A stretch of DNA of 64,000 nucleotides from Nitrospirota bacterium (lineage in GTDB: Bacteria; Nitrospirota; Thermodesulfovibrionia; Thermodesulfovibrionales; UBA9159). The DNA is taken from assembly GCA_963699545.1 (NCBI GenBank), contig CAVOUE010000009.1, forward strand, positions 32,001 to 96,000, read 5' to 3'. Below are positions 1 through 64,000 of the stretch, one piece after another (position 1 is the stretch's first letter; the number at the start of each line of letters is the position of its first letter). Position numbers and translations under genes: made by a program. Below the pieces are notes generated by a model, which was not told the DNA's origin, searched no databases, and worked only from the letters and a program-made list of their open reading frames with translations.

Positions 1-2
1 CA

Positions 3-1846
3 TCCATTTCGCCCAGCTTTGTCACAGACCCCGGGGCGACAACGTTCACCGTGACGGACCTCATCCCGGATACGGAGTATTTTGTGCAGGTTCTGGCGAT
101 GGACCAAAAGGGGAACAGGGATAACAATAGCGTCGTAAAAAACGCCAGGACCAAGCCTACTCCTGACACCACTCCCCCCACATTTGGAGGGTTGGTATCC
201 GCGACTGCGCTGTCAGAGAGCCAGATAGAGCTCACATGGACTGCTGCTTCCGATAACAAGACGCTTGCATCCGAGATCGAATATCTCATTTACATGTCGG
301 TCACCCCGGGGATCACGCCCGGAGAGGGAGCGTTCGCGACCCCGAAGAGCATTGTGACCGGTGTCACCTCCGCGACCATCGCAGGGCTTGACCCCAATAC
401 CACATACTATTTCAGGGCGTGGGCGAGGGACAAGGCCGGAAATGTGAGCAAGAACGATGTGGAGAAGTCGGCGAAGACTCCACTGCCGCCGGACACCACA
501 CCGCCCTCGTTCCCCAATGGGCTTGCTTTATTAGCGCAAGCCACTTCGCCTAGCACGGTACTCATCACATGGAACCCTGCCGCCGATGACCAGACAGATC
601 CGTCGAACTTGACCTATATCATCTACAAAGCGTCAACTTCAGAAGGGGTGTACTCATCGCCTTTCATAACCCTGCTCCCCGGGACTGGAAGACATCATCC
701 AGGATATTGGACCTTCTGCGGGCAAAAGCAAGCACGGTAAGTTTTACTGTAGAGGGTTTGACCCCCAACACCCATAATTGTTTCGGTGTCAATGCAAAGG
801 ATCAGGCGGGCAATATGACCAACAGTTCCGAGGTGAGCTGTGTAGACACTCCTCCTACTCCTGATACCATTCCGCCGTCCGTGCCGACCGGGCTGACGGC
901 AACCGCCATTTCTTCAAGCCAGATAACCCTCGCGTGGAATGCCTCCACTGATGACGTGGGAGGAACAGGAGTGGCAGGGTACAAGGTGTATCGTAACGGT
1001 CTGTTAGTTGCGGCGTCCAAGAAGAGTGCAGTGATTCCCATTGCTACCGTCACCACTACGAATTACTCCGATACAGGGCTTATCCCAAACACTCAGTATT
1101 GCTATCAGGTCTCGGCATTCGATGGGGCCACTCCCCCTAATGACTCAGCGCAGAGTGATCAGGTTTGTGCAAGGACGCAGGATACAACCCCTCCTCCTTC
1201 TCCTGACACCACGCCGCCGTCCGTGCCGGCCGGGCTGACCGCAGCCGCCATTTCTTCAGGCCAGATAGACCTCACATGGAATACCTCTACCGATGATGTG
1301 GGCGTAACGGGATATAAAGTTTACAGGGATGGTATATTCCTTAAGTCGGTTACTACACCCTCAACGTCTGACACGGGGCTTGCCCCCTCAACCAACCACT
1401 GTTACACCGTGTCAGCATTTGATGCTGCCAATAATGAGTCGGCACAGAGCAATCCGGCTTGCGCGACTACACAACCCACGCAACCTCCACCATCTCCGTT
1501 CATAGACCTCTCTGTACCCCTCGTATATGATGGGTGCAGTGGTGATGGCTGTTTGTCCTTTATTGTCTATAATAGTGGTACCATGGACGCGACGAACGTT
1601 TCGATCTATGGTCTTAACGGATATTTCGGTTTTCCGACCAGTTGTCAACCTTTCTTTAACATCACGGTTCCGGCGGGCGGTTTTGTTTTTCTCGACACGG
1701 GCCTCTTTCTCTTAGACGATTACTACATACTCATAGACCCGACGAATGCCATACTGGAAAGCGATGAAGGCAACAACGCCTTATGCAGCGGACTATTCTG
1801 CACTACCCCGCCAATATGGCCCAGTGATTTTAGCGGCTGCTCTTAG
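3..1846 (+). CDS. Fibronectin type III repeat surface protein with CARDB-like C-terminus; 5' end outside window; one frameshift near 688
   Basis: Frame is open from position 3. Repeated DTTPP...LTW..A.D...Y...A.D.AGN Fn3 units. ORFs 51-740 and 707-1846 join if one A is restored in GGAA(A)G at about 688. C-terminal IDPTNAILESDEGNN is CARDB-like. Confidence 0.8.
858..1302 (+). repeat. Intragenic ~103-bp direct repeat (858-960 and 1200-1302) encoding duplicated Fn3 N-halves
   Basis: ctcctgataccattccgccgtccgtgccgaccgggctgac... versus ctcctgacaccacgccgccgtccgtgccggccgggctgac... align without gaps. Confidence 0.85.
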
Positions 1847-3462
1847 TCGTACACGTATGCGTCAGGGAGGCTGAAAGGAAAAGGCAATCTGCCCTTTGCC
1901 TGTCGTATCCCCGAGATTATCTCCAGGGCCACGTCTAAATGTACCTTGGTATTTTCAGCTGTCAGGACAATTCGCCTCGGTTGAAGCTCCCCGATGATTT
2001 TCTGAAATCTCCCCGGCTGCCCTAAGACTACGATGCATTCTTTGTTTAACGTATTGCAGGCAGAAATGATCTCCGCCGCATCCGTATACTCTGCATCCAT
2101 GATGACAGCATCAAATTTGGCCAGAAACTTATCGATGGGCGTTTCAGGGTGTATCTTCCGATAGTTCAGCAAAGTCGTATCCAGAGTTTCGGCATGCCTG
2201 AAAAAATTCTTTACGCCGCTGAGCAGGATTGAGTTATTCCCTATATAGAGCGCGGAAGACTCCTTTCGTATCGGGAGAGGAGGGACATCCCTCCCTCTCA
2301 CATACGCGATAGAGGCCTCTGCTACTGATCTCGCAACATGGCCAAGATCGTTTCGCGACATCCTCACGGGAGCTTTCATGATCCTCGTCTTTGCCTTCAT
2401 TATTCTTGTCAGGGACTCATCAAGTTTCCTGTGGCTGATGTGCCCCTTCTTCACCGCGTCCACGAGCGCATTGAAAACCTTCTCCTGATTTTTCATCTCA
2501 TGGCTTACCATAATAATATCGGCGCCCGACCGGAATGACCGAACCGCGGCCTCCGCTACCGTCATCATCCCCCTTATCGCCCTCATCTCGATATTGTCCA
2601 CAATAATGAGTCCTTCAAATCCCATACCTTTTCTCAGCACGTCCACCATCCAGTAAGCTGAAAGTGAAATAGGATTCTTCGAGTCTCCCGGCTCCGCAAT
2701 AAAATGCCCAACCATAACGATGTCCACTCCTGCCCTTACAGCGTTCTCGAAAGGCATCGTATCCTCATCCCTCTCCTCCCGGTCCTTCCACACGATATGC
2801 GGAATCACGAAATGGGAATCCTCCTTCGCCCTTCCTATGCCGGGAAAATGCTTGGCGGTTGCCAGCAATCCGGCTTCCCTGAGTCCGCGGATATAGGCGC
2901 TCCCCAATTGTGCAACCGTCCGGGAATCACTGCTAAAGCTCCTCCTTGCCATCGGCGACGACAGCATGTCTGCCGGCACATCAAGCACAGGAGACAGATT
3001 GACGTTTATTCCCAGGTCCTTCAGGGCGCTGCCAACGGACAGACCGGCCTCCCTCGAAAGCTCCTCAGAATTCGCCGCACCGATCGCAGGCTCCGAAGGG
3101 GGCCTATACAATTCTCCCTCGATGCGATGGACCAACCCTCCCTCCTGATCCACAGCAAAAAAAATCGGGAGTTCACGGTCTCCGGAGATGGACCGTATCT
3201 TTGAGATGAGAGGAGCAATGTCCGTTGCTTCCTTCACATTTCTTCCATAAATGACGATGCCGCCGGGATTGATCTTCCTGATATGCTCGATCTCCCGTGA
3301 GCTGAGGTCCTGACCCTGGATCCCGAGCATGAGAAGCTGCCCTACCTTCTCCTCCAAAGTCATCCTCTTGACATGCTCGGCCAGTTCTTCACTGGCGTGA
3401 AGACCGTCCGCTGCCCAGAAAAGGCAACCAAGAGCTGCAAGTATTACCAGGGGTCTCTTCAT
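1843..3462 (-). CDS. nagZ: Glycoside hydrolase family 3 beta-N-acetylhexosaminidase, secreted
   Basis: DQEGGLV and KHFPGIG....DSH motifs; signal peptide from ATG at 3462. Confidence 0.85.
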   Translation of the reverse strand: MKRPLVILAALGCLFWAADGLHASEELAEHVKRMTLEEKVGQLLMLGIQGQDLSSREIEHIRKINPGGIVIYGRNVKEATDIAPLISKIRSISGDRELPIFFAVDQEGGLVHRIEGELYRPPSEPAIGAANSEELSREAGLSVGSALKDLGINVNLSPVLDVPADMLSSPMARRSFSSDSRTVAQLGSAYIRGLREAGLLATAKHFPGIGRAKEDSHFVIPHIVWKDREERDEDTMPFENAVRAGVDIVMVGHFIAEPGDSKNPISLSAYWMVDVLRKGMGFEGLIIVDNIEMRAIRGMMTVAEAAVRSFRSGADIIMVSHEMKNQEKVFNALVDAVKKGHISHRKLDESLTRIMKAKTRIMKAPVRMSRNDLGHVARSVAEASIAYVRGRDVPPLPIRKESSALYIGNNSILLSGVKNFFRHAETLDTTLLNYRKIHPETPIDKFLAKFDAVIMDAEYTDAAEIISACNTLNKECIVVLGQPGRFQKIIGELQPRRIVLTAENTKVHLDVALEIISGIRQAKGRLPFPFSLPDAYVYD

Positions 3463-3540
3463 CGGTAGATGGTCAGGCAATCTATCATAGAAGCCTCCTT
3501 GTTGTCCATTTTACCCTAAATTTGTATAATCTCTTTAGTC

Positions 3541-5475
3541 ATGAAAAAGAGGACCCTCTTGTTCTACCTTATTACGCTCACCTCCACATCGCTCTTTGTC
3601 CTCCTGCAGCTCTTTGATCCCGTCATAATCCGTGAGCAACTTGAGAGCAAGACGTACGACCTGAGACTTCGTCTGAAAAACCTTGTGAGACAGCAACCTC
3701 CGGCAAAAGACATCGTCATCGTCGCCATCAACGACAATAGCATCGAGGAAATCGGCAGGTGGCCCTGGGGAAGGGATGTTATGGCAGGTCTGATCAATAA
3801 GATCTCCGCTTCAAGACCGAAGGTCATTGGGATCGATGTTATGTTCACCGAAAGAGAGAGTCCCGAGAAGGACGAAAGACTTGCAGAAGCAATAAAAAAG
3901 GCGGGAAACGTAGTGCTGGCCACGGCCTTTGAGGTCCCTCAGGGAAGAAAGGTTCTCACACCTCCAAAGGATGTTCCCGATTTTCTCTGGGACTCCGCGT
4001 TCATGGAGGTAAAAAGCCAAAGGGGAATTAAATGGAAGGACTTTGCAGTGAAGGCGGAAAAGGTTAAGGCTTCCTTGCCCGAATTCTCCACTGTTGCAGC
4101 GCTCGGCCATGTCTACGCCCTGCCTGATATGGATGGATCTCAGCGATGGGAGATTCTCTCTCTTATGTACGGTGATGACTGTTACCCGCAGTTCGCTCTC
4201 CAGATCGCCCGTATCGCCCTCGGCATCCCCATGAAAGATATGGTCCTCTACGGCGGATCCGGCATAGGTCTCGGCACCGGGTTCATTCCGACCGATCTCT
4301 GGGGACGTGCGGGGATCAATTACCGAGGGAAGGAGCACAGTTTTCCTTATATATCAGCTTCCGACATTATCAGGGGCAGGATCGCTGCCGAAACGCTGAA
4401 GGACAAAATAGTCCTCGTCGGAACTTCTGCCCTTGCCACCTATGATCAGAAGGTGACACCCTTTTCAGCCAATATGCCGGGCGTCGAGAAAAACGCCAGT
4501 GTTGTCGAGAATATCCTCGTCAATAATTTTATCAGGAAGAGTCCAGGGGTGATGGAACTCGTGGTGATAATCCTCACCGGGATTTTCCTGGGACTGACCC
4601 TTCCGAAGTTGAAGGCTGTTGCCAGCGCATTCCTTGCCGCAGGTTTCATACTGCTCTACATCGTCGCCTGCTGCTATCTCCTCATGTACCAGAACTTGTC
4701 GGCAAATCTGCTCTATCCCGTCACGAACATGTTCGCGATCTTTACCACTCTCACGGTCACAAAGTTTTTCCTCGAGGAAAGAAAATCGAAGGAGATACGG
4801 CAGATGTTTTCAAGCTATGTATCGCCCAAGATCGTGAAAGAGCTCATCGATAATCCCGACAAGGCGAGACTTGGGGGAGAACGAAGGGTCGTCACTGTCC
4901 TTTTCTCTGATATCATCGGCTTCACCTCGCTCTCTGAAAGGAGACAGCCGGAGGAGGTCGTTTCTCTTCTCAACGAGTATTTCAAGGAGATGGCGGATAT
5001 TATATTCAGATGGGATGGGACCCTCGACAAGTTTGTCGGTGACGAGATAATGGCGCTCTGGGGCGCTCCCGTAGATCAACCAAACCACGCAGAACTCGCA
5101 CTAAGATGCGCCCTCAATATGTCGGCAAAGCTGGACGAGCTGCACGACATGTGGAAGGGTAAGGGATCCGAAGTTCTCGACGTGGGTATCGGAATCAACA
5201 CAGGTGAGGTCATCATAGGCAATATCGGCGCGGCCGGGAAAAAGATGGATTACACCGCAATAGGTGACCACGTCAATCTCGCAGCGAGAGTAGAAAAATT
5301 AACGAGGCAGTACAACACAAGGATCCTCATTGCTGAAAACACGTTCGAACAGATTGAGCCGCTTATTAAGAAAGGAGCGTTCGGACATCTGGAGCTAATA
5401 GCGCTTGCGTCGGTGAAAGTGAAAGGGAAGGAAAAAGAGGTGACGATCTTTGAGGTGAAAGGGTTCAAGCAGTAG
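3541..5475 (+). CDS. CHASE2-domain class III adenylate/guanylate cyclase
   Basis: GRWPWGR (CHASE2), three TM helices, VLFSDIIGFT, DKFVGD, GIGINTG, GDHVNLAARVE. Confidence 0.93.
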   Translation: MKKRTLLFYLITLTSTSLFVLLQLFDPVIIREQLESKTYDLRLRLKNLVRQQPPAKDIVIVAINDNSIEEIGRWPWGRDVMAGLINKISASRPKVIGIDVMFTERESPEKDERLAEAIKKAGNVVLATAFEVPQGRKVLTPPKDVPDFLWDSAFMEVKSQRGIKWKDFAVKAEKVKASLPEFSTVAALGHVYALPDMDGSQRWEILSLMYGDDCYPQFALQIARIALGIPMKDMVLYGGSGIGLGTGFIPTDLWGRAGINYRGKEHSFPYISASDIIRGRIAAETLKDKIVLVGTSALATYDQKVTPFSANMPGVEKNASVVENILVNNFIRKSPGVMELVVIILTGIFLGLTLPKLKAVASAFLAAGFILLYIVACCYLLMYQNLSANLLYPVTNMFAIFTTLTVTKFFLEERKSKEIRQMFSSYVSPKIVKELIDNPDKARLGGERRVVTVLFSDIIGFTSLSERRQPEEVVSLLNEYFKEMADIIFRWDGTLDKFVGDEIMALWGAPVDQPNHAELALRCALNMSAKLDELHDMWKGKGSEVLDVGIGINTGEVIIGNIGAAGKKMDYTAIGDHVNLAARVEKLTRQYNTRILIAENTFEQIEPLIKKGAFGHLELIALASVKVKGKEKEVTIFEVKGFKQ

Positions 5476-5628
5476 ACTTCCTGTCTCTCCCTTGTTCTGT
5501 CTGTGAAATTGACTTTTCAAAATATATTTAGATATATTAAGGTATATAAATTATTTATAAGTAAATCTTTATTGCCTATTTAATCTGCTTATGGTATTTT
5601 ATGTGTCGTCCATCGCGGAGGAGTTCTC

Positions 5629-6093
5629 GTGGAAGAGAAACTTGTAAGCATTCTTCAGGAATACAGGTCGGGCGAAGGGAACCTAATAACCCTTCTTCAG
5701 GATATCCAGTCGGAGTTCGGCTACGTCCCTGAACAGGCAGTAACCTGGTTTTCGAAAGAACTTGACATACCGGCAAGCCGCTTTTACGGTGTGTCCACCT
5801 TCTATTCCCAGTTTCATCTCAAGCCGCGGGGCAAGAATATCATTACCGCGTGCTGCGGAACCGCATGCCATGTGCGGGGTGCGGACAGACTGATCAGCGC
5901 CGCCCTTCGGGAGCTTAAACTCAATGAAGACCAGGACACTACAGAGGACGGGGAGATCACCCTTGAAAAAGTGGCCTGCCTCGGTACCTGCAGCATGGCG
6001 CCTGTAATGATCATCGACCATAAGATGCATGCAAAAATAACCCCCGAGAAGATGAAAAAAGAGATCAAGTCACTGAAGAAGGACAAGAAATGA
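5629..6093 (+). CDS. nuoE: NuoE/HydC-like [2Fe-2S] subunit of a formate dehydrogenase complex
   Basis: CCGTACHVRG and ACLGTCSMAP motifs; GGAGGAG RBS. Homologue of NuoE, not part of complex I here. Confidence 0.88.
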   Translation: MEEKLVSILQEYRSGEGNLITLLQDIQSEFGYVPEQAVTWFSKELDIPASRFYGVSTFYSQFHLKPRGKNIITACCGTACHVRGADRLISAALRELKLNEDQDTTEDGEITLEKVACLGTCSMAPVMIIDHKMHAKITPEKMKKEIKSLKKDKK

Positions 6094-7865
6094 GCACGGT
6101 ACAGATAAAGGTCTGCATGGGGCCCGGTGGCATCGCCTCGGGCGGTCCAGACGTCATCGCTGCCTTTCAGTCGGAACTGAAGCAGGCAAGTATTTCTGCG
6201 CAGATACAGGAAGGCTGCTCGTTGCATCACGTCGGCTGTTTCGGTCTCTGTTCCAAGGACGTCCTTGTCGATCTCTTCATCGACGGGAACAAAACGACCT
6301 ATGAGTACGTGAAGCCTGACATGGTGAAGCGTATCGTGAACGAACACATCGTGGGAAAGAAACCGGTACCGGAATGGATGGCTGGGGAGGATTATGAGAA
6401 CTTCTATAAGAAACAGGTGAAGGTCGTCCTTTCCGACTGCGGGAAGATAGACTATGAGAGCATCGAATCCTACATCGCTGCAGGAGGTTACAAGGCTGCA
6501 GAGAAGATCTTCACCTCCATGAGCCCTGACGGGGTGATCACCGAGATGAAGAAGTCCGGGCTAAGAGGACGGGGCGGCGCCGGCTTCCCCACGGGAGTGA
6601 AATGGGAGGCTTGCCGGAAGACTGCCTCTGACCAAAAGTATTTCATCTGCAACGCAGACGAAGGTGATCCCGGTGCATTCATGGACAGGGCGGTGATAGA
6701 AGGAAATCCCCATGTGGTCATCGAGGGAATGCTCATTGGTGCCTATGCCACCGGTGCGACCAAGGGGTACGTATATATCAGGGCAGAATATCCCCTGGCT
6801 GTTGAGCGGCTCAAGAAAGCGATAAAAGATGCCACGGCAAGAGGTTTTCTGGGGAAAAACCTCTTCAACAAGGCCTTCGACTTTACCATACGATTAAAAC
6901 TCGGCGCAGGCGCCTTTGTGTGTGGAGAAGAAACTGCGCTCATCGCATCCATTGAAGGCCAAAGGGGTATGCCGAGACCAAAGCCGCCCTTCCCTGTATA
7001 TCAGGGGCTATGGGGAAAGCCGACGGTGATCAATAATGTGGAAACCCTTGCGAACATCCCGTATATCATCAGCAAGGGGGCTGACTGGTATGCATCCTAC
7101 GGTACCGAGAAGTCAAAAGGCACGAAGGTCTTTGCCCTCACCGGGAAGGTGAAGAATACCGGACTCATCGAGATCCCCATGGGTATCACGCTGAAGGAGA
7201 TCATTTACGATATAGGAGGCGGCATCGAGAACAACAAGGCGTTGAAGGCGGTCCAGACAGGAGGACCTTCCGGCGGGTGCATCCCTGCCGGCATGGTGGA
7301 TATCAATGTCGATTATGAGTCCCTTGCCCAGGTCGGCTCCATTGTAGGCTCGGGCGGAATGATCGTTCTTGATGAGGATGACTGCATGGTGAATGTTGCA
7401 AAGTACTTCCTTCAGTTCACTCAGTCAGAATCCTGCGGTAAGTGTGTCCCCTGCCGCATAGGAACGAAAAGGCTTCTCGAAATACTGGACAGGATCACGA
7501 AAGGAAAGGGAAAAGAGGAGGATATAGAGCTTCTCCAGAAGCTGAGCAGCGATGTGAAGGCCGCCTCTCTCTGCGGCCTCGGACAGACCGCTCCCAACCC
7601 GGTGATGAGCACTCTTAAGTATTTCAGGGACGAATACGAAGCCCACATCAAGCAGAAGAAGTGTCCTTCCAAGGTCTGCAGGGATCTCCTCCTCTATTCC
7701 GTTATCGAAAAGACATGCACGGGCTGCGGAGCCTGCCTCAGGGCATGTCCCTCAGGTGCGATCACCGGCGAGAAGAAGAAGCCCCACAGGATAGATCCCG
7801 ATAAATGCATCAAGTGCGGTGCGTGCTTTGATGTGTGTAAATTCGCGTCGGTAAACAGGGAGTAA
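6090..7865 (+). CDS. nuoF: NuoF/HydB-like FMN/NADH-binding subunit with N-terminal 2Fe-2S and C-terminal 2x[4Fe-4S] domains
   Basis: GLRGRGGAGFPTG, NADEGDPG, GAFVCGEETAL, CGKCVPCR, terminal CTGCGAC/CIKCGAC. Confidence 0.92.
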   Translation: MSTVQIKVCMGPGGIASGGPDVIAAFQSELKQASISAQIQEGCSLHHVGCFGLCSKDVLVDLFIDGNKTTYEYVKPDMVKRIVNEHIVGKKPVPEWMAGEDYENFYKKQVKVVLSDCGKIDYESIESYIAAGGYKAAEKIFTSMSPDGVITEMKKSGLRGRGGAGFPTGVKWEACRKTASDQKYFICNADEGDPGAFMDRAVIEGNPHVVIEGMLIGAYATGATKGYVYIRAEYPLAVERLKKAIKDATARGFLGKNLFNKAFDFTIRLKLGAGAFVCGEETALIASIEGQRGMPRPKPPFPVYQGLWGKPTVINNVETLANIPYIISKGADWYASYGTEKSKGTKVFALTGKVKNTGLIEIPMGITLKEIIYDIGGGIENNKALKAVQTGGPSGGCIPAGMVDINVDYESLAQVGSIVGSGGMIVLDEDDCMVNVAKYFLQFTQSESCGKCVPCRIGTKRLLEILDRITKGKGKEEDIELLQKLSSDVKAASLCGLGQTAPNPVMSTLKYFRDEYEAHIKQKKCPSKVCRDLLLYSVIEKTCTGCGACLRACPSGAITGEKKKPHRIDPDKCIKCGACFDVCKFASVNRE

Positions 7866-7867
7866 CC

Positions 7868-10539
7868 ATGCCAAAGGTAACGATAGACGGAAAGACAGCA
7901 ACCGTTCCCGATGGGATAACGGTCCTTGATGCTGCGAGGAGAACTGCATATCTCTATTCCGACCCTCTGCCACCATCCCAAACTCACCCCCTTCGGGGGT
8001 TGCAGGCTCTGTCTGGTAGAGATTAAGGGAATTCCCCGACCGGTGACTTCCTGCACCACTCCTGTGAGCGAGGGGATGGAAGTGACCACGAGCAGCCCGA
8101 CCCTGCAAGGCCTGAGGAAGACGGTTCTTGAACTTATTCTCTCTGACCACCCGAACGATTGCATGGTATGCGAGAAGGCCGGGAGACTGCACCCTTCAGG
8201 AACTCGCGTATTCCTACGGCATCAGGGAAAACAGGTTTGAGGGTGAAAGAAGAACCTATGCAAAACGGGACGGAAATCCCTTCGTCGAACGGGATATGGA
8301 AAAGTGCATCATGTGCGGCAGATGTGTTAAGGTCTGCGACGAGGTTGAAGGTGTTGGAGCCATCGATTTTGCCTACCGCGGATTTAAGTCAAAGATATGC
8401 CCCCCCTATGAGAGAGACCTTGACTGCGAATTCTGCGGACAGTGCATCGCCGTTTGCCCCACAGGCGCCCTCACCGGCAAGTCCTGGAAACAGAAGGGAC
8501 GTCAGAAAGATGTTAAGGAAGTTGAGACCACCTGCGGGTATTGCGGTTGCGGTTGCAGTCTCACCCTCCACGTTCATGGGAACGAGGTCATCAGGGTCGA
8601 TTCGAAGGCTGACACCATCAATGAAGGATGGTTATGCGTGAAAGGCAGGTTCGGCTATAGCTTCATCGCCAGTCCGGAGCGCCTGACCAAGCCCCTCATA
8701 AAAAAGAACGGGACGTTCGCGGAAGCATCGTGGGACGAAGCGCTGGATTATATCGCGGAACGGCTAAAGGGCATCAAGGAAAGACACGGCGCTGACTCCA
8801 TCGCAGGACTGTCTTCAGCCAGAGCTACCAACGAGGAAAACTATCTCTTCCAGAAATTCATCAGGGGAGCAATCGGCACCAATAACGTTGACCATTGCGC
8901 CCGGTATTGACACAGCGCAACGGTGGCCGGTCTGGCCACGGTTTTCGGCTCGGGAGCGATGACGAACTCTATCAATGAGATAGTGAACAATGACGTCCTT
9001 TTCGTGATCGGTTCGAACACGACAGAGACCCATCCCATCATCGGCCTGAAGATGAAAAAGGCCTTCAGACGAGGAGCGAAACTGATCGTGGCGGATCCGA
9101 GAAGGATACCCCTGGTGAGCTTTGCCGACATCTGGCTCCGGCAGAGACCGGGTACGGACGTCGCACTCCTCAACTCCATCATGCATGTGATACTGAAAGA
9201 GAGTCTTGAGGACAGCGAATTCATTAAGAACCATACGGAAGGGTTCGAGGCATTCAGGTCCTCCCTGGCCGAGTTCACACCGGATATGGGCGAGAAGATC
9301 ACGGGAGTTCCGAAGGAAAAAATAAGAGAGGCCGCGCTGCTTTATGCAAATGCGGAACGGGCGGGCATCTATTACACGATGGGGATGACCCAGCACACCC
9401 ACGGAACGGATAATGTCTACTCGATAGCAAATCTTGCATTGATGACCGGCAACCTCGGGAGGGAAAGCGTCGGAGTGAATCCGCTGAGAGGGCAAAATAA
9501 TGTCCAGGGCGCGAGCGATATGGCGTGCGCTCCGAACTTCCTCCCCGGATACCAGAAGGTCGACCTGCCCCAGTCGAGGGAGAAATTCGAAAGGGAATGG
9601 GGTGTTTCCCTCTCCGGCAAGGCCGGACTCACTGCCACGGAAATGACGGATGCTGCGATCAATGGGACTCTCAAGGCGATGTATATCATGGGAGAAAATC
9701 CCGTCCTCAGCGACCCTGACATGAAGCACACAAAGAAAGCCCTCGATAGCCTTGAATTCCTGGTCGTGCAGGACATCTTCCTTACGGAAACCGCAGAGCA
9801 TGCAGATGTGGTCCTGCCTGCCGCCTGCTTTGTAGAAAAAGACGGCACCTTTACCAATACCGAACGGCGGGTCCAGCGCGTCAGAATGGCAGTGAACCCG
9901 CCCGGCGAAGCGAGAACGGACTCCTGGATAATTGCAGAGTTGAGCAGGAGATTCGGGTATGAGATGAACTATAACTCTGTGGAAGAGATCATGCAGGAAA
10001 TCGGCCGCCTCTGGCCGGCAGTAGCGGGCATCACCTATGGTCACATAGAGAAACGGGGGGTGCAGTGGCCGTGTCCCACGCCAGACCATCCCGGCACGCC
10101 GTATCTTTTCAAGGGAGGGTTCCCCAGAGGAAAAGGAAGGTTTACCGCTGTAAGCTACAGACCTTCTGCGGAACTCCCCGACAATGACTATCCCCTCGTG
10201 CTTTCCACAGGAAGGCAGTTGTTCCAGTACCATACGGGCACGATGACCAGGAAGACCTCGGCCATAGAGGCAATTTCCGCGGGCCGGCCATATGTCGAGA
10301 TACATCCCGAAGATGCCCGGAAGCTCAATATTACCGACGGCCAGAAGGTCACGGTCTCCTCAAGACGGGGAAGCATCGAAATCGCCGCAAAGATCACGGA
10401 AAGGCCGTTGCAGGGCATGGTATTCATCCCCTTCCATTTCAAAGAGGCTGCCGCGAATGTCCTTACGAACACCGCTCTGGACCCTGTCTGCAAGATCCCT
10501 GAGCTCAAGGTCTGCGCGGTGAATATAAAGGTTTCATAG
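7868..10539 (+). CDS. fdhF: Selenocysteine-containing formate dehydrogenase alpha subunit (NuoG-like Fe-S N-terminus + Mo/W-bisPGD domain); indels near 7940 and 8182
   Basis: ATG 7868 gives MPKVTIDG. Pieces 7926-8240, 8128-8910 and 8923-10539 join. NNVDHCARY-TGA-HSATVAGLA is the FDH Sec motif; PLRGQNNVQG is present. Confidence 0.92.
8919..8943 (+). promoter_or_regulatory. Bacterial SECIS hairpin
   Basis: AAC-G-GTGGCC-GGTCT-GGCCAC-G-GTT starts 8 nt after the UGA at 8908-8910; its GGUCU apical sequence resembles the E. coli fdhF SECIS. Confidence 0.85.
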
Positions 10540-10540
10540 A

Positions 10541-10563
10541 GCCGGCTGAAAGCCTGCGACTAC
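10541..10563 (-). repeat. GTAG-type REP-like palindrome
   Basis: Minus strand reads GTAG-TC-GCAGGCT-TTC-AGCCGGC; single copy in this window. Confidence 0.45.
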
Positions 10564-10595
10564 ATACTTAACGATTCTAAAGGAGGGTTCAAGAG

Positions 10596-12359
10596 ATGCC
10601 ATTTGATGCAACGAAGTTAGCTGACTGGCAGATTTCCGAAGAAGCTGAAAAAAATATGCCTACCCCGGAAAAGTGGCGCGAGCGGCTGGGACTGCAAAAG
10701 GACGAGATGTTACCCATGGGGCGCCTGTCCAAGATCGACTTTCTCAAGGTCATCAACCGACTCAAGAAGAATCCTGACGGAAAGTACATCGAGGTGACGG
10801 CTGTCACCCCTACCCCTCTGGGCGAAGGCAAGAGCACCACCTCATGTGGTTTGATGGAAGGTCTCGGCAAGCGGGGTGTGAATGTGGGCGGGGCACTGCG
10901 TCAGCCGTCCGGAGGCCCCACCATGAACGTCAAGGGTACCGCCGCAGGCGGTGGCAACTCTTTGCTCATTCCCATGACCGAATTCTCCCTTGGGCTCACC
11001 GGTGATATCAACGACATAATGAATGCGCACAACCTTGCGATGGTTGCGTTGACCTCCCGGATGCAGCACGAGCGCAATTACAACGACGAGCAGTTGCAGC
11101 GGCTCACGAAGATGAGGCGCCTCGACATCGACCCCACCCGCGTTGAGATGGGGTGGATCATGGACTTCTGTGCCCAGAGCCTCCGTAATATCATCATAGG
11201 CATGGGCGGACGGACCGACGGCTTTATGATGCAGTCGAAGTTCGGTATCGCCGTTGGGTCTGAGTGCATGGCAATCCTTTCGGTAGCCAATGACCTCGCT
11301 GACCTGAAACAGCGCCTGAACAACATCACCGTTGCCTTTGACAAGAGCGGCAATCCCGTTACCACAGGCGATCTCGAGGTGGGCAATGCAATGGCCGCCT
11401 TCATGCGTAATACCATTAACCCTACACTGATGTGCACGGCCGAATACAACCCCTGCTTTGTCCATGCAGGGCCTTTTGCCAACATCGCAGTGGGCCAGTC
11501 CTCCATTATCGCCGACCGTGTCGGCTTGAAGCTGTTTGACTACCATGTCACAGAGTCCGGCTTTGCTGCGGACATCGGTTTCGAAAAATTCTGGAACGTC
11601 AAGAGCCGCTTCAGCGGTTTGAAACCCCATGTATCGGTGCTGACGACTACCGTCCGCGCGCTGAAGATGCACGGAGGAGGGCCAAAGGTTGTGGCCGGCA
11701 AGGCCCTGCCCGAGGAATACACGAAGGAGAACATTGCACTTGTCGAAAAAGGCTGCGCCAACATGGTGCACATGATCAACGTCATCCGCAAGTCCGGCAT
11801 AAACCCGGTGGTCTGTGTCAATCGTTTTTACACCGATACGGATGCCGAAGTCGCTGTTGTCAAGAAGGCTGCGGAAGCAGCAGGTGCCCGTTGCGCCGAA
11901 TCCCAGCACTGGCTCAAGGGCGGTGACGGTGCGCTTGAACTGGCAGATGCGGTCATCGACGCCTGCAAGGAGAAGAATGACTTCAAGTTCCTCTATCCGC
12001 TTGAGATGAAACTGCGCGACCGTGTAGCGATCATCGCCAAGGAAGTGTACGGAGCAGACGGCGTCTCCTGGCTGCCGGAGGCCGAGGTTAAGGCCAAGAT
12101 GCTGGAAGACGACCCCAAGTATGCCGACTACGCTACCATGATGGTCAAGACGCACTTGAGCCTTTCGCATGACCCGACCCTCAAGGGAGTACCCAAGGGC
12201 TGGATGCTGCCGATCAGGGACGTTCTGATATACTCCGGCGCCAAGTTCCTGTGTCCATGTGCAGGGACCATCAGCCTCATGCCGGGAACGAGTTCCAATC
12301 CGGCGTTCAGAAGGGTTGACGTCGATGTCAATACCGGCAAGGTAAGTGGATTGTTCTAA
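10596..12359 (+). CDS. fhs: Formate--tetrahydrofolate ligase
   Basis: [43 protein letters not shown]. Confidence 0.96.
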
Positions 12360-12377
12360 CAGTCCTCTCGTTGAAAT

Positions 12378-12416
12378 ATGGAAGGCCTCCGGGCTAATTC
12401 CCCGGAGGCCTTCCAT
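12378..12416 (+). terminator. Strong stem-loop after fhs
   Basis: Perfect 16-bp inverted repeat ATGGAAGGCCTCCGGG / CCCGGAGGCCTTCCAT with a 7-nt loop; weak U-tract. Confidence 0.7.
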
Positions 12417-12490
12417 TAGGTTCTCTGACAGCCTTTGTATCGGACCGGACTGGAGACTTAACAAAAACAGGCCTGTACGAAAGACCATTC

Positions 12491-13588
12491 ATGGACAAGA
12501 GACATTTCGGACATATTGAGATCCCTCTTCAAAGGGTTCACATTGAGCTCACCAACATCTGCGATTTCAACTGCCTCTTCTGCCCGAAATCTCTTATGAA
12601 AAGACCCCCGGGCTATATGGACTTTGATCTTGCCGGACGCATTATCGATGAGATAGCGGAGAACGGGATAGCTGAGAAGATCACTTTTCATGTGATGGGA
12701 GAACCCACGCTGCATCCACGCTTCTTTGATATCCTCTCCCATGCCCTGGACAGAGGGGTGAAGGTCGGCCTCACGACAAACGGGGCAGGCCTCGGCGGTG
12801 AAGTGGGAAGACGTCTTCTGGAATACAACCTTCACCAGGTCGATATTTCCCTGCAGACGCCGGATGCCCGGTCCTTCACCCTCCGAAAATCGAGGACCCT
12901 TAGCTTTGATGCGTACCTTCGGGGCATCCTCAGGTTCTTTCATTCCTACAGGACCAAATGGCCGGAAACGACATTCAAGTTTCGCTTTCTCAACACACGG
13001 TTCCGTAAAAAAGACATGGAAGAAAAGGTGGGTCCGTTGAAGGTTATCTCTTCCACTGAAGAATTGCACACCACCTTTCATTACTGGGCCGGACACATCT
13101 ATGACATCCTCGGTGTTGAACAGGAAACGAGAGAGAAGGCAATAAGGCGCATAGAGGCTCTTGTATCATATAAATGGAACGTGGTGGAGATCTATCCCGG
13201 ACTCTTTTTCGAGACCTATGTCCTGGAGGACTGGGGAAATGCCTTCGGTGATAAGAAGATTCTCAATGCGTGGGGAGGATACTGTTTCGGCATGAGGGAC
13301 CACTTCGGTATCCTCTATAACGGAGATGTTACGCTCTGTTGCATAGACTTCGATGGCCGGACAGCCGTAGGCAGTCTTGCCAATTCATCCCTGAAGGAAG
13401 TGCTTTCCTCTGAAGAACTGGGGGCGATCATCAGAGGGTTCAGAAAGTTTCAGCTCGTCCATCCCCACTGCCGGCGTTGTCTTGGAAGCAAGTCCTTCAT
13501 CCCGTGGCTGTTCAAGCCCGTGCTTTCCGTAGGGGCCCTGAAGGTGCTGAAACCATTCTTCTACAAACATACAACGCTTTATCGGTAG
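12491..13588 (+). CDS. Radical SAM protein with SPASM/twitch domain
   Basis: CDFNCLFC, GEPTLHP, C-terminal C...GDVTLCC...CRRC. Confidence 0.88.
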   Translation: MDKRHFGHIEIPLQRVHIELTNICDFNCLFCPKSLMKRPPGYMDFDLAGRIIDEIAENGIAEKITFHVMGEPTLHPRFFDILSHALDRGVKVGLTTNGAGLGGEVGRRLLEYNLHQVDISLQTPDARSFTLRKSRTLSFDAYLRGILRFFHSYRTKWPETTFKFRFLNTRFRKKDMEEKVGPLKVISSTEELHTTFHYWAGHIYDILGVEQETREKAIRRIEALVSYKWNVVEIYPGLFFETYVLEDWGNAFGDKKILNAWGGYCFGMRDHFGILYNGDVTLCCIDFDGRTAVGSLANSSLKEVLSSEELGAIIRGFRKFQLVHPHCRRCLGSKSFIPWLFKPVLSVGALKVLKPFFYKHTTLYR

Positions 13589-13748
13589 AACCCCTTTTTC
13601 CAGCGGCTCGCCTCTTCCCGGGGTCAATAGAACATCTTTGCCGCTCAAATAGTGAGAAATTCCGATGGAACTAAGAACTTCTTCCCATTCTATTCCGTTC
13701 AATTCTCTGCTATAGTGCAATCAAGAAAAAGAAAAGGAGGAAAGACAA

Positions 13749-13994
13749 ATGCTTACCTACCGGGAAGAATACAGCATTGGACAAAGGGTAAGTGCCCTGG
13801 TCCTGGGACCCGTGATCGGGCTGGTCTATGTGATATGCATGCCCTTCATGGCCATTGCAACAATCATCACCCTTTTGGCAGGACAGGTTATGGGAGGCGT
13901 CCTTGGTCTGTTGAGGGATCTCGTGTCCTTCGGATGGAGGCCTTCAGAAGCCTACCTCTCAGGAAAAAAGAGAAAGAAAAGGAACACCCGCTGA
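13749..13994 (+). CDS. Small hypothetical membrane protein
   Basis: AGGAGG RBS, long hydrophobic stretch, basic tail. Confidence 0.65.
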   Translation: MLTYREEYSIGQRVSALVLGPVIGLVYVICMPFMAIATIITLLAGQVMGGVLGLLRDLVSFGWRPSEAYLSGKKRKKRNTR

Positions 13995-14037
13995 TCCCAT
14001 GGGCAACCGGAATTCACCGTCAATTGAGGAGAAAAGG

Positions 14038-14193
14038 ATGAACCCGCTGAACATTGCGGACGTCGTAGAGATTCTCATGGAGAGTGCCTTTTACTTCGAC
14101 CTGAAGCTGAAAGAAAGGCACTCTCTTGCGAAGCACGTCCTCGAAATCTCTTCATGCAAACTGGGGCTCGATAGAAATTCGTATGCCGGATAG
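14038..14193 (+). CDS. Small hypothetical protein (51 aa)
   Basis: GAGGAG RBS before ATG 14038; fills the gap up to the convergent gene. Confidence 0.5.
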   Translation: MNPLNIADVVEILMESAFYFDLKLKERHSLAKHVLEISSCKLGLDRNSYAG

Positions 14194-14195
14194 AG

Positions 14196-15758
14196 TCAGT
14201 AATATATTTCCGTCCCCTTGTCTATGCTGTAGATGGAATACATCCGGTAACCCTTGATCCACGGCTGCCGCAGCGTATAGTCGTTCTTGTGCCAGAAAAA
14301 CACCCACGGGGCTTCCTCTACAATGATCTTCTCCGCCTTTTCGTAAGCGGTCATTCTCTCCTTTTCATTCCCGACGGTGTGCCCCTCTTCGATGAGCCGG
14401 TCAACCACAGAATTCTTGTATCGTGTCCTGTTCCCAGCGGGCCCCGTGTTTGATGAGTGGAAAAGGGGGAAAAGGAAGTCCTCAGGATCCGGGTAATCGG
14501 CCCACCAGCTCAGCCAGAACATGTCAGCTTCGCCTTTGTTCAGCGCCGCTTTATATGCGCTCCATTCCAGCTGCGTTATTCTTACCTTCAAACCTGTTTT
14601 TCCGATGTAGGACTGAATAAACTCCGCCATATCCACCACCTCCTGATCAGAGGTTATGTAGAAATTGATGGTCTGGCCCGCCACTCCCTCCCTTGCCACA
14701 ATCTCCCGCGCTCTGCCGGGATCATATTCATAGGGTTCAGGACTGCCCCATGCTCTCAAAAGGTCAGGCACCGGCCCTCCGGCAAGGCGACCCCTGTCTT
14801 CGAAGAATGTCGCCAGCAGTTTTTTCCGGTCAATCGCAAGGTTCATGGCCTTTCTCAGCTTCGTGTTACTGAAAGGAGGCCTCGAACAGTTCATTCCAAT
14901 ATAATATGTATTTATCCCCTTCACTGAGGCCATGAGTCCTTTCCACTTCGGGTCATTCCTGTATTTTGAATACTCCGGCGCCGGGACAGAGATCACATCG
15001 AGATTGCCAAGCTCGAACTCGGATGCCACGGTGAGGTCCTCCGGAATAACGCGGTAGACGATCCCGCCTGCCTTTGCCGGCTTGTCGAAATACCCATCCC
15101 TGCGGTCGAGCCTCAGCTCCCTGTTTGGCAGCCACTGGGCAAGGACAAAGGGGCCCGTGCCAACAGGGTGGGTGGAGAAGTCAGGTCCCCACCTCAGTAC
15201 CTCCTCTTCCGGAACAACATAGGCAGGAGGGGTCGTAAGCAGGTAGAGGAATGGGGAAAAGGGTTTTTCAAGACTGATTTCAAGGGTATGATCGTCAACG
15301 ACCTTTATCCCCCTGACATCAACTGCCCGTCCGTTCATATAATCCTTTGCCCCGACAATCTTTTCGAAGACCCAAGTGTTGGGAGAACGGGTTCTGGGGT
15401 CGAGGACCCTCTTAAAGCTATACTTAAAGTCATGAGCATTAACACTTTGATTATTAGAATATTTAGCTCTATTTATAAGGTGAAATGTATAGGTAATTCC
15501 ATCGCGAGAAATGGTCCACCGCTCAGCAATATCGGGTATAACGATCAGTCCTTCATCCAGCTTCACGAGGCCATTAAAGAGCTTCGCGGAAATGGTGCCT
15601 CCGGTCACATCCACAATTAAGGCCGGGTCAAGGGTAGTCGGGTTTGAGCTGAGCCGGTAATAGACATATCCGCTGAGCCTGTTCCGCTGCGAACAGGAAA
15701 GACAAACGAGAAGAGCCATAAGACTGAAAAGTAAGAAGGAGCGGGATGTGCGCGTCAA
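14196..15758 (-). CDS. ABC transporter substrate-binding lipoprotein, family 5 (OppA/DppA-like)
   Basis: TLDPA, PDIAERW, PVGTGPF, WWADYPDP; lipobox-like LSC; probable TTG start at 15758. Confidence 0.9.
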   Translation of the reverse strand: MTRTSRSFLLFSLMALLVCLSCSQRNRLSGYVYYRLSSNPTTLDPALIVDVTGGTISAKLFNGLVKLDEGLIVIPDIAERWTISRDGITYTFHLINRAKYSNNQSVNAHDFKYSFKRVLDPRTRSPNTWVFEKIVGAKDYMNGRAVDVRGIKVVDDHTLEISLEKPFSPFLYLLTTPPAYVVPEEEVLRWGPDFSTHPVGTGPFVLAQWLPNRELRLDRRDGYFDKPAKAGGIVYRVIPEDLTVASEFELGNLDVISVPAPEYSKYRNDPKWKGLMASVKGINTYYIGMNCSRPPFSNTKLRKAMNLAIDRKKLLATFFEDRGRLAGGPVPDLLRAWGSPEPYEYDPGRAREIVAREGVAGQTINFYITSDQEVVDMAEFIQSYIGKTGLKVRITQLEWSAYKAALNKGEADMFWLSWWADYPDPEDFLFPLFHSSNTGPAGNRTRYKNSVVDRLIEEGHTVGNEKERMTAYEKAEKIIVEEAPWVFFWHKNDYTLRQPWIKGYRMYSIYSIDKGTEIYY

Positions 15759-15759
15759 T

Positions 15760-16821
15760 TCATTGGCCCTGGGACTGTTTTGACTCGCCTTCCATTGTCC
15801 TGAAAATCTCGACCACCGACAGGAAGAGAGCAAACACGAGGGGTCCCATCACCAGACCCAGGAGTCCAAACACTTTGATGCCACCGAGCACTGTGAAGAA
15901 TATGATAATGGTCGGCATTTTGGTCCTGCCACCTATGATAAGCGGCTTCAGGATGTTATCCACCATGCTGATCACGCATACTCCGATAAGAATCAGGGCG
16001 ATGCCCTTTATGTACGCTCCCTGCAACAGGAGAATGACGCTCGCCGGCAACCAGATAATGGCGGTCCCCAGCAACGGGACAAAGGACATGAGGGCTATGG
16101 AACTCCCCCAGAAAATGGGTGATCTCATCCCCAGCACTCCAAAGGCGATGCCGCCCAGGACCCCCTGCACAATAGCCACAATGACACCGCCGTAGATGGT
16201 GGAGACGATCATATCCTTAACCTGTGACGTCAGTCTGTCCCTGTGCTGCTCTGAAAAGGGAAGGTAATCCCTGCTCCTCTGGAGGAATCGCGGCCCGTCT
16301 TTGAGGAAAAAAAAGACCGTAAAGGTCATAATCACAAAATTCGCAGCCGCGCTCATCACGTTCCCGAAACCCGCCGAGAGCCCCTCCACGATTTTCTGTC
16401 CCACCTTCTTGATATTTTCGATGAGAACCTCCTCTGAAGGAGCTTCCAGTCCGGTGTACGGCTCGATCTTCCGAACGATCTTCATCACCCTCTCATTGGA
16501 CAGCAGCGCACCCAGTGTCCTCGTGTCCGTATCAGTATTGGCCACTATGTCACTTACCTCATTGATCAGGGAATAGGAAATGTAGGAAAAAGGCCCGATA
16601 ATAACCACCAGTATCAGGAGCAGCGTTACCAGAGATGCCACCGCCTTTACCCTGATAAACCGCAGGGCAAAAACGTATACGGGATAGAAGATCACGCACA
16701 ATACCATGGCCCATGCGATGGGGGTCAAAAAGGGCTGGAATATCTGATAGGAGAGATAGCCCAGGACAGCCAGTATGGAAAAGAACATCAGGGGGTAAAA
16801 CCTGTTACTAGGAGGAGCCAC
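15760..16821 (-). CDS. AI-2E family transporter
   Basis: Multi-TM; FFFLKDG, VDNILKP, GLVMGP motifs; start estimated. Confidence 0.88.
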   Translation of the reverse strand: MAPPSNRFYPLMFFSILAVLGYLSYQIFQPFLTPIAWAMVLCVIFYPVYVFALRFIRVKAVASLVTLLLILVVIIGPFSYISYSLINEVSDIVANTDTDTRTLGALLSNERVMKIVRKIEPYTGLEAPSEEVLIENIKKVGQKIVEGLSAGFGNVMSAAANFVIMTFTVFFFLKDGPRFLQRSRDYLPFSEQHRDRLTSQVKDMIVSTIYGGVIVAIVQGVLGGIAFGVLGMRSPIFWGSSIALMSFVPLLGTAIIWLPASVILLLQGAYIKGIALILIGVCVISMVDNILKPLIIGGRTKMPTIIIFFTVLGGIKVFGLLGLVMGPLVFALFLSVVEIFRTMEGESKQSQGQ

Positions 16822-17482
16822 GGGCAGCCTCCACAAAAGAACTGAAGAGGATACGGGATAATTCGTCATCCGAACGCTCAGGATGCCACTGAACTCCAAG
16901 GAGGAACGGGTAACCGGTCAAACGTATCGCCTCCACGAGGCGATCCTCGGAAACTGCGATAACTTCGAGGCCCTGCCCCAGTTTCCTCACCGCCTGGTGA
17001 TGAGACGTGTTCACCGCACATTCCCCCTTCAGCCACTCGCCATTACCGATCACCAAGTGGTTTCCCATCGTGTGATCAACAGACGTCTTCATCTCGGACT
17101 TTATATCCTGATAGAGACTGCCTCCAAAAACAACGTTTATCAGTTGCATCCCGTAACAGACACCGAAGACCGGTTTCCTCAGTTCCATTATAGCCTTTAA
17201 CAACGCTATCTCAAAGTCAGTTCTCTGCCTCGGCACACTGCCGGCGCCGGGACGGGGTTTCTCCGAATAATAGGAAGGATCCATGTCCCCTCCCCCCGGA
17301 ATAAGCAGGCCGTCAAGAAAAGGTACATACCTGAGCGGTTCACCGCCGGGAGGAATAAGTACCGGAATCCCCCCTGCTGACAGTATGGCCGAGGAATAAT
17401 GGTGTTTCAGTCTCAGATATTCACCATCCCGGTCCATGGAAATGCCGATAATGGGCCGGCTCCCCTGCACCCTACCGTCCAT
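16808..17482 (-). CDS. Peptidase C26 / gamma-glutamyl-gamma-aminobutyrate hydrolase family (PuuD-like)
   Basis: GVCYGMQ, HHQAV, GVQWHPE class I glutamine amidotransferase triad. Confidence 0.9.
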   Translation of the reverse strand: MDGRVQGSRPIIGISMDRDGEYLRLKHHYSSAILSAGGIPVLIPPGGEPLRYVPFLDGLLIPGGGDMDPSYYSEKPRPGAGSVPRQRTDFEIALLKAIMELRKPVFGVCYGMQLINVVFGGSLYQDIKSEMKTSVDHTMGNHLVIGNGEWLKGECAVNTSHHQAVRKLGQGLEVIAVSEDRLVEAIRLTGYPFLLGVQWHPERSDDELSRILFSSFVEAARGSS

Positions 17483-19094
17483 TTCTCAATACCTTTCCAG
17501 GCCTGTCACCGGTAAAGGTCCCTTCCCATACGACCGGCGTTCCGTTCACCAGGACCGAATGTATCCCCTCAGGCTTAAGAAAAGGTTCTTCAAAGGTCGC
17601 CCTGTCGATAATGCGCTCTTCAGCAAACACCACCACATCCGCATGAAACCCTTCTTTCAGACAACCCCTCCCTGCGAGACCAAACGTTATCGAAGGGAGC
17701 AGAGTAATTTTGCGGATCGCCTCACCCATGTTCATCAGCTTGAGATCCCTGGCATATCGTCCGACGAATCTCGGGAACGTCCCGAAGCCCCGGGGATGGG
17801 GTTTACCCCTGTGGGTCGGTCCGTCCGTGGACCGCACTGAACTATCCGAACCTATCATCAAGTAGGGCCGCGCCAGAAATCTCCTGAGGTTATCCTCATT
17901 CATTGAATGAAAGATCGCACCAATCCTCAGTTTTTCCTCAATGAGAATGTCCATAAGAAATTCGACAGGCCTCTTTTTCGCCCTCTGAGAGAGAAACGAA
18001 AGCGTTTTCCCTTCCATCCACTTGTTCGACTCCGAATTCATTGATGATATGGCGATGCTGCTCCAGTCGTCCTCACCGGGGCGCTGTGACAGCACTTCAA
18101 CCTTTATCGCAGACCGTATTTCCGGGTTCCTTAACCTCTTCAGCTCTTCTTCACTCCCACCCGCATAGGTCCATGAGGGGAGCACTGCGTCAAGGTCCGT
18201 GGAAGCTGCAGTGTAAGGATACCGGTCGCATGTTACTGGCAATCCCTCCGTACGTGCACGTTCGATAACGGAAAGGGCCTCATCTATCTTTGCCCAGTTA
18301 TGGCTTCCGGCGGTCTTGAGGTGGGAGATATGCACTGCAATCCCCGACTCCCTCCCTATCTGTATGGCCTCCTCAATCGCCTCAATCAACCGGTCCGACT
18401 CGCTTCTCATGTGAGACGTATAGATGAGGTCTTTTATACACCGGGCAAGCCCGATGATCTCCCCGGTCTTCCCGTATACCCCCGGAGGGTAGATCAATCC
18501 CGTAGAAAGCCCTATGGCACCTTCACGAACAGCGTCCCTCAGGAGAGTTTGCATCTGTTCCATCTCTTCCGTGTCAGGGTCCCGGTCAGCATACCCGATT
18601 ACAGACGCCCGTATGTTCCCGTGTCCGGTCAGGGCGGCGAAGTTTATGGCAGGTCCGCTCTTTTCGAGAAGATGAAAATACTCTTCAAAGGTGGACCACC
18701 GCTCCCTGATCCCCAGTTCCCTCATATCATCTTCCCGGTGTTCACGCGCTTCACCATACAGCGGTGCCGCAGATAACCCGCAGTTACCATTGATCTCCGT
18801 CGTCACTCCCTGCGAGACTTTCCCTTCGGCCCGGCCGTCGGCCAGGAGCGTGAACTCAGAATGTGCATGGGTATCAATGAAGCCGGGAGACACCGAGAGA
18901 TCTTTCGCATCGATGATTTTCCCCGCCTTCCCCATGAAGCGGTCTCCGCCTCGTGTAATGGCTACTATCCTGTCGCCGCCTATGGCGACGTCGCCGATGA
19001 ACGGTTCATCCCCGGCGCCGTCATAGACCCAGCCTCCCCTGATCAAAATATCAATATCCACAGCCGTCCTCAATCCAGGCACGTGCAATAGCAC
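17472..19094 (-). CDS. N-acyl-D-amino-acid deacylase (D-aminoacylase)
   Basis: PGFIDTHAHS, GNCG, GLSTGLIYPPG, HPRGFGTFPR; start may be about 19061. Confidence 0.92.
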   Translation of the reverse strand: MLLHVPGLRTAVDIDILIRGGWVYDGAGDEPFIGDVAIGGDRIVAITRGGDRFMGKAGKIIDAKDLSVSPGFIDTHAHSEFTLLADGRAEGKVSQGVTTEINGNCGLSAAPLYGEAREHREDDMRELGIRERWSTFEEYFHLLEKSGPAINFAALTGHGNIRASVIGYADRDPDTEEMEQMQTLLRDAVREGAIGLSTGLIYPPGVYGKTGEIIGLARCIKDLIYTSHMRSESDRLIEAIEEAIQIGRESGIAVHISHLKTAGSHNWAKIDEALSVIERARTEGLPVTCDRYPYTAASTDLDAVLPSWTYAGGSEEELKRLRNPEIRSAIKVEVLSQRPGEDDWSSIAISSMNSESNKWMEGKTLSFLSQRAKKRPVEFLMDILIEEKLRIGAIFHSMNEDNLRRFLARPYLMIGSDSSVRSTDGPTHRGKPHPRGFGTFPRFVGRYARDLKLMNMGEAIRKITLLPSITFGLAGRGCLKEGFHADVVVFAEERIIDRATFEEPFLKPEGIHSVLVNGTPVVWEGTFTGDRPGKVLRNGR

Positions 19095-19109
19095 TACGGG
19101 AGGACATCG

Positions 19110-19751
19110 CTAGAGGTCCTCTTTGATTTTCAAAGCGGCAGCATCAGAAGCGAAAAAACTCTCAGGTGATCGAATGCTCTTCACAAACACCGGCCTCAGG
19201 AATGATACCATATGTCTCACGCGCTGACGAAAGCCCTTTCCCTCGTCAGACTTCATATGTTCCCTGTACTCTTTCAGAAGGTAGGTCATAAAGGACGGGA
19301 AGAGTTTCAGCGTCAATCCCGTGACCGAGAAGAAATCTCTTACCGGTATGCCGATCCTCTCGAGAGGCCGCAGGATGCTTTCCAGCGACCGGAGCATCTC
19401 CTCCAGGGAAAGCACAGCTGTCAACAGCTTTGCAGCCAGGATCATCGAAAAAACCCTCAGAGTCCTGACGCCTGCCATGAGAAGTCCCTCGTCGGTAACG
19501 GACAGAAAACCGCTGCGGTATATGATCTTGCCCGAATGGAAGAAGAGATTCCCGGTGAAGGTAAAGAGGAGGAAGAGGGTTATAGGGAAGAGTCCGCTTC
19601 GCATCTTCCCGGCCGGCAGCGCCACGAGGACAAGAATGAAGATAGCAGCAGCAGCGAATGCGTGGAGGTATATGCCCTGAACAAAAAAAAGGCTTACCAC
19701 AAACACAACGTAGAGCGAGATCATGAGCCGGGGGAACAAGCGGTCTTTCAC
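19110..19751 (-). CDS. Energy-coupling factor transporter transmembrane (T/CbiQ-like) component
   Basis: Hydrophobic N-half, GL..G....LR, LESILRPLERIGIPV. Confidence 0.7.
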   Translation of the reverse strand: MKDRLFPRLMISLYVVFVVSLFFVQGIYLHAFAAAAIFILVLVALPAGKMRSGLFPITLFLLFTFTGNLFFHSGKIIYRSGFLSVTDEGLLMAGVRTLRVFSMILAAKLLTAVLSLEEMLRSLESILRPLERIGIPVRDFFSVTGLTLKLFPSFMTYLLKEYREHMKSDEGKGFRQRVRHMVSFLRPVFVKSIRSPESFFASDAAALKIKEDL

Positions 19752-21034
19752 CGCCCTGCAAAAGAAGCCGGGGACGGTCTCGCCTGAACATCTGCGCTGC
19801 GCCGGAGAGCATCACGGCCCCTTCTGTCCTCGTTCTTCACACCAGCCACTTTCTGGACAGGAGCAGATGATGAGAAATATGTCTTTATCCCCGAAGCAAT
19901 CGACTTCGCGATGACAGCCCGGTATGAATCGCTGGCCAGCAGTTTCTCTTCCTCGGGGTTGCTGACAAAGGAGATCTCCGCAAGGATGGAAGGCGGCATC
20001 GAAGCACCCATCAGCACAAAGAACATGGCATGCTTTACCCCCAGGTTAACGGTCTTTGCGTGGACCCTCGCAACGTTGGAATAGAGAGAGCTTTGAACGT
20101 AGTTGGCAAGGGCAACAGACTCATCCCTCTTATGGTCCCTGTTAAGGTCGCTGAGGATCTTGCCGAGATCATCGCTCTTGTACTGGGCCATCTTCTCCTT
20201 CATTCTCTTCAGCGAAACGTAGTTCTCCCGTGCAGCAACTCTTATAGCCTCTTCTTCGTTTGTCCAGTTCTGGAGATAGGTCTCGATCCCTCTCGCCGCT
20301 CTGTTCGGACTTGCATTGGCGTGGATAGAGACAAAGAGGTCCGCCTCTTTCTGAAGTGCGATAAGAGACCTCTCCTCCAGCCGGATAAAGACGTCTCTGT
20401 CTCGTGTGAGAACAACCTCAATATCCGGCTCCGTTGACAGGATCTCTCTGACCTTCAGGGCGACGTCCAGCACAACGTCCTTTTCCTGAAGACCCTTTTT
20501 GCCGACAGCGCCGGGGTCATGGCCGCCGTGGCCGGGGTCAAGGACGACTACTCTCCCGGTAACGACCCGTTTTTCAGGTTTCCTTGCGTTGACGTCGATC
20601 ACCAGCTTGGTGGGGTCATCAAGGATGTACGCATTGAAATCATCCATTGTTTCGAGGTCAAGGACGATCCTCACCGTATCAGGAGCGAACTGCCCTGCTC
20701 TCACCGACTTAAGGATGCCGTCACCGACGGGGAGGTTGTTCTGTATTTTCTTCGAGATGTTTGAATTCTTGAGGTCGAAGTAGAGCCTGTCAGGACCTGA
20801 CAGACGTTTCTTTGTGAATTCCACCGGCTGCGACAGGTCAATAATGACCCTCGTATAGCCGTGAGACGACCAGTAACGGATGTTCTTGATCTCTGCTCGA
20901 TCAGCAGCATCGAGGGGATTTGTGCGGGGAATGAAAACGAGAGAAAAAAAGAGGACGATTCCGAGGCTTCTCCCCAGAGCCGATAAACGGGATGCGTTAC
21001 GCCCTATGATCCCCATGCCCTGTTCTTTGTTCAT
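19748..21034 (-). CDS. N-acetylmuramoyl-L-alanine amidase (AMIN + Amidase_3)
   Basis: VVLDPGHGGHDPGA, FVSIHANA, SILAEISFVSNPEEE. Confidence 0.94.
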   Translation of the reverse strand: MNKEQGMGIIGRNASRLSALGRSLGIVLFFSLVFIPRTNPLDAADRAEIKNIRYWSSHGYTRVIIDLSQPVEFTKKRLSGPDRLYFDLKNSNISKKIQNNLPVGDGILKSVRAGQFAPDTVRIVLDLETMDDFNAYILDDPTKLVIDVNARKPEKRVVTGRVVVLDPGHGGHDPGAVGKKGLQEKDVVLDVALKVREILSTEPDIEVVLTRDRDVFIRLEERSLIALQKEADLFVSIHANASPNRAARGIETYLQNWTNEEEAIRVAARENYVSLKRMKEKMAQYKSDDLGKILSDLNRDHKRDESVALANYVQSSLYSNVARVHAKTVNLGVKHAMFFVLMGASMPPSILAEISFVSNPEEEKLLASDSYRAVIAKSIASGIKTYFSSSAPVQKVAGVKNEDRRGRDALRRSADVQARPSPASFAGR

Positions 21035-21252
21035 ACCGAATGAACAGCAGTTATCTCCGGAATCTCTTTCTTAAGATTTGCCTCCACCCAGCTCTTCATG
21101 GTGAGAGAAGACATGGAGCATGTGCCGCAGGCGCCTTTCAGTCGGACGTAGACGACATTGTCTCTTATGTCCACGAGCTCAATGTCGCCCCCCTCGGCCT
21201 TGAGGCCAACCCTAATTTTCTCAAGGACATCTTCAACTTTTTCCCTTAACAT
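21031..21252 (-). CDS. NifU/Nfu-family Fe-S carrier
   Basis: GGDIELV, LKGACGTCSMS. Confidence 0.9.
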   Translation of the reverse strand: MLREKVEDVLEKIRVGLKAEGGDIELVDIRDNVVYVRLKGACGTCSMSSLTMKSWVEANLKKEIPEITAVHSV

Positions 21253-21269
21253 ATTAAACCTGATGTATA

Positions 21270-21298
21270 ATTATATAAAATGCTCTCTGATTATTCAA
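21270..21298 (-). promoter_or_regulatory. Sigma-70 promoter for the nifU-amidase run
   Basis: TTGAAT-N17-TATAAT on the minus strand. Confidence 0.6.
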
Positions 21299-21321
21299 GT
21301 AATTTCTTTGCTTGCCCTTTT

Positions 21322-22515
21322 TCACTTCCCAAAGGGACAGACCGGATAATTACATGCCTCGCATTTCATGCACAATCCGCCGTGGCCGAGTTCCGCTAGC
21401 TGTCTTCTGCCGATGATTTCCCCGGCAAGGATCCTGGGAAGTACCAGGTCAAAGATCGTTGTCCTGGCATACATGCCGCAGGCCGGAATCCCGAGAATGG
21501 GGATCACTGACGAGTGATGAGTGGTGAGTGGTGAGTTTCCCATACTTTCTTTTGGCTTGTTACTTGTTACTTTCAACTCGTTACTGACGTAAAGGTACGC
21601 CACAAGAAACATGGCCCCCGGCAAGACTGCCGAGCCGTAGGTGACATCGATTGCACCGAGGTTTCCTATCGCGAACCTTGTGACGTCATCAGGGTCAACG
21701 GACATCCCGCCTGTTGTGATGAGCAGGTCCGCACCGGCATTGATCAGCTCTCTCAGCCTTGTCTCAATAAATGATTCGTCGTCAGGCGCGTAGTATGTTC
21801 CGACAATCTCTCCGCCGAATGCCTTTATCTTGTTTGTTATGACCGGTGAAAAGGCGTCCTTCACCCTCCCGTAATATACTTCGTTCCCTGTGATGACCAC
21901 TCCTGCCCGCGGCTTCCTGATCTCTTTCACATGAATAACTTTACCGGCCTTCTCACCAATGCTGACAGCCGCCTGGACAATGTCCTTTCTTACGGTCAGG
22001 GGAACCGCCCTCGTGCCGGCAATGGTCTGTCCTTTCTTCACTACAGTATTGTTATGGAGTGTTGCGCACATGACTTCGCCCAGCATGTTGAACGCGAGGA
22101 GCGCATCTTTATCTATTCTAAGAAGCCCGTCTGCCTCAGCGATGATGTTTATCTTGCCTTCCTTCGGTTCCCCTCTTATACCCACACCCTCTCCCATGAG
22201 GGCATTCGCAAGAGCATAGGCTGCATCGTCTTCGTGCATCTCATCATCTGCGATATTCAGGACAAAGAGATTTTCCTTACCGAGCCTCTGGAGATGGCAT
22301 ACATCCTCCTCCCTGATCACATGCCCTTTCTTAAAGGCCCGTCCCTTGAACTCTCCCGGCCGTATCTCGGTTATGTCATGGGCCAGGACTGTGCCCACCG
22401 CCTCGGTCACCGGAATACGCCCGGAAGTCTGGAAGGTTGGAAGTTCAGAAGTCTTTGGGTCCATTGCTTCCGTGCTTCCGCTCCTTTGCCCTTCTGCCCT
22501 TTCGCTCTCACACAT
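21322..22515 (-). CDS. Molybdopterin-binding (MoeA/MoaB-like) protein with C-terminal Cys cluster; two periodic-repeat insertions
   Basis: EAVGTVLAHDITEI, ITGNEV, TGGMSVDPDD, GGLCMKCEACNYPVCPFGK. Confidence 0.88.
   Translation of the reverse strand: MCESERAEGQRSGSTEAMDPKTSELPTFQTSGRIPVTEAVGTVLAHDITEIRPGEFKGRAFKKGHVIREEDVCHLQRLGKENLFVLNIADDEMHEDDAAYALANALMGEGVGIRGEPKEGKINIIAEADGLLRIDKDALLAFNMLGEVMCATLHNNTVVKKGQTIAGTRAVPLTVRKDIVQAAVSIGEKAGKVIHVKEIRKPRAGVVITGNEVYYGRVKDAFSPVITNKIKAFGGEIVGTYYAPDDESFIETRLRELINAGADLLITTGGMSVDPDDVTRFAIGNLGAIDVTYGSAVLPGAMFLVAYLYVSNELKVTSNKPKESMGNSPLTTHHSSVIPILGIPACGMYARTTIFDLVLPRILAGEIIGRRQLAELGHGGLCMKCEACNYPVCPFGK
21512..21590. repeat. Intragenic inverted array of 7-nt units
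   Basis: GAGTGAT GAGTGGT GAGTGGT GAGTTTC ... CTTGTTA CTTGTTA CTTTCAA CTCGTTA. Confidence 0.8.
22423..22504. repeat. Intragenic inverted array of 8-nt units
   Basis: GGAAGTCT GGAAGGTT GGAAGTTC AGAAGTCT ... TGCTTCCG TGCTTCCG CTCCTTTG CCCTTCTG CCCTTTCG. Confidence 0.75.
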
Positions 22516-22526
22516 AAAAACCTCCT

Positions 22527-23489
22527 CTATGATCCTTTTGCCATGAATATTTTGTCGAATCGCTCATCGACCAGCTCCTGCATCCCTTTCTCCAGGGCTT
22601 CGTAATTCTTCAGGAATTTTCGCGCATCTTCGGTCAGGACCGCTCCGCCACCGTTTTTTCCGCCTGTCTGCCGCTCGACCAGCTTCATGCCGAGCCTTTC
22701 TTCCATAGCCTTTATATATCCCCAGGCCTTCCTGTAAGAGATATTTATCTCCTTTGCGGCCCGGTTTATGGAACCATGCTTGTCGATCGCCCTGAGCAAA
22801 TACCTTCTGCCCTTCCCGAAGACGGGCTCGCCGTTCATTTCTATCCAGAGCTTGGATCTGATCTCCATACCGCTATGACTACCTTGCATAACGGGCGGCG
22901 AAAAAAAAGTCTTCCGGGTCGCGTAATAACTTCCCTCGTCGCATGACTTGCAGAGCACCTTGCCGCTCCTATGGACTTCTCTCTTATCCTGAACATGTTC
23001 TCCACATGCATCACATTTGATGCGTCGCATCGGTCTTCCCGGCATATCCTCAGGTTTAAGCTCTACGCACACTTCCATCATGTCAAAGAGCTCGCCGTCA
23101 GGCATTATCTTGTATGCTTCGATCTGGGCGGCGTATTTGTCTTCCGTCTTATTCTGACAGGCCTTTGCCTTTTCCCTGGCCTCTTCCCTTCCGATGATCC
23201 TGACCGCTTTCCCTGTCTTCAGGTCCACAAAGGTCGCAGCCATCTTTCCGTAATCCAGGAACTTCATTGTCCTGTGTCCAAGACTGCAACCCGTGACGGA
23301 CTGAATGGCGTCGGTTGCACACCGGTCCATCTCGACGAACACGATGAGGCTCTTTTTGTCCTTCCCCTTCGGATCCGTGATCCCGATCTCCCGCAGCCCG
23401 AGGATGGACATCCTTACCCCGAGCACCTGGCCCGGACACAGATGGCCGTGAATCTTGGTCGATTCTTTCAGCAGCAGCTCAAAATCCAT
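22527..23489 (-). CDS. FmdE-family protein + C4 zinc finger fused to a ModE-type winged-helix domain
   Basis: HGHLCPGQVLG, CATDAIQSVTGCSLG, CDAC..CKSC, then LLRAIDKHGSINRAAKEINISYRKAW...GGKNGGGAVLT. Confidence 0.87.
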   Translation of the reverse strand: MDFELLLKESTKIHGHLCPGQVLGVRMSILGLREIGITDPKGKDKKSLIVFVEMDRCATDAIQSVTGCSLGHRTMKFLDYGKMAATFVDLKTGKAVRIIGREEAREKAKACQNKTEDKYAAQIEAYKIMPDGELFDMMEVCVELKPEDMPGRPMRRIKCDACGEHVQDKREVHRSGKVLCKSCDEGSYYATRKTFFSPPVMQGSHSGMEIRSKLWIEMNGEPVFGKGRRYLLRAIDKHGSINRAAKEINISYRKAWGYIKAMEERLGMKLVERQTGGKNGGGAVLTEDARKFLKNYEALEKGMQELVDERFDKIFMAKGS

Positions 23490-23566
23490 AACTCCAAACA
23501 CTCTCTTGCCTTATTGATATTTAATACTACCATACCACCTGGAAATGTAAATGTTCCGTTCATCGG

Positions 23567-24151
23567 CTATTTCAAGAACGAAAGGAAAGAAGCCGTCGCC
23601 CTTGACAATTCCCGGTAAAGCAGTAAAACGGCTGCATCTTCCATATCGCGTGCAAAATTAGGAAGCCACTCCATCAGGTGCTCCCTGATGAATTTGTCAG
23701 CTATCTTAACGTAATGATCTCTGTTCCCTGTCTCGTCACTTATCCTTTGGAACAGTATGGCCAGAAAATTCAGTTCGGCCCCAATGTGGTCGGGCATTAC
23801 GTCGGCCGAATTGACCGTTAAGCCAGTTTCGCGGTAAAGGTCCAGAACCTCATCGGCCGCTGTCTGCATCATCAGTCCTTTCGGAGATGTATAAACGGAT
23901 TCCCAAGGCGGACACGGCAATTTGTAGGGCCCTATAAAAAGCCGCGTATATTCCCACAGGAGGTCCTCCATCTCCTGCTCGGATGCTGGGTCTATCTCGT
24001 CGACCGCCTTTTTCAGGTCATGCATGAAGATCGCGGCATCATCAGCGAGCAGCCTTTTCCAGTTTTCTACAGCTTCTTTCGAAGGTTTGCACAAGTACAT
24101 GTTGCTCATCAGGTTAAGCGCCATTGCCGGACTCATCATCGTAATAACCAT
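23567..24151 (-). CDS. TorD/DmsD-family molybdoenzyme chaperone
   Basis: EYTRLFIGP, PPWESVY, PDHIGAELNF. Confidence 0.92.
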   Translation of the reverse strand: MVITMMSPAMALNLMSNMYLCKPSKEAVENWKRLLADDAAIFMHDLKKAVDEIDPASEQEMEDLLWEYTRLFIGPYKLPCPPWESVYTSPKGLMMQTAADEVLDLYRETGLTVNSADVMPDHIGAELNFLAILFQRISDETGNRDHYVKIADKFIREHLMEWLPNFARDMEDAAVLLLYRELSRATASFLSFLK

Positions 24152-24203
24152 AATAACCTCTGCATGGGAGAGCGGCACAAGGCCGCTCTCCCATGGACTC
24201 TTT

Positions 24204-24779
24204 TCATTTGTTCTCGGAGAATCTCACCGACGGGATCGTCATCTTTGGATCTGAAAACGCCGGCAACCTGTCCTTGAGAGGTCTTCTGTATATCTCAGGG
24301 GGTGTCTTCTGAGCCTCGATGTCCGACATTTTCCCATGCCACAAGGCATACCCCGGGCAGGTTCTCACACAAGCCGGTGGTAAACCTTCCTTCAGTCTGT
24401 GAATGCAAAGCGTGCATTTGTCCATTTTCTTCTTTTTCTCATCAAAGGTCGGCGCTCCGTAAGGACATGCAGCAGCACAGCGCTTGCAGCCTATGCACTT
24501 GTCCTGGTTGATCAGGACAACGCCGAACTCCGGCTCCTTTGTTATTGCCTGAGACGGACAGGCTTTCATGCACGCAGGCTCAGTGCAATGATTGCAGGCT
24601 GTGGAGAGATACCTGACCTTGGTATTGGGATACTTACCATCTTCTTTTATGATGACTCTCCTGCGCCTCACTCCTATAGGCAAATCAAATTCCTGCTTGC
24701 ATCCCGCTTCACAGGCCCTGCATGCGATGCAATTATTCTCGTTGTAATACCAACCTACCTGTTTTGGATTCTTTGCCAT
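24204..24779 (-). CDS. Four-cluster [4Fe-4S] subunit (DmsB/PsrB type)
   Basis: CIACRACEAGC, CNHCTEPACMKACP, CIGCKRCAAACP, CTLC..PACVRTCP. Confidence 0.93.
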   Translation of the reverse strand: MAKNPKQVGWYYNENNCIACRACEAGCKQEFDLPIGVRRRRVIIKEDGKYPNTKVRYLSTACNHCTEPACMKACPSQAITKEPEFGVVLINQDKCIGCKRCAAACPYGAPTFDEKKKKMDKCTLCIHRLKEGLPPACVRTCPGYALWHGKMSDIEAQKTPPEIYRRPLKDRLPAFSDPKMTIPSVRFSENK

Positions 24780-24792
24780 GTTTATAACCTCC

Positions 24793-27288
24793 CTATACCT
24801 TCACCAGCTTGACGCCGATCTCTTTGTGGACCGCCATGCCGGAGAACTTCTCCGCCTTGCCGGGCAAGAACTGTCCGTCATTGGTCCCCGCAGGAGACCA
24901 TGCATTGATTTTATTTAAGGATCCCTTCGCCACCTTGCCGAAGCCCCAGTGTCCATAGCCGTGCTGGAGTGCGACCACCTCGGGATGTATCCTTTCCGTC
25001 ACCTGAACGGTGCCCTTGGCCTTCGCAAAGGGAGATTCAATCCAGACGGCGTCCCCATCCTTGAGCCCGAGTTTGGCCGCCGTTGCCGAATTGATGAGCA
25101 GCGGATTGTCAGGTTTCATCTCCATCAGATAATCGTTATTGAAGGTCCTCGAATGGGTATGCTCGTTCTGCTTGAAATTGACGAGATACAGCGGGAATTC
25201 GGAAGTCGGCTTGTCTTCGGGGTCGCTATACTCGGGAAGGCCGCTGTATTTATGCTTCTTCAGAAAGGCAGAAGTAACTTCGAGCTTTCTCGTCGGAGTA
25301 TCAAAGCCCTTCATGATTTTGTCGCCGATCTTTACGCCGACTGCCTTGCCGTCCTTGTCCTTGACAACACCCGTCTTTTCATCGACAATGCCGCCTTCGG
25401 GCATCTTCACTTCCTTTCTGAACTTCTCATACTCGGTCTTGCCGCTCATGGCGAGGGTCGATTTCTTGTACGCCTCCCAGTCCTGCTCTTTGGCATATGC
25501 GGTCGGTTTATACTCATCTGCATAATAGGCGTCATAGGAATGCTCGGTAGGGGCATACCCTTTCTTGTCCTTCATGCCAAGTTTCTTCATTACTGCCATC
25601 CAGAACTCTACCTCGGTGAGGCCGTTAATGACCGACTTCACAACTGGCTTTCTCAGGCCAAGCACAGGCCATGTGACCCAGTATCCGGTAAAGTCGTACC
25701 TCTCAAGATACACTGAGCCCGGGATAACTATGTCCGCAAGTTCTGCCGTCTCGCTCATATGTGTGTCGTTTACGACCACATATTCGAGCTTCTTTATGAA
25801 GTCCACATTCTTCTTCGTGTTCGGAACTGACATGACAAAATTCTGATATACGAAAACACCTGCCTTCGGTACTCCCGAGCCCTGGGATGATTCCTTACCG
25901 TTCAGGACTACGTCTCTGGTCTCGACATAAATGCCTGAGCCGTGACCGAGGATGTATTTGGTTCCTTTGCCGTCAACCCTCGGTTTCTTAAGGGAAGGCG
26001 CATCGTAGTCGAGACTATGATGTTTGTTGCCTATCTTACTTGGCTCCATCATAGTACCCGGTTTGTCGATCATTCCGAGCAAAGCTGGAAGAACCGTAAT
26101 GGCATATCCCCCCAGGGTCGCGTTCGTGTGATGCCCTGGCCCGCTCCATGTATCGATACAAACTGGTTTTCCGGTCTTTGCCAACTCTCCCATCTCGGTG
26201 GCTATTTGTTCAATAGTCCTGGCCGAGACAGATGTGATCTTCTCTGCCCATTCAGGCGTCTTATCTGCAACAAATTTCGCATATTCATCAAAACCGACGC
26301 ACCATTCATCGATGAAGGCCTTGTTGACAAGGTTCTTCTTGATCAGGACATGACCAATGGCGAGAGCCATTGCACCGTCTGTCCCGGGTCTCAGCGGCAC
26401 CCACTGGTCTGCCTTTGCCGCCGTTTGGCTGCAGAAGGGATCAACATAAACCATCCTTGCACCCTTCGCCCTGCCCCTGTTCCATATGCCCGGCAGGAGG
26501 ATCCACTTTGTTGCTCCCAGGAGGTTCCAGCCGAATACTAGGGCATACGAGGTGTCTTCAAAATCCGCAAGGGGACGTTCATTTCCCATGACCAGTTTAA
26601 ATGAAGCCTTTCTCGCAACGTCACAGAGGTTGGCATGATTATGGTAATTGGGAGTGCCGTACATCTTGCAGAAGTCCTGCTGGATATGAGTAAAGCAGTG
26701 GTCTTCGCTGAACCATGCAAGACTCTCCGCACCGTGCTTATCCTTTATCTTCTGAAGATTGTCTGCAACCTGGTTGATTGCCTCTTCCCATGAGATTGCC
26801 TTCCATTTGCCGCTGCCTCTCTCACCGACTCTGACCATAGGGGTTTTCAGCCTGTCAGGATCATAGAGGGATCTCAGCCCTGAGTTGCCTTTCGAACAGA
26901 GCCTGCCTGCGGCGTCGTTATCCTTATACATGGCGCCCAGCTTTTTAACTACCTTGTCGAAATTTGTCGAAATATTGGCAATGTTGTTAGGGTTGGCAAT
27001 ACCCTCGATCTTTACCGCCCTACCGTTGACAACCTTGACTTTGATGCCGGACTGACCACCGCACATATTGCAGTTACTGTAAATCCATTCACCCTCTTTA
27101 AGGCTTTTCTCCTGTGCGCTCGCTTCTCTGAAAAGACCGAGTTTCTCGTCCCAGAGAATGCCGCTGGCTATCGCAGCACCTGCTAGCGCCGACGACCATT
27201 TCAGGAAAGTCCGCCGCGTGAACTGCTTTCCTGTAGCACCTTCAAACAGACTCTTTTCTTCTTCGGTTATATCTCTTCTTTCGCTCAT
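24793..27288 (-). CDS. Tat-exported Mo/W-bisPGD oxidoreductase catalytic subunit, PsrA/PhsA-like clade, substrate unknown
   Basis: GGAGG RBS, TRRTFLK signal, CNMCGGQS...LCSKG, YDPDRLKTP, YGTPNYHNHANLC (Cys ligand), HTHSRT. Confidence 0.88.
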   Translation of the reverse strand: MSERRDITEEEKSLFEGATGKQFTRRTFLKWSSALAGAAIASGILWDEKLGLFREASAQEKSLKEGEWIYSNCNMCGGQSGIKVKVVNGRAVKIEGIANPNNIANISTNFDKVVKKLGAMYKDNDAAGRLCSKGNSGLRSLYDPDRLKTPMVRVGERGSGKWKAISWEEAINQVADNLQKIKDKHGAESLAWFSEDHCFTHIQQDFCKMYGTPNYHNHANLCDVARKASFKLVMGNERPLADFEDTSYALVFGWNLLGATKWILLPGIWNRGRAKGARMVYVDPFCSQTAAKADQWVPLRPGTDGAMALAIGHVLIKKNLVNKAFIDEWCVGFDEYAKFVADKTPEWAEKITSVSARTIEQIATEMGELAKTGKPVCIDTWSGPGHHTNATLGGYAITVLPALLGMIDKPGTMMEPSKIGNKHHSLDYDAPSLKKPRVDGKGTKYILGHGSGIYVETRDVVLNGKESSQGSGVPKAGVFVYQNFVMSVPNTKKNVDFIKKLEYVVVNDTHMSETAELADIVIPGSVYLERYDFTGYWVTWPVLGLRKPVVKSVINGLTEVEFWMAVMKKLGMKDKKGYAPTEHSYDAYYADEYKPTAYAKEQDWEAYKKSTLAMSGKTEYEKFRKEVKMPEGGIVDEKTGVVKDKDGKAVGVKIGDKIMKGFDTPTRKLEVTSAFLKKHKYSGLPEYSDPEDKPTSEFPLYLVNFKQNEHTHSRTFNNDYLMEMKPDNPLLINSATAAKLGLKDGDAVWIESPFAKAKGTVQVTERIHPEVVALQHGYGHWGFGKVAKGSLNKINAWSPAGTNDGQFLPGKAEKFSGMAVHKEIGVKLVKV

Positions 27289-27302
27289 TCTGTTTCCTCC
27301 TC

Positions 27303-27656
27303 TTATTGTGCAAATAAGACTTTGGCGCCTTTTACCCCGCCACTGTGGCATCCGGCACAAAGCTGCGAGTCGACCTGTTTCCTCAATGCAGCTGCGGAAC
27401 CGTCTCTCAAATCAATTGACTTGTGACAGTCCGAGCACTGCTTCGGCGTTGCAAGCTTGGATTCAAGGTGTACCCTGTGAAAGGTCTTGAACTTCTTGTT
27501 CGCGGACACGTCTTTCTTGATGTTGCCGTGGCAGGCCAGACACTCCTTCGTGCTCACCTTGCCGGCATTCTTATGTAGGTCAATGAGATTCTTCTCGTCC
27601 GCTCCGGCAGCTGAAGCAAACAATAAAACCAGGCAGACAATCAAAGCCTTCTTCAT
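27303..27656 (-). CDS. Periplasmic triheme cytochrome c
   Basis: Signal peptide MKKALIV...; CLACH, CSDCH, CAGCH; AGGAGG RBS. Confidence 0.88.
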   Translation of the reverse strand: MKKALIVCLVLLFASAAGADEKNLIDLHKNAGKVSTKECLACHGNIKKDVSANKKFKTFHRVHLESKLATPKQCSDCHKSIDLRDGSAAALRKQVDSQLCAGCHSGGVKGAKVLFAQ

Positions 27657-27738
27657 ATTCCTCCTCCTTTCGTTCTTTTTCACGTCCTATTTTTCTCACC
27701 TCATCAATTTTTTTGCATGATAGAACCCTTCTATTAGT

Positions 27739-27754
27739 TACAACTTTCTTGCCA
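27739..27754 (-). promoter_or_regulatory. Sigma-54 (-24/-12) promoter
   Basis: TGGCAAG-AAAG-TTGTA versus consensus TGGCACG-N4-TTGCW; lies next to an NtrC-type activator gene. Confidence 0.7.
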
Positions 27755-27758
27755 GTTG

Positions 27759-27771
27759 TAACGTATTGATT
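27759..27771 (-). promoter_or_regulatory. IHF-binding site
   Basis: AATCAA-TACG-TTA matches WATCAA-N4-TTR. Confidence 0.6.
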
Positions 27772-27793
27772 TGTTGGAATTATTTCTCGGGGA

Positions 27794-27898
27794 GTGTTAC
27801 GAAAAGGAAACACCCAAAAGGTGTTACCGCTAACTAATTGACTTGATTATGTTTTTTCGTGAAGGGCAAAAAGGAGTGCCGTTACTTTTCTGTAACAC
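27794..27898. promoter_or_regulatory. Two enhancer-like palindromes (consensus GTGTTAC-N6-GTAACAC)
   Basis: GTGTTAC-gaaaag-GAAACAC (27794-27813) and CCGTTAC-ttttct-GTAACAC (27879-27898); half site GTGTTAC at 27821. Confidence 0.6.
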
Positions 27899-27914
27899 TT
27901 ACCAATAGCAGATG

Positions 27915-29252
27915 CTATTCAATTCCATATGCCTTCATCTTTTCCCACAGAGTCTTTCTGCTTATACCGAGCATCTCTGCTGCCTTTGTTTTGTTACCTT
28001 GTGTGGTTTGCAGTACCATGATGATGTGGCCTTTCTCAGCATCAGCAGCGATATCGGAAAGGAAAAGGCTTTTTGCTTCTGGCGTATCAGTCCTGATATA
28101 AGAGGGCAGTGCATCCTTGCTGATCACATCAGACATAGAAAGGATTATGCACCGTTCTATGATATTCTCAAGTTCCCTCACATTTCCCGGGTAGTCATAG
28201 GCAAGAAGCATTTCAACAGCTTCGTTGGAAAAGCGGACATTCTTTGAGGTCCTCTTCCTGTATCTGTCCATGAACAACTCGACGAGAAGGGGGATATCCG
28301 CTCTCCTATCCCTTAATGGCGGAAGGGTCATTGGTATGACATTAAGACGGTAATACAGGTCTTCCCTGAAGCGTCCCGCTTTGACTTCTTCTTCCAGGTT
28401 TTTATTTGTCGCAGCGATAATCCTCACATCAACATTCAATGTTACGGTACCACCGATCCTTTCAAACTGCCTTTCCTGTATGACCCTTAAAATCTTAGCC
28501 TGAGTCGCAGGAGGAAGATCTCCAACCTCATCGAGAAAAATAGTGCCTCCGTTGGCGAGTTCAAATCTGCCGGGCTTTCTCCTCACTGCACCCGTAAATG
28601 CTCCGCGCTCATGTCCGAACAGCTCGCTCTCTATAAGTCCTTCAGGCAGGGCAGCACAATTGACCTTTAAAAGAGGCCGGTCTTTCCTTTTGCTCTGATA
28701 ATGGATCGTCGTGGCAACGAGCTCTTTGCCTGTTCCGCTCTCACCGAGGATGAGGACCGTCGCATCCGACACAGAGACCTTTTCAATCAGGGAAAATACC
28801 TTCTTCATCTCAGCGCTTTCACCGATAATGTTGGGAGCGCAGTAACACTTGTTTAGGTCTTTTTTAAGCCTTATGTTCTCCTCTTTCAGCCGTTTTATTT
28901 CGAGCGCACGCTCAACGAGCAAAAGGAATTCATCGAGCGCAAAAGGCTTGGTTATGTAATCGAAGGCCCCAAGTTTCATGGCTTCAACAGCGTCCTTTAT
29001 CGTACCGTAGGCGGTCATAACAATCACCGGAGCATCTTTTGTCCTGGTAATCTCCCGTACAATAGCGAATCCGTCCATATCAGGGAGTCTGACATCGGTC
29101 ACAGCGACATCAAAGAAATCACTCTTCATAGCCTGTAAGGCAGGGCCACCTGCCTCAAAAGACATAACTTCATATCCTGCACCTTTGAGGGCGTCTTCAA
29201 GGGTGACGCGCATAATCTTTTCATCTTCGATGAGCAGGACCGTTTCTTTCAT
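27915..29252 (-). CDS. Sigma-54-dependent response regulator (NtrC family)
   Basis: REC domain, [14 protein letters not shown], Fis-type HTH. Confidence 0.96.
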
Positions 29253-30718
29253 ACCACCTGAGCCGAGGGGAAACGCAGAATGAATCTGCTGCCTTTCCCA
29301 ATGTCGCTTTCCACCGAAATTTCACCATTGTAGTTCCTGACTATCTCATAGGTCAACCAGAGCCCCAGCCCGGTGCCCTCACCGGTAGACTTTGTCGTGA
29401 AAAAAGGATCGAATATCTTGCTGATATTTTCCGCCTCGATGCCGCAACCGCTATCCACCACCTCGATTATCACCTTCGAATCTTCCTTGTATCCCCTGAC
29501 CTGAAGTAAACCGCCGTCCTTCATGGCATGAATGGCATTGATGAAGAGGTTCAGCAGCAACTGCTGGAAATCATGCACATCAAAGATGAAGCGCACATCC
29601 TCAGGAACCTCATTCCTGAAAGCAATCCTGCCCTTTTTCATCTTGTACTCAAGAAAGGAGTAGACACTGTCCACAGAGTTTCTGATGTTCATGTCAACAG
29701 GTGCATGCTCGGCCTTCCGTGACATCCATAACAGCTTGCTGACGGTATTTTCTATCTTGTCCAGTCCTTCGTTTACGAGTTCCAGATACTTCTCCCTGAG
29801 TTCAGGGTTGTCGCTGTTCTGCTTGAGCATCTGGAGACAGTTAAAGATGCCGCCGAGAGGATTGTTGATCTCATGCGCAACGCCGGCAGCAAGAATGCCG
29901 ACAGAGGCGAGTTTTTCGGATTGGACGAGCTTCTCATGTGTCTTCTTCAGTTCCTCATTTGCCTGCTTGATCCTCTCGATCATGCTGTTGAATCGCTCTC
30001 CCAGAACAGCAAGCTCATCATGCCCTTTTACGTCAACCCTGAGATCAAGATAGTCTCCCCTTGCCTGTTCCATCGTATTTGCAAGCTGTGTTATTGGACT
30101 GATGAACCGGCGACTTAACAGCAGAATGATTGCAAAGCCCGCTGCGAGGAGGGCAACAGTCAAGATCATGATTCTTTTGACGGTTGCCAGAATTTCATGC
30201 TCGGCCCTTTCGAGGGATATGCCGAATTTCAGCGTTCCCCAGCGTTTCTTGCCGATGGATAAAGGCACGCCGAAATCGAGGGCGTTATGGTCCTTACCCG
30301 CGAAATGCTGTATGACCGTGGTATCCGCCTTAAGGGCCTTTTGCGTCAATGGGTCAGAGTACAGTTTTCCATATTCGGTAATGTTGTTGTGGGATATCAC
30401 CTTGCCTTCTTCATCCAGGATTGCGATATAGAGAAGGTCGGCATCCTGTCTGTTATATATCTCGAGGATATAGTTATCAAGAAGCCCCCCCTCTTCCACA
30501 AGACCAAGCCTCTCGTAAATAAGGTCGTTGATGATCGGGATGGCAAGCGTTTCTCCAAGCAATTTCCCCTGCTTTTCAACTTCAGCATAAAGTATCTTCT
30601 TTTCACGTTCGACTGCAAGATATCCGACAATGCTCATGACCATGATTATTGCACAGGTTGTGATGAGAATAAACTTATACTGGAGCCCCAGCCTTGAAAC
30701 CAGTTTTACTCTACTCAT
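29249..30718 (-). CDS. HAMP sensor histidine kinase
   Basis: Two TM helices, HAMP, AHEINNPL, NLFINA, DSGCG, GTGLGL. Confidence 0.95.
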   Translation of the reverse strand: MSRVKLVSRLGLQYKFILITTCAIIMVMSIVGYLAVEREKKILYAEVEKQGKLLGETLAIPIINDLIYERLGLVEEGGLLDNYILEIYNRQDADLLYIAILDEEGKVISHNNITEYGKLYSDPLTQKALKADTTVIQHFAGKDHNALDFGVPLSIGKKRWGTLKFGISLERAEHEILATVKRIMILTVALLAAGFAIILLLSRRFISPITQLANTMEQARGDYLDLRVDVKGHDELAVLGERFNSMIERIKQANEELKKTHEKLVQSEKLASVGILAAGVAHEINNPLGGIFNCLQMLKQNSDNPELREKYLELVNEGLDKIENTVSKLLWMSRKAEHAPVDMNIRNSVDSVYSFLEYKMKKGRIAFRNEVPEDVRFIFDVHDFQQLLLNLFINAIHAMKDGGLLQVRGYKEDSKVIIEVVDSGCGIEAENISKIFDPFFTTKSTGEGTGLGLWLTYEIVRNYNGEISVESDIGKGSRFILRFPSAQVV

Positions 30719-32460
30719 AGCTTTATCTTCGGGTGACAGCCCTTGCCGCAGGTCTGAGGTACTGCATTGATCTTCGAACGGATCTCACCGTAATCTTTGT
30801 CAGAGGCTTCAATAAAACCGTTCCTATATTCTTCATCAAGACGCTTTAATACGTTCTGTCTGTCTCTATTCTGAGAATTCAAGTCAAGAAGTGCCTTTTT
30901 AATATTCTCTATAACCGCATAGGGTGTCCCGGGTCCCGCAACGAGCGGCCCCGTGGGAATGGAAGCAGATTCGGCAATGGCCTCAATGCCTAACTTGGCA
31001 TATTTCTTTGCAACTGAGTCTCTTACAGCGCCGACAGTATACTGACCTTTCAGAATCGCCTTCACAACAGAATCGTGATAATCAAAATTGGCATACTCGG
31101 TCAGGTCGCTGAGATGTATCCCTGAGTTGGCAAGAAGATACCGTGGCATGAGATTGCCGGACGTGGACTTAGAGGAAGCAAAGGCAACACTTCTCCCTTT
31201 TAGATCGGAGATATCCCTCACAGGCGAATCCTTCTTTCTTATCATCACACTTTTGTAGGTCGCACTACCGTCTGCGCCTTTTGGCTTTAAGATGCTGATT
31301 GCGCCGAACTTTGCGTGAGCTTCCAGATACGTCAATGGGCCAAGAAGCGCCAGGTCCATCTCCCCATTGCCGAGGGCGTTTACCGTCTCCTCATAGTTCT
31401 TCTTCAGGACAAGCTCATAGGTGTATGGCGTCTCTGATGCGAGATAATCAAGGAGGGGCTGGTACTTTTCATACATGATTCTCGGATTATCCCTCGGGAT
31501 CACCCCGAAAGAGACGGTCTTCTTGTCCTTGATCTTCCCTGTACCTTTTGAGCTTTCAACGATGGCACGCTCCATCTCCCTTATCGTGTCATAGTTTTTG
31601 TCAGGCACCTCAACGAACCCATCGATCATCATGGCGGCAAGAATCTTCTTTCCTTTCGATGTTTTCTGCATGGAGAGAAAGGCATCCTTTACCTTTTTCC
31701 TGAGTTCCGGGTCAATGTCCCGCGTGACAACCACAGGAGGGATGCCATAGGGGGGAGAGCGTTTGATGATTTTTGTCTGTTTGGCATAAGGAGAACCTGT
31801 CTTCAGCATATGATCATAGACAATGCTTTCAACCGCTGCGCCGTCAACAATTTTCTTGGCGACCATCTCCACTGATTTGTTGTGGCTGTAGCTAAAAAGG
31901 AATCGGTTGAAAAATCTCTCTGGAGTGAATCCCATAGTCTTTAACAGGTAGGTCGGATAGAGTTTGCCGGTGTTGGATTTAGGGTCAGTGAATGCAAAGA
32001 CCTTTCCCTTGAGCTCCGGGAAGCTTTTCATGGAACTGTCGCCATGGACGATTATATAGGAGTGATAGATGGGTTTGCCGTTCACGCTGGGAGCTGCAAC
32101 AAGCTCTACACCAAACTGCTCGCGGTTCTTTACGTACGGGGCTGAACAGATGAATGCGATCTTGACCTCGCCTTTTTCGAGCAGAGAGTCCATTTCGTCA
32201 TAGGTCCTCCTGTGGACCATCTGCACCGGCTGGCCGATCTGCTCACCTATATAATCGATGACATCCTGGTAGTATTTGACAGCATCGACCGGGGTGATCA
32301 TCGAGGCAACGCCGATCTTGACGACATTATTAGGCTGGGCAAAGGTGTTCTGCTGACTGCAAATGAGAAGAACAACGATGAGAAGGAGTAATACGATTGA
32401 ATAAATTGGTCTGTATCCAAAACACGGTCTGAGAGAAAAATATTTACTAATTGATTTCAT
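30715..32460 (-). CDS. Tandem double-domain PhnD/AioX-like periplasmic oxyanion-binding protein
   Basis: Two repeats of LKG..AF....S.(T/S)G...P and HD/NKSV..V; AFICSAPY in domain 1; C-terminal CGKGCH. Confidence 0.85.
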   Translation of the reverse strand: MKSISKYFSLRPCFGYRPIYSIVLLLLIVVLLICSQQNTFAQPNNVVKIGVASMITPVDAVKYYQDVIDYIGEQIGQPVQMVHRRTYDEMDSLLEKGEVKIAFICSAPYVKNREQFGVELVAAPSVNGKPIYHSYIIVHGDSSMKSFPELKGKVFAFTDPKSNTGKLYPTYLLKTMGFTPERFFNRFLFSYSHNKSVEMVAKKIVDGAAVESIVYDHMLKTGSPYAKQTKIIKRSPPYGIPPVVVTRDIDPELRKKVKDAFLSMQKTSKGKKILAAMMIDGFVEVPDKNYDTIREMERAIVESSKGTGKIKDKKTVSFGVIPRDNPRIMYEKYQPLLDYLASETPYTYELVLKKNYEETVNALGNGEMDLALLGPLTYLEAHAKFGAISILKPKGADGSATYKSVMIRKKDSPVRDISDLKGRSVAFASSKSTSGNLMPRYLLANSGIHLSDLTEYANFDYHDSVVKAILKGQYTVGAVRDSVAKKYAKLGIEAIAESASIPTGPLVAGPGTPYAVIENIKKALLDLNSQNRDRQNVLKRLDEEYRNGFIEASDKDYGEIRSKINAVPQTCGKGCHPKIKL

Positions 32461-32464
32461 TGCA

Positions 32465-33401
32465 TCATTTTAGCACCCCTTTAACAATCACATCTACCGC
32501 CTCTTCAGGCGTCAGTCCGTGCGCCATGAGTGTCTCCATCTGGCGTTTGTCAACGCTCCCGATGGCAGCTTCATGGGTCACTTTTGCGAGGGGATTTGTG
32601 ACATTCACTATCGGAATCGCCTTTGCTACTGCCCTGTCTTTAACAATTTCCATGCAGTCCACATGCCCCCTTGCACCTTCTGCATTTCCTTCGGTAATGC
32701 CGGTGACTTCAGCCTGTGCATCGTCTTCAATGGCAACCCTGGTTTTTATAATACTTCGCGAGTTTTTACCCGCCAGAACGACTTTTTCCTTTATATTTAT
32801 ATCGTCGTTGGCATGGCCGAAGACCCGTGCCGTCAATTCGGTCACAGCATTTTCTCCTGCTTCGACAGAGTAGTCCATATCGAGTTTGCCGACCCGTCCC
32901 GTAGTCAGGGTAAAATCTGTAAAGTATCTGCCGTTCTTGGCGATTCTGACAACTGACTTTCGGAACAACTTCAATGCCTCCGTAAAGCCCGTGATAATGG
33001 GTCTCCGAATATCTCATCTCTGCACCTTCGCCGATCTCAACCACCGCGTCCATGATATGCCGTACCTTCTCAGCATTCGGAAATATGCAGTGGGCAATGA
33101 AATGGGCAGATGAGTTCTTTTCAAGCCTCACATCCATCTTGATCTTCTGGGTTCCCTTTTTGTGCAGAACACCGAAACAGAGATGCACCGGGTTCTTTAT
33201 TTTTATGCCTTCTTTAACCGTAACCCTGGCGCTGATGCCGGTCGATGTCTCTTTAGCATCAACCTCAAGGCCCTCGACACTTTTCATGCTCAGCAGTTTA
33301 TGGCCGCTTGCGACAAGGTGCGCTATCTCATTGTTTTCAAGGACAGCCTTGTCGCCACCGGCGTTCCCCAATGCCTTCATCAATGCATCAAGATCAGACA
33401 T
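32465..33401 (-). CDS. sufB: SufB/SufD-family (SmsB-like) Fe-S scaffold; frameshift near 32960
   Basis: PVHLCFG, AHCIFP, GHVDCMEIV, AKVTHEAAIGSVD, ETLMAHGL; ORFs 32766-33428 and 32465-32974 join. Confidence 0.82.
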
Positions 33402-34112
33402 AAGCGCATACCTCTCCATCGCATACAAGGCATTTCCTTGATTTATAGTATTCAGCTACCTTTGTCGGGATTCCCTGAGCAGACTATTTTCCCATTGCAT
33501 ATCTGTGAAGCCTTGTCGGCAATGACGACAATCTCTTCCCGGTGGGTAATGAGCAAGCACAGATGAACCATTTTCCTTGAATGCATTGATGACATTGACA
33601 ATATCCTGGGTAGAAAGCATGTCTATCCCCGAATCAGGCTCATCGAGGATGGCAAGTTTTGGATGTAATGCAAGTATGGACGCAAGTTCTATCCTCTTTC
33701 GTTCACCTCCGCTCAGGGACTTGTCGACCATCCTGTGCAGATAGAGCTCAGGATGAAGTCCAACCATCTCGAGATACTGAGACGGATCGCTGTCTCTTGT
33801 CTTTCAGCGCCAGATAATCCCTGACCGAAATACCCTCAAACCTCACCGGCTCCTGCCAGGCCATGGTTATGCCGAGGTTTGCCCTCTCATGGATCTTGAG
33901 GTCATTGATTACCTTCCCTCAAACACTATTTCCCCGGATGAAGGCCTGTATCCCTCACAGCCCATGACTAGATATGCAAGGGTGCTTTTGCCGGTGCCGT
34001 TTGTGCCGAGCAGGGCATGGACCTCTGAGACCCCGATGGTCATGGAGAAATCATCAAGGATATTCTTATCACCTGTATGGAAGGTAATTCCTTTGATTTT
34101 CAGCAAAGACAT
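33394..34112 (-). CDS. sufC: SufC-like ABC ATPase (SmsC-like); about 3 frameshifts
   Basis: GTNGTGKST, AWQEPVRFEG, LSGGERKRIELA, ILDEPDSGID, restored C-terminus KCLVCDGEVC. Confidence 0.8.
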
Positions 34113-34116
34113 CTCC

Positions 34117-34380
34117 CTATAGTCTCAAGATTTCATCAGCAATTGCATCAACTTCATACGAAATGTCATCAGAGATATATTTCTTCTCCTGAGAGTATTG
34201 TATCACCTTATCAACGACATCTCTGAATTCTTCCTTCATGGTCGCTAATTCACCCATGCCGTCACAACCCTTTTGTCTTTGCCTCGCAAGCACGTAGACA
34301 TGGGCGTATTCTCTTGCATCATCCAGAAGTCTGGCAAGTTGAGCATCTGATTTCGACGTTTTGAATATGGTCGAAATCAT
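34117..34380 (-). CDS. Hypothetical protein (87 aa)
   Basis: Clean ORF packed between neighbours; RQKGCDGMGE segment. Confidence 0.65.
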   Translation of the reverse strand: MISTIFKTSKSDAQLARLLDDAREYAHVYVLARQRQKGCDGMGELATMKEEFRDVVDKVIQYSQEKKYISDDISYEVDAIADEILRL

Positions 34381-34383
34381 GTG

Positions 34384-35128
34384 TCAGTTGATCCTTGGCA
34401 CATTCTTATAATCATTGTCCTTCCTTTTACCCAAATCCTTAGCAGGTGGGCTCAGGCCATTTGTAATCTATTGCGTCTTCAACAATGAATGACTCGTTGA
34501 GCGGCTTGTTTACCAGCCTTTTAGCATATGCCCATTGTAGTCCCTGAAAAAGATCTATGTCCTGTGGCTCAAAGGTTCCGGATTCAATCTTTTTCATCTG
34601 GGTCTTGACCTCTTTGGGGTAAACAGCAGGATTTAGCTTTACATGAATGGTTTTGCCGGTTGAAACCACTTGAATGTAAAACTCGCTTTCGGTTAGTGAA
34701 TTGTCTATGATATGGCTATTAAACCGTGTCCGTGCACCGGTAAGATAATCCGCCACATCGCCCCCGCATGCTGAGTTGTTGGAGACTATCCGGAGGTCTG
34801 TGCGGTCCACAACGCCATTGGGAAAAAGTTTATCAAGGGCGACCCTCAGCGCTCCCGCGCTCTCCACTAAACCTCCGCAGAAGTGGCCATGATATTTGAT
34901 GAGGTCTTTTATGGTTATTGGTTTTGTATCCCTGCTGTAACGGCCGTACTTGTTCTCCGTATCCTTAACATTGAAGGCAGGAGCATACGGCGCTGTCCCA
35001 AGCCATTCCGGGAAATGCCCTCCCGGTTCGACTATATTTGTAGTCACTGCCGCCTGCTTGTCTTCCTGTGCAAATACAGGATAAGCACTAAGTGCGGCAA
35101 TCAGCAGTAACCAGCATATCTTCCTCAT
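34384..35128 (-). CDS. Secreted FmdE-family protein; C-terminus probably extended past 34439 by an indel
   Basis: Signal peptide ending VFA, YHGHFCGGL, NSACGGDVADYLTG; removing one base gives ...PTCKDLGKRKDNDYKNVPRIN*. Confidence 0.75.
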
Positions 35129-35141
35129 ACCTTATATCTCC

Positions 35142-35897
35142 CTAAAAGTTCATCAAGCCCCACGCCATCTTCGCGGCTATTGCGTAGAGAACAATGCCAA
35201 TCATCTTCTTAACCTGCCCTGCGTCGAGTTTCCAGTGCATGAGCCATGATCCAAGAAGAGCCCCGGTGACTGATCCGACAGCTGCAAAGGTAAGCAGGTT
35301 CCAGTTTATTGTTTCAAAGGCTGCGTGGCCAAAAAACCCGGAGAGAGAGGAAAAGACGACAATGAAGGCGGTAGTGGCAGACGCTTTTTTCGGATCAAAG
35401 CCCAGCCACACAAGCGTTGGCACGATAAAGTTTCCGCCTCCTACGCCAAGAAGGCCGCCCAGGTACCCTGCTCCAATGCCCAGTCCGATGCCGGCATTCA
35501 ATTCCTTTCCGCCGGACAACTGACCTTCCTCCTTCTTTTTCGGCTTATAGAAAAGCATCATTGAGGCCGCGAAGACCAGAAAGATCACAAACAAGAGGAT
35601 AAGTGTGTTCTTTTGGAAGAACCGCGTTGACCAGGCACCCAGAGGAGAGAATATAACGGCAAGCACAATGATGGGCACGGCAGTGCGAAACAGAACGAGC
35701 TTATAGCGGATATAGTTGGCGGAGGCGAATGTCATACTGATGGCGTTCAGCAACAGGCCTATCGCCATGGCCTCGGTCAAGGGGATGCCAAGCCAGTAGA
35801 AGGTCGGGATCACGATAAACGCTGCGCCGACCCCGGCTATTGTCAGGACCGTGGTGAAGACAAACACAAGTAATGCCGCTAATATAGGCGTTGCCAT
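35142..35897 (-). CDS. TauE/SafE-family exporter
   Basis: AGVGAAFIVIP and GLLGVGGGNFIVP repeated halves, about 8 TM helices. Confidence 0.9.
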   Translation of the reverse strand: MATPILAALLVFVFTTVLTIAGVGAAFIVIPTFYWLGIPLTEAMAIGLLLNAISMTFASANYIRYKLVLFRTAVPIIVLAVIFSPLGAWSTRFFQKNTLILLFVIFLVFAASMMLFYKPKKKEEGQLSGGKELNAGIGLGIGAGYLGGLLGVGGGNFIVPTLVWLGFDPKKASATTAFIVVFSSLSGFFGHAAFETINWNLLTFAAVGSVTGALLGSWLMHWKLDAGQVKKMIGIVLYAIAAKMAWGLMNF

Positions 35898-35943
35898 ATA
35901 GTGTCAGAGAGAAGACAGGGCAGAAGCCCTGCTCTCCCAGCGT

Positions 35944-36582
35944 CTAAACAGGAAATTGACAACATTCACCCGTCAGGTCCCCAACCTCTGAACAGGGAAT
36001 GCACAACATCCGTCCGTCAGGAGTTGTTTTCAATTTGTCGGTGAATACAGCCTCGCCGCATCTTGCGCAACGTTTGACATCGAAGTTCGGAGAGCCCTTC
36101 TTTGTGTCCTTGTGAAATACATCACTTATATTGAGGAAGTCGGTTTCCGGAAGACCCAATGCCCTTTCAACAAGAGGGTCAGTTATAGCAGGTGGAATAT
36201 CCTGCGGCGGCACGCCTTTTTTCCGCTCCTGAACGAAAGGCGAGTTCATCGCCTTCTCGAAGAACTCCGGTTTGAGAGAGACGCGTACAGCCTTTCCCGT
36301 CTTTGTATCGACAAGGGTGAAGGCCATCTTGTTGTAATAGAGTTTCTGGATATTGGATTTTCCATAGGTGCAGCCGGTAGCCGTCATGATACCATCCAGG
36401 AAACAGCCGGCTGCATGTCCCTTGCCGGTTTCGGACTCGACCATGAGCTCCTTATCCTTCGAGCGTTCAACACCAAGTGCCTTCATAGCAGCAAGCCCGG
36501 CCCTCAGCCCCATCGGCATGGCAGGGCACCTGTGGCCATGGAACTCCCATGCCACGTCAAGATATTCTTTGAATTCTTTCAT
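35944..36582 (-). CDS. FmdE-family protein with C4 zinc finger and CC tail
   Basis: [44 protein letters not shown]. Confidence 0.88.
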
Positions 36583-36672
36583 GATAAACCTCCTGTTTTT
36601 GTATTTGTATTGTGATGTTTAATTCTTGATACACGGCCCCGCCTCCGGCTCAGAGCAGGGCCTCCGTTCTTT

Positions 36673-37125
36673 TTACCTTCTCCAGCCAGCCCATGCAGGG
36701 ACGCCTGCGCTGTCTCTGAGGACAAGAGTGCTGTCGCCCTTTTTTACTTCAGCTGCTATTATTGCTGGCTTTCCAGCAATGGTCACTCTCGACCCCTTCA
36801 CCTCGATCTTGTCACCTTTTTCGATCCTGGTATCGAGTCTTTCGATGTACCATTCCGGTCCAAGGTGGACGTCAATGCTCTCCTTGTCCGTCTTGACCAC
36901 AATGTGGATTCCTGAATACATTCCTTTCATGGGTGTAATCTTGTCCACAGTTTCAACGGTACCTGATACTGTTTCGACTGTTGCCGGGTTGTACATTCTG
37001 TTATACTGCGAACCCATGCCCCAGCCGCCGCTTCCACGCCAGCCCTTCCATGCCGCAAAGGCCATAGACGATGTTAGGATTACCGAGAGCACGACTACCA
37101 ACCTTATGATTCCCTTTCTACTCAT
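36673..37125 (-). CDS. Secreted OB-fold-like protein
   Basis: Signal peptide, Gly/Trp-rich linker, VHLGP.WY, GDKIEVKGS, LRD..G.P.W. Confidence 0.75.
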   Translation of the reverse strand: MSRKGIIRLVVVLSVILTSSMAFAAWKGWRGSGGWGMGSQYNRMYNPATVETVSGTVETVDKITPMKGMYSGIHIVVKTDKESIDVHLGPEWYIERLDTRIEKGDKIEVKGSRVTIAGKPAIIAAEVKKGDSTLVLRDSAGVPAWAGWRR

Positions 37126-37267
37126 AACCACCTCCTTTAGCCGGATCAAGCGTTTCCTTTTATTGTTTTCCCATTACCCAGGTAAAGACGAATGACGAGA
37201 CGATAATTATCGCCCCAGTAATTACGGCCATAAGCAGGGCATACCAGCGGCGCATGAGCAACCTCCC

Positions 37268-38581
37268 TTATACGATATTAAAAAGCTCCGAATGGATCTT
37301 CGTTATAGGAACTCCCAGTCTCCGCAGGGCCTTCTCGCAGGTATCCATCATCGGTACAGGGCCGCAGATAAAATGCTGCCTCTCCCCGACTTCCGGAAGA
37401 TATCTGGCAATCATCTCAGCGTTGATGAAGCCGCTTTCTCCATGCCAACCGGGATCAGGGTTCTCGATAATATGCACAACCCGGAGGTCCAAACGGTCCC
37501 TGATCTCATCGAGTTCCTCGCGGAATGCTGTGCGTTCCCATCGCTTGTTCGCATAAAAGAGCAAAAGCGGCCGCCTGTCACCACGGTCCGCGAGCGTTCG
37601 GAGCATTCCCATGATGGGGGCTACCCCTATGCCTCCTGCAATGAAGACAAGTCCCTTGGCAGGGTATCGGTCGCAGCTGAAGGAACCGTACGGCGCGTCT
37701 ACGTAGACACACTCTCCCGGACTAAGCGTCTTTACTCTTTTCGTGAAGTCCCCGCGCTCCTTGATTGTGAACTCCAGGGTAGCGGGATGCTCGGCGCTCG
37801 ATGCGACGGAGAACGGATGGTCCTTCATCGCGAATGGGGAGCACCAGATCGAAAGCCATGCAAACTGTCCTGGAAGGAACCGGATGCCCTCGTGCCCTTG
37901 AGGGCGTATCCTTATCGTCCAGTTGTCGCCTCGCTCCTCCGTTACTGCCTCAACGACATAAGTCCTCCGGCCAATTTTCAACGGCCTTGCAATCCACATA
38001 TACATGACGAGCCACACCCAAGTCAGAACGACCGCGATCAAGAAGTTGCGCTGCAATGGATTCTGCATATGATAGCCCACTCCTGCGATGTGCCCCATCG
38101 CGGCAAGAATCCCGACGATCGCCAGGGTCCGGTGCCAAATCCGCCAGCTATCATACTCGATGTCGAACCGTTGTCTCACGACAGCCAAAGAGCTCATGAT
38201 GACCACAGTCAGTGCCGCGATGATTCCCGCCTGAAAATGGAGCGGGGTCGTTATGGGATTTAAGAACTCGGCAGTAAATGGGTACTTGAGAAAAAAAATC
38301 GCTAGATGGGCGATAATGAATCCACAGATGAGGAGGCCAATGTACTTGTGAAAGTAGTAAACAATGTCGATGCCGAAGGGGGCTGTGGCTTTCTTGAAGC
38401 GAGCGGTGAGTGCAAACTCCATCCCCATGGCTGTCATGCTCATGAACCCTATGGCCGATGAGAATTCCCACCAGAAGCCCCTTCCAGGCAGAGGCTTGCT
38501 AGCCAGGAGGACGAAAGAGGGGGCAACAATGATGAAGAGGTAAAGCCCATACCAGAAGCCTCTTGTCAGGAAATATTTCAT
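37268..38581 (-). CDS. Ferric-reductase-like transmembrane heme b + FAD/NAD(P)H oxidoreductase
   Basis: Paired His in TM helices, HPFSVAS, AGGIGVAP, FICGP, HSELF. Confidence 0.88.
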   Translation of the reverse strand: MKYFLTRGFWYGLYLFIIVAPSFVLLASKPLPGRGFWWEFSSAIGFMSMTAMGMEFALTARFKKATAPFGIDIVYYFHKYIGLLICGFIIAHLAIFFLKYPFTAEFLNPITTPLHFQAGIIAALTVVIMSSLAVVRQRFDIEYDSWRIWHRTLAIVGILAAMGHIAGVGYHMQNPLQRNFLIAVVLTWVWLVMYMWIARPLKIGRRTYVVEAVTEERGDNWTIRIRPQGHEGIRFLPGQFAWLSIWCSPFAMKDHPFSVASSAEHPATLEFTIKERGDFTKRVKTLSPGECVYVDAPYGSFSCDRYPAKGLVFIAGGIGVAPIMGMLRTLADRGDRRPLLLFYANKRWERTAFREELDEIRDRLDLRVVHIIENPDPGWHGESGFINAEMIARYLPEVGERQHFICGPVPMMDTCEKALRRLGVPITKIHSELFNIV

Positions 38582-38721
38582 TTTTTCTTTAACCGCCCAA
38601 TATTCTATTGAACGACGATCGATCCTAATTCAACATTAGGAGCTGACGGAAAGGGTGATGCGCGCTACTATCATCCTCGTTCCATCAGCGTTTGCGAATT
38701 ATCGTTTCATATGCCCAAGTC

Positions 38722-39411
38722 TCATAAATTCGTTATTCCAAAATAGATACCTAATACCACTAGTAGGGCGCCGCTCAGCTTCTTTGCGTAGAGGGAGAAG
38801 TTCTTTACACCCTTCGACCCGATAATGCTCTCCGTGATCCCAACAGATAGTCCCGCCACGAAAATAAGTGCACAATGCCCGAGGGCATAAACATAGAGGA
38901 GCGATCCGCCGTAGAGAATATCACCTTGCGTCGAGACATAGGCGAGGAGCACTGCAAGCACGGGCGTAGCGCAGGGGGATGATACCGTACCGGTCAACAT
39001 GCCGAGCAGGAATGCCCCGAGGAGCCCTTTAGTTTTAATCGCCCTTATCTTCTGAAAGGGTAAGGGGATTGAAACGACTCCCATGAGCTGCAGACCCATT
39101 ACTACCGCGACAAGTGCAAGCCCGAGATAAAGCCATCTGCCCATGAATCCGAGGAATTGTCCCATGAATGATGCTGCGGCGCCAAACAGGGTAAAGGTGA
39201 TCGAGAGCCCGAGAACAAATACCAGGGAGAAAAGGGCTGCCTTCTTTTTGTTCCCCTCCGAATAGCCGCCGACGTAGCCGATGATGAGCGGGATGGCCGC
39301 AAACACACATGGACTTGCGGCAGATATCAGACCACCGATAAAAACAGCGATAAACGCCAGTCCGTGCTGATCCTGGATGATATATTGAATGTTACTTAAG
39401 AGGACTTCCAT
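38722..39411 (-). CDS. ccdA: CcdA/DsbD transmembrane disulfide reductase
   Basis: SPCVFAAIP and SPCATPVL, six TM helices. Confidence 0.88.
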   Translation of the reverse strand: MEVLLSNIQYIIQDQHGLAFIAVFIGGLISAASPCVFAAIPLIIGYVGGYSEGNKKKAALFSLVFVLGLSITFTLFGAAASFMGQFLGFMGRWLYLGLALVAVVMGLQLMGVVSIPLPFQKIRAIKTKGLLGAFLLGMLTGTVSSPCATPVLAVLLAYVSTQGDILYGGSLLYVYALGHCALIFVAGLSVGITESIIGSKGVKNFSLYAKKLSGALLVVLGIYFGITNL

Positions 39412-39466
39412 GTGCCTTATTTCCCCTCCCTGAGTTTCCCGGTAAAGTAAGGAGCCAACCCGCTTT

Positions 39467-39844
39467 CTATATGCCTGCCTTTTTTAATACCAACACGATC
39501 TCTTCATAACCGTAAAACCCAATGTGCCGGTGGAATTCCTTGCCGCTCTTATCAAGAAAAACCTGAGTCGGTATTACATAGACGCCAAACCGCCTGCCAT
39601 TTTCCTTGTCTTTTCTCACATCGACAAAGAAGACTTCCAGCTTTCCTTTGTAATTCGTTCTTAGCTTTTCCATTACAGGCTTCATCTGCTCGCAGGGGAT
39701 ACATCCTACTGATCCCAGCTCCAGCATTACCGCCTTGCCGTCTTTTTTTGCATTACTCAGTATGGTATCAATCTCACTTGCATTGCTGCATCCGCATAGC
39801 GCAAGGAACATCACAACAACCAAAGGCAGCAGTCTTTCTCCCAT
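39467..39844 (-). CDS. Thioredoxin-family lipoprotein
   Basis: Lipobox LCGC, GCIPC, IPTQVF. Confidence 0.88.
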   Translation of the reverse strand: MGERLLPLVVVMFLALCGCSNASEIDTILSNAKKDGKAVMLELGSVGCIPCEQMKPVMEKLRTNYKGKLEVFFVDVRKDKENGRRFGVYVIPTQVFLDKSGKEFHRHIGFYGYEEIVLVLKKAGI

Positions 39845-39869
39845 AATCCCTCCACGGCGTAGAGTCTTT

Positions 39870-40949
39870 CTATGATGGTTTAATGTCTTTCACCCTGCAA
39901 GAGTCAATGGCGAAGTATGTCTTCTGGAAATACAGAGCGACGTTCACCAGACTTATTAGGACGGGGACCTCTACAAGCGGGCCAATGACCGCAGCAAAGG
40001 CAGAGCCGGAATTGATACCGAAAACGGCAACGGCAACGGCTATGGCAAGTTCAAAGTTGTTGCTTGCCGCGGTGAAGGAAAGCGTGGCTGTCTTCGGATA
40101 ATCCGCTCCTATCTTTCTGCCTAAATAGAATGAGACGAGGAACATGACAACAAAATAGATGAGGAGCGGGATTGCTATACGGACAACATCCAGCGGAAGT
40201 CTCACAATGTAATTGCCCTTCAGTGAAAACATGACGAGGATGGTAAAAAGCAGGAAGATGAGCGTGATAGGACTTATCCTTGGGACAAATACCTTTTCAT
40301 ACCACTCGCGGTTCCTGATCTTAAGCAGGCTGAAGCGGGTTATCATCCCAGCAAGAAAAGGTATTCCCAGATAGATGAAGACGCTTTCTGCGATCTGGCC
40401 TATGGTGACATTGACTACCACACCCTTTAGCCCGAACCATGCCGGCAGCACGGTTATAAAGACATAGGCATAGACAGAGAAGAAGAGGACCTGAAATATC
40501 GAATTGAAGGCCACAAGACCGGCAGCATATTCCGTATCACCACAGGCAAGGTCGTTCCATACGATAACCATTGCGATACAGCGTGCAAGGCCAATCATGA
40601 TGAGCCCGACCATGTATTCCGGATAAGCCCTAAGAAAGATGATCGCCAGCAGGAACATCAGGACAGGTCCTATAACCCAGTTCTGGATCAGGGAGAGTCC
40701 GAGAACCTTCCTGTTTCTGAAGACCTCTCCCAGTTCCTCATACTTCACCTTTGCAAGCGGGGGATACATCATAAGGATAAGGCCGATAGCAATGGGGATA
40801 TTTGTTGTGCCGACCTGGAAACTGTTTATGAGTGCTTCAGTCCCCGGCACGAAATATCCGAGGCCGACACCACAGGCCATGGCAGCGAATATCCACAGGG
40901 TAAGGTAACGATCAAGGAAAGAAAGTCTCTTGCCTTTTTTTTCGGTCAT
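39870..40949 (-). CDS. acr3: ACR3-family arsenite/antimonite efflux transporter
   Basis: [38 protein letters not shown]. Confidence 0.96.
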
Positions 40950-41329
40950 TTACAGCCCCCGGCGCATCGTTTCTTTTCAGGAAGAGGCACGACATTGTCC
41001 CTGGCGGGCTTGTCCTGCATGAAATGAGCAAGCCTTCTCCTGTCCTCTGCAATGGCCTCTTTCGGTATCCTTTCGAGGACCGAAACAAGCAGGAACCTCC
41101 GGAAAAAGTCCGCGTCGTCGATGCTGTAATGGGTCCATCGTCCCTGTTTCCTGTCTTTCAGAAAGCCGGCCTCTTTCAGCACGTTCAGGTGAAAGGATAC
41201 TTTCGGCTGAACCATATCAAGGCCCGCAACGATGTCACATACGCAGAGTTCTCCATGCTCAAGCAGCTTCAAGATCCTGAGCCTTGTTTCCTCCGAAAGC
41301 GCTTTGAAGATATTGATCATTTCCTGCAT
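40946..41329 (-). CDS. arsR: ArsR transcriptional repressor
   Basis: [16 protein letters not shown]-terminal CAGGC. Confidence 0.94.
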
Positions 41330-41330
41330 G

Positions 41331-41570
41331 CTACACCTCTTCCTTAATCACGGCTTTCACTTTTTCAATGTTCGGCAGCGGCTTGCCGGAATGTTTGAGC
41401 TTGCCATTGACGAGAAGCCCAGGGGTGGACATGGTATATTTCATGATCTCCTGAATATCGGAAATCTTCTCAACCTTAGCATCCATGCCGAGTTCCTTCA
41501 GCGCTGTTTTCGCCAGCTGCTCCACTGTGTGACAATTGGCACATCCCGGACCTAATACTTTGATTTCCAT
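41331..41570 (-). CDS. Small redox-active disulfide (thioredoxin-like) protein
   Basis: MEIKVLGPGCANC, MSTPGL. Confidence 0.9.
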   Translation of the reverse strand: MEIKVLGPGCANCHTVEQLAKTALKELGMDAKVEKISDIQEIMKYTMSTPGLLVNGKLKHSGKPLPNIEKVKAVIKEEV

Positions 41571-41596
41571 AATCGAATCCTCCTTATAGTTCACAT

Positions 41597-42046
41597 TCAA
41601 CACTTTTTGGGCAACATACTAATTGCTGATTTTCGCTCGCCCAGTCGAGGCAACTTGACATGAAAGACCTGTGATGCCGCAAGAAGCCCGGCCTTGACGA
41701 TCAAGTCAGCAGGGATCGTCTCATGGGTCTGATCAGCATACTTAACAGTTCTGCATTCTGCGTCTCCACAAACCTCACAACAGGGGCTTTGTCCAGTCCG
41801 TGCGCCCAGCCACTCTTCAAGCGTCTTTCCAGCAATTAGGATTTTATTTGACTGTGATACATCCTTCATGAAAGCCTCAGGCTCGACAGCCTTTTTCACC
41901 AGGCTGACATTAATCTCAAAAGGCTTGAGCTCACGGGTAAGACTGGCTGCGGCCTTTTCCACTTGCTGCTCAGTCGAACCGCACCGCGGACATGTCTTCT
42001 TATGTTCATCGAGCAATCTTTGCCATTCAATGCTAAGTGTTTTCAC
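41597..42046 (-). CDS. DUF2703-like Cys-rich protein
   Basis: TCPRCGST, CCEVCGDAECRT, IPADLI. Confidence 0.78.
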   Translation of the reverse strand: MKTLSIEWQRLLDEHKKTCPRCGSTEQQVEKAAASLTRELKPFEINVSLVKKAVEPEAFMKDVSQSNKILIAGKTLEEWLGARTGQSPCCEVCGDAECRTVKYADQTHETIPADLIVKAGLLAASQVFHVKLPRLGERKSAISMLPKKC

Positions 42047-42057
42047 AGCTATGCCTC

Positions 42058-43008
42058 CTACAAAATCGCATTGAAGATATACCCTACCGCTGTAATAGTT
42101 ACAGCCATGATCCCTGCAAAAACAGCCAGCAAAGGAATCTTTAAAACCTTCCTCAGGATTATCATCTCAGGAAGAGACAAGGCGGTCACAGCCATCATAA
42201 ACGCAAGGACAGTCCCCATGCTCAAGCCTTTCTCCATAAGGGCATAGACGATCGGAATAACTCCTGCGGCATTAGAATAGAGCGGGACGCCAAGTGCAAC
42301 AGCCATGGGCACAGCAAAAGGATTGCCATTGCCTGCATATCGGATAAGAAAGTCCTGCGGTACATAGCCGTGAATAAAACCTCCTATAGCGATAGCCAGG
42401 ACAACAAACAACCATACCCTCTTTAGGATGTCTGCCGTATTCAATTTCGCGTACTGAAGCCTTTCCTTGAATGGCTGAGTGAAGACTTCCTGTCCCTGAC
42501 CGGTTTTGATCTTGTATACGTACTCCTCAACCCATTTCTCAAGCTTCAGTTTCCCGATTATTAATCCTGCCAGGACCGCTATCAAAAGACCGGTGCCCAT
42601 ATAAATCGCCGCTATCTTCCAGCCAAATAGCCCCCAGAGGAGGACCACGGCTACTTCATTTACCATTGGTGAGGAGATTACGAAAGAGAATGTAACACCC
42701 AAGGGTATACCGGCCTCCACAAAGCCTATGAACAGCGGCACAGCCGAGCAGGAGCAGAATGGGGTGACAGTACCAAGCAGGGCAGCCAGAATGTTACCAA
42801 TAAATTCCCGTTTATGAGATAAAATACGTTTGGTCTTTTCTGGCGGGAAATAGCTCCTGATCACTGAAACAATAAAGATGATGACGGCAAGCAGCAGAAA
42901 TATCTTGATCGTGTCGTAGATAAAGAAATTAAGGGCGTCTGCGAGCCGGGAACCTTGGTCAAGTTTTACAACGCCATAGGTTATGTGAGATGCAACATCT
43001 TTCAGCAT
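42058..43008 (-). CDS. arsP: ArsP-family permease
   Basis: TPFCSCSAVP, SSPMVNE, GVPLYSN, LSLPE. Confidence 0.9.
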   Translation of the reverse strand: MLKDVASHITYGVVKLDQGSRLADALNFFIYDTIKIFLLLAVIIFIVSVIRSYFPPEKTKRILSHKREFIGNILAALLGTVTPFCSCSAVPLFIGFVEAGIPLGVTFSFVISSPMVNEVAVVLLWGLFGWKIAAIYMGTGLLIAVLAGLIIGKLKLEKWVEEYVYKIKTGQGQEVFTQPFKERLQYAKLNTADILKRVWLFVVLAIAIGGFIHGYVPQDFLIRYAGNGNPFAVPMAVALGVPLYSNAAGVIPIVYALMEKGLSMGTVLAFMMAVTALSLPEMIILRKVLKIPLLAVFAGIMAVTITAVGYIFNAIL

Positions 43009-43042
43009 TGAAAGCCTCCAACCTGGTAACCAATCTGCTTTT

Positions 43043-43071
43043 ATATAAACATATCTTTATGCCTTTGTCAA
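43043..43071 (-). promoter_or_regulatory. Sigma-70 promoter with overlapping ArsR-type operator palindrome
   Basis: TTGACA (43066-43071), then TTATAT/TATATA at 17-18 bp; ATAAA-CATATC-TTTAT at 43045-43060. Confidence 0.65.
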
Positions 43072-43287
43072 CTCAGGCCCACAACATTATGATCTTAAAG
43101 ATAATTTAATTTTCACGATAACAAAGTAATAGCTTCTTATTTATTGATGACAAGGAGACAATGGGGAACCCTGGCGGCGGTGAGCCGTGGGCGGGCGAGG
43201 AGGCCCCACAAGCAGACGAGACAGGTAATGCATACGCTTTTCGGGCGACCACCTTTAGCCAGTGGCAAACAAAAGAAACGTCACCTG

Positions 43288-43581
43288 CTACTCCTTCAGG
43301 CTGTCAGGCACCGAACTTCCCGTCTTGAACTGCTCGAAGGCCTCGTCCAGTTCGTTTTCGTTGCAGGAATACGCCAGGCCGGCGGAGAGCACATGGGGAA
43401 GGTTCATGATCGCCTTCATCTTCCGGACCTCTTCACCCGTGTCCCTGCCCTCCAGAGTGACGATTATCTTCCCTGAGTCATCATGGAAATGGACATCGCA
43501 CAGCCCTGAAGACTTCAGACTTTCCAGCACATTCTGGAGGTGTTCAGGCGCTGCCTTGACCACGATGCCTGATATATTCAT
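43288..43581 (-). CDS. napD: NapD chaperone
   Basis: MNISGIVV, GKIIVTLE; last gene of the nap run. Confidence 0.9.
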   Translation of the reverse strand: MNISGIVVKAAPEHLQNVLESLKSSGLCDVHFHDDSGKIIVTLEGRDTGEEVRKMKAIMNLPHVLSAGLAYSCNENELDEAFEQFKTGSSVPDSLKE

Positions 43582-44162
43582 TCGGCTTTTACCCCCTCGT
43601 TCAGGGAATCTATCAGGTCAGAGCTTGTCTTGCTCTTCTTGTTTCTGAAGTCAGCCTTGAACTGGTTCTTTATAGGCTCGGGGATATTGACCTGCGGCAC
43701 ATGGCACTGCATGCAGCCGTACCGTTTGCCGTCGAGCTTGCCTCCAAGGTACTTTCCCGTATCCATATCAATAAAATGGGACTTCGGCAAAGCAGTTGCC
43801 CCAAGGCTCTTTGCAACGTCGGGCATATGACAGTTAAGACACATATTGTTCGTCTCTGCGATGGGGAGCATGCCGGTCAGATCATGGGGTATCAGAGGAG
43901 GGCTGTTTTCAAAGGCCCTCTCTATCCTCCTGCTCTTGCCGGGCTCCGTCTTGCTGTATTCTCCGTGTTCGGGCTTGACCTTTTCCTCTTCATAGATCGA
44001 CTCTTTCCTGATCCCGAGGTCCTCCTCACCCTGCGACTTCTTGTCGGCCATCGCAATGCCGGACCAGAAGAAAATAGTCATAGCCAAAAAGGCTGCGACC
44101 ACTTTTCTGTGTTCATTTCTTATCATATGAGCCTCCTTTCCCCTTTGCTCTTCCCTTTTCAT
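43578..44162 (-). CDS. napB: NapB diheme cytochrome c
   Basis: RAFENSPPLIPH, CLNCH, CMQCHVPQ; start may be slightly downstream. Confidence 0.93.
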   Translation of the reverse strand: MKREEQRGKEAHMIRNEHRKVVAAFLAMTIFFWSGIAMADKKSQGEEDLGIRKESIYEEEKVKPEHGEYSKTEPGKSRRIERAFENSPPLIPHDLTGMLPIAETNNMCLNCHMPDVAKSLGATALPKSHFIDMDTGKYLGGKLDGKRYGCMQCHVPQVNIPEPIKNQFKADFRNKKSKTSSDLIDSLNEGVKAE

Positions 44163-44950
44163 GAAATATACCGTATCCCGAATCTCATGGCATCATCATC
44201 ACAAACCTCGATGCACCGGGCACAGTTCGTACACTCCCCGGAAACCACCATCGAGCTCGTCTTTCCGACCATGGGCAGCACCTGTGCTTCAGGACAGACC
44301 TCTCTGCATCTCATGCATTGTGTACATTTATCCCTGTCATGCCTCACTCTTATCAGACTGAATCTGGTGATGAGGGAATAGAAACCTCCCAGGGGGCAGA
44401 GATGACCGCAGAAACCATGCCCGGCGATAAGGAGGTCGAAGAGGAATATGGCAAGCACAGCTGTCCAGCCGGCTCCCATTCCGAAGATCACTCCCCTGTG
44501 AAACATTGATATGGGGCTTATCCACTCAAAGGCAGCTACCCCTGTGACGACGGAAAGGACGAGGGTAATGCCGATACCCCAGTACCGGGCCTTTCTGCTC
44601 AACCCGCCTTCTCCCTCCACCCCCGTCTTCTCTCTCATACAGCCCGCCAGGTCGGTCACCATGTTCAGCGGACACACCCAACTGCAGAAGGCCCTCCCGG
44701 CCACAAGGCCGAAAAAGACGGTTACAATAAGTGCCCCCGTAAGCGCCTCTGCTGATACCAGACTCCCGGTGGCAAAGATCTGAATAATGGCAAAGGGGTC
44801 GGAGAAGGGTATTTCACCAAGGAATCTTGATGAACTGAGGTTCCCGCTCAGGACGTGCCAGCCGAGGATGTTTCCGCCCATGAAAAGCAACAGGAGGGAT
44901 ACCTGCGACATCCTCCGAAGGACCATGTACCGGTATTTCATCAGATCCAT
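44159..44950 (-). CDS. napH: NapH quinol dehydrogenase membrane subunit
   Basis: GRAFCSWVCP, FCGHLCPLG, two 4Fe-4S motifs. Confidence 0.94.
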   Translation of the reverse strand: MDLMKYRYMVLRRMSQVSLLLLFMGGNILGWHVLSGNLSSSRFLGEIPFSDPFAIIQIFATGSLVSAEALTGALIVTVFFGLVAGRAFCSWVCPLNMVTDLAGCMREKTGVEGEGGLSRKARYWGIGITLVLSVVTGVAAFEWISPISMFHRGVIFGMGAGWTAVLAIFLFDLLIAGHGFCGHLCPLGGFYSLITRFSLIRVRHDRDKCTQCMRCREVCPEAQVLPMVGKTSSMVVSGECTNCARCIEVCDDDAMRFGIRYIS

Positions 44951-44955
44951 CACGA

Positions 44956-45768
44956 TCAAATATCTCCCTTGTTGAGATAGTCAATGGGGTCCTTTTGCGA
45001 CCTCGGCGTCACGGTCTTTGTTTCCTCAGGAAGTTCTCCCATACGCTGCTCATCACTGGCGTCCCAGCCTTTTATATACCGCGCCGAGGATTCGCCCATG
45101 GCGATATGCCTCGGGAGGACAAAGATAGACGCTTTCTCCGTAACGCATGCCCGCTCGCACATTCCGCATCCGGTGCAGTGTTCACTGCGGACAACGGGTG
45201 CGAGGATGGCATGTTTTCCTGTCCTCTCATTCCTGAGGTGCTCCACTTTAATCGCTTTGTCCATCACCGGGCACGAGCGGTAACAGGCATCGCACTGAAT
45301 ACCCCAGTATGCTACGCAGGCCTCCCTGTCGATCACTGCAAGGCCTATCCTGGCCAGGTTGATATCGGGCTTTCTCCTTCCCTGCTCATCTTTCCCGCTC
45401 ACAAGGGCAAGGTCAAGGGCCCCGGTAGGGCACGCGGCAGCGCAAGGGATATCTTTGCACATACGGCATGGGTTTTCCCGCATCGCAAAATAAGGTGTCC
45501 CGACGGGCCTTTCATCACCAGGTTTGGCAAGGATCAATACCTTGTAGGGACATGCCTCAACACATATCCCGCATTTGGTACATTTCGCAAGGAACCTGTC
45601 CTCAGGGATCGCGCCCGGAGGCCGAAGGATAAAGGGGTAGGCTTTCTTTCCGTCAAGAAAGCCTCTCCAGACGAGCCCTCCCACAGCTGCTGCACCGATG
45701 CCCTTCACGGCCCCGATGAGAAACCGCCTCCTTTCAGGCATCTTCTCAGTCTCCTCATCCCTGGCCAT
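44956..45768 (-). CDS. napG: NapG periplasmic ferredoxin
   Basis: RRRFL Tat signal, LRPPGA, four Cys clusters. Confidence 0.94.
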   Translation of the reverse strand: MARDEETEKMPERRRFLIGAVKGIGAAAVGGLVWRGFLDGKKAYPFILRPPGAIPEDRFLAKCTKCGICVEACPYKVLILAKPGDERPVGTPYFAMRENPCRMCKDIPCAAACPTGALDLALVSGKDEQGRRKPDINLARIGLAVIDREACVAYWGIQCDACYRSCPVMDKAIKVEHLRNERTGKHAILAPVVRSEHCTGCGMCERACVTEKASIFVLPRHIAMGESSARYIKGWDASDEQRMGELPEETKTVTPRSQKDPIDYLNKGDI

Positions 45769-45783
45769 ACGCAGCCGACGCCC

Positions 45784-48555
45784 CTAAGCCTTGTAAACTT
45801 TTACTGCACATTTTTTGAAATCCGTCTCCTTCGAAAGCGGACAGGTGGCATCAAGGGTGACCTTGTTGATAAAAACGTTCTCATCGAACCAGGGGACGAA
45901 TATGAGCCCCTGGGGCGGAATGTTCCTTCCCCGTGTCTCGACCCTCGCCTTCACTTTCCCTCTCCTTGACTCAATCCACACAAGTTCGCCCTCCTTGAAA
46001 CCCGATTTCTTGGCGTCCTTCTGGTTCATAAAGCAGAGGGCTTCAGGCACGGCACGGTAGAGTTCAGGGACCCTCATGGTCATTGTTCCGCTGTGCCAGT
46101 GTTCAAGGACCCTTCCTGTACAGAGCCACAACGGATATTCGCCATCCGGAATCTCGGCGGGGTCGATATAATGCCTGAGGAATATCTTCGCCTTATTCGG
46201 AAGCTTTACCTTCTCGTCTCCTTTGGGGCCGAGGAGGTCGCCTTTTGGTATCTCCTTGAATGCAGCGCCGTAAAACGCGAATTTGCCGTGATCCGCCTTT
46301 TTCGCATACGGGTCGTATTCAGCATTGAACCTCCACAACGTCTCTTTGCCGTCCACGACCGGCCATCTCAGTCCCCTGACCTTATGGTAGGCGTCGAAGT
46401 CCGCCAAGTCGTGACCATGCCCGAACCCGAACTTCCTGTATTCCTCCCACAGGTATTTCTGGAGGAAAAAGCCATACCCCTTGAATCCCTCCACATTCCT
46501 CCTGTCCCCTGCCACCTCTGTGTTGAAGAACCCTGCTCCTATGGAATCAGGCCACTTGTATCCCTTTGCCTCCTTGTTGGCAAAGAGCACGTCAAACAGA
46601 GTGTCGGTCTCCTTATAGCCCATATCCTTTGCTTTGCCGAGGACATTGGGCAGGGTCGTCTTGTCATCGATCTTCTGTTCTTTCCAGACCTCCGAAAGCG
46701 GGAACCTCTTCGAAAACTCCATGAGCTGCCATGTGTCCGACATTGCCTTTCCCAGAGGAGTGACCTGCTGCCTCCAGTGCTGGGTCCTTCTCTCGGCATT
46801 GCCGTAAGCCCCCCACTTTTCGAAGATCATTGCGGCAGGGAGGATAAGGTCGGCCACCTTCGCAGAGATGCCGGGATACGCTTCCGACACCACAATGAAA
46901 TTATCCATCTCCCGCGCTGCAGTTATCCAGTGGTTGGCGTTGGCGGTATTTTGCCACGGGTTATTGACCTGCACCCAAACCCACTTGATCTTCCCGTCTT
47001 CCAGATCCCTCATGATCTTCACGTAATGGGAACCGACCACCGGATTCAGTGTAGCCTCCGGAAGTTTCCATATCTTTTCGGTGATCTCCCGGTGTTTGGG
47101 ATTTGCCACAACCATGTCTGCGGGAAGTCTGTGCGCAAAGGTCCCGACCTCCCTCGCGGTCCCACAGGCGCTGGGCTGCCCGGTCAGGCTGAACGCGCCA
47201 TTGCCGGGCTGTGCCTGTTTGCCCAGGAGGAGATGGATCGAGTAGATCTGCTCGTTCACCCATGTGCCCCGCACATGCTGGTTAAAGCCCATTGTCCAGA
47301 AGCTTACCACCTTCCTTCCCCTTTCGGCATAGAGGTCAGCAAGCTTCAAAAGTTTCTTCTTGAACTCATCCAGCGGTTCGTCGGCATCCCCCTTTGCCAG
47401 AGGGGCGACAAAATCGAGAGTGTAGGGCTCAAGCCCCTTCTTAAAATCCTCGAACGTGATGGCCCAGTGTGCATCAGGTGCACCGGCGTGCTTCATCTCC
47501 ATCTTGTCGCCGGCCTTGATACCCAAGGCGGTCATTGCTGTTGCTTCCTCTTTCGTAACGATCTTGTATGCCTCTTTGCTTGCGGTGTCCAGCTCGGTCT
47601 TCTTGTATTTTGCATGATCGGTCTTCGGCCTCAGGCCATAGCCGATGTCTACGTAGCCGGTAGCAAACACACAGTTGTTATCCACAAAATCCCGGTCTAC
47701 CGCATCGGGGCGGTTATAGACGATCTCCCGCAGGATATAGTTCTGAATAGCGAGGTCTGTATTCGGCTTGAAGATGATCTCTATATCAGCCAGATTGGAG
47801 CATCGGTTGGTGTAAGTCGACAGGTTGACCACCTTCACCTTCTGGGGATCAGCCAGCTTTCTGTCGGTTATCTTGGACCACAGGACCGGGTGCATCTCCG
47901 CCATGTTCGCTCCCCACAGGACAAGCGTGTCAGAGTGGTGCATGTCGTCATAATTGCCCGCAGGTTCGTCAATACCGAAGGTCTGCATAAAGGCCACGAC
48001 AGCGCTGGCCATGCAGTGCCTCGCATTGGGGTCCAGATTGTTGGACCTGAACCCGCCCTTCATGAGCTTTGCCGCTGCATACCCTTCCATGATGGTGTAC
48101 TGCCCCGAGCCGAAAACAGCGACACCGGTCGGTCCGAGCTGGTTGTAATACTTCCTGAACTGCTTTGCCATTTCATCGAACGCCTTCTGCCATGTAACAG
48201 GCTTGAACTTCCCTTTCTTGTCGAAATCCCCTTTCTCGTTCACCCTCAAGAGCGGCTCAGTGAGCCGGTCTGCGCCATAAATGATCTTGGCATTGAAGTA
48301 CCCCTTGATGCAGTTCAGTCCCATATTCACCGGCGCCACGGGGTCTCCCTTCACCGCCACGATCCTGTCGGCCTTTGTGGCGACCATAAGACCGCATCCT
48401 GTGCCGCAGAACCTGCACACGGATTTGTCCCATCGCCATCCCGCCTCAGCCTTCTTCGCTTCTGCCAGCAGTCCGTCCGGTACCGATATGCCAACCGCTG
48501 TTGCAGCAGCCACTGCTGCGCTCGCCTTCAGAAATTCTCTCCTTGACAGTGACAT
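45784..48555 (-). CDS. napA: Periplasmic nitrate reductase catalytic subunit
   Basis: [45 protein letters not shown]. Confidence 0.97.
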
Positions 48556-48660
48556 GTTTACCCCCTTTGTGGTGCTAATGAATGAGTTTTCTCGATTCCC
48601 TTATGACAATTTCGAGCCCCTTCATAAAAAGAAATTTTAACCCATAAGATCCGGCGGCAC

Positions 48661-48676
48661 CATGACCTATATCATG
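48661..48676. promoter_or_regulatory. Crp/Fnr-family-like palindrome upstream of napA
   Basis: CATGA-CCTATA-TCATG (TGA-N6-TCA core), about 105 bp from the napA start. Confidence 0.45.
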
Positions 48677-48890
48677 CCTGAGATATGAACATTCTTTATG
48701 AGCGACATTATCAGGTGAGCCCCATGGATGTGCCGGTTCCACGTTTTTCCTCTTTCTAAGAAAAGTCTATCCGTAGAACACGCTACTGTCAAGCTGCAGT
48801 TTTAGGCCTTCCCCGAGATGGTCTGGCACCCCAGCACAGTTTCCGTCTGGGTGTCTTGTGCACGAAACATTATCTGTTATACTTGCACGT

Positions 48891-50604
48891 ATGGAGCTTA
48901 CGGAAAATGCCCTTACGGTTCTCCGGGCGCGGTATCTTCTCAAGAATGAGCGCGGTGAGGTCATCGAAACCCCGGAGGGGCTGTTCAATCGTGTAGCATC
49001 TACCATTGCCGCGGCTGAAAAGCTGTACGGCGGCGATGTTCCTTTATGGGAAGCAGCATTTTACGAACTCATGGCAAACCTCAGGTTCCTCCCCAACTCA
49101 CCTGCCCTTATGAATGCGGGGAAAAGCATTGGCCAGCTGGCAGCCTGCTTTGTCCTCCCCGTGGAGGACTCGATGCAAAGCATTTTCGATACCCTGAAGA
49201 ATACCGCCCTCATATTGCAGAGCGGCGGAGGGACGGGCTTCTCCTTCTCAAAGTTGCGTCCCAGGACCGATATGGTGCGTTCCACCGGCGGAATAGCGAG
49301 CGGGCCTGTTTCCTTCATGAAGATATACAATACCGCCACAGAGGTGATCAAACAGGGAGGCGCGCGGCGGGGGGCAAATATGGGCATCCTGCGGGTTGAC
49401 CATCCCGACATCATGGAGTTCATCAGGATCAAGAGGAACGAAAGGGAAATGACGAATTTCAATATCTCGGTTGCCGTCACGGATGCCTTCATGGAAGCCC
49501 TCAAGAACGACAGGGAATATGATCTGATAAACCCCAGGAGCAAGGGGGTAGCCGGAAGGTTAAGGGCCAAGGTCGTCTTTGATGAGATCGTGGCGAGCGC
49601 ATGGGAAACAGGTGATCCCGGGTTGGTCTTTATCGACAGGATAAACAAGTTTAATCCGACACCGAACATAGGCGAGATGGAGAGCACCAATCCGTGCGGG
49701 GAACAGCCGTTACTCCCTTACGAGGCCTGTATCCTTGGTTCCATCAATCTCTCAAAGTATGTCCTGGGGGACAGAGGGCTCCCCAAAGATAGATTATGCC
49801 TCCCTTGCGGTGGATATTAAGACAGCAGTGAGGTTCCTTGACAACTCCATTGACGTAAATAAATACCCCCTTCCCGCTATAGAGGCCATGCATAGGGGCA
49901 ACAGGAAGATAGGCCTCGGCATTATGGGCTGGGCAGACATGCTGATACTTCTCGGTATCCCCTATAATGCCGGAAAGGCCTTCCGCCTTGCCAGGGAGCT
50001 TATGAAATTCATCAGGGAAAACGCACGGGAAGCGTCTGTTGAACTGGGAGGGAAAAGAGGTCTTTTCCCGAACTTCAGAGGCTCGATCTATGACGCTACC
50101 GGCATGCCCCGCGTGAGAAATGCCACCACCACGACCATTGCACCCACAGGAACCCTTTCGATCATTGCAGACTGCTCAAGCGGCATAGAGCCTCTCTTTG
50201 CACTGGCATACAAGAGGCTGATCCTTGATTCGGAACTCTATGAAGTCAACACGTATTTCTTCAGGGTTGCAAAGGAGCAGACTTTTTACTCCCCGGAGCT
50301 GGAAAAAGAGGTCATCAATAAAGGGTCCTTAAGGGGAATACGGAAGGTACCTTCTGAAGTAAGGCGGCTCTTCAAGACCGCCCACGATATCCCCCCCCAA
50401 GACCACCTGGAGATGCAGGCGGCATTTCAGGAATATACCGACAATGCCGTCTCTAAGACCATAAACATGCCCCGCCGCTCAAAAAAAGATGACGTTGCAA
50501 ACACGTACCTTCTTGCCTATGAGAAAGGGTTGAAGGGGATCACTATCTTCAGGTACGGCACCGCAAAAAAAGGGACGCTGGTCAGGGTGAGCGACTCTGA
50601 CTGA
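48891..50604 (+). CDS. nrdJ: Class II (AdoCbl) ribonucleotide reductase; frameshift in G-run near 49770
   Basis: PNSPALMNAG, AACF, GGGTG, RRGANM, TNPCGEQPL, TIAPTGT, VSKTIN; no beta subunit and no C-terminal Tyr pair. Confidence 0.9.
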
Positions 50605-50626
50605 GTTCGGCGGTACGTCTTGCTTT

Positions 50627-50664
50627 TGTTTCAGCCCCTCCCCTGACGGGAAGGGGCTGAAACA
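50627..50664. terminator. Stem-loop between convergent genes
   Basis: TGTTTCAGCCCCTCCCC / GGGAAGGGGCTGAAACA, 17 bp with one mismatch. Confidence 0.75.
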
Positions 50665-50683
50665 GCTTACTCCTGATGCAGTG

Positions 50684-51109
50684 TTACTTACAGTCCCCGA
50701 TGCGGCGTCCGGTCATCTGATGGGTCATTTCCATTTTGCCCGTGTCCTTGGTATCCATCACCATTTTCATCACCCCGTCGAACCCGTTGCCCTTGTACGT
50801 GATTGTACCGGTGCCGTCCATGGTCCCTTCCTTCATGCGGCACTGCACCACCCAGGTAACGGTATTGCCGTCCACCTTGGTACTTATCAATTTGCAGTCC
50901 TCATTCTTTTCTTTCTTCTGAGGTACCAGGTCTTTTTTTGTGAGACACTGATTAAATTTCATGGGAGGCATTTCCATCGGCATTCCCGGCATCTCGGTCT
51001 TCATGGTCATTTCCCACATGCCGTCCTCCATATTCGGCTCTCCAAAGGCAAGCCCTCCGGCGGCGAGTGAGAGCATAATGCATACTGCGAGAGCGACTCT
51101 AAAACGCAT
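50684..51109 (-). CDS. DUF3617-family secreted protein
   Basis: Signal peptide, GMWEMT, QCLT..C..W..C, GRRIGDCK; GGAGGAG RBS. Confidence 0.85.
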   Translation of the reverse strand: MRFRVALAVCIMLSLAAGGLAFGEPNMEDGMWEMTMKTEMPGMPMEMPPMKFNQCLTKKDLVPQKKEKNEDCKLISTKVDGNTVTWVVQCRMKEGTMDGTGTITYKGNGFDGVMKMVMDTKDTGKMEMTHQMTGRRIGDCK

Positions 51110-51187
51110 AGCAACTCCTCCTTTTGTTTTGATTGTTTCTCTCGTGCGCCGAACAACACATGCGCTGCTGCACGTCTCGGGTATGAC

Positions 51188-51231
51188 AAGAATCAAAAGG
51201 GATACGGACTTCCGCAGCCCTCTTGATTCTT
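51188..51231 (-). terminator. Inverted repeat downstream of tRNA-Pro
   Basis: AAGAATCAAAAGGG / CCCTCTTGATTCTT. Confidence 0.55.
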
Positions 51232-51232
51232 A

Positions 51233-51309
51233 TGGTCGGGGCGACCTGATTTGAACAGGCGACCACTCGCACCCCAAGCGAGTGCGCTACCAGGCTGCGC
51301 TACGCCCCG
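51233..51309 (-). tRNA. tRNA-Pro (GGG)
   Basis: CGGGGCGTAGCGCAGCCTGGTAGCGC...CTCGC-TT-GGG-GT-GCGAG...GTTCAAATC...CGCCCCGACCA, 77-nt cloverleaf. Confidence 0.97.
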
Positions 51310-51310
51310 A

Positions 51311-51665
51311 TTAACGGAGTTGGCTCAGTATCTCCCTGAGCCTCTTCTTGACCTTCTCGACAACTTCCTTTGCAGGGGCTGGGAACAGCAGGGGTTTGCG
51401 GCTGTGCGGCTGCTTCCGGTTCGCCGAATTTCTTTCTTACGCCTTCTATGGTATATCTCTCTTCATACAGCAGTTTCTTTATCTGAAGGACCAGTTCCAG
51501 GTCCTTTTTTATATACACCCTTTGTCCCGACTTGTTCTTCCTCGGCTTCAGAAAGGAGAACTCCGTCTCCCAGTACCTCAGCACATAAGGCTCGACCTCG
51601 GCGATCTTGCTCACTTCTCCGATCTTGTAAAAAAGCTTGTCGGGAAAAGGTCTTTTCGCCGTCAT
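51311..51665 (-). CDS. MerR-family HTH regulator; frameshift near 51377
   Basis: [16 protein letters not shown]; restored end [20 protein letters not shown] stops just before the tRNA. Confidence 0.88.
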
Positions 51666-51684
51666 GATATTTTCAGCCGATGAC

Positions 51685-51975
51685 CTATGCATCTGTCTTT
51701 TCTATCAGCTCCTTAAAATGGTTGCTCGCCCTGAAAGTGATCACTCTCCTCGGCGTTATCTGAAGTTCGTCACCTGTCTTCGGGTTTCTTCCCCGCCTGG
51801 CATTCTTCTTTTTTACGTTGAATGTCCCGAAGCCGGATACTTTCACCGATTCACCTTCCACAAGCGTCACTCTGATCGTATCAAAGATCATCTCGATGAT
51901 ATTCTGGGACTCTATTTTTGAGAGCCCCACTTTTCCGAATATGATGTCTACCAGGTCAGCCTTTGTCATATCCAC
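51685..51975 (-). CDS. ihfA: Integration host factor alpha
   Basis: [22 protein letters not shown]; ihfA-merR-tRNA-Pro synteny. Confidence 0.92.
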
Positions 51976-52050
51976 CTCTTATGGAATCTTTTCGCACGAA
52001 AGAGCCGCCACGGCCCACTACTGCCGGCCCCCTCATCGCTCTGTTTTTCC

Positions 52051-52126
52051 ATTATAGTAGCGACACCCTCAATTGTCAAGAGAAATCAATCACTTATTGA
52101 CAGTAGTTAATTTTTTCTGTTATCTT
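52051..52126. promoter_or_regulatory. Divergent sigma-70 promoters with central IHF site
   Basis: Minus: TTGACA(52074-79)-N17-TATAAT(52051-56). Plus: TTGACA(52097-102)..TG-n-TATCTT. AATCAA-TCAC-TTA at 52084-96. Confidence 0.7.
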
Positions 52127-52133
52127 TATCATA

Positions 52134-52934
52134 ATGAAAAAATATCTCTTTTTCTTCTTCCTGGCCAACTTTGTCTTCATTCGCTATGCATACAGTCTCG
52201 AAAGCAATTACGATGTGGAGGGCCTCAAACCCCTGGCACCGTACGGCGTATTTTCAACCTTCAGCGCAGAAAGCCTCAAGAAGGGGAAAGCAGGCGTCGC
52301 CCTAGCAGCAGGGATATCGCTGGACCCTGATTACTACCGCTTCACCGGCCAGTTCGGTTACGGGATAACCGACAACCTTGAGGTTGATGTCACCGTACCC
52401 TACGTCTTAGACTGGAATGGCTCCGTGAATGGGCCTGGGGATATCGCATTAGGCCTAAAATACAGGTTCCTGGACGAGGGGAAATACGTCCCTTCCCTCG
52501 CACTTCTGGTGAGTGGATCCTTACATACGGGGAGAAGTGAATTCAGCACGGCAGGGAGCATCGGCGGAGGAATCATCATCACAAAACGGGTGGGGCCTGT
52601 CACTGCACATGCAAATCTTTTGTATTTCAGGCCGGGCAGCGGACCGTTGACGGAGGAAATCACCTTTGCCACTGGCCTCGATTTCGCTGCATCGAACAAC
52701 TTCAAAATACTGGCTGAACTGTACGGGCAGAAGAGTTATGCCGGGAAGGTGAACCGGCTCGAACTGCGTTTTGGGTACAGGATTCCTTACCACCGAATCT
52801 CTCTATACCACGATCGGTGCGGGTACTGACATCAAGAACAGGAGCCCCGAATTCCGTCTGTTTTTGTCCTTCAGCTATCTCTTTCCCTCCGGACGAGAAG
52901 AGAGATAAAAAAGATTATTGAGCAGGAGGACTAG
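52134..52934 (+). CDS. Outer-membrane beta-barrel ('transporter'/MetA-pathway-like); frameshifted 3' end
   Basis: Signal peptide, [20 protein letters not shown], alternating beta strands that continue in another frame after about 52782. Confidence 0.65.
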
Positions 52935-53312
52935 TGTTCGACTTGGCATTCAGGAACTCATCGTGATCTTTGTTGTGGCCCTCATCGTCTTCGGCCCCAA
53001 AAGGCTGCCGGAATTGGGGAAGACCCTCGGAAAGGGGATGCTGGAACTGCGAAAGGCCATGGAGGGCGTCAGGGAACAGATGCACGCGGAATCCGAGGAC
53101 CACCCATACCCCCGAAGGGGAGCCCTGCAAGGAAGAGAGAAAAAGATGAGGGAGGTGTCGAATCAGACTCGGCATACGCAGCACCCCGGAAGGCCCTCAT
53201 GGAGCCATGACGGACAAGAGACCGAAGGGGGTGTTTCCGCGGGTTCCGAGCGGGGAAAGGATTGACCATGCCCCTGATAAGGCGGGACAGGAGAGAAAGG
53301 AAGATACGGTAG
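52934..53312 (+). CDS. tatB: TatA/TatB translocase subunit, frameshifted
   Basis: MFD(L)[25 protein letters not shown]; 3' end uncertain. Confidence 0.75.
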
Positions 53313-54100
53313 ATGACAGATGAGAAGATGCCTTTCACAGAACACCTCACCGAACTTCAGAAAAAGAATCATTATTTCTCTTGTAGCGCTTCTTGCGGGT
53401 TTTCCGTCTCATTCAGTTATTCCGAAAATATTTTCGACGTGCTCACCCTACCCCTCAGGTCAGAGATAGGGCTTCAGCATGAGTACCCCTTCGTATCGCG
53501 TTCATCCCTGCTCAAGATAAAAAATCCGACTCTTGTATTCCTTGCTCCTGCAGAGGCATTCTGGATGCATCTGAAGGTCTCCTTTGTGGTAGGGCTCATG
53601 CTTGTCCTCCCCGTCATTCTCTATCAGTTATGGAAGTTTATTTCTCCGGGACTGCTCTGCAAAGGAAAGAAAGTATATCGGTCCGTTCGTGGTAAGCGCT
53701 CGCTTCTTTTTCTTGCAGGCGCTGCCTTTCTGCTTCTTCTTTGTCCTTCCCTTTGCCATGGGCTTTCTGCTGACCTACAAGATCGGCTCCATGACACCCA
53801 TGCTGTCTGTGGGTAATTATGTGGACTTCTGCCTGAAGTTCATCCTTGCCTTCGGCGCGGTGTTCGAACTTCCCATCGTCATCGTCTTTCTGACCCGTAT
53901 GGGCATCGTTACCCCAAAGACCCTCGCAAAGAACAGAAAATATGCGGTACTGCTCGCATTCATGGTCGCGGCTATACTCACGCCCACCCCTGATGCCTTC
54001 AACCAGACCCTTGATGGCCGTTCCTATCATCGTTCTCTACGAGGCCGGTATACTGGTATCAAGATTCTTCGTTGGTGCAAGAAAGGAGGAGACAGAAGAT
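53313..54100 (+). CDS. tatC: TatC, several frameshifts
   Basis: MPFTEHLTEL, PAEAF, YQLWKFISPGL, FGAVFELP, AAILTPTPD, LYEAG spread across frames. Confidence 0.88.
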
Positions 54101-54389
54101 GCCCAACGTCGAGGGCCCGTAAGAGGGAAAAGCCTGAAGATCGATACCCAGCGATATATCCGAAGGATATACCACGGTCAATCCCCTCTTTCTGAAGCCC
54201 TTTGACGCTGAAACCCTCAAGGCACTCTACCAGGAGGTAATGAAAACCCAGGCGGAGATCCGTGGTGAAAGATTTCCCTACAGTGACGTGCAGTCCATTC
54301 GGTGGAGGAACCTGAGGCTCCAGAGACTTCACACGACAGCGATGATTATCAGGACCTATGCGCGAGACAAACGCATTCCTCTTATTTGA
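54099..54389 (+). CDS. Hypothetical protein, frameshifted
   Basis: AGGAGG RBS; reconstructable MPNVEGP...EGYTTVNPLFLKPFD...RNLRLQRLH...IPLI*. Confidence 0.5.
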
Positions 54390-54430
54390 GCCCTATTTGA
54401 CACCTATGAAATCTGTGTTATTTTTGGGAC

Positions 54431-56070
54431 ATGGAAGTTTCCGAAGACATAAAGGCCGCAAAGGATGTCATTCAGGCGTTGCTGAAGGCAAAAAAGGCCG
54501 TCAGGATGTATCCTGAGAACAATCCCGTCTATAAGAAAACCATCGATGATACATTTTCGAGATTTGCAGACCTTTTCCATTACAGGGATGAACTCGAATC
54601 TGAAGATTAAACAGAATGAATATTTTTTGACGCCGAACAGGTCTACGCAAGTGCCGAGAAGGACGATAACCTCGCTCTCTTTTTCTTCAAGGACGGATCT
54701 GAGGGAATTGACGTTCAGGAAAGGGCTGTCCCAGCCAGAGATGGAGGAGTTCCTGAAGATCATCGCCCTTGACTTTGACCGAGAGGCGGTTGACGACGAT
54801 ATCGTCACGCTCTTATGGGAGAAGGATTTCCAGAACATAAAATATGTTGCTGATGACGCATTCCTTGTCGAGGATGAAGATTTTGAGAGGGCAGAAATAA
54901 ACCAGGTAAAAAGCAAAGCTGCGGAACCTGATGAGGTACTCAAGGCCTATGCCGCCGCATTCGAATCCGAGGATGTGCAAGGGAATCTCCATCGTGAACC
55001 TTACCGACAAGGATCTGCAGGTTCTCGTGAAAGAGATGGAAAAAGATACACTGGACAAGACAGGTAAGATATACCAGATACTGCTGGAGATGCTCTCCCA
55101 GGCAGAGACCGTTCCGGAATATGAGGACGTGCACAGCCTCCTCAGGGACGTATTCTTCTTATAGTCTCAAGCAAAAAAACCTAAGAATCGCTGTTGATAT
55201 CATGCAACAGACAAAGGCGTTGGCGGAAAGTCCTGTCTTTCGGACACCATTAAGCGCCAGATGAATCCTTCTGCTCGCATCCGTCAACTCTGAAGAATCA
55301 ATAAAGAGCCTGGGTGAGATGTTTGATTCGGACGCGGCCATCGATGAACAGGCAGTGAGTGAGTACACGGTGTTTCTTAACAGAACCTCCATCCCCCCTT
55401 TTATTTCGCTTCTGGGGGAACTGGAGAGTATTCATGGAAGAAAAATCGTCATTGACATACTCATTAACTTGGGCAAACATGACATTCAGGCTATTGCAAA
55501 GGGACTTCAAGACAACCGCTGGTTTGTGGTAAGGAACATTATTTATATCCTTCGCCATATAGGGGATAAAAAGGCGGTGGAATATCTGCTCGCCACCGCA
55601 AAACATACCGACGAACGGGTGAGGAAAGAGGCGATAAAGACGCTGGGAGACTTGAAGAACCCTCTCGCATTGCAGATTCTGAGAGACTGTCTCGATGACG
55701 CGGAACCGTCCATACGAAAATCCTGCGGTAAAGGCATTGGGGGCCATAGGTTCCGAGACCGCAAAACGGATAATCCTCGAAAGGGTCTCGGACAAGCCTT
55801 CAGGCACAGGATTTTGACGAAAAGAGGGACTTCTATGAGGTCTTGGCGCAATGGAATGATGCCGATGTAGTGGACTTCTTAAGAGGCACACTGAAAAAGA
55901 AAGCGCTTTTCGGAAAAGCGAATTGATGAGGAGAGGGCATGTGCTGCATACTGCCTTGGATTAATGGGGAGCAAAGACTCCCTCCCGTCCTTTCCAAGCT
56001 GAGGGATTCGAAGAATAAACTCTTGAGAGAGGTAGTGAGTGTCGCCATAAAGAAGATCGAGTATGGCTGA
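54431..56070 (+). CDS. HEAT-repeat protein, many frameshifts
   Basis: KAVRMYPENNP N-terminus; DNRWFVVRN, DERVRKEAIKTLG HEAT units in fragments. Confidence 0.72.
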
Positions 56071-57470
56071 TAGAGAAGATATCGAGATCGCGAGGAATTC
56101 GAAGGACATCATAAATCAGATCGCCGGTCATGATCCGGACGGCCCATGTTCATGATCCCGGCAATGTCGCGGTCCTGACCGCCATAGAGAGGCTCATTGC
56201 CACGGTCAATCCGCTGTAATCGGTCAGACAACAGGCTGACCCTTGAGCTCGTCGGAGAGTTCTTTTATTTGAACGAGGTAGCGGTCAGGTACTCCATGGA
56301 GTATCTCCTCAACTTCGATTTCCTTATCAGGGAATTCAAGAGGCGCGATCTCGGCAGTATCTCGATGACAGTCCGTTAACGCGGAGGATATGCAGCTCTT
56401 TGTGAAGGCCTTTCTTGAACGCACCCTTCTCCGACACTCCGTATGAGACCCTGTCGGAAGGCATCATGAACGTGGACTCCCTGACCGTCGGCCGGTTCAA
56501 GAAGGTCGAGGAAGAAGGGGAAGTTGACATGAGGAGACAGGTCAAGAGGACCTATTTCAACGCAGTTTCCTTTACCAAGGGCGTCATCAACAAGATCAAG
56601 TCGGGAGAGCGCGTCAGCATCAAGAAGGCAAAGAGGGTGGTGGAGTCGATGGTGGATATGATCCTTGAGGAAGAGGAACTCCTGGTCGGGATGACCGCCA
56701 TTAAAGACTATGACGAATACACCTATCACCATTCAGTGAATGTCAGCATCCTTTCCGTTGCCCTGGGACAGAGGATCGGCCTCAGCAGAAAGGCCCTTAC
56801 CGATCTCGGTCTGGTGGCCCTTTTCCATGACATCGGAAAGATGGAGGTTCCCCCCGAGATCCTGAATAAACCCACGAACTTCAATGATGCCGAATGGACG
56901 ATCGTCAAGAAACACCCCTTCTGGGGAGTAAGGGCCATTTTGAAACTCAAGGGACTTGATCCCACGTCCATACGGACCGCCATTGTCGCCTTTGAACACC
57001 ATCTGAACCCCGACATGTCAGGATACCCGAAGATATCCAGACCTCTTGAACTGGATTTTTATTCAAGGATCGTCAGTCTTGCCGACCAGTATGATGCGAT
57101 GACGTCTGCCCGGGTCTATTCGCGGATCCCCATGGCCCCTGACAAGGCCCTCAGCGTCATGATGGAACGGGCCGGTACACAGCTTGACCCTCTCATCTTC
57201 AAATTCTTCATAAATATGATCGGCGTATTTCCCATAGGCACTCTTGTTCTGCTGGACACTAAGGAACTCGGTCTTGTCTATGGAGGGAACACGATGTTCC
57301 AGGACAGACCCAGGGTCTTGATCATCATCGATAACACCGGCACCAGGGTCAAGGGGCATGTAGTGGACCTTACCGAAAAGGAGAGCTCCGGCATCAGGTA
57401 TCTGAGGACCATCGTAAAGACCATGGACCCGAACAAGTACCGGATAAACCTCGCGGAGTACATGCTGTAA
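56063..57470 (+). CDS. HD-GYP cyclic-dinucleotide phosphodiesterase; 5' part frameshifted
   Basis: YTYHHSVNV, HDIGK, EHH..D.SGYP, ADQYDAMTSAR. Confidence 0.88.
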
Positions 57471-57661
57471 ATCATTCTGGGAATCACTGCCAAATTTCCC
57501 ATGTTTTGCCAGTCTTGCATTTAGTCCATAATACCGTAAAATACCATTTAGGCTAATTCATGCCCCTTAATATTGCAAGCTTTTTTCTCTTCACAAGCTC
57601 TGTGGAATTGTGATACCATGTGCCGATAGGGAGAAAACACCCGCAGGGTATGGTAATTGTT

Positions 57662-58477
57662 ATGCCAACTGATAATATGACAAATAATGACAAACGCAAA
57701 TCATTATTCGAACACTTCCTTGAAGAAGCAGAACGTACTCTGATTTCAACACTTGAACATAACAAAGATATTTTCCCCTCATATTCCACGCTAATTAATC
57801 GTTATCGCGCTGCAGCTCAACATGTTTTGCAGGATGGTTTTTCCGGTCTAAGTTCATTTCACGAAGTACATAATGAAGTCTGTACGGCCGCGGTGATTCT
57901 TGAAGAAGCAAGTGTTAAGAGAGTTGAATACGAACCCCAGATTAATAACTGCCAAAAGAAATTTGATTTCCATATATCAATGCCTGACGGCTTAGTGCGA
58001 ATTATGGAGGTCAAAACGATTCATCCCATCAGCAAAGACGACTGGGCCAAATTTGAGGCCGCCGATAAGAAAGGCTGGCTTCCCGATGATACCTATTTAT
58101 TGCTGAGCGAGGGAGGACTTGGCGGAGAGCTTTATCATAATTCATATGCCGCGCGAGGCAAAATGTTAGATTACACGATGGAAATGGAAGACAAAATAGA
58201 ATTGTGTTGCCAAAATTTAGAGAAAGAAGTAACTTTTCTCGTCTTCTTTACCGATGGCTTCGATTGGCATCTGGACGAACTTGAAGATTTTGTGTTCTTC
58301 TATCGTTCAGGCAGGCATTTCCCGGGTGATCCATTTGCGTTAATGGAGGATGATTTCATCAAGAAAAAAGGCATTGTTCTCAAAAAAGTAATTCGGTATT
58401 TTTCTTGCCTCCGCCGGCCTAAAACAGAACTAAAGCCGAATAAAATTGTTTGGAATGTTATTGCGTCAGGTGATTGA
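57662..58477 (+). CDS. Hypothetical protein, possible PD-(D/E)xK nuclease fold
   Basis: AT-richer ORF; E...KKFDF..........MEVKT spacing; start uncertain. Confidence 0.6.
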   Translation: MPTDNMTNNDKRKSLFEHFLEEAERTLISTLEHNKDIFPSYSTLINRYRAAAQHVLQDGFSGLSSFHEVHNEVCTAAVILEEASVKRVEYEPQINNCQKKFDFHISMPDGLVRIMEVKTIHPISKDDWAKFEAADKKGWLPDDTYLLLSEGGLGGELYHNSYAARGKMLDYTMEMEDKIELCCQNLEKEVTFLVFFTDGFDWHLDELEDFVFFYRSGRHFPGDPFALMEDDFIKKKGIVLKKVIRYFSCLRRPKTELKPNKIVWNVIASGD

Positions 58478-58486
58478 GATAAAGAA

Positions 58487-59143
58487 ATGAAAGGCTGGGT
58501 CTACATCATAAGCAATAGGGCAATGCCTGGGATACTGAAGATCGGTTATTCTACCAAAGATCCAAAACTCCGCGCTGACGAACTTAATCATACAGGCTCA
58601 CCGCATCCATACGTTGTTGAATATGAAATGCTTATTGAAGAGCCGTATCAAATAGAACAGAGAATTCATAAGATGCTGTCTGCTGCTAAGGAAGGAAAAG
58701 AGTGGTTTCGATGTTCTGTAAAAGAAGCGATTGCAGCAATCAAAGAGATTGCAGCCACTTCATTTATCTATGAGCAATGCAGGACGGGGTTGACTGAAGA
58801 ACTTCAGGCGAGCTTAAATGAAGAACCCCAACCAATAAGCGAGCCGCAAGTTGTAGGCCGATGTCCTCAATGCCCTGGTGATGTAGTGTTAAAGACAATG
58901 GGAACATTGCAGTATCTGAAATGCACGAGATGCACCCAAGTGTTTTCAAAACACGACGAGCCCGAACAAAGCCCGATGGAAGAGCCTGAAGCAATCCCAT
59001 ATGCAAAGCCTGCGCCGATACTACCGCAACCAGTCGGTGATCGCTGTCCTCACTGTTCGGGCATGCTTTTTTCGAAGCAAATAAGTACATTGCAATACTT
59101 TAAGTGCGGGACATGTGCCAGCGTATTTCCAAAAGCAGGATAG
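58487..59143 (+). CDS. GIY-YIG/T5orf172-family domain protein with two C4 zinc ribbons
   Basis: GWVYI, LKIGYS, R..EL..TG.P.P, EWF; CPQC..CTRC and CPHC..CGTC. Confidence 0.82.
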   Translation: MKGWVYIISNRAMPGILKIGYSTKDPKLRADELNHTGSPHPYVVEYEMLIEEPYQIEQRIHKMLSAAKEGKEWFRCSVKEAIAAIKEIAATSFIYEQCRTGLTEELQASLNEEPQPISEPQVVGRCPQCPGDVVLKTMGTLQYLKCTRCTQVFSKHDEPEQSPMEEPEAIPYAKPAPILPQPVGDRCPHCSGMLFSKQISTLQYFKCGTCASVFPKAG

Positions 59144-59162
59144 CCAAATATATAAAGAAAGG

Positions 59163-59239
59163 GCATAACACCAAGCTCGACGCCGACCGGGAATAGCCCT
59201 TGTGGTTTTTCGCAGCGGTGATTGCCCCGGCGCGTCAGC
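59163..59239 (+). mobile_element. Truncated integron attC-like site
   Basis: GCATAAC-N5-GCTCGACGCCGACCGGG ... CCCGGCGCGTCAGC pairs with extrahelical bases; terminal GTT box missing. Confidence 0.6.
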
Positions 59240-59406
59240 CATCTCATTCTCCCGCTCGCTTCGCTCGCGGAAGAATGCGCAAAACTTGAGGAATATGAGG
59301 AATAAGTAGGGACACATCCCAATATCTTGTCTTTTCTCTTCGGTCTTCCAGCCGTTCTGAACGGCTGCCCCCACTTCCCTTTTTGTCAGAACCGGTTCCG
59401 CAGCTC

Positions 59407-59435
59407 TTGACTTATCATATTTGATAAGTTATTAT
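59407..59435 (+). promoter_or_regulatory. TA promoter with operator palindrome
   Basis: TTGACT-N17-TATTAT; ACTTATCA-TATT-TGATAAGT at 59410-59429. Confidence 0.75.
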
Positions 59436-59443
59436 CTTTAATA

Positions 59444-59716
59444 ATGTGGCACATTAGAGAACGTCGCACTATTGGAAAGAGGTGCTTGAAGCTGCCATTA
59501 CATGTAGTCAAGAAGTACGAACTTTGGAAGAATATTGTTTTTCGTCACGGCCCCGAAAAATTGAAAGAGTTTCCCGGGTTTCATGATGAGAAACTGAAGG
59601 GCGAGCGCAGGGGGCAACGTTCATCGCGATTAAGCGACCAATACAGGGTTATCTATGCGGTAGACCAGGACATTGTTACCGTCCATGTTCTGGAAATAAC
59701 TCCACATGAATATTAG
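59444..59716 (+). CDS. higB: RelE/HigB-family mRNA interferase toxin
   Basis: HDEKLKGERRGQRSSRLSDQYRVIY; toxin-first order. Confidence 0.82.
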   Translation: MWHIRERRTIGKRCLKLPLHVVKKYELWKNIVFRHGPEKLKEFPGFHDEKLKGERRGQRSSRLSDQYRVIYAVDQDIVTVHVLEITPHEY

Positions 59717-59725
59717 GAGGGTCAA

Positions 59726-60001
59726 ATGAAATCATCTCATGGCACATTCACTGCAGCAAAAGCCCACGCTGTTTTATCAACAGGTGAGGTCATTCGCATG
59801 CTCCGCGAATTGAAAGGTTGGACTCAGGCCGAACTTGCGCGGCGATCCGGCATCACGGTGACGAACATTAGCCTCCTGGAAAATGAAAAGGTTGAAATTG
59901 GAAAAAAGCGTGCTAAACAGCTTGCGAAAGCATTTGATGTTCATCCCGCAATAATCATGTTTCCCGAATATGAAGCAAAAGAGATCGAAAAAGCCGCTTA
60001 A
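59726..60001 (+). CDS. higA: XRE/HTH antitoxin
   Basis: LRELKGWTQAELA, ISLLEN, LAKAF; AGGAGG RBS. Confidence 0.85.
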   Translation: MKSSHGTFTAAKAHAVLSTGEVIRMLRELKGWTQAELARRSGITVTNISLLENEKVEIGKKRAKQLAKAFDVHPAIIMFPEYEAKEIEKAA

Positions 60002-60033
60002 CCTGTACCTCGACCCGACGGCAAGTAGCCCTT
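59996..60033 (+). mobile_element. Left half of a second attC-like site
   Basis: GCTTAAC (contains the higA stop)-N5-CCTCGACCCGACGGCAAGTAGCCCTT, similar to 59163-59201. Confidence 0.5.
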
Positions 60034-60046
60034 CCGATCTTCTTTT

Positions 60047-61207
60047 TTATCGTTCGCCCGATTGGTCACCCGCCTCTTGTCCGTACGCAACACACCGGTA
60101 AAGGTCCTTGCCCAGAGGATTGCCCATGAGCTCTGCCCGGTATCTGCAGCCGCCCCTGCACGTATCCCTCACCGCGCAGCGGCACTCAAGCTCATCCAGC
60201 GACACGGGCGTTATCCGGCTCCAGCAGACGCCAAGCCCTTCGTCGATGTTGCCCGCAGGAGCAGAACGGTAAAAAGCGCACTTTGCAACCATGCCGTCAG
60301 CCAGCACCGATGCGAGATGAAGTCCGCACGCGAAACCCTTACCTCCGCCGTGAAGACCCTCTCCAAAACCATATCCAAGATATCTTCCCGCCACATCCGG
60401 TTTAAGATAGAATGACGGATTATTCATCAGGTTCCCCTCGGCACAGGGGACGTCCACAGACCAGTCTTTTATGCGGAGGGTCCTGAAGAGCTTCTCCATC
60501 CCGTCGAATTCATCGAGGTTCTTCGAATGGATCATGGTGGATACGGAAACATCGAAACCGGCGTCCCGCGCAGTCTCAACGGCTTTCAGAGCCCGCTTGA
60601 ACGTCCCCGTTCCCCTGAGCGCATCATGCCCGCCTTCAAGCCCGTCAATACTCACCTGGATCTCATCCACTCCGAGACGCTTTACGCACTCCGCAGTGAG
60701 AAGGAGGCCGTTCGTAAAAAGGATCTTCCTGAACGCATACCCTGGAAGGAGTTCGTTGATTTCTGCGAAGTCACTGTGGAGAAGGGGCTCACCACCCGTG
60801 ATCAGGAGTCTCAACCCTTGCATCTTCTCAAACTCCGCAAGCACAGCCCTTATCTTCTTCGCGGGAAGCTCGACATTTTCAGGACGGCCGATATAGCAAT
60901 GTCTGCAACTGAGATTGCATTTCGTAGTTATCTGGAATTCGAGGTATCTCAGCGACGGAGCCGGGCTCTTCTCAACGGGCGGCCTTTTCGCCCTGACACT
61001 CTGGTCGGTCAGGATTCCTTCCCGCAATGTGTAGTCAAGGAATTCCCTGTCACATCCCTCAGATGAACAGCCTTCTTCATCAGCGCATCGCCGGAGGAAC
61101 GCGAAGGCTGGCCGATCAAGCTCATAGAGTTCATCAGACCACATGTTATAGACGCAGAGATGCTCAAGCTGCTTCAGTGCACAGTGCGGGGAAAGAAAAT
61201 ATCGCAT
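60047..61207 (-). CDS. Radical SAM/SPASM protein with N-terminal extension
   Basis: CNLSCRHC, TGGEPLL, C..C..C.GGC...DLYRC. Confidence 0.88.
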   Translation of the reverse strand: MRYFLSPHCALKQLEHLCVYNMWSDELYELDRPAFAFLRRCADEEGCSSEGCDREFLDYTLREGILTDQSVRAKRPPVEKSPAPSLRYLEFQITTKCNLSCRHCYIGRPENVELPAKKIRAVLAEFEKMQGLRLLITGGEPLLHSDFAEINELLPGYAFRKILFTNGLLLTAECVKRLGVDEIQVSIDGLEGGHDALRGTGTFKRALKAVETARDAGFDVSVSTMIHSKNLDEFDGMEKLFRTLRIKDWSVDVPCAEGNLMNNPSFYLKPDVAGRYLGYGFGEGLHGGGKGFACGLHLASVLADGMVAKCAFYRSAPAGNIDEGLGVCWSRITPVSLDELECRCAVRDTCRGGCRYRAELMGNPLGKDLYRCVAYGQEAGDQSGER

Positions 61208-61257
61208 AGTTTATTATAGCTCACAGGTCTCATGGCGTTTCATGGTAAAATCCCCCT

Positions 61258-63164
61258 ATGGATTTTTTCGATGTCATCTTCCCTCTTAATATCGGCCCCC
61301 TCACCTACCGCTGGCCTGCGGCTCAGGGTCGACTCTCCCCTGGAATGATGGTAAAAGCAGAGGTAAAAACGACCTGCCAGTACGGCCTTGTCCTCGGTAA
61401 TGCTGTCCATCAGCCGGAAGGCCATATCAAGGAAGTGACAGAAGTGATCTCCTGGAAGCCGGTGGTGAGCGACACCTTTCTCAGCCTCCTGAAATGGATG
61501 GCGGAATACTATCTCGTTCCGGAGGGCGCTGTCCTCAAGACCGCTGCCCTCATGGAATTTTGTCGCCCTTCAAAAACGAGAAAAAAGCTCAAGGAGAACA
61601 GAAAGCTCGCAGCACTCATCCGTACGTCTGCCGATGCCCTCAGTCTCTGAGAGCATCGTATTACCGATCCGTGCGTCTCTGGAGAAAGGGGTGTACAAGA
61701 CATTCCTGCTCCACGCGCCGACCATTCACTACGAAGTTTCATCCCTGCTTGCGGTCATGGAAGGGATCAGAAATGTCGTCATCCTCGTACCGGAGAACAG
61801 CACACATTGAGCTCCTCTTACCCGCTCTGACGGAATCATATGGCGACAGAGTGGCGATCCTCCACGGCAAGCTCTCGAAGGGCCGGCGGAGAGGCATTAT
61901 CAATCGTATCCTCTCCGGAGAGTCGGATATTATTCTGGGAACACGGATCGCGGTAACCGCTCCCCTCCCCTCCGTCTCTCTCATTGCGGTCCTGCAGGAA
62001 CAGAACCAGTCATTCAAGAACCTTGAAGGGGTCCGTTATCATGCACGGGACGTGGCGGTCATGCGCGGTTATCTCGAACAGTCTACGGTAGTCCTGTCTT
62101 CCACGGTCCCCTCGGTGGAATCCTTTCACAACACTGAGAGGGGCAAGTACATCTTTCTCAGCGCTCATGGAGCAGTATCCCGCCCCAGGATCGATGTCGT
62201 CAACATGAAGACGGCGGGGAAGGCAACGCCGCATCTCTCCCGAAGAGCTCTCCAGGCAGCGTCAGCTGCGATCAAGAACAAAGAGGGAGTCCTTTTTTTG
62301 ATCAACAGGAAAGGGTACTCCCTGATACAATGTGCAGAGTGCAGCACTGTCTTCACCTGCCCGGCATGCAGAATACCGCTCATATATCACAAGAACAAAA
62401 TGGTCCTCAGGTGCCATTATTGCAACTACATTTCCCGCGCGCCGGATACCTGCGAAAAATGCGGCAGTACAAGACTTGAGACCGTTGGGGCGGGCACGCA
62501 GCGTATCGCGGCCGACATCAGGAAATATTTGGACATAGAACCTCTCCGTATTGACAGAGATGCCCTGCGCGATCAGTCCCTGAAGGGTCTCCCGTTCATC
62601 ATGCGGGGAGATGAGATCATCGTGGGCACAAAGGCCGTCAAGGGGCACCTGGACGCCGGAGGAGGCAACAGGCTCTGCGTCTTCCTGAACCCTGACATCA
62701 GCCTGCACGTACCGGACTTCAGGTCATCGGAACTTCTCTTCCAGGAGATCATCGGCATGACCGAATATGTGAAACCTGCAGGCCTCGTTATTCTTCAGAC
62801 GAAGATGCCCGAAAGCCACGTTTTTCGCTGTGTGAGAGGCTATCGCTTCAGGGAGTTCTATACGCAGGAACTCTCCATGAGAAGGGCTCTTGCTTACCCC
62901 CCGTTCTCGCGCATGATCGTCATGACCCTTTCATCGAGGCTTGACATGAGCAGCACGCTGACGAGCTGCCTTCCCCGGGCAGATGACGGGATCGAATGCA
63001 TAGGCCCGATCCCCCTGCCGGGAAAACGGGTCCATGCCTGGAAGCTCATACTGAAATCTGCATTAAAGGAAAGGCTCAGCGAGTATGCAAGAAACATTTT
63101 GGAAGTCTTGAAGGAAGAGAAGAGGCTGCGAATAACGGTCGATGTCGACCCTATAACAATTTAG
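61258..63164 (+). CDS. priA: Primosomal protein N' (PriA); frameshifts at about 61620-61800; degenerate helicase motifs
   Basis: WMAEYY, YHARDVAV.R, LINRKGYS, 8-Cys Zn region, YPPFSR, VDVDP. Confidence 0.88.
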
Positions 63165-64000
63165 GGTATTTCTTTGTCCTCAGGATTTCCCTTGCGCGCA
63201 CGATGTCGCTGAGGATATGTTCATGGAGGACCTTGAAGTCGGGAAATACCTTCTCATCCCTGATCCGGTCTATGAAATGTACGCTGAGTTCCCTGCCGAG
63301 AATGTTCTCTGAAAAATCAAGGATATGGACTTCGTAGCTCATCCTCTGCTCCCCAAAGGTGGGGTTTCTGCCGATATTTGCAGCGCCATCGAATATGGTC
63401 CCGTCCATCCCGACTTTAACGGCATATACCCCTTCCTTCGGTATAAGCTCATTGGAGGTCTCGATATTCGCGGTAGGCACATTCATCAGACTTCCCCCCC
63501 TCCCGGCGCCCCTGACCACTCGCCCCGTGATCATGTAGGGTCTCCCGAGCAGCCACGAGGATTCGCAGACCCTGCCCCTTGCGAGAAGGCTCCTGACCCT
63601 GCTGCTGCTTACCTTCTCGCCATAGAGCCTTGCATTCCTGATGACCCTGAAGGTGAATCCACCCTTTCCGCTCCTTCTCCTTAACAGTGCGGTACTTCCC
63701 TTCTTCCCTTTACCAAAAGCATAGCTATGGCCGACAATCACCTCTTTGGCGCCGATTTGGTCCACAACGACATCGCGTATAAAATCATCCGGTTTCGTGT
63801 TCGCAAATTCCCTGTCAAAATGTATGCAGAGGAGCACCTCGATTCCAAGTAATTCCATAAGACGCGCCTTCTCGGGAAAGGGAGTCAGCAGTCTCACGCC
63901 CCTCTCCGGGGCGATGACCTTCAACGGATGAGGGTCAAAGGTTATCGCCAGGGGGGTACCCTTTATCGCCTTTGCCCTTTGCACAACGTTCCTGAATATC
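63151..64000 (-). CDS. ribF: Bifunctional riboflavin kinase/FAD synthetase; 5' end outside window
   Basis: TFDPHP, VSSSRVR, PTAN, GVYAV, NIGRNPTF, EVHILDF. Confidence 0.95.
   Translation of the reverse strand, partial: IFRNVVQRAKAIKGTPLAITFDPHPLKVIAPERGVRLLTPFPEKARLMELLGIEVLLCIHFDREFANTKPDDFIRDVVVDQIGAKEVIVGHSYAFGKGKKGSTALLRRRSGKGGFTFRVIRNARLYGEKVSSSRVRSLLARGRVCESSWLLGRPYMITGRVVRGAGRGGSLMNVPTANIETSNELIPKEGVYAVKVGMDGTIFDGAANIGRNPTFGEQRMSYEVHILDFSENILGRELSVHFIDRIRDEKVFPDFKVLHEHILSDIVRAREILRTKKYPKLL

Follow-up and report, generated by a model that had tools for sequence, protein, structure and literature searches.

The respiratory arsenate reductase ArrAB of Shewanella sp. ANA-3 (PDB 6CZ7) is a soluble A-B dimer that is accompanied by a TorD chaperone and encoded in an operon without NrfD, while PsrABC/PhsABC enzymes (Thermus thermophilus PsrA, PDB 2VPW) combine Tat export, a Cys ligand and a four-cluster B subunit with a PsrC/NrfD membrane anchor. 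Mo/W enzymes that use a c-type cytochrome as third subunit, such as the perchlorate reductase pcrABCD and Desulfovibrio FdhABC3, pair the catalytic and FeS subunits with a small multiheme cytochrome and lack a quinol-oxidising anchor; pcr also has a TorD-type chaperone. In the AioXSR, ArxXSR and ArrXSR systems (AioX of Rhizobium NT-26, ArrX of Chrysiogenes arsenatis), a binding protein, a kinase and a regulator stand ahead of the enzyme. The excerpted text of PMC5908839 describes AioR and ArxR of the arsenite oxidases as sigma-54 type regulators, unlike Chrysiogenes ArrR. AnrA, known here through the citations in PMC12183865 and PMC13284237, reduces Sb(V), belongs to the DMSO reductase family and comes from Desulfuribacillus stibiiarsenatis and Geobacter sp. 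SVR.

We analysed a locus that combines an ArrX/AioX-type sensor trio with a molybdoenzyme cassette in a window of 64 kb (the whole stretch of DNA studied, C9:32001-96000 of a 3.04 Mb Nitrospirota genome). All seven genes named in the preliminary description, from X to TorD, were found in place and in one orientation on the minus strand. The genes of the module and its surroundings are as follows.

21322..22515, minus strand: protein with a molybdopterin-binding MoCF domain (domain models)
22527..23501, minus strand: FmdE domain fused to a ModE-type HTH (domain models)
23567..24178, minus strand: TorD/DmsD-family maturation chaperone (PF02613, 106 bits)
24204..24779, minus strand: four-cluster FeS subunit (B), 191 aa, without signal peptide (four Cys groups, 16 Cys)
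24793..27288, minus strand: catalytic Mo/W-bisPGD subunit (A), 831 aa, with a long Tat leader (translation, models, alignment)
27303..27656, minus strand: triheme cytochrome c, 117 aa, with a signal peptide (translation; Pfam Cytochrome_C7)
27915..29252, minus strand: R, sigma-54-dependent response regulator with receiver, Sigma54_activat and Fis-type HTH (HTH_8) domains (Pfam)
29249..30718, minus strand: S, membrane histidine kinase, sCache_3_2-HAMP-HisKA-HATPase_c (Pfam, translation)
30715..32460, minus strand: X, periplasmic sensor binding protein with two Phosphonate-bd domains (Pfam)
39870..43008, minus strand: arsenic-resistance cluster of ArsP permease, DUF2703, thioredoxin-like protein, ArsR and Acr3 (Pfam)
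43578-48555: napAGHB-like genes (Nap nitrate reductase)

We infer, direction and substrate included, that this module encodes a soluble respiratory reductase of the periplasm that is induced by arsenic and acts on arsenate, perhaps also on antimonate; its family of Cys-ligated Mo/W-bisPGD enzymes is uncharacterised. We put the probability of this reading at roughly 55%.

The catalytic subunit carries TRRTFLKW, YGTPNYHNHANLC and FSEDH, an FS0 motif of the form C73-x2-C76-x3-S80...C131, and the invariant residues W192, E195, D196, H218, C222 (the Mo ligand) and K227. H218, C222 and K227 align with H189, C193 and K198 of ArrA, in the numbering of PMC13685797. In a Foldseek search ArrA 6cz7 also ranked first (TM 0.77), and PsrA 2vpw ranked third, behind a second chain of 6cz7 (TM 0.73). 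Nevertheless, the enzyme differs from ArrA at the active site: WFSEDHSF is invariant in the family, and SEDH within it replaces the RGRY of ArrA, a contrast that had been proposed from the sequence and proved real in alignments. Furthermore, in most family members FS0 has only three Cys, the third Cys of the ArrA motif being changed to Ser or Thr.

By sequence, the PsrABC/PhsABC enzymes were closest. The best PDB match was Thermus PsrA (234 bits), the best NCBIfam model was PhsA (386.6 bits, compared to 207 bits for the ArrA model), relatives are labelled 'thiosulfate reductase/polysulfide reductase chain A' by JGI, and the uncultured host is kin to Ca. Sulfobium, which reduces sulfate (P0008, 90% identity). 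These matches would suit an enzyme of the Psr/Phs/Srr kind that reduces polysulfide, thiosulfate, tetrathionate or selenite and lies near arsenic genes by chance. However, the PhsA score is far under the 694-bit cut-off, and in the tree the family formed its own clade (SH-aLRT 100), which excluded both the 14 PhsA/PsrA-type proteins from this phylum (about 30% identity) and the ArrA-type proteins (about 27%); nesting inside the PhsA/PsrA clade had been chosen as a test beforehand, and the enzyme fell outside. Pfam scans revealed no NrfD anchor among the window ORFs, and elsewhere in the genome NrfD matched five times, on contigs C6, C3 and C4, whereas the window is on C9; the suggestion of an uncharacterised module without a membrane anchor thus held. 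Together with the absence of a rhodanese or sulfurtransferase among the annotated recurrent neighbours, the Cys-retaining sensor of the ArrX/AioX type, the ars links and the exchange with arrA (below), these results make a sulfur or selenium enzyme very improbable.

A survey of 64 non-redundant loci showed that the cytochrome-A-B-D cassette is conserved across the family. Links of the homologues to XSR and ars genes had likewise been selected for testing in advance: X-like binding proteins, marking XSR, occurred in 26/64 loci, with the AioX-type Cys motif in 22 of the 27 such ORFs, and ars genes adjoined 17/64, in several phyla and at varying positions; the results of both tests favoured the original proposal. 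In the host genome, only two ars loci were detected, including the cluster 7.4 kb upstream of X. FmdE-ModE adjoined 23 and the MoCF protein 29 of the 64 loci.

Domain 1 of X (residues 44-297) is ArrX/AioX-like and keeps the conserved Cys (FICS), domain 2 (residues 303-557) is PtxB/PhnD-like, and the C-terminus is TCGKGCHPKIKL (CX3CH). The CX3CH end was present in 10/10 tandem-type X C-termini listed and in 4/4 ArrA-linked X; this end and the tandem of two binding domains set X apart from AioX and ArrX and are absent from the description in the excerpted PMC5908839. Against the PDB, domain 1 matched ArrX 6x6b with 170 bits (E 6.6e-49) and AioX with about 150 bits, with PtxB/PhnD behind both, so that the arsenate-binding ArrX was favoured by about 20 bits. 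PMC5908839 names seven pocket residues of AioX; five of these, Cys among them, were identical in X, and two were conservatively changed (S163T and D210E). The best NCBIfam match of R was AtoC/NtrC, under cut-offs; R is an AtoC-type sigma-54 activator as are AioR and ArxR, and in this it differs from Chrysiogenes ArrR as that text presents it (PMC5908839). With ArrX and AioX as the best solved relatives of X, the AioXSR/ArxXSR-type control put forward earlier was supported.

Eight sister Nitrospirota loci carry an RGRY-type arrA operon (8/8 with RGRY) in the same scaffold as the family cassette. The phylum's ArrA-type references scored 1000-1164 bits, which is below the NCBIfam cut-off of 1600 bits. 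The arrA operons were flanked by a tandem X with 58-73% identity and the same CX3CH end (4 of 8 loci), by S and R with 55-74% and 66-75% identity, respectively (6 of 8), and downstream by FmdE-ModE and MoCF with 63-77% identity (5 of 8). A multiheme cytochrome gene lay upstream of arrA in 3/8 loci. In the X, S and R trees, ArrA-linked and family-linked rows interleaved with three changes each, at least two of which are forced by starred branches in the X and R trees. Since the arrA loci share X-S-R, the upstream motifs and the downstream Mo genes, the catalytic cassette has been swapped under one arsenic sensor. At this position, where sister genomes encode an arsenate reductase, the enzyme with its small cytochrome is probably a respiratory arsenic enzyme that has been overlooked. 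On the other hand, a swap at a single locus shows a common signal rather than a common reaction.

The spacer between R and the cytochrome gene holds three further elements.

27737..27762, minus strand: sigma-54-like -24/-12 element TGGCAAGAAAGTTGT (27740-27754) inside a 9-bp inverted repeat, GTTACAACT/AGTTGTAAC (sequence scan)
27809..27825, minus strand: terminator-like hairpin between R and the enzyme promoter (consensus match only)
27881..27896, no strand: palindrome GTTAC-N6-GTAAC (pattern scan)

The palindrome is the likely binding site of R. GTTAC-N4-20-GTAAC matched only twice in 64 kb, both times in this spacer (0.22 expected), and GTTAC-N6-GTAAC was found in 6/8 orthologous activator loci, 0/5 ArsR loci and upstream of arrA in 4/8 sister loci. 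The sigma-54 promoter reported previously was supported in part: a TGGCAAGAAAGTTGT-like element (≤ 2 mismatches) lay upstream of the cytochrome gene in 6/10 activator-adjacent loci, the window included, and in 0/5 ArsR-type loci, but the -12 part of TGGCAAGAAAGTTGT itself has GT instead of GC, and a consensus scan of the window yielded fewer matches than shuffled sequences (35 versus 54 expected). Both elements resemble those of arx, for which PMC5908839 reports an upstream site containing GTAAC and a promoter of the form TGGCA...TTG. The hairpin consensus scan overall gave no excess over shuffles.

Unlike the arrAB operon of Shewanella, the operon is headed by a dedicated triheme cytochrome gene. 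Its ORF spans 27303-27683, with a likely ATG at 27656 preceded by AGGAGG, and the product scored 27.6 bits with Pfam Cytochrome_C7 (cut-off 24.8). Three heme motifs (CLACH, CSDCH and CAGCH) and three further invariant His (H28, H60 and H63) are present, all six His are kept in 32/32 homologues, and the mature part has no Met, which suggests bis-His ligation of the hemes. Bis-His hemes of the c7/c3 type are low-potential donors, and because of this we favour reduction. The gene lay upstream of the enzyme in 32/33 close loci with upstream DNA. A modelled B-cytochrome complex scored 0.65 (three runs: 0.01, 0.66 and 0.65; best control 0.01), a mark reached by 58/80 solved complexes and 2/110 mismatched pairs, with contact agreement of at least 18% and partner pLDDT of at least 64; the predicted docking site on B comprises residues 66-76 and 95-108. 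The model passed its controls and is consistent with the proposed wiring through a small cytochrome, although one of the three runs scored only 0.01. The earlier proposal of a reductase or oxidase for Sb, As, Se or S oxyanions can be narrowed: the anchor-less, cytochrome-wired module stood, arsenic is preferred with antimony second, and the direction leans to reduction. pcrABCD and FdhABC3 offer parallels for such wiring but belong to other clades of the superfamily and act on other substrates.

In the proposed mechanism, X would bind an arsenic oxyanion in the periplasm and signal to S, S would phosphorylate R, and R would bind GTTAC-N6-GTAAC and open the sigma-54 promoter before the cytochrome gene. 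TorD would keep the catalytic subunit's long Tat leader bound until the cofactor is in place. The A-B dimer would use the Tat route for export, and the cytochrome the Sec route. Electrons from menaquinol may enter via a quinol dehydrogenase whose gene lies outside the locus; the host genome has candidates of the NrfH/NapC type. The low-potential cytochrome would receive the electrons and dock at the distal cluster of B; they would then run along the four FeS clusters and through FS0, and reduce As(V) at Mo. The As(III) product could be dealt with by the nearby Acr3/ArsP genes.

Several features argue against arsenate. S-E-D-H, with two invariant acidic residues, is an unusual feature where the substrate is an anion; it would match neutral As(OH)3 or Sb(OH)3, or Sb(OH)6-. 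The three-Cys FS0 of most members is similar to that of arsenite oxidase, in which a three-Cys cluster is 3Fe-4S, R shares its sigma-54 type with the regulators of arsenite oxidases, and Nap, 11 kb from the module, could take electrons from an oxidase. An anaerobic arsenite (or antimonite) oxidase would oxidise As(III) at Mo, and B and the cytochrome would relay the electrons to an acceptor chain in the periplasm, for example Nap; the XSR trio with its sigma-54 activator, as in Aio and Arx, the acidic E195-D196 and the family members in NC10 and Brocadiales MAGs, organisms that we take to live on nitrite, would fit this. It is nonetheless unlikely: the c7-like cytochrome should donate electrons at low potential rather than accept them from As(III), the sister genomes use orthologous regulators to drive RGRY-type arrA, X is nearer to ArrX than to AioX, and by our reasoning a wholly periplasmic path from As(III) to nitrate conserves no energy.

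Acr3 and ArsR also handle Sb(III), so the arsenic-type sensor and ars genes might serve antimony, and hydroxyl-rich Sb(OH)6- could, judging by the alignment, fit E195-D196. The enzyme might then be a dedicated antimonate reductase, a member or sister of AnrA, which according to the preliminary description is preceded by an XSR layout; AnrA, as far as the citing texts go (PMC12183865, PMC13284237), is likewise a DMSO-reductase-family respiratory reductase of a group-15 oxyanion. This assignment is unlikely, as both AnrA-bearing isolates were missing from the best 80 of 159 motif-bearing loci (one-genome-per-species contigs), from the 36-locus and 62-locus scans and from the best 120 matches to the window protein or a Bacillota member, and orthologous sensors control canonical arrA.

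Downstream of the chaperone gene, the FmdE-ModE fusion is probably a molybdate/tungstate-linked regulator or maturation factor, and its paralogues adjoin other Mo enzymes of the host genome.

The preliminary description claimed a co-oriented run of seven genes at 23567-32460, and this was confirmed: seven minus-strand genes fill the span, and two further genes follow closely.

Genes of the module and its 3' neighbours
Sensor binding protein X, minus strand: 581 aa, two Phosphonate-bd domains
Membrane histidine kinase S, minus strand: sCache_3_2-HAMP histidine kinase
Response regulator R, minus strand: receiver, sigma-54 AAA+ and Fis-HTH activator; sigma-54 domain at 247 bits
Spacer from R to the cytochrome gene: 258 bases
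Triheme cytochrome c, minus strand: 117 aa, motifs CLACH, CSDCH and CAGCH
Catalytic Mo/W-bisPGD subunit A, 24793-27288, minus strand: 831 aa, long Tat leader (TRRTFLKW), YGTPNYHNHANLC, FSEDH
FeS subunit B, minus strand: 191 aa, four Cys groups
TorD chaperone, minus strand: PF02613 at 106 bits against a Pfam gathering cut-off of 22.2
Two genes closely 3' of TorD: an FmdE domain fused to a ModE-type HTH (FmdE-ModE), and a MoCF-domain protein

The absence of a membrane anchor, also claimed there, was borne out, as no PF03916 (NrfD) match was found within the window and the five NrfD matches of the genome all lay on other contigs. Among the 120 best matches listed, the closest named relative of the enzyme was that of Candidatus Sulfobium mesophilum (P0008, 90% identity); the host is therefore a Nitrospirota of the sulfate-reducing kind.

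The best NCBIfam model for the catalytic subunit was PhsA (PhsA/PsrA, NF012032) at 386.6 bits, under its curated cut-off of 694 bits. The ArrA model NF041714 gave 207.1 bits, under a curated cut-off of 1600 bits that the ArrA-type proteins of the phylum likewise did not reach (1000-1164 bits). The TtrA model gave 116.7 bits, and no model for AnrA, the published antimonate reductase, was present among the best 25 of 27 NCBIfam matches. Identity to the window enzyme was at least 40% within its family (relatives that carry WFSEDHSF in place of the RGRY of ArrA), 32% for the homologue in locus L089, about 30% for PhsA/PsrA-type proteins and 27% for ArrA-type proteins. A tree of 81 rows was computed from every second family member, paralogues, and six ArrA-type and 14 PhsA/PsrA-type proteins taken from 301 Nitrospirota genomes by NCBIfam models; its groups were labelled by NCBIfam scores and motifs, not by named PsrA, PhsA, TtrA, SrrA or AnrA reference proteins. 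In this quick LG+G4 search, which used SH-aLRT without bootstraps and gave long-branch warnings, the WFSEDHSF family (52 rows) and the ArrA-type group (six rows) were separate, each with an SH-aLRT of 100, the window enzyme lay outside the ArrA-type clade, and the branching order of the three groups was unsettled. Nesting within a PhsA/PsrA clade, which the preliminary description had named as evidence against its proposal, was not found, since the 14 PhsA/PsrA-type proteins formed a group of their own (SH-aLRT 99). Membership among the thiosulfate/polysulfide reductases was rejected on the PhsA score below cut-off, the lack of an NrfD anchor and the separate clade.

Passages of PMC13685797 place RGRY, a substrate-pocket motif, at residues 163-166 of ANA-3 ArrA and give XGRGWG as the ArxA motif at that site. 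The expected contrast between RGRY and FSEDH held up in the alignment, where RGRY falls on gap-gap-S-E of WFSEDH, so that the family has W-F-S-E-D-H-S-F where ArrA has RGRY. XGRGWG of ArxA, the anaerobic arsenite oxidase, is likewise absent from the window enzyme, which has WFSEDH. H218, C222 (the Cys Mo ligand) and K227 of the family align with H189, C193 and K198 of ArrA, and E195, D196, H218, C222, R226 and K227 were invariant in 33 family sequences. The motif for the proximal FeS cluster, FS0, is C-x2-C-x3-(S/T) in the family where relatives have a third Cys (window residues 73-80 and 131). This Cys was present in only a few members (P0071, L039, L041 and L094), which suggests that FS0 would be a three-Cys cluster in most of the family. 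The AlphaFold model of the enzyme (pLDDT 86.1) was closest to ArrA 6cz7 (TM 0.77), followed by PsrA 2vpw (TM 0.73). Passages of a superfamily survey (PMC10100899) mention unnamed novel Cys-ligated lineages, there without an arsenic link; NaoABC, which is NapA-like in passages of PMC11521347, was dropped as a comparison. No description of the family was found in the main texts covered by a literature search, and the literature on Sulfobium and arsenic yielded nothing on the present cluster.

The link to arsenic comes from the sensor and the neighbouring genes. Domain 1 of X (residues 44-297) had ArrX of Chrysiogenes arsenatis as its best solved match at 170 bits, followed by AioX (~150 bits) and PtxB (109 bits), and domain 2 was PtxB/PhnD-like. 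Passages of PMC5908839 list seven pocket residues common to AioX, ArxX and ArrX, whose Cys is absent from PhnD; X has five of the seven, the Cys among them, and shows the changes S to T and D to E at the remaining positions. In the AioX/ArrX alignment, the Cys of FICS in X falls on that of WICG and FICT. By its closest solved relatives and its pocket Cys, X is thus assigned to the AioX/ArxX/ArrX subfamily, and binding of arsenite or arsenate is predicted. Furthermore, X of the tandem type ends in a conserved TCG(x)(G/S)CHP(K/R)(I/V)xL, that is, CX3CH (30715-30760 in the window), in every case (the window, L009, L013, L017, L018, L021, L022, L034, L062, L194-L196 and L200). This end, which is not mentioned in the AioX/ArrX passages of PMC5908839, may act as a dithiol or attach heme c, either of which would render the sensor redox- or As(III)-reactive.

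Homologous loci were collected in three scans of one-genome-per-species contigs, which gave 36 loci, 62 loci and the best 80 of 159 loci. The first two, less same-contig repeats, make up a set of 64 loci, annotated through BLAST comparison of their six-frame ORFs with the window proteins; all-against-all clustering of neighbours was polluted by shadow ORFs and served for leads only. The links of homologues to XSR and to ars genes, whose absence the preliminary description had named as evidence against its proposal, were both recovered in this set. X-like proteins lay beside the enzyme in 26 of the 64 loci, with the Cys motif in 22 of 27 X-like ORFs, and Acr3, ArsP, ArsR or LMWP-type ArsC was encoded in the fetched flanks of 17 of the 64, in MAGs of Nitrospirota, NC10, Geobacteraceae, Chloroflexota, Bacillota and Myxococcota. 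The ars genes lay upstream or downstream, and in other loci they separated XSR from the cassette. Five loci without XSR had an ArsR gene in the fetched flank, which adjoins the cytochrome gene in L020, L028, L031 and L037 and lies ~2 kb upstream in L035. In the window, an ars cluster (ArsP, DUF2703, Trx, ArsR, Acr3) lies 7.4 kb upstream of X; the 3.04 Mb genome has two ars loci, this one included. Directly upstream of these ars genes is a periplasmic nitrate reductase cluster, with napA, napG, napH and a NapB-like cytochrome gene (43578-48555, minus strand).

The R-cytochrome spacer contains six GTAAC/GTTAC pentamers, compared with ~1 per kb in the window. GTTAC-N4-20-GTAAC had only two matches in 64 kb, both in the spacer (expected 0.22), and GTTAC-N6-GTAAC was found in 6/8 orthologous activator loci and in 0/5 ArsR loci. 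A promoter-like element with GT at -12, TGGCAAGAAAGTTGT, lies ~98 bases before the cytochrome ATG and recurs in 6/10 activator loci (window included) and 0/5 ArsR loci; a sigma-54 consensus scan of the window alone gave matches below chance. The spacer also holds a terminator-like hairpin, in a sigma-70/terminator scan that overall was not above its shuffles.

We fetched the surroundings (at most 20 kb) of eight ArrA-type genes from sister Nitrospirota, all eight of which encode proteins with RGRY and a normal CxxCxxxC. Orthologues of S and R (55-75% identity to those of the window) were present in 6/8 of these arrA loci, FmdE-ModE and MoCF (63-77%) in 5/8, and tandem X (58-73%) in 4/8. The C-terminal TCGxGCHP was found in all four arrA-linked X proteins, and the FICS-type Cys motif in the three with a complete N-terminal domain; X of L195 is cut at the locus edge. 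GTTAC-N6-GTAAC was detected upstream of arrA in 4/8 loci, and TGGCA-N6-TTGA-like elements in 3/8. In addition, ArrA-linked and family-linked rows interleave in the trees of X, S and R, as when X of L018 groups with the ArrA-linked L194 and L200 (SH-aLRT 97). The shared flank genes, upstream motifs and interleaved trees collectively indicate that a single lineage of regulators and a single locus scaffold are used with either an arrAB-D or a cytochrome-A-B-D cassette. Among 301 sampled Nitrospirota genomes, 21 had an ArrA-type gene, 17 had the WFSEDHSF family (the window's genome included) and none had both, which is not significant given that ~1 is expected by chance. FmdE-ModE and MoCF accompany Mo/W enzymes in general, in maturation or regulation, and are not tied to the window enzyme. 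Other Mo enzyme genes in this genome have paralogues of FmdE-ModE (contig C1) and of MoCF (C1 and C5; 70-77% identity) as neighbours, at C1:12025-14067 and C5:164145-165158.

The cassette itself was conserved. The enzyme was at least 55% identical to that of the window in 39 of the 64 loci, six of which start no further upstream than the enzyme gene; 32 of the remaining 33 have, directly upstream, an ORF with three CXXCH (five in L068), the exception being L063. FeS and TorD genes follow the enzyme throughout the loci. More distant members have hexaheme cytochromes (Actinomycetota L038, L084, L090 and L091) or NrfD anchors (Chloroflexota L083, L087 and L088). In a Bacillota/SURF subgroup (L077, L078, L079 and L082) the enzyme begins right at the FeS motif, without a Tat leader, which suggests a form that would be cytoplasmic or exported via a partner; L082 has Acr3 directly upstream. 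In Actinomycetota, a MOT1-type molybdate transporter, a MobA-MobB fusion, MoaC and a MOSC protein follow the cassette (L038:16113-18810, L090, L091), a self-contained Mo supply. In Myxococcota, the triheme cytochrome has a long, collagen-like N-terminal extension rich in Gly-Pro repeats (L039:8995-9897, L041:9074-9973). Beyond Nitrospirota, the best 80 of 159 loci included Omnitrophota, Chloroflexota, Planctomycetota, Acidobacteriota and others, with the caution that taxon labels of short MAG contigs may be binning errors. The loci of the three scans came throughout from MAGs or otherwise unnamed bacteria, with no described isolate among them; Carboxydocella sp. JDF658, whose family member (P0184) lacks a leader, was the only name resembling a cultured strain among the matches listed in two protein searches. 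A listing of sequencing runs gave two DNA runs, with a 0.05 share each, and no RNA run.

The cytochrome matched PF14522 (Cytochrome_C7) at 27.6 bits against a cut-off of 24.8. All 32 homologues have three His beyond the three CXXCH (six invariant His), and Met is missing from the mature window protein, consistent with a predicted c7/c3-type cytochrome with a second His per heme. Such bis-His hemes are low-potential, so the cytochrome would more plausibly deliver electrons to the As(V)/As(III) couple than take them from it. The mature cytochrome modelled together with B, from purpose-made alignments, scored 0.65 (runs 0.01, 0.66, 0.65; contact agreement at least 18%, partner pLDDT at least 64) versus 0.01 for the best control, a mark reached by 58/80 solved complexes and 2/110 mismatched pairs. 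The modelled interface would join heme 3 and the C-terminus of the cytochrome to residues 66-76 and 95-108 of B. These are Cys groups II and III, the presumed ligands of the distal cluster, which is the docking site of PsrC in PsrABC. Candidates of the NrfH/NapC type that could oxidise quinol were located elsewhere in the genome. Since a 10-11-heme cytochrome gene lies upstream in 3/8 canonical arrA loci, cytochrome wiring of arsenic enzymes seems usual in the phylum. The opposite direction, an As(III)/Sb(III) oxidase, is a live rival on the grounds of a pocket with acidic residues, an FS0 with three Cys, a regulator of the sigma-54 type and nap genes nearby.

Our main reading, an arsenate (perhaps antimonate) reductase, infers both substrate and direction, and the two oxyanions are not separable by sequence. 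With a probability of roughly 0.55, we propose that dissimilatory arsenic (or antimony) molybdoenzymes include, besides Arr/Arx and Aio, a third lineage formed by the WFSEDHSF clade. This clade would have taken the place of arrAB repeatedly while the ArrX-type sensor stayed the same, and would occur in at least 159 species-level genomes of uncultured bacteria from groundwater and sediment, where surveys with arrA, arxA and aioA as markers would not see it. The acidic pocket and the three-Cys proximal cluster of its enzymes may reflect a substrate in another form (antimonate, thioarsenate or neutral As(III)) or chemistry unlike that of ArrA. Microbial arsenate respiration is considered largely responsible for the release of arsenic into groundwater, and the genes counted in the field are arrA, arxA and aioA; if the family is a working arsenate or antimonate reductase, such counts overlook a widespread group of organisms. 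With one sensor kept and the cassette swapped, the loci also offer a clean natural experiment on the exchange of respiratory modules, and testable structure-function questions arise from the three-Cys cluster and from E-D in place of R-Y in the pocket.

Other features of the window
8128-10539, plus strand: formate-dehydrogenase-like Mo subunit as two ORFs (8128-8910, 8923-10539) with one in-frame TGA (genome scan)
32465-33767, minus strand: SufBD-core fragment (169 aa), unassigned ORF (220 aa) and ABC ATPase fragment (103 aa)
48858-50604, plus strand: ribonucleotide reductase large subunit as two overlapping ORFs (48858-49820, 49735-50604)
53602-54195, plus strand: TatC match spanning profile positions 87-204 only

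The formate-dehydrogenase-like gene adjoins NuoE/NuoF-like genes and a formate-tetrahydrofolate ligase gene; its single in-frame TGA is probably a selenocysteine codon. The suf-like genes adjoining X look broken in the window; L007 and L022 have longer ORFs in place of the three short ones. The split ribonucleotide reductase may reflect a frameshift, an assembly error or an insert, and the TatC gene, with its match confined to part of the profile, looks N-terminally truncated as called.
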